DNA of 64,000 bases. Origin: Eledone cirrhosa. Its lineage: Eukaryota. Each line of letters opens with the position of its first letter. The stretch's first letter is position 1. Where the stretch lies: positions 249,674,001 through 249,738,000 of the forward strand of contig OZ024743.1 of the NCBI GenBank assembly GCA_964016885.1, given 5' to 3'. The position numbers and the translations under genes were made by a program. Positions 1 through 64,000 of this stretch are shown piece after piece. The notes beneath the pieces were generated by a model. That model made no database searches and had not been told where the DNA came from. It worked only from the letters and a program-made list of their open reading frames with translations.

Positions 1-95
1 CCAGTACATTACTGGTACTTTATTTTATCGACCCTGTAAGGATGAAAGGCAAAGTTAACCTCGGCGGAATTTGAACTCAGACCGTAAAGGGAAGT
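1..95 (-). mobile_element. tRNA-derived SINE fragment (Meta-core-like family). Further copies at ~1790-1900(-), 4600-4715(+), 20335-20440(-), 38930-39080(-), 39255-39360(-), 45345-45660(-, several), 52370-52460(+), 52820-52970(-), 59130-59310(+)
   Basis: Recurrent motif ctgagttcaaatcccgccgagg(t)caactttgcctttcatcct...gtcgataaaataaagtaccag: a B-box followed by a conserved core. Confidence 0.75.
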
Positions 96-184
96 AACTA
101 TGCTAGAAAGCGTGGCGTCCAACCCCCTACCGATGATTGGTACATCTGTAACAAAAGAAATCATAGAAGGATTAGAACCTGATT

Positions 185-2169
<1,985 letters not shown>

Positions 2170-2170
<1 letters not shown>

Positions 2171-3541
2171 CTCAATTTAACTCTCTTCATCACTAGGACT
2201 CCACACTTATTAATACCAAATTCCATACATATATCATTGCTGAAAATACGGACAGTGTCAACAAGCACATCCAACTCCTTCTCACTCTTCCCAAAGAGTT
2301 TAAGATCGTCCATGAAGATGAGGTGGTTGATGGTAAGCTCTCCTTTTTCCAACTTGTATCCTGCTCTCACTTTTCACAATATAATGGTCAGGGGTATGAG
2401 GGCAAGGACAAACAGCAGAGGGGACAAACTATCTCCCTGGAAGATACCTCTCCTTATCTTCACACCTCTCAAGGATTCTCCACCTGATGTTAACTCTGTT
2501 TCCCAGGACTTCATACTTTTGCTCAACAACTTTCTGATGTTATCTGCCACCTTCAAGACTGAGGTACCATGTCGAATGCCTTTTTGTAATCTATCCATCC
2601 CATGGCAAGACCAGTGTGCCTCCTCTTGCAATTCCTCATTACCATCTTATTAATAAGTAACTGATCTTTTGTACCACGGGACTTCTTTCGGCATCCTTTC
2701 TGTTCGTCTGGTAACAAGTTGTTTATGTGGAGGTGATAGTAGATTTCCTCAGACACAATGCTTGTTAACAGTTTCCACATTACGGACAGGCATGTGATAG
2801 GCCTATAGTTGGTAACATCATTACCCTTGATTCGGTCTTTTATTACCAGAACTGTGGTACCTTTTGTCAACCACTCTGGTACTTCACCCGACATCAAGCA
2901 GTTATTGAACATGGTTGTCAGTTTTGGGGTGGAGGGATGTTATATTTTTAATCCAATACCCTTGCACACCTGGTGATTTCCAGTTGGTTAGTTTTTTGGC
3001 CTGCTCTTTAAGAGTTTCAACTGTGATACTCAAATTAGGTTGTTGGTGTGCTTGTTTACTAATCTCCTTTTGTACTGTCTCAATCCAAACTGCCTGACTA
3101 TTATGTTCAACATCCTGCTCCCATATTCCTCTCCAGAATGTCTTAGTCTGTTCAGCCTCAGGGATCACTTCGTTACCTCTTTCTTTCCCTTCAAGCTGTT
3201 CAAACAACATCTTCTGGTTGTTGTCAAACATGCAGTTCTGTCTATACTGACTAACTCTGATCTCATACCGCCTAATCTTTGCACTTTTTGCTACAATGCG
3301 TTGCTTCAGTTCCTCTCTGATAATATTTAACTTTTTCCCTCTAGTTTTGTACTTTATTTCCAGTCTATTTTTAGTGTCTATGTTTTGTAATGTCCCATTT
3401 AGTAAAGACTGAAGCTTTCTAATGTCTTTTCTCATTTCCTTGATTTGACCATTCAGTCGTTTCTTCCACCAAGGTTCTGATCTTTCTTGTTTGTTGTTTC
3501 CTCTCCTTTTTGTGCCAAGTAATTTGCTGACTACATTTACG
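2170..3541 (-). mobile_element. R4/Dong-type LINE internal fragment (RT region, broken)
   Basis: ORF fragments with NYRPITCL, GIFQGDSLSPLLF and HLIFMDDLKL. Colinear with, but diverged from, 28998-30405. Confidence 0.88.
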
Positions 3542-3577
3542 TATTATAATAATAATAATAATAATTATTATTATTAT

Positions 3578-4580
3578 AGTTGCATTTATCTTTCTCTATG
3601 TTCATACGAGTTATCACCAAGTCACAACCAGTGACCTCAAGAAACAACAAGGTCCGCCATGTTCAAGAAAGAACATACATACACACACATGCATCTTTAG
3701 GTGTTTAGACTTGTGATGTACTTATATTGACAGAATCTTCCTTAGTATATGGGCAGTTCCCATTAGTACTATCTTTTGTATTTCTCCTATACGCGGGTTT
3801 CCTGGGATTTGCGATAAGTAATCATTAGACCCCTTAGGTATCATTCCTAGAGCGCCCACAACCACTGGTATTGTTTTAGTTCTCAATTTCCACATTTTTC
3901 CAATTTCTATCTCCAGGTCCTTATACTTGCTCAATTTTTAAAATGTTTTTATAGATGCATTCTTGTCTATTGGAACGGACATATCAATTAGCAGGCATAG
4001 CCTCTTTTTAAAGTCCTTCAGTATTATATCAGGTCTATTTGCATCTATTTTTCGGTCTGTTTGGATGCTAAAGTTCCACAAGATTGGGATGTGATCTTTT
4101 TCAAGTATGGGAGGTGGTTGATGCTCCCACCAATTCTTTTGATGGGGCAGGTCAAAATGCTTACACATTATCCAATGAATGTATTGTGCAGCTCTGTCAT
4201 GCCTGTTTAGGTATTCGGTTGGAGCTATAGGACTGCACATTTAAATTATATGATCAATGGTCTCTGGTTGTTTTTTTACATACACGGCATAATGGGTTGC
4301 ATCCATTTTTTATTATGTTGGCTTGGTAATTTTTTTGTTGGCAGACACTGATCTTGTGCTGATATAATCAGTCCTTCAGTCTCCGATTTCAGTCCAGAGG
4401 ATGCCAACCACTGATGGGTTAAAGTTTTGTCAACATCAGGATTGTTAGCTCTTTCTGGGTATTTTCCATACTGAAGCTTTTCTTGCCATTTCTTAGCCAG
4501 TTTCTGTAGTAGTTTTTCTTTGCAGTTACTTTTACCTGCTTTGCTTTTCTGTGTTTTCCATTTCAGCAGTAAATGGAACA
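3578..4580 (-). mobile_element. R4/Dong-type LINE 3' fragment (CCHC/RLE endonuclease), second family
   Basis: KSETEGLIISAQDQ, RHD, NRPDIIL...IDMSVP, KYKDL and PVVVGALG motifs. Flanked on both sides by (TAA)/(TTA) repeats. Confidence 0.88.
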
Positions 4581-4714
4581 TTATTATTATTATTATTATT
4601 ATGAGTTCAAATCCCGCCGAGGTTGACTTTGCCTTTCATCCTTACGGGGTCGATAAAATAAAAGTACCAGTAATGCACTGGATAATTGCTGGCCTTGTGC
4701 CTAAAGTAGAAACA

Positions 4715-4768
<54 letters not shown>

Positions 4769-4927
4769 GTTATATATATATGTATGTATGTTTTCAAAAT
4801 TGTTAGTTTAGATCTCATTATAAATGAAAAATTAGTTACTATCTGTATCTGCTGCCTGCTGCCTTTCCAAACAGAAGGGTGAGGTTTGTGGTGCTGAGAA
4901 GTTTATTAATACAGAAAGAGATACAGC

Positions 4928-4991
4928 ATGGAGAATAAGGCTATGGATTTGAAACAGTTGAAGGAGCCACCTATTACTCCTGAATTAAAAG
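4928..4991 (+). CDS. Candidate first coding exon of the SLC22 gene (MENKAMDLKQLKEPPITPELK + 1 nt)
   Basis: Non-repetitive ATG ORF ending AAA G|gtctga (phase 1). This matches the phase-1 acceptor at 17291 (G|AT = Asp). The donor is weak and there is no homology support. Confidence 0.3.
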
Positions 4992-5044
4992 GTCTGAATA
5001 TCTATCTATCAATCAATCAATCAATCAATCAATTAATCTCTCTC

Positions 5045-5077
<33 letters not shown>

Positions 5078-5152
5078 TTATCATTCTCTTATGAACATTT
5101 TTTTGCCCTGTGTTGGATTTTGTTTATATAGTATAAATCTCTCTCTCTCCCT

Positions 5153-5200
<48 letters not shown>

Positions 5201-5586
5201 TTGATGTTTATAAATGTCACTCATTTTTTCAGTCCCATTTAGTAAAGTAAAATAAAGTATATTTATTTAATGACCTAACCACTATGGTGTAAATTAGGAT
5301 CACAAAATTAAATAAATGATCATAAATTAGTATTATTATCAATTAGAGAGTCAACTGTATTATTAGAATTTATCACTTTCTATGTATATTTAAATCAAAT
5401 ATTTTTTATTATTCAAATTTATACTATGGCTGCAATATTTTAAGAAGTTTTAAGAAGAAGTTTTCTTGTCCTTTACTTTTCCAGGTGTAATAACTTGTCC
5501 GTTACTTTTCTAGGTTTATTAATTTAAGAATATTTCTTTACATGCGCCCGCATTTTTCCCTGTAATATATATATATATATATACAT

Positions 5587-6500
5587 ACTAGCCGAATTAC
5601 CTGCGCCTTGCTGCATTTCACACATTTTTTTTTGTAAGAAAATGATGATTTATTTTAAATCAGTGATATAATTTATGGAGAAAAACTCTGCATTTCAATA
5701 CTACTCAATGTAAAATGTAATGCATGAAAAATTGGAAAACCTTATTTTGTAAATAATTTTTTTCAAAATATCAATTGAAAACGTTTTGTGAATAGGCATC
5801 ATATCTTGTCATTTACCGATGGTTTAAATTTCATATAAATCGAAGGGAAAAAATATTTTTTGTACCCCCGGGTAACCCTTTGATTAAAATGAAATATACT
5901 TATCCAAGTACTCTGGACAATGTTGTTTCGGAATATATATGGTTTTATAATTTGCTGAAATTTTGTGAATAGGCATCATGTCTTGTCATTTACCTATGGT
6001 TTAAATTTCATATAATTCGAAAGGAAAAATATTTCAGCAGGGTTTTGTGCCCCCGGGAAACCCTTTGGTTAAAATGAAATATACCTATCCAAGTACCCTA
6101 GGCAATGTAGTTTCAGAATATATATTGTTAAAGGGTCTATCTCCAAAACCATAGGAGGAGTTCGTGAAATCTTGTTCCATTTATTGGCCAAAATGTTCAC
6201 TATAGGGGGTTTAACCCCATTAGGGAGTCTTAATATTATTGAAATTTGCTGAAGTTTGTGAATAGGCATCATATCTTGTCATTTACCTATGGCTTAAATT
6301 TCATATAATTCGAATGGAAAACATTTTCAGCGGGGGTTTGTGCCCCAGGAAACCCTTTGGTTAAAATGAAATATACTTATCCAAGTACCCTGGGCAATGT
6401 AGTTTCAGAATATATATGGTTATGGGGTCTATCTCCAAAATCATAGGAGGAGTTCGTGAACAAACAAACAAACAGACAGGAATACAACTTTATATATATA
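5587..6500 (+). mobile_element. Non-autonomous Helitron/Helentron-like element with three internal tandem subrepeats
   Basis: Starts (t)actagccgaattacctgcgc and ends acaaacaaacagacaggaatacaactttatata, resembling Lep1/HINE-type termini. The block gaataggcatcatatcttgtcatttacc recurs at ~5790, 5967 and 6260. Confidence 0.55.
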
Positions 6501-6501
6501 T

Positions 6502-6767
6502 ATATAATAACTAGAAATTGATTAACATATAAATAAACATGAATAATCACAGGAGATACTTTTTACAAGTGTGTAAGCACACACAGCTAGGTAGGTAACT
6601 AAATAAAGTTAACCAGAACTTCAAAAATAGATACCTTATACCTTTTTGAAGTTCTGGTTAACTTTATTTAGTTACCTACCTAGCTATGTGTGCTTACACA
6701 CTTGTAAAAATTATCTCCTGTGATTATTCATGTTTATTTATATGTTAATCAATTTCTAGTTATTATA
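6502..6767. repeat. Fold-back palindrome, ~125-bp arms, ~16-nt loop
   Basis: ataataactagaaattgattaac...cagaacttcaaaaa pairs with tttttgaagttctgg...aatcaatttctagttattat. Confidence 0.9.
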
Positions 6768-6867
6768 AAATGCTCGGACCTATTCGTTAGAATCTTAGAG
6801 CTTATTTTGCGGGTGATATGGCGCATGTCTTTCTGGCATGACACCCATAATTTTGATTATCTTATTT

Positions 6868-6941
<74 letters not shown>

Positions 6942-6943
<2 letters not shown>

Positions 6944-9900
6944 AGAGTATTGAAGTTTGCTTGAAGCATTGTGGAATAATAAATAAATATCTTTAAGTCG
7001 TTTGGAAGCCTCGACAATGCAAATGGGTAAATCTCCGAGTAACAAGATCCGGTGGTGGAGAGAGAGATGTAAGTGGGTGTACGTTGAGATGCGTGGTGTG
7101 TAAAGATGTGTAAATGTGTAGAAGAAAGAAGGGAAGAGTATAAAGGATAAAATAAAAATAACAACACAAGAGAGAGTTACCTTGGGAGAGATTTAATAGT
7201 CCCTATATATTTCGGATTCACATCCATCAACTGGGTTTTTTTTTCCTGGGTAAAGGTTGTCTGTCGGACAGGTGCGAAACGCGTCCTCCGCTGTTTGTTG
7301 TTTTGAATATCTGAGGTATTCGGCAGAGCGCGCGTGCGCGTGAAATGGGGTCGGTCGGGCAGAGGTCAGCGGCCGAATGAGGGAGTGGGGTGGCGCTAGC
7401 TGTCAGTTCATTCTCTGCCTGTTTGTTAAATGTTACTGTGTGTGTGTGTGCGTGTGTTGTTGTCTCGCTTGAGTGTGTGTGTGTGTGTGCGTGTGTAGTT
7501 GCCTTGTTCCTCTGTATTGGCAGTGTAGTATGTTCGTATGGTGGAATGCTACTGTGTGTGTGTGTGTAGTTGTCTCGTTTGTGTGTGCGTGTGTTGCTAC
7601 ATCGTTTGTTAACTTAAACCAGCCATCTCATTTCGCTTCTCTCTAATCGGTTGTTTATTTGCGGTCGCAGGCGTTTGATAAAAAGTGCTTCCTTGATACG
7701 TAACGTGTCGACGTTTCTTTCAGTCGCTAGAATTGTGACAATGGGCCTTCCGTCTTTGTTTCCGCATTTGTCTATGTGTTTCCGGAAAGACGAGGCCCTG
7801 GTTTTAGTGTGTTTCTTGATCCGGATGTGCAAAGGTCGGATTGTGCTACCTATGTAGTATTGGTTGCACCTGTCACATTCTATCTTATACACAACGTATG
7901 TGCGTAGGCAACAGTTCGCATCCGTAAGGGAACTGTTTAGACTGTCGGAGAAATGGGCCAACGCTGGCTGTCAAATTATTTTCCTGAAACGCTGCCTAAA
8001 AAACGATGTCATCCCCAACACCATCAGGAACATCCGCTTACCAGTAAGCCTACGTACACCAGCTTTCCAAAACACCACTAACCGCATACATCGCACATGT
8101 ATTAAACAGATCCTGAGACATCTCAACCGCCAATTACACGTCCATAAGCGGACACATCGACTGTCAATAACACCCGGCGACTTGCTCCTGAAAATCACTA
8201 AAGCAATCGACCAGTACTACCACTCCAGAGTCCAATACTAGAAAAAACGGCTCAAGCGAAAATATGAGTGGATCTTGTCGAAACGCCACAACAGGAACAT
8301 CGACACTAACGAACAGACGGACCAGAACCACGTGGGAAACAACAACTTAACAACCGCCACCGCCACATCCACCAACACCGAGCCATACCTCAACGATGCG
8401 ACGCACCTGGTCACCGACCTAACCGGCACTCTCACGAGCGACGAGCTGAAACTCCTACACCTCGGACCCAAGTTCATCGTCTCACAGCGTCTCGACGACA
8501 GACTCAAACTCAACATCGAGCCGCTTACCAACTTAAATGGGTGACCGCATCAACAGCGCCACAGAAAATAACAGCGCCCACGCAACCCACCCCAAGTTCC
8601 CCACTTACCACCCCGATAACCCACTCCACCCCCCACCCACCAACTACGAACTTGACACTAAACTCATCAGGCTAAAACACTCCATCTCGGATATACTTCG
8701 CAAACACACGCACAACACATAACCTCACCAAATCTCAACTCACCACTCTCTCCAACCTAAAATCGAAGAACCTCATCTATCACCCCTCCGACAAGGGAAA
8801 AGAATTCTGCGTCATCAGCAGAGAGGCCTTCAACACCCTGGCCCTCCAACACCTTGACGATGACAAACTCTACTCCAAGGTCACGGGAATCACTCCCGCG
8901 CAGATAGAAGAGCACACCAACTCCGCCTGGACCAACATCTGCGACCGGCGGAAGCTCCCGAAGAAGCTGAGATACAACTTCCTCACGAGGAACAGCAGAC
9001 TACCCGCCTTCTACCACCTCGTGAAAACACACAAACAGGGACCCGACCTGAAGATCAGGCCCATCGTATCGAGCGTGGAGGCACCACTCTACAAAATTTC
9101 ATGGCTCCTAGCCAGAATACTCAAACCCATCTTAGACACCTTGCCGGGACACGTTAACAGCTCCCGACACCAGAAGGAATAACAGATATGCCTTCAGCCT
9201 TGATGTAGTCGCTCTCTACACCTCGGTCCCGGCACTCCCGGCCGTCAATATACTAATGGAACGCGTCCAATCCACCGACTTACACTGCTTCGGGCTCACC
9301 ACCACTGACATCCACCAACTCCTATCCATCGTCGTCGACAACACCTACTTCGGATTCCTTGACCAAACATACCAACAAACCTCGGGATTGCCCATGGGAT
9401 CAAGCCTATCAGGTGTGCTAGCGATCTCTTACATGGACAACCTCGAACGCAAGGCACTCAACGCCTGCCACCCCAACGCCGTAGCCTCCCCCTTTTTCTC
9501 AAGGTACGTGGACGATATCCTCATCCTCACATCTTCCCAAGACACGGCGAACAGAATCTATGAGACGTTCAACAACACGGACGAGAACATTGACTTCAGT
9601 GTTGAACACCCCAACGAAGACGGGTCACTTGCCCTCCTCGACTTCCGAATCAACATCACGGAACAGGGAAGGATCCACTGCAACTTCTACCGAAAGGCAG
9701 CCTGCAGGGACCTGTTGGTTCACTACAAGTCCGCCCTCCCTAACAGTGCCAAAAGAGGATACATCACGAACGAGATCGCGCGAATCAAAAATAGATGCAG
9801 CGATCCCGCGAGTGGTGTCACTCATACCAAGCGATTCCTCGAGGTGCTGGAGACGAACGGGTACCCTACCTTGATCACAGACAGAATAGGAGACATCAGA

Positions 9901-11047
9901 CACAAGAGACAGAGAGGCACCCAAGGAAAATGCCTCCTTAAAATTCCACATCTGGGCGAGAATACCACCAACGCTATACGCAAGGCTATACGGAGGGAGG
10001 AACTCGAGATCCACCTGGCCCACTCGGGCCCCTCCCTGCGAATATGCCTCTCCAAGAAACCCGGGAAATCTACTGACGCATGCTCCCTCAGAGACTGCCC
10101 GATACGCCATGCGAACTGTTGCCTACGCACATACGTCGTGTATAAGATAGAATGTGACAGGTGCAACCAATACTACATAGGTAGCACAATCCGACCTTTG
10201 CACATCCGGATCAAGGAACACACTAAAACCAGGGCCTCGTCTTTCCGGAAGCACATAGACAAATGCGGAAACAAAGACGGAAGGCCCATTGTCACAATTC
10301 TAGCGACTGAAAGAAACGTCGACACGTTACGTATCAAGGAAGCACTTTTTATCAAACGCCTGCGACCGCAAATAAACAACCGATTAGAGAGAAGCGAAAT
10401 GAGATGGCTGGTTTAAGTTAACAAACGATGTAGCAACACACGCACACACAAACGAGACAACTACACACACACACACAGTAGCATTCCACCATACGAACAT
10501 ACTACACTGCCAATACAGAGGAACAAGGCAACTACACACGCACACACACACACACACTCAAGCGAGACAACAACACACGCACACACACACACAGTAACAT
10601 TTAACAAACAGGCAGAGAATGAACTGACAGCTAGCGCCACCCCACTCCCTCATTCGGCCGCTGACCTCTGCCCGACCGACCCCATTTCACGCGCACGCGC
10701 GCTCTGCCGAATACCTCAGATATTCAAAACAACAAACAGCGGAGGACGCGTTTCGCACCTGTCCGACAGACAACCTTTACCCAGGAAAAAAAAACCCAGT
10801 TGATGGATGTGAATCCGAAATATATAGGGACTATTAAATCTCTCCCAAGGTAACTCTCTCTTGTGTTGTTATTTTTATTTTATCCTTTATACTCTTCCCT
10901 TCTTTCTTCTACACATTTACACATCTTTACACACCACGCATCTCAACGTACACCCACTTACATCTCTCTCTCCACCACCGGATCTTGTTACCCGGAGATT
11001 TACCCATTTGCATTGTCGAGGCTTCCAAACGACTTAAAGATATTTAT
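6942..11047 (+). mobile_element. Penelope-like element (RT + C-terminal GIY-YIG, possibly Nematis-like) with an inverted copy of its 3' part at the 5' end
   Basis: N-terminal IIFLKRCLKNDVIP, LHLGPKF, SDKGK, RPIVSS, GLPMGSSLS and RYVDD, then VVYKIEC...YYIGST. 6983-7921 is the reverse complement of 10109-11047. Both ends lie in (TA)n. Confidence 0.93.
7922..10416 (+). pseudogene. PLE RT/GIY-YIG ORF, with stops and frameshifts in the 5' half; 9256-10416 open
   Basis: ORF track fragments 7864-8241, 8275-8544, 8537-8722 and 9256-10416. Confidence 0.88.
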
Positions 11048-11048
11048 A

Positions 11049-11131
<83 letters not shown>

Positions 11132-11457
11132 GTATATATATATATATATATTATATATATATCATCATCATCATCATCATCATCATTTTACATCCGCTTT
11201 TCCCTGCTTGCAAGGGTGGGACGGGAACTGATTCTGGCTTGATTTCTACAGCTGGATGCCCTTCCTAACACCAACCTCATTTACAGTGAGTGCTGGGTAC
11301 TTTTTTGCCGTGGCACCTCCACGACCATTTTGCAGTGGAATTATATGGACCCCAGTCCTATTATCTCATTTCTAAAGCTGAGTAAACAGGAGCAATGTGA
11401 AATAAAGTGTCTTGCTCAAGGAAACAACACATCACCTGCTCAAGGAAACAACACATC

Positions 11458-14400
11458 GTATATATATATATATAATGGAAAATTTGAACAGGAACAAAAC
11501 AGAGAGGCAGTACAACGAATGTTTATTAATTTCACGCTCTTGGGAGTGGGGTGGTGGTGGGGAACGAGGTTTCGGGCATAAGCCCTTCTTCAGGTGAAAA
11601 GTGTGTGGGAAGAGAGTTCAAAGGGTGTGTAGGGGAGTGGTGGAGAGACATATAGCAAAAAGGGGTTGGGAGGAAACGGTGCAAATGAAATTAAAATTAA
11701 AAGCATGATCAAAATAAAATTAAAATGGGGTAAAACAGGTGGTGGAAGGGTGTGGGGCGTGTAGGGGTGGTGGCGGGTGGAGTGGGGAGAGGGAGACGGG
11801 GTGTCCGAGCGGGGAGGGCTGAAGGTGGTGTGTGTGTGTGCGTATGTGAAAGCAAGGGTTGGGGGAAGAACGGGGTTGCATGTTCAGGAAGAGGTGGGGT
11901 GGGGTGTAGGTCGGAGTGTGTGTGCGTGTGTGGATAGAGGGGTGGGGGGGGGAGTGAATCCGGAGGCTGAATTTGTAAATATGTGGTGGAACGCACGTGT
12001 GTGTGGTGTTTAAGCGTGTTGTGGGTGTAGGTGGCGTGTTGGAAAACAATTTTTTTTTGGGGTGTGTGTGTGGGTGAGTCGTAAAGGTGATTCCGTAAGA
12101 AGATGTGGTGGAAAGGTTAGTAAAATCCTAGGATGGTAGTTGATTCCCCGGTCAAGGTCCACATACGAGTAATCCGTGAAGAGATTGGTCGGAAGAGGGG
12201 AGATGTGGGGTGCGCGCGCAACAGGAAGTGGTCAAGGCAGTAGGAGTGCTGTGTGTCTGTGTGTGCTGGAAGGTGGTCAGAGGGCATAGCAGCAGTAGGG
12301 TGGAATGGTAAAGGGGCGAGGATGGGTAGGTGTGAAAGTTGGAGTGAGGAGGGTGTGTGTGTGTATTAGTAGAGGTGTTAGTGGGATGAGTGAGTGTTTG
12401 AAAAAGGGTGTGGGTGGAGCGGGGAGAGAAGGGTGTGGGGGTCGATGGAGGGAGTGTGGTGTACTGGTGTGTGTGTGTAGTTTGATGAAGGGGGTGTTAG
12501 TATACAGGAGGTGGAGAAAGGGTTGAATGCGGGTGTGAGTGGGGGGTCCGTGGTGGTAGGGTGTGTAGAGTTGGTGGTGTAAGAGGGTGTGTGTGTATGT
12601 GTGCGTGGGGTTGGGGGGTGTTAGTGATGTTAGTTGCGTGTAGGGTGGGTGGTGTAAGCGGGTGCGTGTGTTCGTGTGCTTGAGGTCAGGGGGTGTTAGT
12701 GATGTTAGTTGCGGGGTGGTGGGGTGGATGTGTGGGGGTGAGGGTTAGTGGTGGTAGTAGGGTGTGTGTTTAGTGTGAGCGAGGGAGGGAGAAGGGAGGG
12801 ATGTTAGTATGTTAGTTGGGGAAGGGTGGTCGGATGAGGGGTGGAGTGGAGGTGTTAGTATTGTTAGTTGTGGGGTGGGCGATGAAAAGGAGGGGTGTGT
12901 TAGTGGTGTTAGTGGGGGATATGTGTGGGGGGAGGGGGCGGTCGAAGGCTAAAGGATAAGGGTGGGGAGTTCAGGCCGCGGGGAGTGTGGGTCTGTAAGA
13001 TGAAGATGGTTCTTTGTTCAACTCTGAGGAGATTGGCGGGTGTTCCGTGGCATTGGAGTAGGCCACAGACTGTGAGATGGCGTGCGGAATGTCCAGGGGC
13101 ACCAAAGTGGCGGGCGATGGGGAACTACCACCGAGACAAATATCCCGGAGATGCTCAGTGAATCTGTCCGCCAGGCGACGCCCCGTCTGTCCGACGTAAG
13201 TCGCGCTGCACTCCGTGCAGCGAAGTCCGTAGACTAGGTTGGAGGAGGTGCAGCGGAAGGCATACCGGACAGAGAGAGAGTGGCCGTTGGGACCCTGGAA
13301 GGTGGTGGTGTTGGTGATGTGGGGACAGGTGTTGCAGCGGGGCCTAGAACAGGGAAAGGAACCGGGGGGAGCGTGGGTAGGGGGTAGGGAGCTGTGGACG
13401 AGGAGGGTGCGGAGATTGCGTGCGCGTTTGAAGGAGGGGAGTGGTGGGGTTGGGAAGATGTGGGAGGTGGAGGGGTCGGACTGGAGGCGTCGGAAGAGGC
13501 GGCGGATGGTGCGGTGGAGGGGTGGTAGGTGATGGGGAAGGGGAGACGGTGGGTGGGTGTGCGGTGGCATGGGGTGAGGGTGGTGGAGCGGTGGACAGCA
13601 CGGGCGCGGGTGAGAGTGGTGTGGACGAGAGAGAAGGGGTAACCTCTGCGGATGAAATGGCTGACTAGGGAAAGGGCCTGGGACTCGAAGTCAGCATCAC
13701 GGCTACAGAGGCGGCGGATCCTGAGGAGTTGGGAGTAGGGAATAGAGTGTTTAGTGTGTGTGGGGTGGGAAGAGGTGAAGTCGAGGTAAGAGTGGGAGTC
13801 GGTGGGTTTGAAGAAGGCGGAGGTGACGAGGGAGTGGTGGGAGGGGTTGAAGGCGACGGAGATGTCTAAGAAGTGGACGTGGGTGGTGAAGTGGAGGGAG
13901 GGGTGGAAGGAGCAGAAGAAGGAGAGAAAGGAGTCGAGCTGTTCTCGGGTGAGGGTCGTGGCTCCGATACAGTCGTCGATGTAACGACCGTACAGTTCGG
14001 GCGTGGGGCCGGTGTACTGGGCAAATATTTGGGCCTCGACATGGCCAACAAAAAGGTTGGAATAGTTCGGGCCCATTCTTGTACCCATGGCTACCCCCGT
14101 GACCTGTTGGTAAAACTTACCCGAGAAGGAGAAACAATTGAGGGTGAGGACCAGCTCGGCGAGGCGAAGAAGGGTGGGGGTGGAGGGAATGGGGGAGGGG
14201 CGAAGGTCGAGGTAGTGTTTGAGGGCGCGTAGGCCGTCGGCGTGGGGGATGACGGTATAGAGGGACTTGATGTCTAGGGTGAAGAGGAAGGGCTGTGGGC
14301 CGGGTGGGTAGGTGAAGGAGTCGAAAAGGCGCAGGGCGTGGTTGGTGTCGGAGATGTGGGAGGGGAGGGTGGTGACAAGGGGGGCGAGGATGGAGTTGAG

Positions 14401-16172
14401 AAAGGCGGAGAGGAGTTCGGTGGGGCAGTTGCAAGCGGAGACGATGGGGCGGCCGGGGTTGTCGGGTTTGTGGAGTTTGGGGGGGAAGTAGATGGTGGGG
14501 GTGCGGACGATGAGGTGGGAAGCGGTGGGGGAGGAGGAGGGAGGAGGAGACAAGGTGTTGGATGGTGGAGGAAACTTGTTGTTGGTAGAGGGGTGTGGGA
14601 TCGGAGGGTAGAGGGCGGTAGAAGAGGGGGTTACGGAGCTGCCTGAGGGCTTCGGCCGTGTAGAGGTCCGCGCGCCACACCACCACGGCGCCTCCCTTGT
14701 CCGCCGGTTTGATGACGATGTCATCTCGGCTACGATGTCAGTTCGCCCCGTGAGATATTATTCCGTTTGGAACGGTGGCGGAAGTCGAAACGATTTACGG
14801 CGCTACGGCTGGCATCGACGAACGCGTCCAGGGTGCTAAATGCCCTGGGGGCCGGCGTCCAAGAAGATGGTCGTCGGCCCAGGGCGAGAAACGGGTCTGG
14901 GCGTCCGGAGCCGGTGGCGTTCGGCCGAAATGTGCCTGTAGCTTCGTGCGTCGCACGAATCGCTCGACTTCCGTTCGTGTGCGGAACTCGTCGCTGTGCG
15001 GAGTGTGGGGTATGAAGCGAAGGCCTCTACTAAGGAGTGAGCGCTCAGGTGGGGAGAGGGGGAGGTCAGGGGGTATGGTGACAACAAGTGGTGGGGTTTG
15101 GGTGTGTAGGGGTAAGGGAGGATGTGGTGAGGGGTGAGGTGGAGGGTGGAGATTGGGTAGGGGTGTGGGTCGAGGGAGGTGTGGAGAGTGGTGGGCTCAT
15201 GGGGATCGGCGGGTGGTGGTGGATGGGGTGGTTGGGAGGAGTGAGTGTAGCTTGCGGGCTTTGGTGGGGGCTGAGGAAGGAGAAGAGGTCGTGGTTGAGG
15301 TTTTGGATGAAGGAGAGGATGGCTTGGGCGAGGAGGGGGTGACAGGTGGAGTTAAGGCGGAGGAGGGTGGGGGTCAGTTGGTGGTCAAGTTGGCGGAGGG
15401 TGGAACGGGAGGCGCGGATGGAGTTGCGCATCAGGAGGCGTGAGGATCGGGTGAGGATACGTTGCGTGGAGGGGGAAGCGGCGGGGGAAGGGTGGAAGTG
15501 TAGACGGAAGCCGAAGGGGATAAGGTGGAGGCGGAGGCAGTGGCTGAGGAAATGGATGTGGCTGGAGTGCCGGGTTTTGGCGAAGAGAAGGTAGGAGAGT
15601 TGAAGGGGAGATAGCAGGGTGGGAGGAGGGGGGTGAGGAAAAGTTTGAGGCTAGTGTGTAGTTGGTGGAGAAAGGATCTCAGGCTGGGCATGGTGGGCGT
15701 TGGGTGAAAGCAGGGGGAGGGATGAGAAAGCAGGTGTGTGAAGCGGGGTGGAGTGAACGAAGGAGTGAGTGCGAAGGAGGGGAAGGGAAAATGAAACAGA
15801 AAAACGTAAGGAGGGTAGAGTATACACAGGAAAATTAAAGACAAAAAAGCATAAAGGTAAAAACACAGGCAATCGTGAACAAAAAATCATAGAAATAAAA
15901 TTGTAAAAACAGGCAAAAAATCGTATACGGAAATAAACAAGTACAGTAACAAAATCAAACAAAGGTAATGCGTGGAAGGAAAGAACAAGTGTGGGAAGGT
16001 GTGTAAAGTTCAGAGAGTGGTCACGGCGGATTAGATCGGGGTTGAGCCGGTAGTTAAGTTATATTCCAAAGGAATGGAAGCCGTGTGAGCGTGTATTATA
16101 TATAATGGAAAATTTGAACAGGAACAAAACAGAGAGGCAGTACAACGAATGTTTATTAATTTCACGCTCTTG
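11458..16172 (-). mobile_element. Penelope-like element (Neptune-like) with ~80-bp partial-tandem pseudo-LTR repeats
   Basis: Frameshifted ORF ~15691-12971: HFLSHCLRLHLIPFGF, IKPADKGGAVVVW, PGRPIVS, LDIKSLYT, RYIDD, CSRPRCNTC linker, NLVYGLRC...YVGQT. Direct repeat ataatggaaaatttgaacagg...tcacgctcttg at 11470-11542 and 16100-16172. Confidence 0.92.
11563..11596 (-). ncRNA. Minimal type I hammerhead ribozyme motif (probably degenerate) in the PLE 3' region
   Basis: Minus strand reads cac CTGAAGA a GGGC ttat GCCC GAAA cctc gtt. Stem III is ACCTC rather than the usual PLE ACGTC. Confidence 0.6.
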
Positions 16173-16239
16173 AAAGTGGGAAATGCTCTCATCTCCATAA
16201 GAAAGAGAGAAAGAAAGAAAAAATGGGGTGGCGAGAGGT

Positions 16240-16830
16240 CCTGTCAGCCATGCCATGGTAGGGCAACCTCTCTAGTGTTGGTAATTTACATGATAAATGC
16301 ACCTAGTACATGCTGTAAAGTGTTTGATGATGGGAAGGATATCCAACCATCAAGGGTTTGTCAAGCAAAGGTTTGGGAGGACCCTTTAGTTGTGTCAAGG
16401 ATATGATAGCCTCCCTATGTTTGGTGATCTGCACCATAAATGCATTCAGTACACGTAAAGTAGTTGATGATAGGAAGGGCATCTAGCTGTAGAAAGCTTG
16501 ACAAATAAAGGGTTGAGAGGACCCTTCAGTCATGTCAAGGACAAGACAGCTTCCCTAGTGTTGGTGATGTACATGATAAATGCATCCAGTTCTCACTGTA
16601 AAGCTTGCCAAACAAAGGTTTAGGAGGACCCTTAGTTGTGTCAAAGACATGACAACTTCTCCTGTAGACTCAGTAGAATGTGAGACCATACATAATTGAG
16701 ATGCAGATCTGTGGCCTGTCCGGGAGATCAGTAGTTCTGCTTCAGTACTGATTTGGTTTATGTAGACCCGTTCAGCCCTTGCTAGCAGGGAAAATGGCCA
16801 TTAAAACAATGATGATGATGATGACGATGA
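16240..16830 (+). mobile_element. RTE-related SINE-like repeat with internal ~145-bp subrepeats and a (GAT)n tail. Relatives at 11165-11330(-), 39880-40030, 43300-43612, 47160-47532, 48125-48500(-), 59860-60200
   Basis: Recurrent taggaagggcatccagc...ggacgttaaa(tga)n motif, with a 3' tail shared with the RTE element ending at ~42840. Confidence 0.6.
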
Positions 16831-17094
16831 CATATATACATATATCGATACAGAGTTCAATTCCTCATAGTGGTCACTGGCAATTTCTTTCTCTGCCTTG
16901 AAGGGTTTTTACCATATCTTATAATCTATTTTATAACACTGACTGTACTTGCAGTTATTTTCTGTGTTTGAGCATCCTACGTTTTCTATAAATTTTATTC
17001 TCTCAGCGCTTTCTAAATTCAAAAGCTCTTTGTTTACATTCTCAAAAGCTGTTTGATTTAGCTCCTTTATTCAATTAGTAATATGTTGTCAGAG

Positions 17095-17270
17095 GTCCCC
17101 TAGCTCAATGACTAGAGCACTCAGTCAATATCTATGTGATACAAGGGTCGATCCATCATGGCAGCTACTGGCAACTTCTTTTACCATCTCTAAGTGTCTT
17201 TACCATACTCTATAAGCTATTTTATAGCAACTATCTGTACTTGCAGTTATTTTCTGCACTTGAACATCTT
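17095..17270 (+). mobile_element. Degenerate tRNA-derived SINE (second partial copy at ~16850-16985)
   Basis: A-box-like tagctcaatg and B-box-like gggtcgatcc. The downstream block ctgtacttgcagttattttctg is duplicated. Confidence 0.45.
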
Positions 17271-17290
17271 ATATATATTTACAATTGCAG

Positions 17291-17667
17291 ATGTCTCCAA
17301 TCCAGAAATTACAGAAGAATTTTTTAAGAAATGTGGTGGATATGGTTTATTCCAAAAGATTCTGACAGTTTACGCTTTGATATTTTCAATTCTAACTGCT
17401 CTAGCAAATATTTCTATGGTGTTTATAAGGGAAGATGTACCCTTTAGTTGTTATCCTTCCAATTTTAATGACTCACAGATCCCACTGAATATCACCTTAG
17501 ATGAATTCTTAAATAATGTAACTGTTGAAGAGGATCAATGTTCTGTGTATAACCTGGATGTAGGGGAAGAAGGATTTTATGTCCTTCCCACCAGAAACTC
17601 CACAAAGGAACCGTGTAATAACTATCGAAAGTTCTATACTAAGGAACAGTCGTCGATTGTATCTGAG
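17291..17667 (+). CDS. SLC22-family organic ion transporter, exon with TM1 and the large extracellular loop
   Basis: ttgcag| acceptor and GAG|gtaagt donor. Peptide EFFKKCGGYGLFQK...FSCYP...DQCSVY...PCNNY...QSSIVSE has the SLC22 G-x-(F/Y)-G-x-FQ start, loop cysteines, N-glycosylation sequons and the SIVSE motif. No in-frame ATG follows the acceptor. Confidence 0.9.
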
Positions 17668-17837
17668 GTAAGTCGACCTAAATTCTTCGTTGTATAAATT
17701 ACTTCCTTGACACACACAAACACAATATAGGTGTAAATTTGTATACTTTTTATGTAATGCAAGGTAGACAACTTCCTTTAGATTTGAATTGTCTTTTATT
17801 TGTATAGCACCCTTTATTGATGTTATCTATACATCTA

Positions 17838-18135
17838 GGTGTGTAGCTTAGTGGTTTGGACGTTCAGCTGAGGATTGTACGGTCATGTTTTATCCTTGAG
17901 CAAGACACTTTATTTCACGTTACTCCAGTCTACTCGGCTGGAAAAAGTTAGTTTTACTTGTAGATCAAAGGGCCAGCTTTGTCACACACTGTGTCAAGCG
18001 AAATCTCCCTGAGAACTATGACAAGAATGCAAATGTCTGTGAATACTCAGGCACTTGTACGTTAATTACATCAGTAGGCTGTTCCATGGATTGAACAATG
18101 GGAACACTCATCGTCAAAACTGACAGGAGGTGCAT
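17838..18135 (+). mobile_element. tRNA-derived SINE (CORE/V-like ccttgagcaagacactt body)
   Basis: ggtgtgtagcttagtgg A-box head followed by a ccttgagcaagacactt core. Confidence 0.55.
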
Positions 18136-18429
18136 CATATACTTATGCACACACGCACGCACACACACACACACACGGAGACACAATTTGATGTTAGGCT
18201 AGATGAATCAATCTGCTACAAGACTTGTAAATGACCCTCCTCCAACTGACATGGAAATCTTTCCTTCAGCAGACCTTCTTCCTGGCCGAGTAATACTGTA
18301 GAGTCAGTGGAAGGTGCTTGGTCACCTGAGAATAGTGCTATATAAGGGAGCTTATAGATCGGACAACACAGTGTTTTTCTTGGGGGTAAGTTTTGATGAA
18401 TTTTCGTATTCTGAAAGATCAAAATACAA

Positions 18430-19984
18430 CATTTTTACTCATTGGACTTCGGGGAAATGTTCTGACAAAAGCTGTGGAAGCTACAGAAATATTCCATATA
18501 TTTTTCCAGAGCAATCTCTATTTACATTTTACATTTTACGCTTACTTGCACCCCCATTGCAAAATGACTATAAATTCAAATTTTGAAAAGAGAGGAAACG
18601 GGACAAGTGAACTATGAACTTGATACATCTCACTGCCCCCCACCACCACAATAACGTCTACACTCGCTCCCTACCACTACCACCACATTTACATAAGTCA
18701 TTACCCTATCTGCACTAAGGTGACTGACCTGTTGCCTAACTCCTTTCTCTATGTTGAATGTTTGTGTGTGTGTATATATATACGTATATATAAATGTCAG
18801 GTCACCAGTTGGTGCTACTAGTAACATGTATCCCAGTACAACCTGTCTCATGGTCGGGTCGTTGGCGACTAAACTGGCAACCCCACCAAGGTATCTTGGT
18901 GAGGAGGGTGACTTTGGACATCCTGCAGGACTAAAAACAAAACCTGTCAAAGGGCAAAGGAGCTCTTAAAAGTCGATGGTCATCCAAAATCACCGGGAGA
19001 GATGAACCCTTAGCCTTTGTCAAGGCAGAATTCTAGGAGAAGGAAAACTCTGATTTAACACCTGCAACCCTGATGGTATCCAATGATGTTGACTTGTTCT
19101 TCTTTTTGGTAAATATCATCTTGGTTAAGAGAGTGGGACTGGCTTTGTGCAGTGCCTTTGCTCACTATAAAAGCTTCACGGCTCAGGCATTGCTTTATAT
19201 CTGGAGATCTCTCTGCACTTGTCACATGGTACCAAGGGCCCAGCACTATGTGTCAATAATTGTCACAGGTGTAGTGTTTGTACCAAAGTTTTCAAGTCGC
19301 TGGCTGGACTAAAAAGTCACACTCGTTCAGCGCATCGGTAAGGGTTCTCCTACATCGATATAAAGTAGTGGCCGTACTTGAAAACGAGTTGGCAGCCACC
19401 ATATATATATATACTAAAATATTTGTGTAACTTCCACAAACTTCTATCGTGACATTCCCGAGTCCAGTATAGTATAGTATATTTTACCAGAGCAATCCTT
19501 ATTTATATTTTACATTTTACATTTACTTACATCTCAATATAACATGGCTTAAATTCAAATTTTGCAAAGAGAAGAAAACGGACTAGATACATCTGACTGT
19601 TCCCCGCCACCACAATAACGTCTACACTCTCTCCCCACCATCACATGTCATTACCCTATCTAGACTAAAGTCATCGACCTGTTGTCAAACTCTCTACTCT
19701 GTGTTGAATGTGTAAATATATATATATATATATATACGATATTAACAAATGGAAACTATATTTATAAAACCATATTTATTTCATTATACATATTTCAAGG
19801 ACACCAAGTTAAATTATTGTGTGCTTTCATCAGATAAAATACAATATAGAGCAGTTTTATAAATAAATATTGACATACCCTTAAAGAATGCAACCATTAC
19901 TGTTGGAAGCTCCAATTATTTGTTGAGTGCTTTATATCAGTAATAAAAATATTTGCTTGTTGTATCCCAACAATTTAAATAGAA

Positions 19985-20025
<41 letters not shown>

Positions 20026-20550
20026 TATTGTGTGTATATACATCACTCAGTCAAACGACCAGATTTCAACCCCAACATCTATAACAACACCGGCACTAAT
20101 GTTTAATGAACATTTACAACAGCGGCATCAAACGATTAAAAAAAAAACTCACAAACAAACAAAAAAACTAAAATAACAAAACACACACACACACAACACA
20201 ACACTAACAACATCAACTGCCACCACCACCACCACCACCACCGCCGCCATCACCATCACCAGCGACCCGGCCTTAAGAAAACAACTTTAATAATAATAAT
20301 TTTTCTGCTTTTGGCACGGATCCAGCGACTGGTCCAGCGCATTACTGGTACTCTCTTTTGTTGACTCCGTGGGGATGAAAGGCAAGGTTGACCTCGGCGG
20401 GATTTAAGCTCAGAGCGTTGAGAGCCATAGCTCTATGCTGTAAAGCAATTATAATAATACTGGTCTGTAATACGAACGGCTTCAACTATACAAACTCTTG
20501 AAAGTCAACAGTTGACATAATCTTGTAATCTTGTATCAGTAATGACAGTA

Positions 20551-20584
<34 letters not shown>

Positions 20585-21027
20585 AAGTGAGTAGCGTGTG
20601 TGTGTTTGCTTGTATGTATGAGTGTTGCTGTGCGCGCACGTATGTATGCGTGTGTGTGTGCGCGTGTATGTATGCACGTGTGTGAATGTCGTACGTATAA
20701 GTGTCAATAAGTGAGTTTTTTTTTGTTGTTTTGTTTTTTTGCGCGGGGACATAGAAATAATCGGGCTGGATGCCCGATCGCACAGTTAAACCACTGGGAA
20801 TGAAGAACCCCTAGCCCTTGTCAGGGCATTCTTCTAGGAGAAGGCATCTCAGGAATCTGGGTTAACTCCGACATAAAACCTGCGGCTCAGTAGTTACCGA
20901 TGATGTTGATCTTTTCTTCTTTTCGGGTTATAGCTACTGTCGCTCAGAGAGAGGGATTGGCTCAGTGCACAGTCTTTCCTCACTTTAAAAATATTCGTCA
21001 CGCACTGGCATTGCACGATTGCATTAT
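18430..21027. repeat. Duplicated composite block, copy 2 (most complete), ending in an RTE-type 5'-UTR fragment
   Basis: Matches 185-2170; 20020-21027 matches 38750-39836. Confidence 0.88.
18796..19402 (+). mobile_element. Non-autonomous bipartite RTE-derived element (~600 bp)
   Basis: RTE-like 5' UTR (ctaggagaaggaaaactc) joined to a 3' end encoding C..C..F.SLAGLKSH and the terminus aacgagttggcagccaccat(AT)n, resembling the end of the RTE at 35900-36260. Confidence 0.75.
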
Positions 21028-24000
21028 TTTTTTCAAGGACCAGCAGCTACGGACGGTGACTTACCGCACCGTAAGCAAAATCTCACATCGAGTGGAGAGA
21101 GCCACGGAGGCTCAAATCCAAAAAGCCTTGGGGTGCGTCTGGGCATGCAAAACCCACATCACCCGAGGCAGAAAGTACGCCACAGTAGACGTACTTTTCG
21201 CCACCCCCCAGGAAGCAAAGTCTCACTCTTTGGAAACCCTAAAGAGTGAGGAGATAGTCTTGGTGCCCTCCTACTGCGGGCAGAAAATTGTTAGGGTCAA
21301 AGTGACCCAGGTCCCACCCGACGTGCTCATACCTTGGCTGGCCGCGTCTGTCCTTGCTGGAATCGAGAACAGGGCGACCATGCTGCAAGTAGAAAAAATA
21401 GGGAGAGAGAACTGGTCAGGTATAGGCATGCAAATGCTTATACAAACTGACCAGGAATGTATCGACGCTATCCCCGATATCATAGACATAGAGGAAGGAC
21501 TCCAACTCCCTATAAGTGTAGAAGGAAGACGGCCAAAATGTTATCTCTGTGGGTCGAAGGGTCACCTCAGGGCCTTTTGCCCGCAGAAGACAGCGAAGAA
21601 GGCCCCTCTCCTTCCAATACCTGGTCCGCTGCTACCAAAAGCAGGGCAGGCAACAAACGAAGAAGCCCCTTCCACGGTGAGTAGGAGGGCAACGTCTGTA
21701 GCACCCGTACCAAGGCCACGGACAACTAAAGCAGCATCATCAGTGGCGGCAACAACAATAGCTACACTTGAAGTAGCTACACCAGCAACAAAATTGCCGA
21801 AGAGGGCTCCACTACAACTACCAACAGCCGTGGAGCACATACCCCTCCCAGACAACACAGAATCCGACATGGACTTTGAGGCGGGAGTGAAGTGGCAAAC
21901 GGTCTGCCACAAAAAACAAAAAAGAAAAAAACCCTTAGATTCACCCTCCAAAAGCGAAGGCATACAAAGAGGGGTAAAGGCAGCAAGCAAACTTGCAGCA
22001 ACACCACCACCATCACCGCCACAAGCACCACTGACAACAACAACCACACCACCACCAGCATCACCAAAAACACCAACAACGCAAACACAACAAGAAACAT
22101 ACACCAAACAGCAACAAGAAGAAAACAGCAACAAAATCCCCCTTCCCCACCAAAAATTACACAGCCATAAACATGGCAAAAAAAGAACTCATACAATATA
22201 TAAAGCAGCACACAGACGTCACAGAAAAAAACTACTACACCCCACCAACACCAAGAACTCTCCCGTCAAACATAAACATCATCGAAATCTCAATAGAATA
22301 GTATAAACCTTTAAAACAAAAATTCCCCAACGCAGTTGGAGACTTCAGAGGGTCGGTTACCAAGAGGATATACACTGACATCCTCTTGGAAACACCCATG
22401 ACCAGCGAAAGGGACGGTTCTACTGTCCCTTCACCTCACGAACAAGGTAAGTGACCCTTTCTCACTTGTCCCGTTTCTCATCCAACATAGCCGTACTCAG
22501 AATAGGCAGTATAAATGCACGTGTCCTGTGGTCATCTTGGAAGCAGGGTCACCTGCTCAACGACCTCAGGTCACTAAACATAGATGTGGTGGCCATCAGT
22601 GAAACCAGAATCTCCGAAGCACAAGCCTTCTCATCGATCTTCGGCGGCTACGATGTATACACATCTGCCAGCCGTCCAGGATCGCGGGGAGGGGTTGCCG
22701 TCCTTTTTCGGAGAGGCTTGGATCGCGCGATACGGGCCATCTTCCTAGACCCAGAAGCTAAGTCGGTGGTGCTGGACGTGACCGGCAGCGAAGGCAATGC
22801 TTTCAGGCTAGTAGCCGTCTACGCCCCAACAGGGGCAGGACGGCCAGATTTCTTCAGACGTCTAGAGACCTTTCTTCGAACGTCCCGCTCTTTAGTGTTA
22901 GAGGGCGACTGGAACGGTATCTTGGATGCACACTGGAATCGTGTGGGGCTAGTGGATAGGGGTGGAGGGTGCAAGAGCCTCACCAACCTGCTCAGACGTT
23001 TTGACTTGTCTGACAGGTATCGACTGGATCACCCGAATGTGCCAATGTGGACATGGACAAACCGCATCGGGTCATCCAGATCGTATCTCGATAGGGTATT
23101 GTGCAGAGAACTAGATAAGGCTAGTATAAGTTGTCCACAATTTAAAATAGTCGACTACACAGACCACAAATTTGTGATCTGTGAGATCGACATAGACAAA
23201 CTTCATAGACAAGGACCTAGTAACTGGAAGCTGAACGCGTCTTTCCCGGCGCACAAAGCCTACAGAGACCGGATTAGCGTATTAGTTAAGCGGGCGTTGA
23301 CGGGAGCGATCGTCAACAACAGGTTGTGGTTCGCCCTGAAAAGGGCAATTAAAGTAGAGTCGATTAGGTTTAGCAAAGGAGTAGTGAAAGAAGAAAATAG
23401 AGTAGAGGGAGAGCTAGTTAGAAAGCTAGAAGAGGCGTTTAGGACAGGCATCGCAACCGACGTACTAGCGGCGAGATTGGCACTCGACCAATTCTTCAAC
23501 GCAAAACACGAAGGCTGCGTTGTCAGAGCTAGAGCGCGTGCTCTGAAACACGAGGGGACAAAAGCCGTCCAATGGGCCCGAGTGGCAGAGACGCGACGTG
23601 GCAACAAAGCCACAATTCAGTCTTTGTCTGACCAAAACGGGTGCGTGATGCGCGAACCCGAGCGGATGTGTGAAGCTTTTCAGCAACACTTTGCTGAACT
23701 GTTCGGGAGCGGCGGCGGCCCGGATCGGGGCATGGACTTCAGTGCATACTTCGACGGACTGCCTCGGTTTTCGACGACAGCAGCACAGTGTTGCGAAAAG
23801 CCAATAACAGCCGGTTAAATACGGGAAGCGACGGCTAACTGCACAAGGGGTAAATCGCCAGGTTTGGATGGTCTGCCCTACGAGCTTTATGCATTTATGC
23901 CAGACTTGTTCGGTGACCTCTTGGCAGACGTCTACTGCAACTGGCAGCAGAACGGGAGCATTCCCAGTTTTGTGAGCCGGGGAGCAGTGGCGCTGCTGAG

Positions 24001-26190
24001 AAAAGACCCGAACAAGGGGGATGTTATCGATAATTTCAGGCCCATAACCCTGCTAAACGTAGAGTTCAAGATTTTGGCCAAGGTGTTAGCAACGAGGTTG
24101 GCGCTTGTCGTCAATGGTCTGGTGGGAGAGGTGCAGAGATGCGCCATTCCGGACAGATCCATACACGACAACCTCCACCTCATGCGATACATCATAAGGA
24201 ACCTGGCAAGAGTAGGGCCCAGATCAACTTGGATCAATCCAAAGCATTCGATAGGGTCGACCATCGGTACCTGGCGGTGGTCCTCGAGGCAGCCGGTTTC
24301 GGGGGTTGGATCGCAGCAATGTACAGCGACATCTGCTCAGTTGTGAGGGTGAATGGTCACCTGTCGCAGCCGTTCAGCATCATGCGCTTAGTCCGCCAGT
24401 GTTGTCCCCTCTCGTCCCTCTTGTACGTATTGGCTCTTGAGCCGTTACTGCACAAACTGGGGGCGATGAGGGGCGTCCCACGCAAACTAGGATGCGGGAA
24501 ATCCGAGTTGGTTTACGTGACGACGTCACCGTGGTGGTGTCGAGCACCAGACACGTCCAGATGCTCGACACCGCTCTCAAGGAATACGAAGCGGGGACAG
24601 GAACAAAGATAAACCAGGAAAAGTGGGTGGGCTTGCAGCTCGGCACCTGGAGAGGCAAGTCCATGCCGTCCGACAGCGTCGTGGGACGTTGGACGGACGG
24701 ACCGTTTAAATTGCTCGGGGTCTGGTTCGGACCGGACCTCCAGATGGAGAAAAACTGGAACGAGGTGACGAGCAGGGTGGCCTCCCTCACCCAGAAATGG
24801 GCTGAGAGGAAGCTGTCCCTGAAAGGCCGGGCGGAGGTGGCGAATGCGTACATCACATCCGTCATCTGCTACCGCCTCACCGTCGTCCCTTGCTCCAGCC
24901 CAACTCTCACCAAAATGGAGCGCCTCCTCTTCCGCTTTTTGTGGAAGGGACGCGCTCCCATGGTCAGACGATCCATCTGCTGTCAACACCCGTTGCGTGG
25001 AGGACTGGGCATGCCATGGCTGATGATGCACAAACATGCGCTGAGGCTGCGACATCTCTGGTGCTTCCTGGATGGTGAACAGGTGTGGTCACCGTTCGCC
25101 AGGCACGTTTTCCCACAGCTCGTCTCCTTGACGGAGCTGCAGTCCTGGGTCAGAAAAAGACCGAGGGATAGCGCTTGGAAACTGGAATGTCTCCAAGCGC
25201 TCACTGCTCTCTCCCAGCTGGGCACCAGTATCGGTGGAACATCCACCACGGCGTTCTATAGAGGACTAGTGGAGGGGGAGAGCGACGACATTCTCGAAGA
25301 GATCCTGGGCGTCGAAGAAGATCAGCTGTTTGCTCTCTTCCGGAGAACTTTCAGCCCGGAGCCTATGGATAACTTCCAAAAATCCCTGGCCTGGCAGTGC
25401 TACCGGGGAGCGCTGCCGGTTCGAGATAAGCTCTACAGGCACAGATGTGCCGTCAGTCGAGCCTGTCCGAGATGCGCGCAGAGCGACGAAACCGTCGTGC
25501 ACGCACTCGTTCAGTGCCCGAGTATTGCTGACTTGTGGAGCTATGTCGAACAGTTGCTGTCGCGTGTGGGACTGATCCGGTTGTCGACTGAGTCCATTGT
25601 GCAGATGGTCTCGCCGTCTTCCTTCGAGGAAGAAGGGCAGGTGGTTTTCATCTGCCTGGTGGCCATGGCGAAAGAGATAGTGTGGTGGACAAGGTTAAAA
25701 GGGTTAAAGACAGACACTTTCCTCTTCGGCGAATCCCTAATTAACTTTTTCAAGTTTCACTTGAAGAGGAAAATCAGGGTGGAGAGGCAAGTGCTGCTTT
25801 CTAGCAAGTTTGTTGAAAGGTGGGTGAATGTAGCGAGAATGGTCCGAGTGAACGGGACCACTCTGAATATACGTCTGTAGTTTGAGAGATGGAAAAATTG
25901 AGAGAGGACGCTTACCCTGGTGGTCAGGGTGGCCGTGGTCTTTTGTGTGGTTTTCGCCACGAGTAACCCTCGGAGGTTTCCCTCCTATTGGGGAATTTTT
26001 TATTGTTTCAATTTTCATTTTTATTGTTTATATATATATATGTTTTCTATGTCCTTTTTTTCTTTCTTTTCTTATATAAATAATAAAAATATTTACACGC
26101 ACAAAACCCACATCGTACCGTCCTGTGCCGTCCTGTGCCGTCTGTAATGTTTTTCTTGATGTCAGCCCTTGTGGCCAATAAAGAAATCAT
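21028..26190 (+). mobile_element. Tx1/L1-type LINE, 5'-truncated ORF1 plus disrupted ORF2
   Basis: ORF1 zinc knuckle CYLCGSKGHLRAFC. ORF2 APE (SINARV, ISETR, VYAP, GDWN, SYLDRV, TDH), RT (PGLDGLP, FRPITLLN, DQSKAFDRV) and C-terminal CPRC...H..VQC. The 3' end is aataaagaaatc(att)n. Confidence 0.92.
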
Positions 26191-26220
26191 TAATAATTAT
26201 TAATAGTGTATTATTATTTG

Positions 26221-27593
26221 GGACTAGGTGACGAGCAGGGTGGCTTCTCTCACCCAGAAATGGGCGGATAGGAAGCTATCCCTGAAAGGTCGAGCGGAGG
26301 TGGCTAACGCGTACATCGCGTCTGTCATCTGCTACCGCCTGACCGTCGTACCTTGTCCTAAGCCCCGCCTGACTGCGCTGGAGCGTTTGCTCTTTCGCTT
26401 TTTGTGGAAGGGACGCGCTCCGATGGTCAGGTGGTCCATCTGCTGTCAACACCCGCTACGTGGAGGGCTGGGCATGCCGTGGCTGATGATGCGCAGACAC
26501 GCGCTCAGGCTACGACATCTCCACCTCTTCCTCGACGGTGATCAGGTGTGGTCGCCGTTTGCTAGACACGTATTTCCCCAGCTCGTTTCCTTGACGGAGC
26601 TGCAGTCCTGGGTCAAGCGAAGACCGAGAGGGAGCGCCTGGAGACTGGAATGTCTTCAGGCGCTCACAGCCCTTGACTAATCGGGCAATGTGATCGGTGG
26701 AAACTCCACCTCGGCGTTCTATAGAGGATTAGTGGAGGGGAAGAGCGACGACGTACTTGGGGAAACTCTAGGCGTCGACGAAAATCAACTAGCCAATCTC
26801 TTCGGAAGAACTTTCGGGCCGGGACCTATGGACAACATCCAGAAATCTCTGGCCTGGCAGTGCTACCGAGGAGCCTTGCCAGTTCGGGATAAACTCTACA
26901 GGCATGGAGGTGCCGTCAGCCGGGCATGTCCGAGATGCGCGCAGGGCGACGAAACCGTCCTGCACGCACTCGTCCAGTGTCCGAAAATTGCTGACTTGTG
27001 GGTTTATGTCGAACACCTGCTGTCGCGTGTAGGACGGATCCGGCTATTATCTGAGTCCATCGTGAGGATTGCGCCGCCCTCTTCTTTTAGCCGGGAAGGG
27101 CAGGCAGTTTTTATCTGTCTGGTGGCCATGGCGAAAGAGATAGTATGGTGGACACGTTTGAAAGGGCTGAAGACGAGCACTTACCTCTTCGGTGATGCCC
27201 TGATTGACTTTTTCAAAATTTCATTTGAAAAGGAAAATCAGAGTAGAGAGGGAAGTGCTCTCTTCCCAGCATTTTGTTGAAAGATGGGTGAGAGAAGCAG
27301 GAATGGCCCGAGTGAATGGGCCTACTCTGAGTACGTATATGTAAATTAAAGGTGGAAAACTGGGAGAGGGCACTTGCCTTGGTGGTCAGGGTCACTGTGG
27401 CCTTTTACTGGGCTTTCTCCACAAATGTCCCTCCGAAGTCTCCCACCTATTGGGTAATTTTTCATTGTTATTTTTTTGTTACATCCTCTGTTTTTGTTTT
27501 TCACACGCAGAAATGCCCATTTGTACCGTCCTGTATTGTCCTGCACTGTCCTTAATGTCTACTTTATGTAAACCCTTGTGGTTAATAAAGAAA

Positions 27594-27630
<37 letters not shown>
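26221..27630 (+). mobile_element. Second, 5'-truncated Tx1-type copy (related subfamily) in tandem
   Basis: Colinear with 24765-26190 (VTSRVASLTQKW...). Ends aataaagaaatc(att)n. Confidence 0.9.
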
Positions 27631-27631
<1 letters not shown>

Positions 27632-27632
<1 letters not shown>

Positions 27633-30600
27633 CTTGAATCTCAGTCATTGATGTTGGTTAACTGGAAAGTCCGTTGGATTGAATATCAAGCCACTACCTG
27701 CAGCCTCAGATATTCAGGACGTATCGGAGGGTTCTTGCCGTTCCAAGCAAGCATGCCTTTTGAAGCGTTCCAAAAAGCGTGAAGGGGCCGATTTTCTTTA
27801 ACCATCCCTGGAAACCTTTGGAGATAGTCCCCAGTGCGCCTATGACAATCGGGATCACTTTGACTTCATGGCAGTTCCAAATCCTTTTCACCTCCCACTT
27901 TAGGTCCTGGTATCGGTTAATTTTCTCCCTCTCCTTCTCTTGCACTCTCGTGTCGAACGGGCAGGCCACATCCACAATCAGGCACGATCTTTTTTCTTTG
28001 TCCACAACCACCAGGTCAGGTCTATTGTGTTCCAGTTTTTTGTCCGTCTGTATCCTAAAATCCCACAGCACCTTCACCTGACTGTTCTCCATCACCGCCT
28101 CTGGCCTATGCTCATACCATTTCTCAGAATGTGGTAGATTGTTTACTTTGCACAGGTGCCAGTGGATCACCCTGCCCATCACATCGTGTCTCCAGCCCTT
28201 ATAGTGGGTCTGGGCTAGGTGTTTACACTCGGACACAATGTGAGCCACAGTCTCCTCTCTCTCTCCACAGATCCTGCACAGTGGGCTAGCCTCCTCCTTG
28301 TAGATATGGTGCTTCAACCACTTCGTTTTGAGGGCCTGCTCCTGCGCAGCCATTAGCATTCCTTCTGTAGCCTTTTTGAGGTCTCCTCTTCTCAACCAGT
28401 TCCATGTCTGTGGATCTCTAAATTCAGTTTTCTCAAAGAAGGTACTATGAAGGGATTTTCCCTTAAGGCTGCTCTTCCTCCTTGATGTTATTTCCTCCTT
28501 GGGTATCCCCTGGCCCACTGTCCCCTCCTTCAGTACAGCTCTGAGCATTGGCTCCTTACTATAGGTCACGTATTTGTATAGGTTGTTTTTCTCCATCTGA
28601 ACACAGTCCTCTATGCTGATAAGACCTCTTCCACCCTCAGATCTCCTTAGGTAGAATCTATCGACATCACTCCTCTTGTGGAACATGTTGTAGATAGTCA
28701 ATAGCTTCCTAGTCTTCCTATCCATTTCTTTTTGTTCAGCAACATTCCATCTCAGAATTCCCGCACTGTACCTAATAATAGACACAGCTCGGGAATTTAC
28801 TGCGCTTATGGCATTTCTGCTGTTCAGATGTGACTTCAATACGCTCCTTACTCTCCGAATGTATTCAGTTCTTAACAATTCCTTCATTTTTTTGTTCTTT
28901 ATGCCATCAGCCTCCAGAACGCCCAAATACTTGTATCCTTCCTCAGAGTCAATTTCCTTTATCATCTCACCTGTTGGTATCTGGATCCCGTTACTTCTGC
29001 TCAACCTACCCCTCCTCATCACAATGACTCCACATTTACCAATACCAAACTGCATACATATATCACTGCTGAAAATACGGACAGTGTCAACAAGCACATC
29101 CAACTCCTTCTCACTTTTCCCGAAGAGCTTAAGATCGTCCATGAAGAGGAGGTGATTGATGGTAAGCTCTCCCCTTCCCAACTTGTATCCTGCTCTCACT
29201 TTTCGCAGCATAATGGTCAAGGGCATCAGGGCAAGGACAAACAACAGAGGGGACAGGCTATCTCCCTGGAAGATACCTCTCTTGATCTTCACGCTTCCCA
29301 AGGATACTCCAGTTGATGTCAACTCTGTCTCCCAGGACCCCATACTCCTGCCCAGCAACTGTCTGATGTTATCTGCCACCCTGAAGATCTCCAGGCTTTT
29401 GGTGATCCAGGAATGAGGCACCATGTCAAATGCCTTTCTGTAGTCTATCCATCCCATGGCAAGATCAGTGTGTCTCCTCCTGCAATTCCCCATTACCATC
29501 TTATCAATAAGCAACTGGTCCTTTGTACCACGTGACTTCTTTCGGCATCCTTTCTGTTCGTCCGGCAACAAGTTGTTTGTGTGGAGGTGATGGTAGATTT
29601 CCTCAGACACAATGCTCGTCAACAGTTTCCACATTACGGGCAGACATGTGATAGGTCTATAGTTGGTAACATCATTACCCTTGATTCGGTCTTTCATTAT
29701 CAGAACTGTGGTACCTTTTGTCAACCACTCTGGCACCTCACCCGACACCAAGCAGTCATTGAACATGGCCGTCAGCTTCGGGTGGAGGGATGTTAAATGT
29801 TTAATCCAATACCCCTGCACACCATCTGGGCCTGGTGATTTCCAGTTGGTTAGTTTTTTGGCTTGCCCCTTAAGAGTTTCAACTGTGATACTCAAATCAG
29901 TTTGTTGCTGTGCCTGCTCACCGATCTCCCTCTGTACTGTCTCAATCCACCCTGCCTGGGCATTGTGTCTAACATCCTGCTCCCATATTCCTCTCCAGAA
30001 TGTTTTAGCTTGTTCCGCCCCAGGGATCAAGTCGTTGCCTCTTTCTTTCCCCTCAAGCTGTCCAAACAGCATCTTCTGGTTGTTGTCGAACATGCGGTTC
30101 TGTTTATACTGACTGACTCTGTTCTCGTATCGCCTGATTTTGGCACTCTTTGCTACAATGCGTTGCTTCAATTCCTCTATGATAATATTTAGCTTTTTAC
30201 TCCTAGTTTTGTATTTTATTTCCAGTCTATTTTTAGTGCCTATGTTTTTTAGTGTCCCATTCAGTAGTGACTCAAGCTTTCCTATGTCATTTCTCATTTC
30301 CCCGATTTGCCCACTCAGTCGCTTCTTCCACCACGGCTCTGCTCTTTCTTGTCTGTTGTTTCCTCTCGTTTTTATACCAAGTAGTTTCCTCACCGTATTT
30401 GCTGTTGCTTTGAGGATATTGTTGCACTGGTGAAGACTCCTCGCCTCAAGGTATGGGATGACTTTGTTTACCTTAGCTGTTGTTTCTTTTAACTTTTTCC
30501 TGTCTACAAATCTTAGGTTCATAGGTCTCCCACTATCATTGTTCAACTCATCTACCACTAAATTTAGGATGTCAACCGAATCTTGTCCTAGCCCGTCAGC

Positions 30601-31260
30601 ATTCATCTCCTCAGTGGCCGTATCTCTGTTCCAGGTATTATTTATCTCAGTATTCAGATCATTGTCTGCTTCGGGTGGTTCCTCCGTTCTCAGGACCTCC
30701 TCACCTTCTTTTCCCGCCGGCTCGCTTGTCTGGCATACTACACCCGCCATCTCCAAGCCATTCTCTCTGCTCAGTTCCTCCAGTTCCAGCTCGCTTATCC
30801 ACCCATTAGTTCTTATTACCCGAGCCTGCCCGGCCAATTTTTGTTCATCTAATTTAAATAAACCAATCTCGTTCCAGATGTTATGCATCCGTCTCCTGTA
30901 GCCCCTCTCCTTGGGGTTACTTTTCAGGTAGCATTGCATAACAGTTCTATTCAATTCTTTCGTCCAGTTGGTTCTGGCCCCTTTCCTTCTTCTTCTTCCT
31001 CCAACATCAGCAGTATTTGGTTGACAGTCAGGTTCCTGCTGCTGAGCCAGGGGGCACCTGTTGGGTGAGAGTCTGTCACATGACGTTCTAGTCTCCATTT
31101 CACCGTTATTCGAACTGTTTATGTTCGATATTTAAACACTCTTATCGAGGATTGGCGAATGTATGTTTACATAGCCATCTGTGGATCCGCCATCCCACTT
31201 GGCCCTTGTGTGGCATTATCACCACGCTGTATACGGACACACATAAACAAACAAACACAC
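27632..31260 (-). mobile_element. Apparently full-length R4/Dong-clade RLE non-LTR retrotransposon
   Basis: Single uninterrupted ORF and a short 3' UTR running directly into (TAA)n. Confidence 0.93.
27706..31098 (-). CDS. Reverse transcriptase + CCHC + restriction-like endonuclease, 1130 aa, intact
   Basis: KSPGPDG, NYRPITCL, WIDYRKAFD, GIFQGDSLSP, LFMDD, CRICGEREETVAHIVSEC, RHD, NRPDLVV...IVDVACP, EKINRYQDL. Confidence 0.95.
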   Translation of the reverse strand: METRTSCDRLSPNRCPLAQQQEPDCQPNTADVGGRRRRKGARTNWTKELNRTVMQCYLKSNPKERGYRRRMHNIWNEIGLFKLDEQKLAGQARVIRTNGWISELELEELSRENGLEMAGVVCQTSEPAGKEGEEVLRTEEPPEADNDLNTEINNTWNRDTATEEMNADGLGQDSVDILNLVVDELNNDSGRPMNLRFVDRKKLKETTAKVNKVIPYLEARSLHQCNNILKATANTVRKLLGIKTRGNNRQERAEPWWKKRLSGQIGEMRNDIGKLESLLNGTLKNIGTKNRLEIKYKTRSKKLNIIIEELKQRIVAKSAKIRRYENRVSQYKQNRMFDNNQKMLFGQLEGKERGNDLIPGAEQAKTFWRGIWEQDVRHNAQAGWIETVQREIGEQAQQQTDLSITVETLKGQAKKLTNWKSPGPDGVQGYWIKHLTSLHPKLTAMFNDCLVSGEVPEWLTKGTTVLIMKDRIKGNDVTNYRPITCLPVMWKLLTSIVSEEIYHHLHTNNLLPDEQKGCRKKSRGTKDQLLIDKMVMGNCRRRHTDLAMGWIDYRKAFDMVPHSWITKSLEIFRVADNIRQLLGRSMGSWETELTSTGVSLGSVKIKRGIFQGDSLSPLLFVLALMPLTIMLRKVRAGYKLGRGELTINHLLFMDDLKLFGKSEKELDVLVDTVRIFSSDICMQFGIGKCGVIVMRRGRLSRSNGIQIPTGEMIKEIDSEEGYKYLGVLEADGIKNKKMKELLRTEYIRRVRSVLKSHLNSRNAISAVNSRAVSIIRYSAGILRWNVAEQKEMDRKTRKLLTIYNMFHKRSDVDRFYLRRSEGGRGLISIEDCVQMEKNNLYKYVTYSKEPMLRAVLKEGTVGQGIPKEEITSRRKSSLKGKSLHSTFFEKTEFRDPQTWNWLRRGDLKKATEGMLMAAQEQALKTKWLKHHIYKEEASPLCRICGEREETVAHIVSECKHLAQTHYKGWRHDVMGRVIHWHLCKVNNLPHSEKWYEHRPEAVMENSQVKVLWDFRIQTDKKLEHNRPDLVVVDKEKRSCLIVDVACPFDTRVQEKEREKINRYQDLKWEVKRIWNCHEVKVIPIVIGALGTISKGFQGWLKKIGPFTLFGTLQKACLLGTARTLRYVLNI

Positions 31261-31667
31261 GGGCAGAAAGGGCCCCAAAAATGAATAAGCATAAGTTTCA
31301 TTGTAATGTAGTATTCGAATGTCTGACTTAGTTTTTGTTTTTTAAGTTTTACTTTTTCCCCCCTTTTCTATGTCCGTCCGCCTGCTTCTCTCTTCATTCT
31401 TATTTTCTTTACGTTTTTGGGGTTTCTTTTTTTGTTTTTGTTTTTCTCTGTTTTTCTCGTTTTTTACTGTTGTTGCTGTGCTGCTTTTGTTGTTTGTTTT
31501 TTCTTTTTTCTTTTGAGTCTATCTATATATTTTGATGCCTTCCTCTTTGTTAGTAGTAGGAATTCTATAATGTGGAAGTGGTAGCCAGCAGAGACTGGCG
31601 GCGTTGGCGATACTGAGACAGTGGTGGTGGTGATGTCGATACCGAGGCAGTGGTGGCGGTGATGCGA

Positions 31668-32325
31668 CCGTATTACTGTAGTGATGGTGCTGTAGCGGTG
31701 GCAGCAGCAGTGAAGGAGTCAGGGGGTGGTGGCGGCGGTGATGGGATAGTGGTGGTAATGATGGCCGTAGTGAGCGGTGGCGGTGAAGGTGAAAATGCTG
31801 TTGTGTTTAGTGTACACAGATGATGGGGTGGGTGGTGTATCTAGTTTCTGGTGTTGGTGAGTTTAGCTGTCCTATATAGTGTAGCCAGAGGAGAGGAGGG
31901 GGGGGGGGGGGGGTTCTTCTTCTTCCATTTATAGCCATTTTATTTATTTTTTTTTTTTGGATATACAGTGTACAATACAAAGTTGAATATTTGAATATTT
32001 GAGCCGTATTACTGTAGTGATGGTGCTGTAGCGGTGGCAGCAGCAGTGAAGGAGTCAAGGGGTGGTGGCGGCGGTGATGGGATAGTGGTGGTAATGATGG
32101 CCGTAGTGAGCGGTGGCGGTGAAGGTGAAAATGCTGTTGTGTTTAGTGTACACAGATGATGGGGTGGGTGGTGTATCTAGTTTCTGGTGTTGGTGAGTTT
32201 AGCTGTCCTATATAGTGTAGCCAGAGGAGAGGAGGGGGGGGGGTTCTTCTTCTTCCATTTATAGCCATTTTTTTTTTTGGATATACAGTGTACAATACAA
32301 AGTTGAATATTTGAATATTTGAGCC
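31668..32325. repeat. Tandem duplication, ~336-bp unit x2
   Basis: ccgtattactgtagtgatggtgctg begins at 31668 and 32004; both units end in aatatttgagcc. Confidence 0.9.
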
Positions 32326-32559
32326 TTATAACAATATATTTGGGGTCCGAATTTTTTTGGGGCTCAAGCCGGGTGCTTTACGTAGCATTTGTACTAATTA
32401 TTATTATTATTACTATTATTATTACTTTTTTTTTTTCCCCAATTCAATGATGTTCCAGAACAATATAAAAGAGATAATTGGCAATTTAGGTTCTGGAACA
32501 AAAAAGATAATTGGCAATAAGGGCAGGGGCCCCAGGTTATCACCATTGTATCACCTCGT

Positions 32560-35500
32560 CATCGTGCCATTGTAATAGAGCCAAACAAGGCATTTAGTCT
32601 TGGCTGCTGGAACGTACGGACGCTGCTAGACAGGGATCCTTGGAGCGTCCTGAACGAAGGACCGCTCTTGTTGCAAAGGAGCTTCGACGTTACGATCTTG
32701 ACATTGTGGCTTTATCTGAGACGAGGTTAGCTGGAGATGGTCATCTTACGGAATTTTGTGGAGAATATACATTCTTCTGGAAAGGAAGAGATGAAGGAAC
32801 CAGAAGAGAGGCTGGGGTAGGATTTGCTGTTAAGACTGTTCTTGTGAATAAATTAGAAGAATTCCCAGTAGGGATTAGTGAGCGTCTTATGTCCATGAGA
32901 ATTCCGCTGGACAAAGGAAGATATGCGACCCTGGTGAGTGTGTATGCTCCAACTATGAATTCTGTCGATGAAGAAAAAGTGTCCTTTTACCATGCCTTGA
33001 AAGGTGTTTTAAAAAATATCCCTCAGGCAGACAAAGTCATCGTGCTTGGTGACTTTAATGCTAGAGTGGGTAGGGATTTTAACACATGGAATGAAATCGG
33101 AAGGCATGGGGTGGGAAAGTGTAACAACAATGGTATGCTCCTGCTGCAGATGTGTGAGGAGCTGGATCAGTGTGTTACCAACACCATGTTCCAACAAAAG
33201 AACAAATTCAAGACCACATGGATGCATCCTGCATCTAAGGAATGGCATCTTTTGGACTACATCCTAGTCAGGATGCGTGACAGACAGGATGTGCAGTGTG
33301 TTCGTGCTCTTCGTGGAGCTGAGTGCTGGACGGACCACCGCCTGGTACGCGCAAAAGTGAAACTAATCACTAAACGTAAAATCCGGGCTCCTGGTGTTGC
33401 CCTGCCCAAAAGATTGAATGCTGCTCGTCTTAAGGATAAAAATGTGAAGAGGACATTGGAAGAAGAGATGCAGGCTGCAGATCTTGGTGAGGATTGGCCG
33501 ACCCTTAAAAAGTCGGTTTATGATGTAGGCAGGCATGTTCTGGGATTGGTGCAGAGAAAACATCAGGACTGGTTTAATGAGAATGATGTACATATAGAAG
33601 ACTTGTTGGCTGATAACAGGCGTGCTCTGTCACGCTACTTGACGGCAAAACCACAGGAGAGGAGTACGTTGCATGAGGAACTCAAGGATGTAAAATCACG
33701 TGTTAGGCGGAGTCTTTCTCAGATGAAGGATCAGTGGTGGAGTGAGAAGGCTGGTGAGATACAAACTGCGTCAGATTCCAATAACACAAAGCTGTTGTAC
33801 AGTCTCTTGCGTGAGGTTTATTGACCGTCTTCTTCTCTGGTGACACCGCTTCGCAGCAAGGATGGCAAAGAACTTCTTCGTGACTCACAAGGAATTCTAC
33901 GAAGGTGGCGAGAACACTTTGATGATCTTTTGAATCAGCCGTCTGTCGTCAGTGAAGATTTCCTCAGTCTCATTCCAGAAAGTCCTGTGAAAGTAGCTCT
34001 CGCAGAACCTCCGACGCTTGTGGAGGTTGCAGTGGCTATCTCGAAGCTGAACAGTGGAAGGTCTCCAGGTATGGATGGCATACATGCTGAGCTCCTACAA
34101 TATGGTGGTGAGAGACTCCTGCAACATCTTCACTCTTTGTTTGGCAGGATATGGGCTAATGAATCCGTACCTGAGGACTGGAGAGATGCAGTAATGGTGG
34201 TCTTGTACAAGGGAAAGGGTAACAGGAATGATTGTGGGAACTACAGAGGTATATCATTGCTTTCTGTCGTAGGGAAAGTTTTATGTAGGGTGCTTCTGGA
34301 CCGTCTGCTGACACACATTGCAGATTGTGTTCTTCCTGAAAGTCAATCTGGTTTTCGTGGTGGACGCGGCCCTACTAATATGATCTTCTCAGTTCCAGGA
34401 GAAGTGCATGGAACAAGGCTTGGATCTATATTAGGTTTTTGTCGATCTGATAAAAGCTTTCGATACTGTTAACAGAGATGCATAATGGAAGGTTCTCCAG
34501 AAACTTGGTTGCCCTGATGAGTTCCTTGCTTTAGTTAGATCTTTCCATGACGACATGAAGGCTTGGGTTAATGTCGGAGGTAACATGTCGGAGCCTATCT
34601 CAGTAAAAAATGGAGGGAAACAGGGGGATATTCCAGCACCGACCCTGTTTGCCATATACTTTGCAATGGTTTTCTGTATTGTATTCAGGAATTGCGAGCA
34701 TGGTGTTTACATCCGATATCGAACCTCAGGCAGCATATTTAACATCAGGCGCTTTGCTGCAAAGACAAAAGTATTTACATCAATCATAAGAGACCTCTTG
34801 TATGCAGATGATTGCGATCTTGTAGCGCACACAGAGAGTGATATGCAGCACATTTTGAATGCATTTTCTGACGCTTGCACTGCCCTAGGATTGACTGTCA
34901 GTCTCAAGAAAACCATCGTCATGTACCAACCTGACCCTGGTAATCAGTACACTGAATCAAATATCTATGTGTATGGTAAACGACTTGGAGTGGTTGATCA
35001 GTTTATCTACCTGGGAAGCACTGTCAATCGATACAGCAACCTTGACAGTGAAATCTCACTTAGGATTAGGAAAGCAAGTGATGCTTTCGGAAAGCTAGAA
35101 AGGCGACTCTGGGGTCGGCGAGACATATGCAGGAGGACAAAGGGCATGTGTACAGGGCATGTGTACTCTCTTGTCTTCTTTATGCCTGCGAGACCTGGGT
35201 CACATATCGACACCACCTTAAGCAATTGGAGCGTTTCCATCAGATGTGTCTCACACGGATCCATGGTGTTCACTGGAGGGACCACGTCAGTGATGTCGAG
35301 ATTTTGGAAAGCTCTATGTGTGATAGTATAGAAGCTCTTGTGCTTAAGCAACGACTCCGTTGGAGTGGTCACCTTGCCAGGATGAAGGATTCTAGAATAC
35401 CAAAACAACTCTTTTATGGAGAGTTGGTTAAAGGAAAACGACCGCCACATAAACCAAAAAAGAGGTATAAGGATTCCTTGAAAGCCTCTTTGAAAGACGC

Positions 35501-36262
35501 TAACATCTCTGCTGATACATGGGAAAATATTGCTGCTGATAGTAATAAATGGAAAAAGACTGTATATGAGGGAAAAGTTGCCTTTGAGGCATCTCGAATC
35601 GCATACGAGAAAGTAAAGCGGGATGTGAGGAAGGGCATTGCTGTTGCACTTCCAGACGGCGAGGGTCCTCCTATGGTGCTGACATGCAGCGTCTGTGCGA
35701 GACTCTGCCTAAGCAAAGCTGGACTCGAAAGTCATCTTCGCAGTCATAAAGTAAAACCAGTGGTTGACGACCAGGCTGCTGCTGGAGATGCTACTCATCA
35801 TGCTTGCCAAACATGTGGTAGAGAATGTAAATCAGCAGGAGGGTTCAAGCGACATGCAAAAGTACATGAACTCCAACCACAGACGGCTATTCCCAGTGAA
35901 TGTTTTGGTTGCCGACTCTGTGCAAGACATTTTAGATCATTGGCTGGGCTAAAAAGCCACATTCGATCGCAGCGCTATTAGTTGCTATCGTGTGTGTGTA
36001 TAGGCATGTTTATGTGTGTGTGTGTGTGTATATATATATATGGATATGTATATTATTGTTGTTGTTGTCGTTATTATTATTGTTGTTGTTATTATTATTA
36101 TTATATTATTATTGTTATTAATGTATGTGTGCGTATGTATATATATATGTGTGTATATATGTATATGTATGTGTGTATATATATATATATATATTTTTTT
36201 TATTTTATTTATTAATATATATATATTTTTACTCCTCGATAACGAGGAGGCAACCATCATAT
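32560..36262 (+). mobile_element. RTE-clade LINE, near full-length, one stop and two frameshifts, with C-terminal C2H2 zinc fingers
   Basis: APE (WNVRTL, ALSETR, VYAP, GDFNAR, LDY, TDH), RT (SPGMDG, NYRGISLLS, KQGDI, LYADD), RLRWSGH, three C-x2-C-x12-H-x3/4 motifs, and a microsatellite 3' UTR. Confidence 0.93.
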
Positions 36263-36327
36263 ATATATATTAACAGAAAAAATGAAACGAAATTTCATTT
36301 CCCACTCTTAGTACGGCTGTTACTTAA

Positions 36328-36906
36328 ATATAAGTATGTATACGTACATACATATACGTATACAGACGTACAGTAGTATGTATATATATATACATGCACA
36401 CATATATATATACGTATGGATTCACCGAACATTTATTATAATGCTCGGTGTGTTTGTAAACAAACATCCCGTATTAAGCCCTAGTGTCTAGCAACCACCG
36501 TTGCTCGTTTGTTCAGCACTGACAAAGGAACGCTGTACTAGTTTCAAGCTTATTAGCTATCGGCAGCAACGTATACCTTCCTGCCAGATGATTGAACGTC
36601 CGAAAGTATATACTTTCCTTATGCATATTAACGGCTGAGTAGCCCAAGGTATACGTTGGTTTACGTTGCTGACGATAGCTAATAAGCTTGAAACTAGTAC
36701 AGCGTTCCTTTGTCAGTGTTGAACAAACGAGCAACGGTGGTTGCTAGACACTACGGCTTACTACGGGATGTTTGTTTACAAACACACCGAGCATTATAAT
36801 AAATGTTCGGTGAATCCATACGTACATATATATATGTGTGCATGTATGTATATATATATACATACTACTGTACATCTGTATACGTATATGTATGTACGTA
36901 TACATA

Positions 36907-36913
<7 letters not shown>
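36328..36913. repeat. Fold-back palindrome, ~250-bp arms, ~80-nt spacer
   Basis: 36328-36577 is the reverse complement of 36658-36913 (e.g. gattcaccgaacatttattataatgctcgg / ccgagcattataataaatgttcggtgaatc). Confidence 0.92.
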
Positions 36914-36986
<73 letters not shown>

Positions 36987-37059
36987 AATATAAATTAGCG
37001 AGAATCGTATTTCAGCACAGGAATTAACGAAAATCAACATCCGATATATATATATATAT

Positions 37060-37770
37060 ATATAAATGAAAGGTATAGAAAGTATTGTAGCAATAAGCCA
37101 ACAGTATTCCATAATATATAAGTGACTATAGCGCCAAAATGGGGAAATAGTTAACGTAAGATGTGGGAAAAATAATTCAAACTCAATTCAAAAAGAATCA
37201 GGATATAGATTTATCCAACAGAGTTTAGTGAAATCCATGGAAAAATCAATAGAGCCTTAACTCATGATAAAATAAAGTTTAAAATACTCATCTTTCAATT
37301 TGGGACAACTACAAATGCTCTGTATGGTTTTGAAAAAGACTATTTCACGTAAACTTTCAGTGGAGAAGGTTACGGTTGGATACAATCATCAGCAGAGCTC
37401 AACACGATAGCCAGATTCTCACTGATTAATATGCCAAAAAGGGAATTTAAAAGCAGGTTAGTTTAACACCATTCGTGATTATGAAAATAAAACGCACATG
37501 TGGAAAAACAGGGCTGGTGACGTCAGAATGAGACGAATGCTTGTTTACATGAAACAACAGTCAAAAACATTCCGAAAAAAACTCTACAATAAGGAGTTCA
37601 GCAAAAAGCAATATTATCGCGTTTTTTTTTTTAAATATCGGGATTAGTCACAAATAATTTAAGCACTCTAGGAAAGAAATCCGAGTATAAATATATAAAT
37701 GAAAGGTATAGAAAGTATTGTAGCAAGAAGCTAACAGTATTCCATAATATATAAGTGACTATAGCGTCAA
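37060..37770 (-). mobile_element. Non-coding ~710-bp element with ~78-bp terminal direct repeats (PLE pseudo-LTR-like)
   Basis: ataaatgaaaggtatagaaagtattgtagcaa...gactatagcg at ~37062 and ~37695. Embedded in (TA)n. Confidence 0.55.
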
Positions 37771-37816
37771 TAAATATATATTATATATATATAAATAAAA
37801 ATATATATATTAAATG

Positions 37817-37871
<55 letters not shown>

Positions 37872-37923
37872 TAGTTTCATATATATATGTAGAAGTTATA
37901 TTTAATATATATATATATATATA

Positions 37924-38683
37924 TAGATTTGATTTTGTATATGGTTAATTATGCTAATTAGAAGAAGAAATAGTATATATTTTAATATCTGATGATTCTA
38001 TAGACATGATTCATGATATAATGCTCTGATTTTTTTATTTTAATTTATTAATTCTTCATAGAGCTTAAAAGTGAACAGTTGCAACATATATATATCTTTA
38101 ATTTTATGTATATGATAACCATTATATTTAATAATCTCCCAATTGATTGACATTAAATTTGGCGATATATGGCTGCGCTTTCTAGCAGCAAGCCTACCCG
38201 CCGTAAGCAACCAATCACACGCTTTCTCTCTGGCTGGTACACAGCTACATAGCGATTTTTAGCCATTTTTGAATCTAAATTTGGCGGGATCGGTTAGAAA
38301 AACTAAATGTCTGATTTTGAGTTTATCTCCTGAAGAAACCTAACTCTGGAAATTCATATTATTTGGATGTCCTAAATAAGGAAGAAACCATGGTAGAGAT
38401 ATAATTACGGTATGTGCGCATTTCTTCTAAGTTTAATTTTACTACTAATTGTGTGTGGTTGATGGTATATTTGGTCGGATTCTGCATGCTGCCGAAATGT
38501 TGGATAAATAATGGAACGGGGCTGCCGCGAAGAGGCTACGATCAATTGTTTGTCGGAGATTTCCCCATAAGAAAATTTATTCTTAAAGCTTGCTAGATTT
38601 GATTTTGTATATGGTTAATTATGCTAATTAGAAGAAGAAATAGTATATATTTTAATATCTGATGATTCTATAGACATGATTTA

Positions 38684-38690
<7 letters not shown>
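37924..38690 (+). mobile_element. Non-coding ~770-bp element with ~95-bp terminal direct repeats
   Basis: tagatttgattttgtatatggttaattatgc...ctatagacatgatt at 37924 and 38594. Flanked by (TA)n. Confidence 0.55.
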
Positions 38691-38749
<59 letters not shown>

Positions 38750-38754
<5 letters not shown>

Positions 38755-39836
38755 CACACGCGAAGCGACCAAATTTAACCCAGCGACTACAACAGCAACA
38801 ACAACAACAACAACTGCCACCACCATCACTGACATCATCCACCACCACCATCACTATCACCAGCGATCAGTCTTAAGAAGAAAACAACAACTATAATAAT
38901 TGTTTCTATTTTTAGCACAAGACCAGCAATTATCCCAGTGCATTACTAGTACTTTATTTTATTGACCCCGTAAGGATGAAAGGCAAAGTTAACCTCGGCG
39001 GGATTTGAACTCAGAAAATAAAGTGAGGTAACTATTTGATGCGAAGCAGTGTCCGACGCTCTGCCGATTCTGCCAATCCAACAACAACTATAATAATAGT
39101 AATTATTCTGTTCTTGGCACGGGGCAGCGATTGTCCCAGCGCATTGCTGGTGCTTTGTTTTGGGCTTGGAGCATGGAGGGCTGTAGCTCTATGCTGTAAA
39201 ACAAACAATTATTATAATAATTGTTTCTACTTTTGGCACAAGGCCAGCAATTATCCCAGTGAATTACTGGTACTTTATTTTATCGACCCCGTAAGGATGA
39301 AAGGCAAAGTTAACCTTGGCGGGATTTGAACTCAGACGGCAAAAGGCCGTAGCTCTATGCTGCAATAATACTGAACAGTAACACTCGGCTTCAATTATAT
39401 GAGCTCCTTCTAAAGTCAACAGTTGACATGATCTTGTATCAGTAATGACGGTAATATATGTATGTGTGTGTGAGTGGCGTGTGTTGGTGTGTGAGTGTAT
39501 GTGCCGTACGTATGAGTGTCAAGTGATTATTATTTTTTTTTTTTTTCTTTTCGCGGGGAGATAGAAATAATCGAGCTAGATACCCGATCGCACAGTTAAA
39601 CCACTGGGAGTGAAGGACCCCTAGCCCTTGTCAGAGCATTTTTCTAGGAGAAGGCATCTAGGAAACTGGGTTAATTCCGACATAAAACCTGCGGCTCAGT
39701 AGTATACCGATGATGTTGATCTTTTCTTCTTTTCGGGTTATAGCTACTGTCGCTCAGAGAGTGGGATTGGCTCAGCGCACAGTCTTTCCTCACTTTAAAA
39801 ATATTCTTCACGCACAAGCATTGCACGATTGCATTA
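38750..39836. repeat. Duplicated composite block, copy 3 (more diverged)
   Basis: aaagtcaacagttgacat, tagaaataatcg...gatcgcacagttaaaccactggg and cattgcacgattgcatta occur in the same order as in 20020-21027. Confidence 0.8.
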
Positions 39837-40189
39837 ATTAATAACTATTAATAGTGTTATTGTTATTGTTATTATTGTTGTGACCATGCTGTAAAATGGA
39901 TGGGTAGAGAGGGCCCATGAGTCCAGTAAGACATCTCTCTAGTGCTGGTGGCACGAATAAAAGCACCCAGTCCATGCTGTAAAGTTGCACTGGTGTTAGG
40001 AAGGGCATCTAACCAGTGTATTAATGCCAAAACAATTATGAGCACAACAACAAATATATATCGCAATAACTGCATAAACAGCAATAGCACTAACCATGTT
40101 AGGGCTGTGCACATTAGTGGGGTGGCTGGTGCGGCCATGTGCGAGAACACCCTGACCGTCTTCAAGCAATCGCACTACAGGAAAAGGAA

Positions 40190-42842
40190 CAACAAAAATA
40201 TGAAGACGCCGCATCTCAGAGTTGCAACACTTAATGTTGGCACTCTCACAGGTAGATGTGGTGAAATAGTGGAGATGCTGGAGAGAAGGCATGTGGATGT
40301 GTGCTGCGTGCAAGAGGTGAGATGGAGAGGTGCCTCTGCGAGACTAATCGCAGGCAAACATCTTAGTTATAAGCTTTTCTGGGTAGGTAAGGATGATGGG
40401 TTAGGGTGAGTAGGCATTTTCCTGCTGAGAAATGGATCAATAAGACAATAGAGGTAGTTCGAGTTAATAATAGAATAATTAAGCTTAGATTAGTTGTAGG
40501 CAGGAGACTACTGACAATCATCTCTGCCTATGCTCCCCAAGCAGGCCAAGGTAAAGAAGAGAAAGACTGCTTTTACGAGAAACTTTTATAAACAGCTGCA
40601 ATGACAGAGGATGGAGACATCGTTATGCTAGCAGGAAATTTCAATGGTCATGCTGGACAGCTCCAGGATGGTTACACTGGGGTACATGGTGGGCACGTTT
40701 ACGGTTCAAGAAATGAAGGAGTGAGACTTCTTGAATTTTGTGATGCAAGTACACTGACCATTTGCTACACTAACTTCCAGAAACCTGCCAACCACTTAAT
40801 AACCTACAAATCAGGCAAGCACATAAGCCAGATTGACTTCTTACTAGTTAGGCAGCAGGACAGGCAGATGGTGTCAAATACCAAGGCATACCCCGGGGAA
40901 GAATTTACCCCACAGCATAGGTTAGTCGTTAGTGATATCTCAGTAAGCAAGAGATGGAATGAGACATATAGGAAGGTGTGGAGAAGAAAGGTCTGGAAGC
41001 TAAAAGACCTTTCACTAAAATACAAATTTAGGAAAGCCCTTCAAGATGTGTATGACGAAAAAGAAGACGATTTAGAGTCATATGACATAGATGATAACTG
41101 GAATTTCTTACGTGACAACTTACTGCAGGCTACTGAAGAAACTTGTGGCTGGAGCAGAGCTGGTGGTGGAACAGCACGGTACATAGGGCCATTAGAGACA
41201 AGAGACTAGCATGGAAGGCTTGGAAAAAGGGTGGGAGTAGAGAAGGATATACAGCCGCTAAGAGAGAAGCTAGACGTCAGGTGTACTTAGCATGCAGGGA
41301 GGCTGAGAGGAGGAGGTTTGCCAATCTTCTGCGACGGGAAGATCAGAGATGTGTGGTGTTCCTCATTGCAAGGCAGTGTGTCAATACAAATCAGGAAGTT
41401 GTTGGAGATAAATGTTTCTGGAATGATGCCGGTGTACTTAGTGTCACGAATGATCAGAAAAAGGAGGCCTGGAAATGTCATTATGAGAGACTGATGAATG
41501 TGGAGAACGAATGGGAGAGAGAAATTACCCTCAGTAGATCTGACAGAGGGACCAGCTATTGAGATTGATGAGTATAGGGTCCAAGAGGCGATTAAGGAAA
41601 TGAAAAATGGTAAGGCCGCTGGACTGCCAGGGATAGTTACTGAGATGTTGAAAGCATCAGGGAACGTAGGCACTAAACTGGTTGCACGCATCATCAATCA
41701 GGCTATATATGGCGGTGTCATGCCCAAAGACTGGTGCAGCAGTATTCTCATAAATTGCTACAAAGGTAAAGGGGATGCTCTGGAGAGTCCTCCAAGCCAT
41801 AACAGAGGAGTTTAAGACTGGCTGTCCATGGGAACCTCTCTATGCTGATGATCTGGTTCTTATAGCAGAATCAGTAGAGGAGCTAGAGAATAAATTCTGA
41901 CTATGGAAACAGAAGTTGGAATCAAGAGGACTGAGAGTGAACATAGCTAAGACGAAGGTGTTGATGAGTAGAAAAAAGGACAAAACTCTGATTCCATCAA
42001 GGAAATGGCCATGTTCGATATGCAGAAAAGAAACTGGTATAAATTCTATAAAATGCACACAATGCAGATCTTGGGTACACAAGAGATGTAGTGGGATAGC
42101 AGGCAAACTAACAGGTAGGGAGAAATACATATGCAGTAGATGTACAGGGAAATTAGACAGTAAAAGTCACATTGATAGACACATTTTTCAAATGCAGGTA
42201 GGTGCTATAGAAGTGGTTGTTAGCTTCCGGTACCTAGGAGATCAGATTAGCATGGGAGGGGGCTGTTCCGAGGCCATAGTATCTAGAATAAGGACGGGTT
42301 GGAAGAAGTTTAGGGAGCTGCTTCCTCTGCTGACGAAGATGGGTTACTCCCTGCATACAAAAGGCTGGTTATATAATGCCTGTGTGAGGAGCGCGATGCT
42401 GCATGGTAGTGGGACATGGGTAGCAACTGCAGAGGATATGCGACAGCTGGAGAGAAATGAGGCAAGCATGCTCCGTTGGATGTGCAATGTAAATGTGCGT
42501 GAACGACCCAGCATGAATGTGTTGAGAGAGAAACTGTGTCTGAGAGGGATAGAATGTAGAGTGCGAGAGAGGAGACTGCGGTGGTATGGACATGTGATGT
42601 GCATGGAGGATGACCGATGGGTGAAGAAGTGCCAGGAAATGCCAGTTGAAGGAAGATGTCGTAGAGGTAGACCTCAAAAAACATGGGCGGAGGTGGTGAG
42701 AACAGACCTCAGATTGCTGAAGCTCACGGTGTAGATGACGAAGGACCATGACGAGTGGAGAGATGCTGTGCTGAATAAGACCTGTCCCACCCATGCAAGC
42801 AGGGAAAAGTGGATGTAAAATGATGATGATGATGATGATGTA
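40190..42842 (+). mobile_element. RTE/RTEX-like LINE with a PHD-like Cys-rich insert in the RT; degraded and internally deleted at ~41790
   Basis: RVATLNVGTLTG, CVQEVRW, SAYAPQ, QHRLVV, LYADDL, WPCSIC...CTQC..WVH..C...CSRC, RLRWYGH, (GAT)n tail. Confidence 0.85.
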
Positions 42843-42934
42843 CCATCTCCACCACCTCTGACATTGGATTCTATTACAACTATGGAATTTACACCTGCAA
42901 TGCTGCGACATCACCTTAAAAATAAACGCAACGT

Positions 42935-43230
42935 GAACGGCAAAGCATAAATGAACTAAGGGAGAAATTAGGAATAAGAGGAATCAGATGTTGTTTACTC
43001 GAGAGAAGACTACGTTAGTATGGTCACATGATGCGCATGAAAGACGACAGCTGTATAAAAAAGTGCAAGACAATAAAAATAGATGGTAGCCACGGAGTAG
43101 GCAGACCCAGAAAAACCTGGGACGACTTGATAAATTCCGACCTCACACACTTACACCTCTCCAAGACAATGTCACTGGACCGAGATCTTTGGCGTTACAC
43201 AGTAATACAGAAGACCCGCCTTGCCTAAGT
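42935..43230 (+). mobile_element. 3' fragment of the same RTE-like family
   Basis: GHMMRMKDDSCIKKC...GRPRKTW. Confidence 0.7.
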
Positions 43231-43614
43231 ACAAAGCGAAACCTAGTCAGTAGGCACCTCTAACAAAAATACACCCCCGTCCCACCACCCCCACCCCATC
43301 CACACCACCCCTTTCGATGTAAAGTTATGTTGGTACCACATCCAGTCCGAAATAAATGAGGTCGTGTAGGTGTCACGAAAAAAAAAACACACAGTCCACG
43401 CTGTAATGTGGCCGTGTATGTAACACGGTAAAAACCTCCCAGTCCACACTGTAAACGTGGTTGGTGTTAGGAAGGGCATCCAGCCATAGAAAACCCGCCA
43501 GACAGTCCTATACGAGCAAGACAACCAATCTTGCCTCAAGTGGGAAAACTCCCGTCCAAACCCATGTAAGCGTGGAAGATGGACGTTAAACGATGATGAT
43601 GATGATGATGATGC

Positions 43615-45210
43615 AACCTTGCCTTCCTGGTCTTTATGGTGTTACATACCTGCTTCTCAAAGGTGGTCGGTACTTCCTTCTGTACCAGCTATCACGATTC
43701 TTCCAATTCTGTCTGAACAATTGTGCTACACCAGAACAGTGGACAACTGCCAGTGTCATTCCTCTGTTCAAAAAGGGTGACTGCACATCACCTGTCAACT
43801 ATCATTCAGTCAGTCTTACTAGCTGCATTGCCAAACTGATGGAATCCTGCGTCAGAGAAACACTTTGAAACTTCTGGAACTCTCACAGTCTTATCCGGCC
43901 CTCGCAATCTGGATTTATCCCTAACTCCAGCTGCTGTGATCAAGTTATCGAGTTTCTTGAAGACATCACCCAGATCACTGATGGCAGCTCATGGGTAGAT
44001 GTGGTTTACCTTGACTCTGCTAAAACTTTCAATTCTGTGCCACACAAAAGACTTATGGCAAAACTCTCTGCAAAAGGTGTGAAGGATGATCTTTTTAACT
44101 GGTTGAAGTCCTTCATTCTCAGTTGAAGAGAGGTAATCAAGGACAGCATTCCTCACCATATCAGATGTCATCTGGTGTACCACAGGGATCTGTTCTTAGC
44201 CCCCTTTTGTTTGTGGCATATATTAATGACAGAGATGCCAACTTAAAGAATGTCACAGTACTGAAATATGCAGATGACATCAAGCTATACCTTGAGATAA
44301 AAAGGACAGATCCTAAACACTATAGATCTTTCCTGCAATCAGACCTGGACACAATGCAACAATAGATCATGGACTGGCAACCGAAGGTGTTACAAGTGTA
44401 CCACCATGCATTTTGGGAGTAAAAACCCAGTGTCCATAAACTCCCTCCACAACACTAATATCAAGAAGTCTTCTTATGAAAGTGACCTGGGCATTACTGA
44501 CAGCAGCGATTTGCGTTAGAGGAAGCACATCTCTAAAATTGTCGAGAAGGCCGAGGGTGTCTTAGCACCTCTGTCAGCCACTCTCCAGCTATCTATTTAA
44601 AGCTGTATATAGCTATGGTGTGGCCACACTTAGAATTTGCATCACCAGTCTGGAACCCCTATCTTGCTCAGAGCATTGACCGCCTGGAAACAGTTCAGGG
44701 ACGTGCAACCAAGCGAATACCCTCCATCAGGCATCTACCATACTCTGAACGCCTTGCTTCCCTGGGCATAGATACATTGAAGCTCTGACGCCTGGCAACT
44801 GACTTGGTAAACACCCACAAAATTATTAACCATCTTGTCAACAACAACCCTGAGTACTTTTTTGATTTCCATGTGTCTAACACACGTGGGCATGCCTACA
44901 AAGTCAGAAAACAGCACAGCTCCCATGACTTTCAGAAACATTTTTTCACGCTCAGAGTTGCTGAAGCATGGAACAAACTACCTGCATCAGTTGTTAGCTG
45001 TCGAGACACTGCATCCTTTAAAATCTCCATGCTTCCTGAGATTCGCCAACTCTACACCTAATATTCCCTTTCATACACACGCACACATGTATATCATAAC
45101 TCATACACTATTTACTTCCCTGACATTTGTACATTATTCTATGTACTATACATGCACCTTTGATGAGTTGTAGTGCACCTGAGCACTGTACACAATAATT
45201 TCATTATCAT
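43615..45210 (+). mobile_element. CR1-type LINE 3' part (RT, degraded)
   Basis: VIPLFKKGD, NYxxVSLTS, SGVPQGSVLSPLLF, KYADDIKL, TRGHAYK, WNKLP; 3' end cacctgagcactgtacacaataatttcatt. Confidence 0.88.
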
Positions 45211-45976
45211 AGGGAGGAGAGGTTCTCAATCATTTGAAAAAAAATACTAAAATAAAGAAGCCAATCTTGAGATTGGATCTAGGAAACAGTGTTTCCTTTG
45301 GTTTTTTCCATTACCGATAATATCTGCTGGTTGTAACTCCTGGCAGAAAGCAGCGGGATTTGAACTCAGAACATACAAAGCCAGATCAGACACAGCAAAA
45401 TATCTTGTCACACTATTTAACAATTTCAGCAATCCACTGCCTCTGGACTGGAACTTTATTTATCATCTCTGAAATAATGAAAGTTAAATTTGACCTCAGC
45501 AGGATTTGAACTCTTAATGCTTAGAGCCAGATCAGACACTACAAAGTATTCCCTCTGACTTTTTAATAATTCCACCAATCTACCATCCCTGGAATGGTAT
45601 TTTATATATCTACCCTAGAAGGATGAAATGCAATGTTGACCTTGATGAGATTTGAACTTTCACTCCACCAATTTAATGTGTCAACAAATAAATATGTTAG
45701 CCCTGTTCATGCAAAACTGGATGAAACTGTCCTTGTCTATTTTAAGGTGTTTTTATTTATGTAAACTCCTTCCATCGTAATTTAATGTAAGAACATTTGT
45801 TAAGTTACATTCCAAACATCATTTCACTAATGATGATAAAGTAAGTTACGTTTTTAGTAATAATACTTTGTTTGTAATGGTAGCAAGAGAGGTTCACAAC
45901 GGTACAATTGATAAAGATAGCAATTCGATGTTGGACTGATATGTTGGTAGCGATTACTACTTCAGGAAAACAGAGA

Positions 45977-46511
45977 TGTAATAATGATGTTCATATTCCA
46001 TGGTAGTGGAAAAGATCAGAAGGCGTAGTTAAACATAATAAAGATTTATTTTTGCTTAACATGGACGCATGTACAAAGGGTGTGAAGTGGTACAGATATT
46101 TTGTGTAATAAGGCTGACATGTAATGGCAAATCTCTTAAATCAAGTACTTTGTAACCAAGTTGTGGGTTACGGTAAATCTCCTAAAAGCCATATAATGAA
46201 ACTACTCTCATTGTTAGAGAGCAAAGTCATAGGAGTAGGGAAGCCATTATGAGCTGCTAGTCGATGACTCCAAAACGCAACTGGTGGGTAGTTTTGAAAG
46301 ATGGTGCATCGATCAGTAAAGCCATTTGTAAGGTGCTGGTGTTGACGAAATGCAAAGTGCAACTGCTGGCTAGAACTGAAAAAAGGCACGAAGCAACTGC
46401 TGGGCGGAAGGCGTCTTTTGTATTCATATGCCACCAACCCTAAGGGCTGGCAAGTGTTAAAGCACAACCAAATTACTCTGCAGCGATAAAATAGGGCCAT
46501 TGCTTGCTACA
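45977..46511 (-). mobile_element. Possible solo LTR
   Basis: TGTA...TACA termini and an AATAAA near the 3' end on the minus strand. No target-site duplication seen. Confidence 0.25.
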
Positions 46512-46632
46512 CATTTATAAAACCCTCTAAACTCTTGACTATTTTCAAAATTTTTCTATAATTATATGCAGTGCTTTTCATTAGAAATATGGTAGCAAAA
46601 GGGTTTTAAATATTTGTTCTGTTTTTCTCCAG

Positions 46633-46736
46633 TTTGATTTGGTTTGTGGAAGAGAATGGATGAAAAACGTTGCTGTGTCAATTCAATTTACAGGAACTCT
46701 TTTCGGAAATTTGGTATTTGGTGTATTTTCAGACAA
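46633..46736 (+). CDS. SLC22 exon (FDLVC...FGVFSDK), 104 nt
   Basis: tttttctccag| and AA|gtaagt. Continues SIVSE|FDLVC, the SLC22 signature; 104 nt is the typical size of this SLC22 exon. Confidence 0.93.
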
Positions 46737-47785
46737 GTAAGTATGAAATGTTGAGCTTCAATAAGAATGGGACTTAAAATACATATTTTGACAAGCTGAT
46801 AACATTGGCAAAACACCTAAATAAGCTGTCACCATTCATAATGATTATTAGATTAACTCTATTCACAGTCCTTAATTTGGTGGATATTTAGTGTTTATTA
46901 CACAAATAATACATAAAAAAACATTTAATTTCTAATATGTATTTGTAATAATAACAGTAACAACAACAAGAAATGTTTTAAAGCTATTTTCTGTGCTAAA
47001 GCAGGGATTAAACATGCAGGACCAGTGACAGATTTCCCATTTTGCCCTATAATCTAAATACCCTCTGATGATGGTGATGGGTGATGATGATATATATATA
47101 TTGTATAAATAGAGTACATATTGTGTGTATATATAAGGAGCAAGTACTATATATATATAAGGCGATGACACATGACCGTGACCTCTGGCGTCATGCAGTA
47201 ATACAGAGTACCCGACCTCCCATGGGTACAAGCCGAAAGCTGAAGCATATAGACAATATGCCCCCACACCCTCTCACTGCAAAGTGGTCATGGAGGTGCC
47301 ACGGCAAAAAAGCACCCAGCCCACACTGTAAAGTGGACGTGTAGGCGCCACGAAAAAAGCACCCAGCACTCATTGTAAATGAGGTTGGTGTTAGGAAGGG
47401 CATCCAGCTGTAGAAATCAAGCCAAAATCAGTTCCTGTATGAGCAAGGCATGGTCAGCCGATCAGACACTGCCCACAACAAGACAACCCGTCTAATCCAT
47501 ACTAGCAACGGACGTAAAATGGTGATGATGATGAGTGGTAAAAAACAGGCGGTTATATCTGAAGTTCGTCGAGAACTCAGTCCAAAGGACAAATTCAGTA
47601 TAGAGTTAGGTCCACAACAAATATATATATATAATGTATGTATATCTACACATAATCAGAGTATGAAAAGTGACTGATGTCTTTAAGAAGTAGAAAAATA
47701 AGTGAAAATAAGACATTTTATTCCCAAAAGATTGAATCAATTATTTGACTATTAAACGACTATATCCTTTTTAACTTTTTTCCAG

Positions 47786-47940
47786 ATTTGGACGCTTTAA
47801 AGCGTTTTGCATTGGAGAAGCATTGTACCTATGTTGCGGTATTTTGAAAATCTTTTCACCAATTTATAATGTCTTCATCACCTTCTACTTCTTTGAAGGT
47901 TTTGGATATGGTGGCATCTATATCACCCTATACACCCTCT
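47786..47940 (+). CDS. SLC22 exon (KFGRFKAF...YITLYTL), 155 nt
   Basis: ttttttccag| and T|gtaagt. Completes MFS motif A (SDKFGR). Phases 2 to 1 are consistent with the neighbouring exons. Confidence 0.9.
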
Positions 47941-48599
47941 GTAAGTCTTTGGAAAATTCCTCATATTGCTGTGTGGTTCAAGATTTTGTTTCATAGCCAT
48001 GTGGTTCTGGGTTCAGTCTTCTACTATAGTTTCATGATGAACAATGAGTGTGACTGATATTTAATAGATGGAAACTACAGTAGTGTGTATGTGTATATAT
48101 ATATATATATATGTGTATATATATATCATCATCATTATCATCACTGTTTAACGTGCATTTTTCATGCTAGCATGGGTTAGATGGGTTGTTGCCCCACTTT
48201 GAGGCGAGTTGGGTTAGGTGACCATGTTTTGCTCACACAGAACCATTTCTGGCTTGATTTCTATGGCTGAATGCCCTTCCTAACGCCAATCATATTTACA
48301 GTGTGTGCTGGGAGCTTTTTGTTGACTGCTACATGACCACTTTACAGTCTGGGCTAGGTGCTTTTTATCGTGACACCTACACGACCACTTTACAGTGTGG
48401 GCTGGGTAGTTTTGACGTGACAACTTCATGACCACTTTATAATGTGGGCTGGGTGCTTTTTGCTGTGTTGCCATCACAACCACTTTACAGTGTGGGCTGG
48501 AGGCTTCACTAGATGTATGCCATAGCCTATTCTCATGAGAGATCTATGGGAGGGTGGTGGTGGTGCATACTATATATATGTATGCTTCAGCTTCAGCTT

Positions 48600-49910
48600 G
48601 TGTCCATGGGAAGACAGGTCTTCTGTATTACTGCATAATGCCAATGATCCCTGTCCTGTGTCATCATCTTTGAGAGGTGCAATTGGGCAAGATTAGCTTT
48701 TATCACCTAAATCCAAGTCTTCCTGGGTCTCCCCACTTCAAGGCTTCCATAGACTTTGAGCACTCTGCGCCTTTTTATACAGCTGTCATCCTTCATACGC
48801 ATTGCATGTCCATACCAACGTAACCTCCTATCCTGCACACTGCATCTGATTCCTCTTATGTCTAGTTTATCTCTCAGTTCATTTATACTTTGCCATTCAT
48901 GTAAATTACAATTACAGATCCAACTGAGCATGCAAGCTTCATTTCTTTCTAATGTACACAAGTCTTCTGCACACAGTGCCCAGGTATCACTACCATGCAA
49001 CATTGCTGTTTGTATGCATGCATCATACAGTCTGCCTTTCATTTTGAGGGAAAACCCTTTTGTAGCTAGCACTGGTAGTAGTTCTCTGAACTTCTTATAT
49101 ACCATTCTCACTCAAGCTACTATACATTCAGAACACCCACCTCCGCTGCTAATTTGATCATCCAGGTAGCAGAAGCTGTCTACTGCATCTACCAAACCAT
49201 CCCAGAATTTGATAGCGCTTGTTTCCTGTGGTCGTTTGCGGTTTACTGCCCTGGTGCAGCAGCTACATGTAAAACTTACATTTTTTGCTAAACTTCCTGA
49301 GATCCCACATCTCTTGTATACCTCTAGTTTGCATTTGGGACAGAGGATGGAATTTCTACCTACACCTTTCCTACACACTGAGCAAGGCCATTTCCCCAAG
49401 AGGATCAGGGTTCTGTTTTCTCTTCTACTTACTAGGACCTTAGTCTTTGTCAGGTTGACTTTAAGACCCCTTTGCTTCTAGGCTCTGCTTCCATGTTTAG
49501 AATTTCTTCTATAGTTCCACCATAGACCCCGCTGTGAGTGTAAGTTCATCTGTGTACAGGAGTTTCCATGGGTAGCCAGTCTTAAACTTCTCTGTTATAG
49601 CCTATAGTATGATGATAAACAGGGGAAGGCTAAGAACAGAGATACCAACCTGCACACTAAAATTCCTTGCTACAGTCATTATTAATCCTAATTTGGCTGA
49701 CAGCTCCCCTGTACATGGTTTGTACAGCCTTCACAAGCCACTAACCTACTCCTAGTTATCAAAGATTCCACCAAATTATGGCTCAGGACCCTCTGTCAAA
49801 AGATTTCTCCAGATCAACAAATGTCAGGTAGAGTGGCTTACTTTTAGCTAGGTACTTTTCCTGCAGCTGCTTCACAAGGAAGAGAGCATCAGTGGTGCTT
49901 TTGCCATTTT
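48600..49910 (-). mobile_element. RTE/RTEX-like LINE fragment (PHD-insert family)
   Basis: GKWPCSVCRKGVGRNSILC, KKFRELLP, RLRWYGH, GRPRKTW. Confidence 0.82.
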
Positions 49911-51064
49911 ACATCTGTTAAATGAATTGTTGCACTCTAAGGCTAGAGAAATCGACCACCATGTCTTGCTCATACATTCCATTCTGGCATGGTTCGGTTT
50001 CTATTGCTGGGTCTCCTTCCTAATGCCAACCACTTCATGGCATGCATCAGGTTTGTTTTCTTGTGATACCATCACTACCACCTGACAGGGTGAGCTGTGT
50101 GCATTTTTCATGGCACTAGCATTATCACTTTACAGTGTGAGCTAGGTGCATTTTATCATGGTACTAGCACTACCACTTTACAGTGGGTTTGATACATTTT
50201 ATTATGGCACCAGTACTTCCAACTTCCAGTGTGGGCTGAGAGCTAAGTGCATTTTATTGTGGTACCATTACTACCACATTCCAGCACTAGCATGCTTGCA
50301 TCCCTGGTTGAGTTGAGAGGACAGTGATCAGGAATGGTGGTGGAGGGGGAGGGGGGTGCAGTCTGTTACTAGAGGAAGGGGTGGGGTGGCCTTAGGATAA
50401 GTTGGTGACGTCTGGTAGCACTGCGTGTGTGTTGTGGGGTGAGCATGGCTTTCCATTCTGGCATGGTTGGGCAAGAAGAAAGAGAATTCTGGGATAAATT
50501 TGGCAGTGCAGGCTGTGGAGGAGAAGGGTTAAGGGTGAGTAAGTGTTGGGGTGTAGGATGGTCTTTGTGAGAGGGAGAGAAAGAGTGAGTAAGCAAAGTC
50601 TGGCAGTACAGTGAGAGTGCATCTGCCTTTGGGTAGGAGTCAGAGATGTGAAGAGGGAGAGTCTAGGTGGATGGGGTAATGACTGTGATGGGAGAGATGA
50701 AGTATGCTAGAGGAGAAGACTAGATGATGGAAATAACTAGTGAGGGGGTGGTGGGAGATGAAAGGGGCAGCATAAGTGTTGTTATATAATTTTGCCTTTC
50801 CTATATACATATCGCAGGCAGCCTTTCAACCATTTGAGGTTGATAAAAAAAATACCAGTCTAGTACTGGGATTGATTCTTCCTCTATATCTCGTTCACAC
50901 TTCCTCTCTATCACTCTCTATCATTCTCTGGAAGAAATCTGCTGGATTCATTCCTGGAGAAGAGATGGGCTCTACTTGGCATAAAAAATGCCCTAGAAAT
51001 ATTGTATGTCAATATGCCACCCCAATGACTCAATCAGGAGTTACAGGACTATATACATATATAT

Positions 51065-51718
51065 AATAATAATGAAATTATTGTGTACAGTGCTCAGATG
51101 CACTACAACTCATCAAAGGTGCATGTATAGTACATAGAATAATGTAAAAATGTCAGGGAAGTGAATAGTGTATGAGTCATGATATACATGTGTGCGTGTG
51201 TATGGAGGGGGAATATTAGGTGTAGTGTTGGCGAATCTCAGGAAGCATGGGGGTTTTAAAGGAATCAGTGTCACGACAGCTAACAACTGATGCAGGGAGT
51301 TTGTTCCATGCTTCAGCAACTCTGAGCGTGAAAAAATGTTTCCGAAAGTTCTGGGAGCTGTGCTATTTTCTGACTTCGTGGGCATGCCCACATGTGTTAG
51401 ACACATGGAAATCAAAAAAGTACTCAGGGTTGTTGTTGGCAAGATGGTTAATAATTTTGTGGGTGTTTACCAAGCCAGTTGCCAGGCGTCGGAGCTTCAA
51501 TGTATCCATGCCCAGGGAAGCAAGGCGTTCAGAGTATGGTAGATGCCTGATGGAGGGTATTCGCTTGGTTGCACATCTCTGAACAGTTTCAGGTGGAGAA
51601 TGTTCTGAGCAAGATAGGGGTTCCAAACTGGTGATGCAAATTCTAAGTGTGGCCGCACCATAGCCATGTACAGCTTTAAATAGATAGCTGGAGAGCGGCT
51701 GACAAAGGTCTTGCTGAG
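51065..51718 (-). mobile_element. CR1-type 3' fragment, inverted relative to 44570-45210
   Basis: Reverse complement of the 3' part of the 43615-45210 element. Confidence 0.88.
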
Positions 51719-51796
51719 TGATATATATATATATTTATTCTTTATTATGACTAAGTAATGAATCTTTTTACTTTGGAGTTTCACCTGTGTACTCAC

Positions 51797-51851
51797 AGTC
51801 TTGCCTGATGATTCTGTGAGTACACAGATGAAACTCCAAAGTAATAAGACT
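51797..51851 (+). ncRNA. Type I hammerhead ribozyme candidate (PLE-derived fold-back remnant 51729-51880)
   Basis: agtcttgc CTGATGA t tctgtg-agta-cacaga t GAA act-ccaa-agt A | ataagact: all three stems and a GUA triplet are present. Confidence 0.7.
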
Positions 51852-53041
51852 CACCTCTTAGCCATAATAAAGTATATTTTAACTTTGCTTTGGTATAAGT
51901 ACTCATTCTTACGCCCATCAGTATCACATGAATGCATATATATGTGTGTGTGTGTACGTGTGTGTGTGTGTGTGTGTATGTGTGTGTATATGTCCCTGCC
52001 TATGTTTATATTGCGTTTGTGTCTGTATATATATATCCCGTAACTTAGTTGTTCCACAAAGAAGAGGTCAGTAAAATAAGTACCAGATTTGAGAAAAATA
52101 AGTACTGGGGTCAATATGATCAACTAAATCAAGACAGTGCTCCAGAATGGCCAGATATTAATGATTGAAGCCAGTAAAAGAAAAAGAGTTAATGAATATA
52201 GAAATTTATATATATTCTTATATTCTTTTAAAGGTTCTACTGGTTTCAGTCATTAGATTGTGGCCATGTTGGAGCACCACCTTAAAGATATTTATTCAAT
52301 CATATCATCCATAATACTTATTTCTTCAAGTCTAGTACCTACTTCATAAAGTAGCAAAGTGGCAAAGTTGTTAGAATGTCAGATGGAGTTCAATTCTCTT
52401 TGAGATCGACTTTTCCTTTCATTCTTTCAAGGTTGGTAAATAAAATACCTGTTCAGTAATAGAGCTGATTTTACTTCCATACTGTTTTCTCCTCACCCCC
52501 GCCCTCTCTCTCTCTCTCCTTCTCTGGGGGAAATTAGCTATTTTCAGACATAGAGAAAGAATAGGCCCTGCAGGCTTTAAAGAACCCGTACAACTCCACC
52601 AGGAGTTACAAGTCCAGACATACACACACACATCCATCCATATATATACATATATCCATCCATCCATGCACACATTTTTTAAAATCCCATAATTCCTTTT
52701 GGGGGTCATAGATGCAGTGTCATGTGGTGTGTCTAAGGCACTTTTAAAGCCTGGTGGAGCCCAACCCTGTGCATGTTTGAACACAGGTGATTTTTTCTAT
52801 AGAGGAAGAATTGACCTCATTACTGGACTAGTACTATTTTTATTGACCTCAAAAGGATGAAAGGCAAAGTTGGCCATGGCGGGATTTGAACTCAGAGCGT
52901 GCAGTGAGGTGGGACGAATACTGTAAAGCATTCTATCCAATGTCTTAATGAATCTGCCAATTTGCTGCCTTACATACATACCTATTTCATATAAGATATT
53001 AACAAAAAGTAAAGGAATGGAAGATTTTTTTTCTATTACAG

Positions 53042-53213
53042 TGCTAGAGTGTGTTACACAAGATTCCAAAATGACCCTGAATTTTGCTATGAATGGAATA
53101 TTTGCAATTGGTGAAATAATTTTGGCTGGTGTGGCATATCTACTTTGGGATTGGAAACATCTAATCATTGCTGCATATATGCCACATGCTCTACTGCTTA
53201 TTGTAGGATTGAA
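53042..53213 (+). CDS. SLC22 exon (LLECV...AYLLWDWKHL...GLK), 172 nt
   Basis: ctattacag| and AA|gtaggt. AYxxxDW(R/K)xL motif of SLC22 TM5-6. Confidence 0.9.
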
Positions 53214-53519
53214 GTAGGTATATTTTGTTATATGTAACATATAATATATACAGTATATCTTTTGAATAACACACACACACACACATATATATGTGTGTGT
53301 GTGTCTGTCTCTGTATGTGTCTGTGTAATCAGCTTCCTATGACATCACTACCTCAATGATATATGATAGAGCAATGTTGGGGGATGCTCTCTTGTGTGTA
53401 GAACCCCAGATGCAAGTTGCCCCATGGTCCCACCAGATAGAAAAAAGAAATCTATATAATGGAGGATAGTGAAGGAGTCCTATTGAAATAGCCATTCAAA
53501 TTCACAGGGACAACTTGTG

Positions 53520-53850
53520 AGTGGTTAACTCCACCTCAGTAGCAGTTAGTAGGGAGGTAGTATGACGATACAGAACATCAGAAGTCTCTACTGCTACAGG
53601 TTTAACAAGAAACAAGTTCTTTTCATGGGGCTCACTCTTGCGGGTGGCCAACTCGCCCCAATAACAGTGAGTAGGGTGGTAGTCCAGGGACCCAGGACAC
53701 CTAAAGTCATCACTGCTACAGGTTCAAAAAGAAACCAGTCTATTTCATGGGGCTCACTCATGCAAGTGGCCAACTCTGCCTTAATAACAGTAAGTGGGGA
53801 GGTGGTATGAGGACTCACAACATCAGAAGTCCCCCACCACTATAAGTTTA
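53520..53850. repeat. Diverged tandem repeat, ~120-bp unit x2.5
   Basis: actgctacaggtt...tttcatggggctcactc...gtggccaactc...aataacagt recurs. Confidence 0.7.
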
Positions 53851-54125
53851 ATGTTAAATCTATCAAAAAGCGGTTGATATTTAAACAGTTTGCGATCTTC
53901 AGCTTCTCGTGTAATAAAACTTGGGTGTGTCACAGAATATACCTGGTTACTGCTGGAAAAAGAGTTGTTACATGTGTCCTAGATTACCTGGCTGGAGAAA
54001 ATGTGGGAGCTTGAAGGAGAACACTATATATGAAGAGTGTGTAGTTTGTAGCAAAAACTCAGCTATATATAATATATATATTATATCTGTTTTTAGATTA
54101 TGTTACTGTCTTCAAATAACACATC

Positions 54126-54190
<65 letters not shown>

Positions 54191-54249
54191 ATGTGTATGC
54201 GTGTTAATATGTATGTATGTATGTGTGCTATCTCTTTCTCTTAATTTTG

Positions 54250-57200
54250 AGTATATTTTTGACTGGCCACCTTCCTGGTGGCAAGGTTGTAAAAGAAAAG
54301 AAATTGTCATCCCTTGAATCACAAGTATGTTTTACAAATTTTGAAGGTGTCAGCTATCGCAACCATTTGTAGACTATGAATTAGGGAGCTGCGCTCTTTG
54401 TCTGCAAATCCATGTTCAGTTATACATTGGTCCAAGCAGGTTGGTATATAACCCGTAGCTCCAATAATGATGGGTATGAAGCTAAAGGTGTATCTTGGAT
54501 ACTGGATTTGTAAATTCCTCATCAATGGTCCGTAGATGTCCTCCTTCTCCTGTATTTTTCTGACAACGTTTACATCAAGTGGGCTGCTGATCTCCACAAC
54601 AGAACACGTTTTTAATCTGTGGTCCCAAACAACAATATCAGGCCGATTGTGCTTTAATTTGGTGGCAGTTTTTATTTTCAGGTTCCACCAGTATTCCTTA
54701 GTGCCATCTGTCTCAATATATTCTTCCTCGTTTATTGTTAATTTTGTTTTCCGAAGTGCGTTCCAGATGGTTCTAGCTGTCCCATCGTGTCTCATGGGGG
54801 GGTAGTAGTGAGATGACATTCTTTCGCAGCTGGCAACAATGTGGCTTACATCCTCAATCTTTGTTTTACATAGCCTACATTTATTGTCAGCTGATGGCCC
54901 TCCCCTTTTGTGCAGCAGATGTTTGGTAGGGAGTTCTTGTTCCTGTATTGCATAGAGATATCCCTCAAGGTGTGATGTCATAAACTTGTCGGAACTCCAT
55001 GCCAGGCTTTTTGAGTTATTTATCCCCTCTATGGACTGTATCTTACATCTCAAGTATCCATGCACAACTTTTTCTGTAAATTGGTCAATTTTTTCATCTT
55101 GTTTGAACATTGAATAGGATCTTCCGATTTCTCTGGGTGAGAGATTTATATCAGGCTTTATTCCATATCTCTCCTCCAGATCAGTGGCTATTCTAATGAT
55201 ATTTTTTTTTTCATGCTCATAAACCTGGGCAAGATGGTTGCCAACCTTTTTCCTCTGTTGAAGATGTTGCTTCAGTGTTACTATCCGGGTCTCATATGAT
55301 GTTAATATGGATTTTAGACCCCGGCCACCTTCCTTGCATGAGAAGTATAGCCTATCCACATCACCATTGATGTTAAAGTTCCCAGTAACACTGAGAAGTT
55401 TGCGAGTTCTAACATCCATCTCACTTAGTTCTTGCAATGACCAGTTCAGCAGGCCAAATGTTGGCATTAGAATTGGCACAGCATAAGTATTGTGGGCAAT
55501 GTATTTGTTGCACGCTGACAGTTCTGATGACCATATTTTCTTTACTCTTCTGAGGTATTCAGTTCTGGTTCTCTCCTTATTTATGGGTCCATCATATCTG
55601 ACATTCTCATCCTGTCCAAGATATCTGTAGTTGTCACCTGACTGTAGAGGTTGTATTGTCAGGCCGTTCATCTCTAGATTTCTAGAGGAGGGCACAGTTC
55701 TTCCACGTTTTACTGCCAAATATGCACACTTGGACTCACCAAATTTTATTTTGATGTCTGTTGAAAATTGTGTAATGAGGTCCAATTGTTTCTTGATGTC
55801 ATTGATATTTGGCCCATACAACTTCAAGTCATCAACAAAGAAAAGATGGGAGATACTTCTGGACCCACTTCTTTGTCCACCTTGTTTCCTGAGTAGGTAA
55901 GATAGTGGATTTAGTGAGAGAACGAAGAGTAGCACTGACAAGCTATCACCCTGAAAGATGCCCTTCTGGTAATGTATCTTATCAGTCTTAACTTGCTCCT
56001 TCTCACCTCTAAGGATCAAATTGGTGTACCAGTTCTTGGTCAGACGTTCAACAGCAACTACCAGTGGTTGTGGGACTTTGGCTAACTGTAAAGCCTTAAC
56101 AATCCACCCATGAGGTACACTATCAAATGCTTTTTGATAGTCCAGCCACACCACAGTCATATTTCTGTGATTCTTTGTTGTTTTTTCTTGAATCATTTTA
56201 TTAGTTAGTAGGTGATCTATACAACCCACACCTCCCTCTTTCCACCAGCTTTCTCAGGTGTTATGATGTTGTTGGTAGCACAGTGATCCTGTAAGAACAG
56301 GTTAAGGCACCCAGTATATAATTTATACATGATGTTTTGGCAGGCTATTGGGCGGTAATTTTTAGCAAGGGTGGTTTGGCTATTTTGGGGAATGAGGAGA
56401 GTAGTGGCAGTTGATAACCATCTGGGCAGTTCTTGTGTGCCTTTAAGGGTTTCTGTAAACCAGAATGTGATCTTGCCGATAGAAAGTGAAATTCTTCAAC
56501 CAGTATCCTGTAATGAGGTCTGGGCCTGGTGATTTCCTATTCAACATTTTCTGTAGAGCTGTTTCCAGTATTGACCCATCTATGTCATATTGTTTTGTCT
56601 GGACATGTTGGCAGTAGTCCTGTTCCAGTTCTTTTAGCCAATTAGTTTGTCTGTTGAATCCATCATCTGTTTCCCATACAGATCTCCAGTAGCTCTCAAC
56701 CTGTTCTTTTGAAAGGGTGTCATTTACAGAGATTGAGCTTTTGCCACCGAAGCTGCGATAAACTGATTTAGGATCTCTGGCAAACAATCTATTTAGCACT
56801 TGTCGTTTATGTGCTGTTGACTTATATTTTAGTCTTTCTGTTGTAGCTGTGAGTTGTTGTTTCAACTGGTGTAATTTGGAGTTTAAAGTTTTAAATTTTG
56901 TATCTCCAAATCATCTCTCTAACTTTTTTTTTAGGTCTTCCTGGTGTCATGTGAAGTTGCTCTCTATGTTGCATTTCATAACGACTGCGATGTGTGAGAT
57001 ACTTTGTCTCAGGGACAAAATTTTGCTTTTTAAATTTCGCATCCATGCTGGTTCAGGCTTTTTGTTTGTATCTTGATTGCGTGGTTTTAGATGTTTGTTA
57101 TATGATAGCAATATGACAGCTGAAACATATAACAAAATGTTAAGCGTTTCAAATGTCGTTTCTACACCTTTAGATCGTATAGCCTTCAGATAATTGTCAG

Positions 57201-57698
57201 CTATTTCGTTCACCGCTTCCAATTCCAATTTAGTGGGTTCTTTACTGATTCTGGTGTTGTATGGTCTGTCACTCTGATTAAGGCTGTGTATCTATTGAAA
57301 CATTTCGTCCCATATCACTTGTAAGGTGTCCACAAGTTTTTGGTGTTCTGTTTGTACAGTAGAGTCATGAATTTCAGCCTCGTTGTTAATGTGACAATTA
57401 CTACTAGAGTTAGCTGACCTTTCTCGCTGTTCTTCAGTGGAAGTGGGATGGATTTCAGCAAAATTGTTGGTGAGCTGTTCACTGTTAGATTTAGCTGGCC
57501 ATTCTCTTTGTCTGTTAGTGGAGGTGGGGTGGTTGTCTACAAGGGCTGTATTTGTAGTATCACTCAATTCCGTTAGATGTATCAATTTACATCTAATGAT
57601 ACGTTTTGCCTGTTAATTTAAATGCTTTGGAGAAAAGTCTAATTCTGGGTGTTTGGAGTTCCATAAAGTTTTTAGCCTTTGCATAAAACCGAACTTTT
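54250..57698 (-). mobile_element. R4/Dong-like RLE LINE, third family, degraded, 5' end interrupted by an RTE-derived element
   Basis: KSPGPD, WLDYQKAFDSV, GIFQGDSLS, FFVDDLKL, CRLCKTKIEDVSHIVASC, RHD, NRPDIVV...VEISSP. Confidence 0.88.
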
Positions 57699-57753
57699 GT
57701 ATGTATGTATGTATGTATGTATGTATGTATGTATGTATGTATGTATGTATATA

Positions 57754-58363
57754 TGTCAGGTCACCAGTTGGTGCTACTGGTAACATGTATCCCAGTACAA
57801 CCTGTCCCATGGTCGGGTCGTTGGCGACTAAACTGGCAACCCTACCAAGGTTTCTTGGTGAGGAGGGTGACTTTGGACATCCTGCAAGACTAAAAACAAA
57901 ACCTGTCAAAGGGCAAAGGAGCTCTTAAGAGTCAATGGCCATCCAAAATCACCGGGAGAGATGACCCCTTAGCCTTTGTCAAGGCAGAATTCTAGGAGAA
58001 GGAAAACTCTGATATAACACCTGCAACCCTGATTGTATCCAATGATGTTGACTTGTTCTTCTTTTTGGTAAATATCATCTTGGTTAAGAGAGTGGGACTG
58101 GCTTTGTGCAGTGCCTTTGCTCACTATAAAAGCTTCACGGCTCAGGCATTGCTTTATATCTGGAGATCTCTCTGCACTTGTCGTCACATGGTACCATGGG
58201 CCCAGCACTATGTGTCAATAATTGTCGCAAGTGTAGTGTTTGTACCAGAGTTTTCAAGTCGCTGGCTGGACTAAAAAGTCACACTCATTCAGCGCATCAG
58301 TAGGAGTTCTTCTACATGGATATAAAGTAGTGGCCGTACTCGAAAACGAGTTGGCAGCCACCA
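57754..58363 (+). mobile_element. Non-autonomous bipartite RTE-derived element, complete copy in (GTAT)n
   Basis: Near-identical to 18796-19402. Confidence 0.8.
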
Positions 58364-58599
58364 TGTATGTATGTATGTTTGTATGTATGTGTGCATGTAT
58401 GTATGTACATATGTATATATACAACACACACACACACATATATATATATATAGAGAGAGAGAACATTGAAGTAGGTATATCTTATATAATATACGAGTTA
58501 ATATATAATATATCATACAATATACAATATATATTTTGATATAATAATATATGATATATTAATTAACTGACCATCCTTAAATGTTAATTTACTTGGCAG

Positions 58600-58854
58600 G
58601 TACCTTCCTGAATCTCCCAGATGGCTTCTTAATCAGAAGAAATTTGAAGAAGTTGCAAAGTTATTTAACAAAATAGCATCAACAAATGGTATTGAGGATG
58701 ACAATATGGTGGAAAATCTTATTCAGAAAATTCAAAGAGAAGCTGAAAATAAATCAAAGTTGGATGTCGAAGTTGATGACAAGACATACACAACACTTGA
58801 TTTATTGAAAAAACCTCGGAGAGCTATGATTTCTTTAAACCTTTGGTTTAGCTG
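58600..58854 (+). CDS. SLC22 exon (YLPESPRWLL...TTLDLLKKP...LWFSW)
   Basis: ttggcag| and TG|gtaaat. PESPRWL motif and DL(F/L) motif of the large cytoplasmic loop. Confidence 0.93.
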
Positions 58855-60199
58855 GTAAATATTTTATGATGTTACTAGAAATGGTAAACATCTATGACAA
58901 TATTCTATAGCAATATGTATGATGTACTTTGATATGTAATATCTATACCAATATCTAAATGGAAAGGAACCTATTCATTGTATACTAGCAGAAATACTGC
59001 CTAGGGATCAGTAATTTCAGCTAGTATATATGTTACTAGCAAAGTGGAACACTAGGTATAGTATTACTATGCATTTTACACAGAATGTCTAAAACTTCAA
59101 GGCAAGGTATTAATAACATATTTGATCCTGCGGTTTGGCAGTATCGGTAGAGTGTCAGACACCATGCTTTGCAGCATAGTTATGGCCCTTTGCATTCTGA
59201 GTTCAAATCTGCCGAGGTTAACTTTGCCTTTTATCCTTGCGAGGTCGATAAAATAAAGTACCAGTGATGCACTGGGGTAATCGCTGGCCTTGTGCCAAAA
59301 GTAGAAACTCTATATACAGTCAACAGGGTCTACTGGTCAAGACCCTGCCAACAGCATATAATGTGACATGACTTATTCCCGTGGCCACTCAGCCTTTCCA
59401 CTAACAATTTCTAACTGTTATCCCCACAATCACTACACACTCCCACTCCAGCCATGTCACTTCCAATATCACTCCTTAGCTGCTACCCCCTCTAAAGCCC
59501 TTAGATGCCTTCACTATTGCAGCCTAATAGATACCCTCTTCATTCCAACGCACCCCACCTATGACTCCCTTCACCATTACTCCTTAGCTATTCTCTCCAC
59601 CACTACACTTCTCCTTCCTGACACTGGTGAGTGCCTTCCCCCTTGTGCTATTGACCAAACTATCCATGCCCTCCATCATCATCTCCCCTTTGGTGTTCTC
59701 ACCACTGCTTCCTCTTCCCACTATGCCATCAAAAACCAGCCCCTCCCCTTCCATACTCATAACCCTGTCAACTCATACGATACTTGCCACAACTTCATAC
59801 TTATCTCCCTTGTATTACCCCCTCCTCTACAGAGCAGAGAAGGCTTTTCTATTAGACAAGGACCAAAGACTTGTAAAGTGGTTGGTGACAGGAAGGGCAT
59901 GCTGCCATAGAAAATATGCCTTAAAAAGGGTTGAGAGAATCCTTCAGTTGTGACATGGTGTGACAACTTTTCTAGTGTTGGTAAAGTTGTTGGTGATAAG
60001 AAGGGCATCCTAGAATGCTTGCCACACAAAGGGTTGGGAGGACACTTCAGTTGTATCAAAACATGACTCTGTAGAATGTGTGACCATATGTAAGCAAAAT
60101 GCAGAACCTCTGGCCTATCTGGGAGGTTAGTAAACCCGATTCACTACAGACTTGGTCTACCTATCCAACCCTTGCTAGCAGGGAAAACGGATGTTAAAT

Positions 60200-61570
60200 G
60201 ATGCTTTTCCATGCTTGCATAGGCTGGATGGTCTTTCTCAGCACAGCATCTCTCCCCAAGTTGCGATCCTTTGTCATCAACTCTGTGAGTCTCAGTGATT
60301 TGAGGTCAGCTCTGACAACCTCTGACAATCTTGGTCTGCCTCTACTGCAGCTTCCTTCCACTGGCATTTCCTGGCACTTCAACCAACTATCATTGTCCAT
60401 GTGCATCACATGTCCAAACTAATGCAGTCTTCTCTCCTGCACACCATCTTGGATTCTTCTTAAACCCAGCTTCCTCCTCAACTCATCCAAGTTCTGTCTT
60501 TCTCTCACACTTACATTGACATCCAATGGAGCATGGTTGCTTCAATTCTCTCCAGTCAATGCATATCCTATGCAGTCACTGCCCATGCTTCACTACCATG
60601 CAGCATCGTATTTTGCACACAGGCACCATACAGCTGTCCTTTTGAATGTAAGGAAAGGCCTTTCTTGGTCAACAGTGGGAGTAGCTCTTTGAACTTTTTC
60701 CATCCTATCCTTATTCTAGCTATTATGCTCTCAGAGCACCCTCCTCCATTACTAATTACATTGCTTAGATAGAAGAAGCTATCAACCACTTCTATGGGTC
60801 CTTTCTGTGACTTTTTACATTGTGTACATCTTATAGAGTTTATGCCTACTCCTTTTCTACATACTGAGCAGGGCCACTGCCCTGAAGGAATCGGGGGTCC
60901 TGTCTTCTCTCCTACTCACAAGCACTTTAGTTTTGGCTAAGTTTACTCTCAGGCATTTAAATTCTAAATTCTGTTTCCATAGTCAGAACTTATTTTCTAG
61001 ATCTTTAATGGATTTGGCTATGATAACCAGATCATCTGCATAGAGAAGTTCCCATAGACAGCCGGTCATAAACTCCCCTGTTATAGCCTGGAGAACTATA
61101 ATGAATAGTAGTGGGCTAACAACCTGACCTCGATGAATTCTTACCTGTACCTTGAATTCCTCACTAAACTCATTTCCTACTCTCACTTTGCTGACATCTC
61201 CTGGTGAGAGCAGTGCAAGCCATGTACAGCATGGCTTGCACTGCTCTCACCAACTATTCTTCTATGCCTAATTTCCTTAAGGACCACCAGATAATAGATT
61301 GGGGGTACTCTGTAAATGTCTTCCTAAGTCAATGAAAGCTAGGTATAGTGGCTTATATTTTGCTAAGAACTTCTCTTGTAGTTGCTTCACTAAAAAGAAG
61401 GAATCTGTAATACTTTTCCCAGACATGAAAACAAACTGCATCTTGTCTAATTTGACTCTTTCTCTAATTAATTGGGCTATAAATTTCTACCACTTTCAAA
61501 TCTTGGTCCATATGTTTTATTCCTCTATAGTTGCTCCTTTCTAGGGCATCATCTTTACCCTTATAGCAAT
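60200..61570 (-). mobile_element. RTE/RTEX-like LINE fragment, degraded
   Basis: SPLLFIIVLQAIT, LLYADDLV, GWKKFKELLP, SRGRPR. Confidence 0.8.
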
Positions 61571-61857
61571 TTACGTTTGTACTGCTGCACCAGCCATTGG
61601 GTATGGCTCCATCCTGTGTTACCTGGCTGACTATGCAGGTTACTAGTTTGACTCTTACTTCTCCCAGAGAGAGAGAGAGGGGGGGGGGGATAGACAGGCA
61701 TACATGAATTGACAGATGGACAAACAGACAGATAGATAGCTAGATAGATAGATGAATGGATGGATAAGTATTCTGGATATATATTAAATGATTTAACTTT
61801 CAAATAAGGTTTGTTAATCAACAGTAATATTTTTCAATACTACCATTTATATTAAAT

Positions 61858-62241
61858 GTTTGTCAACATTATTTTGTACAACATTACAGGTGTGTCAACA
61901 ATATATTCTACTATATTACAGGTGTGTCAACAATATATTCTACTATATTACAGGTGTGTCAACAATATATTCTACTATATTACAGGTGTGTCAACAATAT
62001 ATTCTACTATATTACAGGTGTGTCAACAATATATTCTACTATATTACAGGTGTGTCAACAATATATTCTACTATATTACAGGTGTGTCAACAATATATTC
62101 TACTATATTACAGGTGTGTCAACAATATATTCTACTATATTACAGGTGTGTCAACAATATATTCTACTATATTACAGGTGTGTCAACAATGTATTCTACT
62201 ATATTACAAGTTTGTCAACAATATATTCTACTATATTACAG
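61858..62241 (+). repeat. Minisatellite, 32-bp unit (gtgtgtcaacaatatattctactatattacag) x ~12, ending at the SLC22 acceptor
   Basis: cag|g junctions at 61887, 61919, 61951 ... 62175, (caag 62207), 62239, all spaced 32 bp. Confidence 0.97.
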
Positions 62242-62456
62242 GTGCATCACCAGTATGTTGTACTATGGAGTGACACTAAATTCTGTTGATATGTCAGGCA
62301 ATCAATATATAAACTTCCTGTTGATGTCAGTTGTAGAAATTCCAGCCAATATTCTTGGATGCATATTATTCTATTGGTTTGGTCATCGTAAACCATTGTG
62401 TGCCCTCATGATATTTGCAGGAATCAACTGCATAGTCTCAAATTTTGTGACAAAAG
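62242..62456 (+). CDS. SLC22 exon (CITSMLYYGVTLN...VEIPA...FGHRKP...FVTK), 215 nt
   Basis: attacag| and G|gtaaaa. YYG, GNxY.NF and VEIPA motifs. The acceptor is the last unit of a 32-bp tandem array. Confidence 0.9.
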
Positions 62457-63265
62457 GTAAAAAATGTATGATTCTTAGTACTATTAGACTTTCATTTTTA
62501 AGTATTATCATCATCCTCTTCATCATCATCATTTTATGCCTGTTTTTCGTGCTGGCATAGGTTAAACAGGGGGTCATGGTCTGAGACAAGACAGCTTGGA
62601 GACCCACATCTTGTTTATATGTTCCCTATTTTGCTATGGTTTCTACGGTTGGATGCTCTTCAGAACATCAACTACTTTACAGATTGTACAGGGTACATTT
62701 TATCATGGCTCCAACACTACAATCAAATTTTCACAAATCAATGTTTGTCTTTCATTTAATTGTTTCATGAAATTTAAATCTAAAATTAAAGCAACTCTCT
62801 TAGAGCAGATCCTGAAAGAGTCTCAATGTCGATAATGGATTGAAATCAATACTGTGGGCAGGGGATCACTTGTTGGAAGTATAGGGGTCAGTGGTATCAT
62901 GTAGGCGGAAGAACAACCGACATGGTCACGCTCTTCTCTTTTGGACCATGGCATCAAACAGACATGATTGCTGTGTAAGCTTGAGTATATGTTGATAGGT
63001 TCTGGCCACAGATTAGGTGGGTATATTTCCCGTCTGGACAAGATCAACAATAGGAGAGGATCCACAAGGATGGTGAGCTATCCATTTTCTCTTACAACAA
63101 ATACATTGAGGAATTATGTTCAGGATAATTTGAACTCTACTGTAAGCAGAAATAACAGTAAAAAAAACAAGCATTTAGAATGATTTGGTCTTATCCTAGT
63201 GTTAGTGTTTGATAGATGGACAAAAAATGGTGTATAATCATTATAATATACAATTTTTTCTTCAG

Positions 63266-63374
63266 ACAATATTTGGATTCCTCTGATATTGGTTGTTTTG
63301 GGAAAACTGGGTGCCACAGCATCATTTAATGGTCTTTTCTTGACATCAGCAGAACTATTCCCTACAGTAGTACG
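63266..63374 (+). CDS. SLC22 exon (DNIWIPL...LGKLG...SAELFPTVVR), 109 nt; the gene continues beyond the window
   Basis: ttcttcag| and CG|gtaggt. GK and AELFPTVVR signature motifs. Confidence 0.93.
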
Positions 63375-63575
63375 GTAGGTGTTGCTTTTTACTATTTTAC
63401 ATACACACACACACACACACATATATATATATCAAATTAAAAAGTGGAGTTAAAGATCCACAATCATCTCCCATAATTTGTAGTTAATATGTTCCTCACA
63501 CTGATGGTTCCAAATGCCATATGACTGAACACATATCTCTGTATACTTCTCTCTATATGCTGATTTATATATATT

Positions 63576-64000
63576 CGAGGTGTGTCAGAAAAGTTCCAGG
63601 ACTGATGTCACAAAAGATTTATTTCAAACCCAAACTTCACACAAGAGTTTTCTCCTTCAAAGTAATACCCTTGGAGTCTAATGCACTTTTCCATCCTTTT
63701 CTGCCATGCACTCCTGGAAGGATTCTTCCGGGATTCTCTGCAGTTCCGTCGTCACAGCCTTTTTGATGTCGTCCACGTCTTCAAAATAGGCCCCCTCCGG
63801 GTCGTACTCGAAGATCCATGACTCATCTCCGGTGATGACTATCCCTAGCAAGTCTGGTTCGATTTCAAGACCCTTCTGGTCATCGTTCAGCAGTTTTGGC
63901 ACCATCTTCGCGCAGACTTTCCGCATGTCCAAATCTTCAGTGAGAATCTTCCAGACGCTGTCCCGATTCATGCCCAGCTCATTTGCCATCAGTCGAACAG
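63576..64000 (-). mobile_element. Mariner (Tc1/mariner) transposon, internally deleted, running off the window
   Basis: TIR-like cgaggtgtgtcagaaaagttcc after a TA run. Peptide LTEDLDMRKVCAKMVPKLL...TGDESWIFEYDPE fused to the C-terminal FEDVDDIK. Confidence 0.88.

What the first reader, a model, noticed from the sequence alone, without database searches (positions are those of the whole stretch)
61858..62241. A ladder of ~12 tandem splice acceptors, each also a donor (AG|GT), in front of an SLC22 exon
Seen: the 32-nt unit gtgtgtcaacaatatattctactatattacag starts with GT and ends with CAG. It contains a branch-like tgtcAac ~23 nt upstream of the AG, and every junction reads CAG|GTGTGT, a good donor match. 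Only the last AG gives the conserved protein, and the penultimate junction is mutated (caagttt). The array has no stop codon in any + frame, so acceptors 3, 6 or 9 units upstream would insert 32, 64 or 96 hydrophobic Tyr-rich residues into TM7 in frame, while others frameshift. Established: AG|GT sites act as recursive-splicing ratchet points, and tandem duplication of AGGT is a proposed intron-gain route. Inference: a VNTR-tunable splicing rheostat or recursive-splice ladder, or intron birth in progress.
Basis: partly seen in the sequence, partly recalled or inferred. Interest (0 to 1): 0.75.

Follow-up and report, generated by a model that had tools for sequence, protein, structure and literature searches.

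The report
Splice-acceptor "mirage" repeat in octopus transporter
The border between an intron and an exon of a likely octopus transporter gene is repeated twelve times in a row, but the one spliced transcript seen uses only the last copy, so the spare splice signals are likely silent decoys of a repeat type already known from lancelets.

Summary
The array is real. It has 12 units of 32 nt (61858-62241); nine are identical and occur nowhere else in the assembly, and three DNA-like runs of one sample show 8-12x depth on it. The unit is a copy of the gene's own intron/exon border: 25 nt of exon start plus 7 nt of intron end. That accounts for the AG|GT junctions, the 'branch-like' word and the open frame, since a paralog without the repeat has the same AG|GT and a stop-free border. 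Paralogs give the history. The likely original acceptor lies dead at 61857. The sister gene keeps two older copies. The tenfold expansion is seen only in this gene. One spliced contig joins donor 58854 straight to 62242 with no repeat unit, and no alternative-junction contig shows in the depth, though depth is low (5.8). This is a 'mirage' minisatellite, as described in amphioxus, where splicing is unaffected. The scan has noted the same kind several times in this genome and in others. No intron is gained. A rheostat is unsupported. Re-splicing of mis-spliced RNA is not excluded but unlikely.

The parts
61858..62241 (+). Mirage minisatellite: 12 x 32 nt, each unit = 25 nt of exon start + 7 nt of intron end
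   Evidence: unit matches own exon start at 19 of 25 and paralog exon starts at 19-21 of 25
61832..61857 (+). Likely original intron end, acceptor dead (ends AAT instead of CAG)
   Evidence: 20 of 26 identical to the live acceptor of repeat-free paralog L023; best elsewhere in the intron 15 of 26 (0 of 2952 positions reach 20); sister L022 has the same dead site (24 of 26, ends TAT)
61858..61889 (+). Oldest, degenerate unit; likely the former exon start, now intronic; ends CAG
   Evidence: a degenerate counterpart ending GAG lies at the same place in L022
61890..62177 (+). Nine identical units (young expansion), each CAG-ended and followed by GTGTGT
   Evidence: 9 exact matches of a 30-nt piece of the unit in the whole assembly, all here
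62178..62209 (+). Penultimate unit; nearest decoy acceptor changed CAG to CAA (an AAG remains one base on)
   Evidence: the equivalent site in L022 is GAG
62210..62241 (+). Terminal unit carrying the acceptor in use
   Evidence: X4 contig enters the exon here
62242..62456 (+). SLC22/OCT-like coding exon (6th of 8 mapped; second half of hydrophobic segment 7 through segment 9)
58600..58854 (+). Upstream exon; phase-2 donor CTG|GTAAAT; intron 58855-62241 is 3387 nt
63266..63374 (+). Next exon, joined in the same contig
17291..64000 (+). Host gene: intact SLC22-family transporter; mapped exons 17291-17667, 46633-46736, 47786-47940, 53042-53213, 58600-58854, 62242-62456, 63266-63374; last exon about 1.2 kb past the window end
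   Evidence: 530 codons open to the final stop, 12 hydrophobic segments; homologues named organic cation transporters of Octopus, 61-81% on this exon; top homologue hits OCT1/2/3 structures

Best explanation
This is a tandem repeat copied from the gene's own intron/exon border (a 'mirage' minisatellite); the transcript seen is spliced at the last copy, and the ten upstream acceptors are likely silent, tolerated decoys. Shown: the unit is exon start plus intron end; the sister paralog has two older copies and the same dead upstream site; the next paralog has none; the spliced contig carries no unit. Inferred history: a 32-bp border duplication occurred in the ancestor of this gene and its sister. 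The original AG was lost, so the working 3' splice site slid downstream and is now mostly former exon sequence. Slippage or unequal crossing-over then multiplied one unit about tenfold in this gene only. Inferred mechanism: the acceptor is chosen from the exon side (exon definition with the donor at 62457), so the copy touching the full exon wins. The nearest decoy, the likeliest leak and a frameshifting one, has lost its CAG by different changes in the two paralogs.
For: Unit vs exon start: 19 of 25 (own) and 20-21 of 25 (L022). L023's live border is ATTACAG|GTTTGT, so AG|GT predates the repeat; 6 of 20 same-exon starts begin GT. Dead site at 61857: 20 of 26 to L023's acceptor, none as good in 2952 intron positions. 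Copies of the exon start lie upstream in 2 of 20 loci, this gene and L022. These two group together at 86/90 support in a tree without the first 25 nt. X4: a 1295-nt contig at depth 5.77 lies on 58600-58856 at record 319-575 and on 62241-62454 at 573-786, then on the next exon, so 58854 joins 62242 directly. Depth in the bins at the donor (3.49) and at the exon start (5.58) is fully accounted for by that contig. Amphioxus mirages have the same anatomy and do not disturb splicing (PMC3087553, PMC3902484). Human F7, LMNB2 and PDGF border minisatellites use only the authentic site (PMC1557585). The CBS 68-bp junction duplication favours the distal site (PMC2630376).
Against: The RNA evidence is one contig from one run whose kind is not on record, at low depth. 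Contigs drop rare forms, and the joint and loose-end tables were cut (21 and 294 rows hidden). X4 does hold repeat-unit sequence: bin depth 6.06 and 7.75, roughly 1x per copy against 5.77 for the spliced contig if it is one collapsed contig. Unspliced RNA can explain this, since an exact 212-nt intron contig at depth 2.6 is in the same run, but minor use of decoys could too. In IFI6 (6-16) and CBS intron 13, two pseudo-sites are used. Four derived changes cluster in the first 9 nt of this exon and are not explained by the passive model. Exon definition was not tested here.
Confidence: 0.8

Rival explanations
1. Self-erasing ladder. Decoy AGs are sometimes used, the join regenerates a donor, and re-splicing to 62241 gives the normal mRNA, so the array is tolerated because errors are repaired by recursive splicing.
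For: Any such two-step path yields exactly the contig seen, so cannot exclude it. The only disabled decoy is the one 32 nt upstream, which would be too close to re-splice (minimum intron size recalled, not tested). In situ each unit ends in CAG|GTGTGT, which pairs with U1 as well as or better than 13 of 16 real donors, so each unit could serve as a cryptic 32-nt exon. The true exon start lost the +5 G (GTTTGT to GTGCAT) among 4 clustered derived changes (P 0.0006 for the first 12 nt).
Against: The regenerated donor (exon end CTG followed by GTGTGT) scores -4.7 kcal/mol, weaker than 15 of 16 real donors, and 15 of 16 real donors have A at +3 (crude, small sample). The intron is 3.4 kb, while ratchet points lie mostly in long introns and are conserved (PMC8605326). 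The sister gene lacks the ladder. The EJC suppresses regenerated sites (PMC8184009 abstract). The cluster of changes is weak after scan correction (P 0.04-0.13). The AG|GT is inherited.
Confidence: 0.09
2. Copy-number-tuned alternative acceptors lower the output (frameshift, decay) or add 32-aa blocks inside transmembrane segment 7.
For: Nine decoys (61921-62177) carry the same last 29 nt as the real site, the array is unstructured (z +6.3), three are in frame, unit sequence is present in X4, and proximal pseudo-sites are used in two human donor-side cases.
Against: No X4 contig runs from the last unit into the exon, and none adds depth at the donor. None of the 14 homologues whose junction was printed has an insertion there (3 of 17 gave no match to my motif). 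A 32-aa insert would split a membrane segment. No sign of length variation was obtained.
Confidence: 0.08
3. Intron birth in progress by tandem duplication of AGGT.
For: The mechanism exists (PMC3443670), and mirages were proposed as a route to new introns (PMC3087553).
Against: That route needs an exonic AGGT; here the duplicated site is an existing acceptor. No new exon is in the contig, and the exon count equals that of the repeat-free paralog. The outcome is a longer intron with a shifted acceptor.
Confidence: 0.02
4. Assembly artefact.
For: Nine identical units; no laid contig spans the array.
Against: 8-12x depth on the units in 3 of 3 DNA-like runs; variant border units; older copies in a paralog.
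Confidence: 0.01

Closest known systems
Amphioxus 'mirage' minisatellites, above all globin BflGb6 (also Adh3, troponin C, PGBD5); PMC3087553 and PMC3902484, passages read
   Same: Tandem copies of the 3' end of an intron plus the 5' part of the next exon; AG/GT signals in many but not all units; homogeneous centre with diverged border units; normal mRNA.
   Different: A mollusc. The unit is mostly exon (25 of 32 nt) with only 7 nt of intron, so the working pyrimidine/branch region is former coding sequence and the original acceptor is dead. Length variation is not shown here.
Human F7 IVS7 37-bp VNTR, with LMNB2, PDGF, IFI6 (6-16) and CBS IVS13 (PMC1557585, abstract and Introduction read)
   Same: A minisatellite whose end unit spans an exon border, reiterating an identical splice site; the site touching the exon is the one used.
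   Different: Those reiterate donors and this one acceptors. Two of the human cases leak to nearby pseudo-sites; a leak is not seen here.
CBS 844ins68 (PMC2630376, one passage read)
   Same: Duplication of an intron/exon junction after which the distal site is used and the old exon start becomes intron.
   Different: A single polymorphic duplication, not a fixed old one with later expansion.
Drosophila ratchet points / recursive splicing (PMC8605326, passages read)
   Same: Juxtaposed acceptor and donor-like word.
   Different: Short intron, not conserved in the sister gene, weak regenerated donor, no intermediate seen.

Membership tests
Mirage minisatellite | Tandem repeat whose unit spans an intron/exon border of the host gene | tested here: met
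Mirage minisatellite | Many but not all units keep AG/GT signals | tested here: met
   10 of 11 upstream units end CAG
Mirage minisatellite | Homogenised centre, diverged border units | tested here: met
   nine identical central units; first and last two differ
Mirage minisatellite | mRNA spliced at the authentic site | tested here: met
   one contig, one run, depth 5.77; minor forms not excluded
Mirage minisatellite | Length instability between haplotypes or cells | not tested
Recursive-splicing ratchet point | Juxtaposed acceptor and donor | tested here: met
   CAG|GTGTGT x10, but inherited from the ancestral border
Recursive-splicing ratchet point | Long intron | tested here: not met
   3387 nt, with the sites in its last 352 nt
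Recursive-splicing ratchet point | Conserved site | tested here: not met
   sister paralog's upstream sites are GAG and TAT; orthologues in other species not available
Recursive-splicing ratchet point | Strong regenerated donor | tested here: not met
   weaker than 15 of 16 real donors by crude U1 duplex energy
Recursive-splicing ratchet point | Cryptic exon with its own downstream donor | tested here: inconclusive
   each unit could be a 32-nt exon ending in CAG|GTGTGT; no read shows it
Recursive-splicing ratchet point | Splicing intermediates or sawtooth in nascent RNA | not testable with these tools
   only contigs available for the spliced run
Intron gain by tandem genomic duplication | Duplicated segment is exonic with internal AGGT and a new intron results | tested here: not met
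   duplicated site is an existing acceptor; 8 exons here and 8 in the repeat-free paralog; contig has no new exon

The most novel reading that the evidence does not exclude
The array is a self-erasing decoy ladder. Splicing into any upstream CAG regenerates a donor that is re-spliced to the last AG. Selection removed the one rung too close to be rescued and stripped the donor word from the true exon start. That would make mirages a natural source of recursive splicing in short introns, with flux set by copy number.
Probability: 0.09. Interest if true: 0.6.

Novelty: new member of a known kind. Interest (0 to 1): 0.2.

Why it matters
As it stands, it matters little. It is one more mirage, in a genome where the scan has noted several larger ones. 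Its value is as a clean case history: three paralogs show the state before the duplication, after it and after the expansion, and show a 3' splice site sliding onto former coding sequence without changing the protein frame. It is also a ready-made minigene for asking how the spliceosome picks the last of ten acceptors with the same upstream sequence, which a simple first-AG scanning rule does not explain. If re-splicing were shown, it would link mirages to recursive splicing.

Tried and rejected
RNA structure hiding the decoys: rejected. The array folds worse than 100 of 100 shuffles, and decoy AGs are about as open as the real one. A dispersed repeat family as source of the unit: rejected. 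There are 9 exact matches, all here; other hits of the array are 65-71% AT-rich stretches. Array translation as a known domain: 0 Pfam families. No listed holder run is on record as RNA; I treat X4 as RNA only because its contig is spliced. Absence of X4 cover on most intron bins is not used as evidence. The whole array was never laid in one piece, so no table lists junctions into the central units. My first polarity count (5 of 10 changes in the first 12 nt, one outgroup) was too high; with five outgroups it is 4 of 9, with 3 ambiguous. One of the 16 donors (L036) may be mis-called. The tree used 14 of 20 loci, leaving out the 6 most distant. Paper searches with no or irrelevant hits: 0 papers; octopus + tandem repeat + splice acceptor + intron: 2 unrelated. 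This is not proof that no cephalopod case is in print. The original mirage paper on Adh3 was not seen, only cited. Supplements of PMC3087553 (unit alignments) were not opened.

Full report
Observation. The first unit is degenerate, nine are identical, the penultimate ends CAA and the last begins GTT. There are 11 CAG ends: ten decoys and the acceptor at 62241. All three + frames are open. Acceptors 3, 6 and 9 units upstream are in frame, and the rest run into early stops. An exact 30-nt piece of the unit occurs 9 times in the 3.0-Gb assembly, all here. Three DNA-like runs of one sample give 12.3, 8.2 and 12.4 times flank depth on the last units, against 8.75 copies per 31-mer in the assembly. 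The array is real, though these runs may be the assembled individual.

Host gene. The exon's 17 homologues are all named cation or organic cation transporters or SLC22 members of Octopus species, at 61-81% identity; the top one matches OCT1/2/3 structures. Eight exons map between 17291 and about 1.4 kb past the window end and give 530 open codons with 12 hydrophobic segments. The junction Trp is in the seventh. The gene looks intact. The organism is inferred to be an octopod from these hits.

What the unit is. Its first 25 nt match the exon's own first 25 nt at 19 positions and the sister paralog's at 20-21. Its last 7 nt, ATTACAG, are the intron end. The repeat-free paralog L023 has ATTACAG|GTTTGTCAAC as its live border. 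So the unit is a copy of the border. AG|GT is there because the split Trp codon is followed by a codon starting with T; 6 of 20 same-exon starts in this genome begin GT. The 'branch-like' word is the Val-Asn codons. The open frame looks unusual against shuffles (1.2%), but the ancestral border already gives a stop-free unit, as do 6 of 20 loci.

History (inferred from paralogs). The 26 nt just before the array match L023's live acceptor at 20 positions; nothing else in 2952 intron positions exceeds 15. That site ends AAT here and TAT in the sister L022, so it was probably lost once in their ancestor. L022 has two copies: a degenerate one ending GAG and a terminal one almost identical to ours. 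Of 20 loci, these two carry exon-start copies upstream (best match 19-20 of 25; others 11-16), and they group at 86/90 in a tree that leaves out the first 25 nt (14 of 20 loci). Thus: an old border duplication, loss of the first AG, a working splice site built largely from former exon, then a young tenfold expansion in this gene. The decoy nearest the exon is CAA here and GAG in L022, two different changes. This fits selection against the leakiest site, but L022's copy is degenerate throughout.

RNA. Run X4 (kind not on record) holds a 1295-nt contig at depth 5.77 with no differences. It lies on 58600-58856 at record 319-575, and on 62241-62454 at 573-786 and 63264-63374 at 787-897. I take these as one record from equal length, depth and continuous coordinates. 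Donor 58854 therefore joins 62242 with no unit between. Bin depths at the donor (3.49) and exon start (5.58) are what this contig alone gives, so no second contig leaves the donor or runs from the last unit into the exon. Limits: one run, low depth, contigs drop rare forms, tables were cut. X4 also holds unit sequence (bins 6.06 and 7.75). If this is one collapsed contig, it is about 1x per copy. An exact 212-nt intron contig at depth 2.6 (next-best genome match at most 83% over part) shows unspliced material of this intron in the run, which is enough to explain it, but minor decoy use is not excluded.

Mechanism. The decoys are not hidden by structure, and the nine central ones have the same last 29 nt as the real site, so the choice must come from downstream. 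Exon definition with the donor at 62457 is the likeliest cause (inferred, not tested). It mirrors F7, where the site touching the exon wins over identical pseudo-sites (PMC1557585, abstract and Introduction), and CBS 844ins68, where the distal site wins (PMC2630376, passage). Recursive rescue gives the same mRNA and stays open. For it: the only dead decoy is the one too close to re-splice, unit ends are fair donors in situ, and four derived changes in the exon's first 9 nt remove its +5 G (4 of 9 derived changes; P 0.0006 for that window, 0.04-0.13 scan-corrected). Against it: the regenerated donor is weaker than 15 of 16 real donors by a crude duplex energy; the intron is short and the ladder is not conserved, unlike ratchet points (PMC8605326, passages); and the EJC blocks regenerated sites (PMC8184009, abstract). 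Intron gain by tandem duplication needs an exonic AGGT (PMC3443670, passages) and is not what happened here.

Known kind. Earlier scan notes pointed to amphioxus 'mirages'. I read the passages: BflGb6 carries tandem copies of an intron 3' end plus exon 5' part, many with AG/GT, with homogenised centres, and splicing is unaffected (PMC3087553; PMC3902484). This locus meets four of five features; length variation was not tested. The scan lists at least six other such arrays in this genome (AI notes, not checked by me).

Verdict. It is a new member of a known kind, interest 0.2. The boldest reading left, a self-erasing ladder, gets probability 0.09.

Noticed in passing
window 62242-62250: Four derived substitutions in the first 9 nt of the exon (three residues changed, FVN to CIT). 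Two of them improve a small quasi-palindrome over the acceptor (-4.9 kcal/mol versus -0.5 in the unit and -0.1 in the sister gene); template switching or selection, unexplained.
   Followed up: partly
window 62146-62170 versus paralog exon starts: Against a Phe-Val-Asn-Ser exon start, the intronic copy differs mainly by loss of G, including an internal CAG 20 nt before the acceptor; may be adaptation to serving as the intron end (not tested statistically).
   Followed up: no
L022 = G000:C4 about 91.612 Mb: Sister SLC22 paralog with the two-copy ancestral state of the duplication; the 7 exons seen look open; its RNA was not examined.
   Followed up: partly
L021-L040: At least 20 SLC22-like copies of this exon in the genome, 14 on contig C4, including a near-identical group of 8.
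   Followed up: partly
window 9136-10416, 13234-14757, 22451-25880, 27706-31131, 32598-33824, 54319-56253: Retroelement ORFs: RVT_1, endonuclease and zf-RVT domains (LINE-like); the one at 9136 pairs RVT_1 with GIY-YIG (Penelope-like, label recalled).
   Followed up: partly
window 6871-7921 and 10109-11162: 1057-nt inverted repeat at 97% identity, with the RVT/GIY-YIG ORF between and overlapping the arms.
   Followed up: no
window 184-2169 and 18432-20739; also 57708-58372: Dispersed 94-96% identical copies of 0.6-0.9-kb blocks, likely a young mobile element.
   Followed up: no
window 59130-59357: Very highly represented short element in the spliced run X4 (summed depth above 600,000), likely an abundant transcribed SINE.
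   Followed up: no
window 20894-22306 +: 470-codon stop-to-stop frame with no Pfam match, directly before an endonuclease ORF; may be a LINE ORF1.
   Followed up: no
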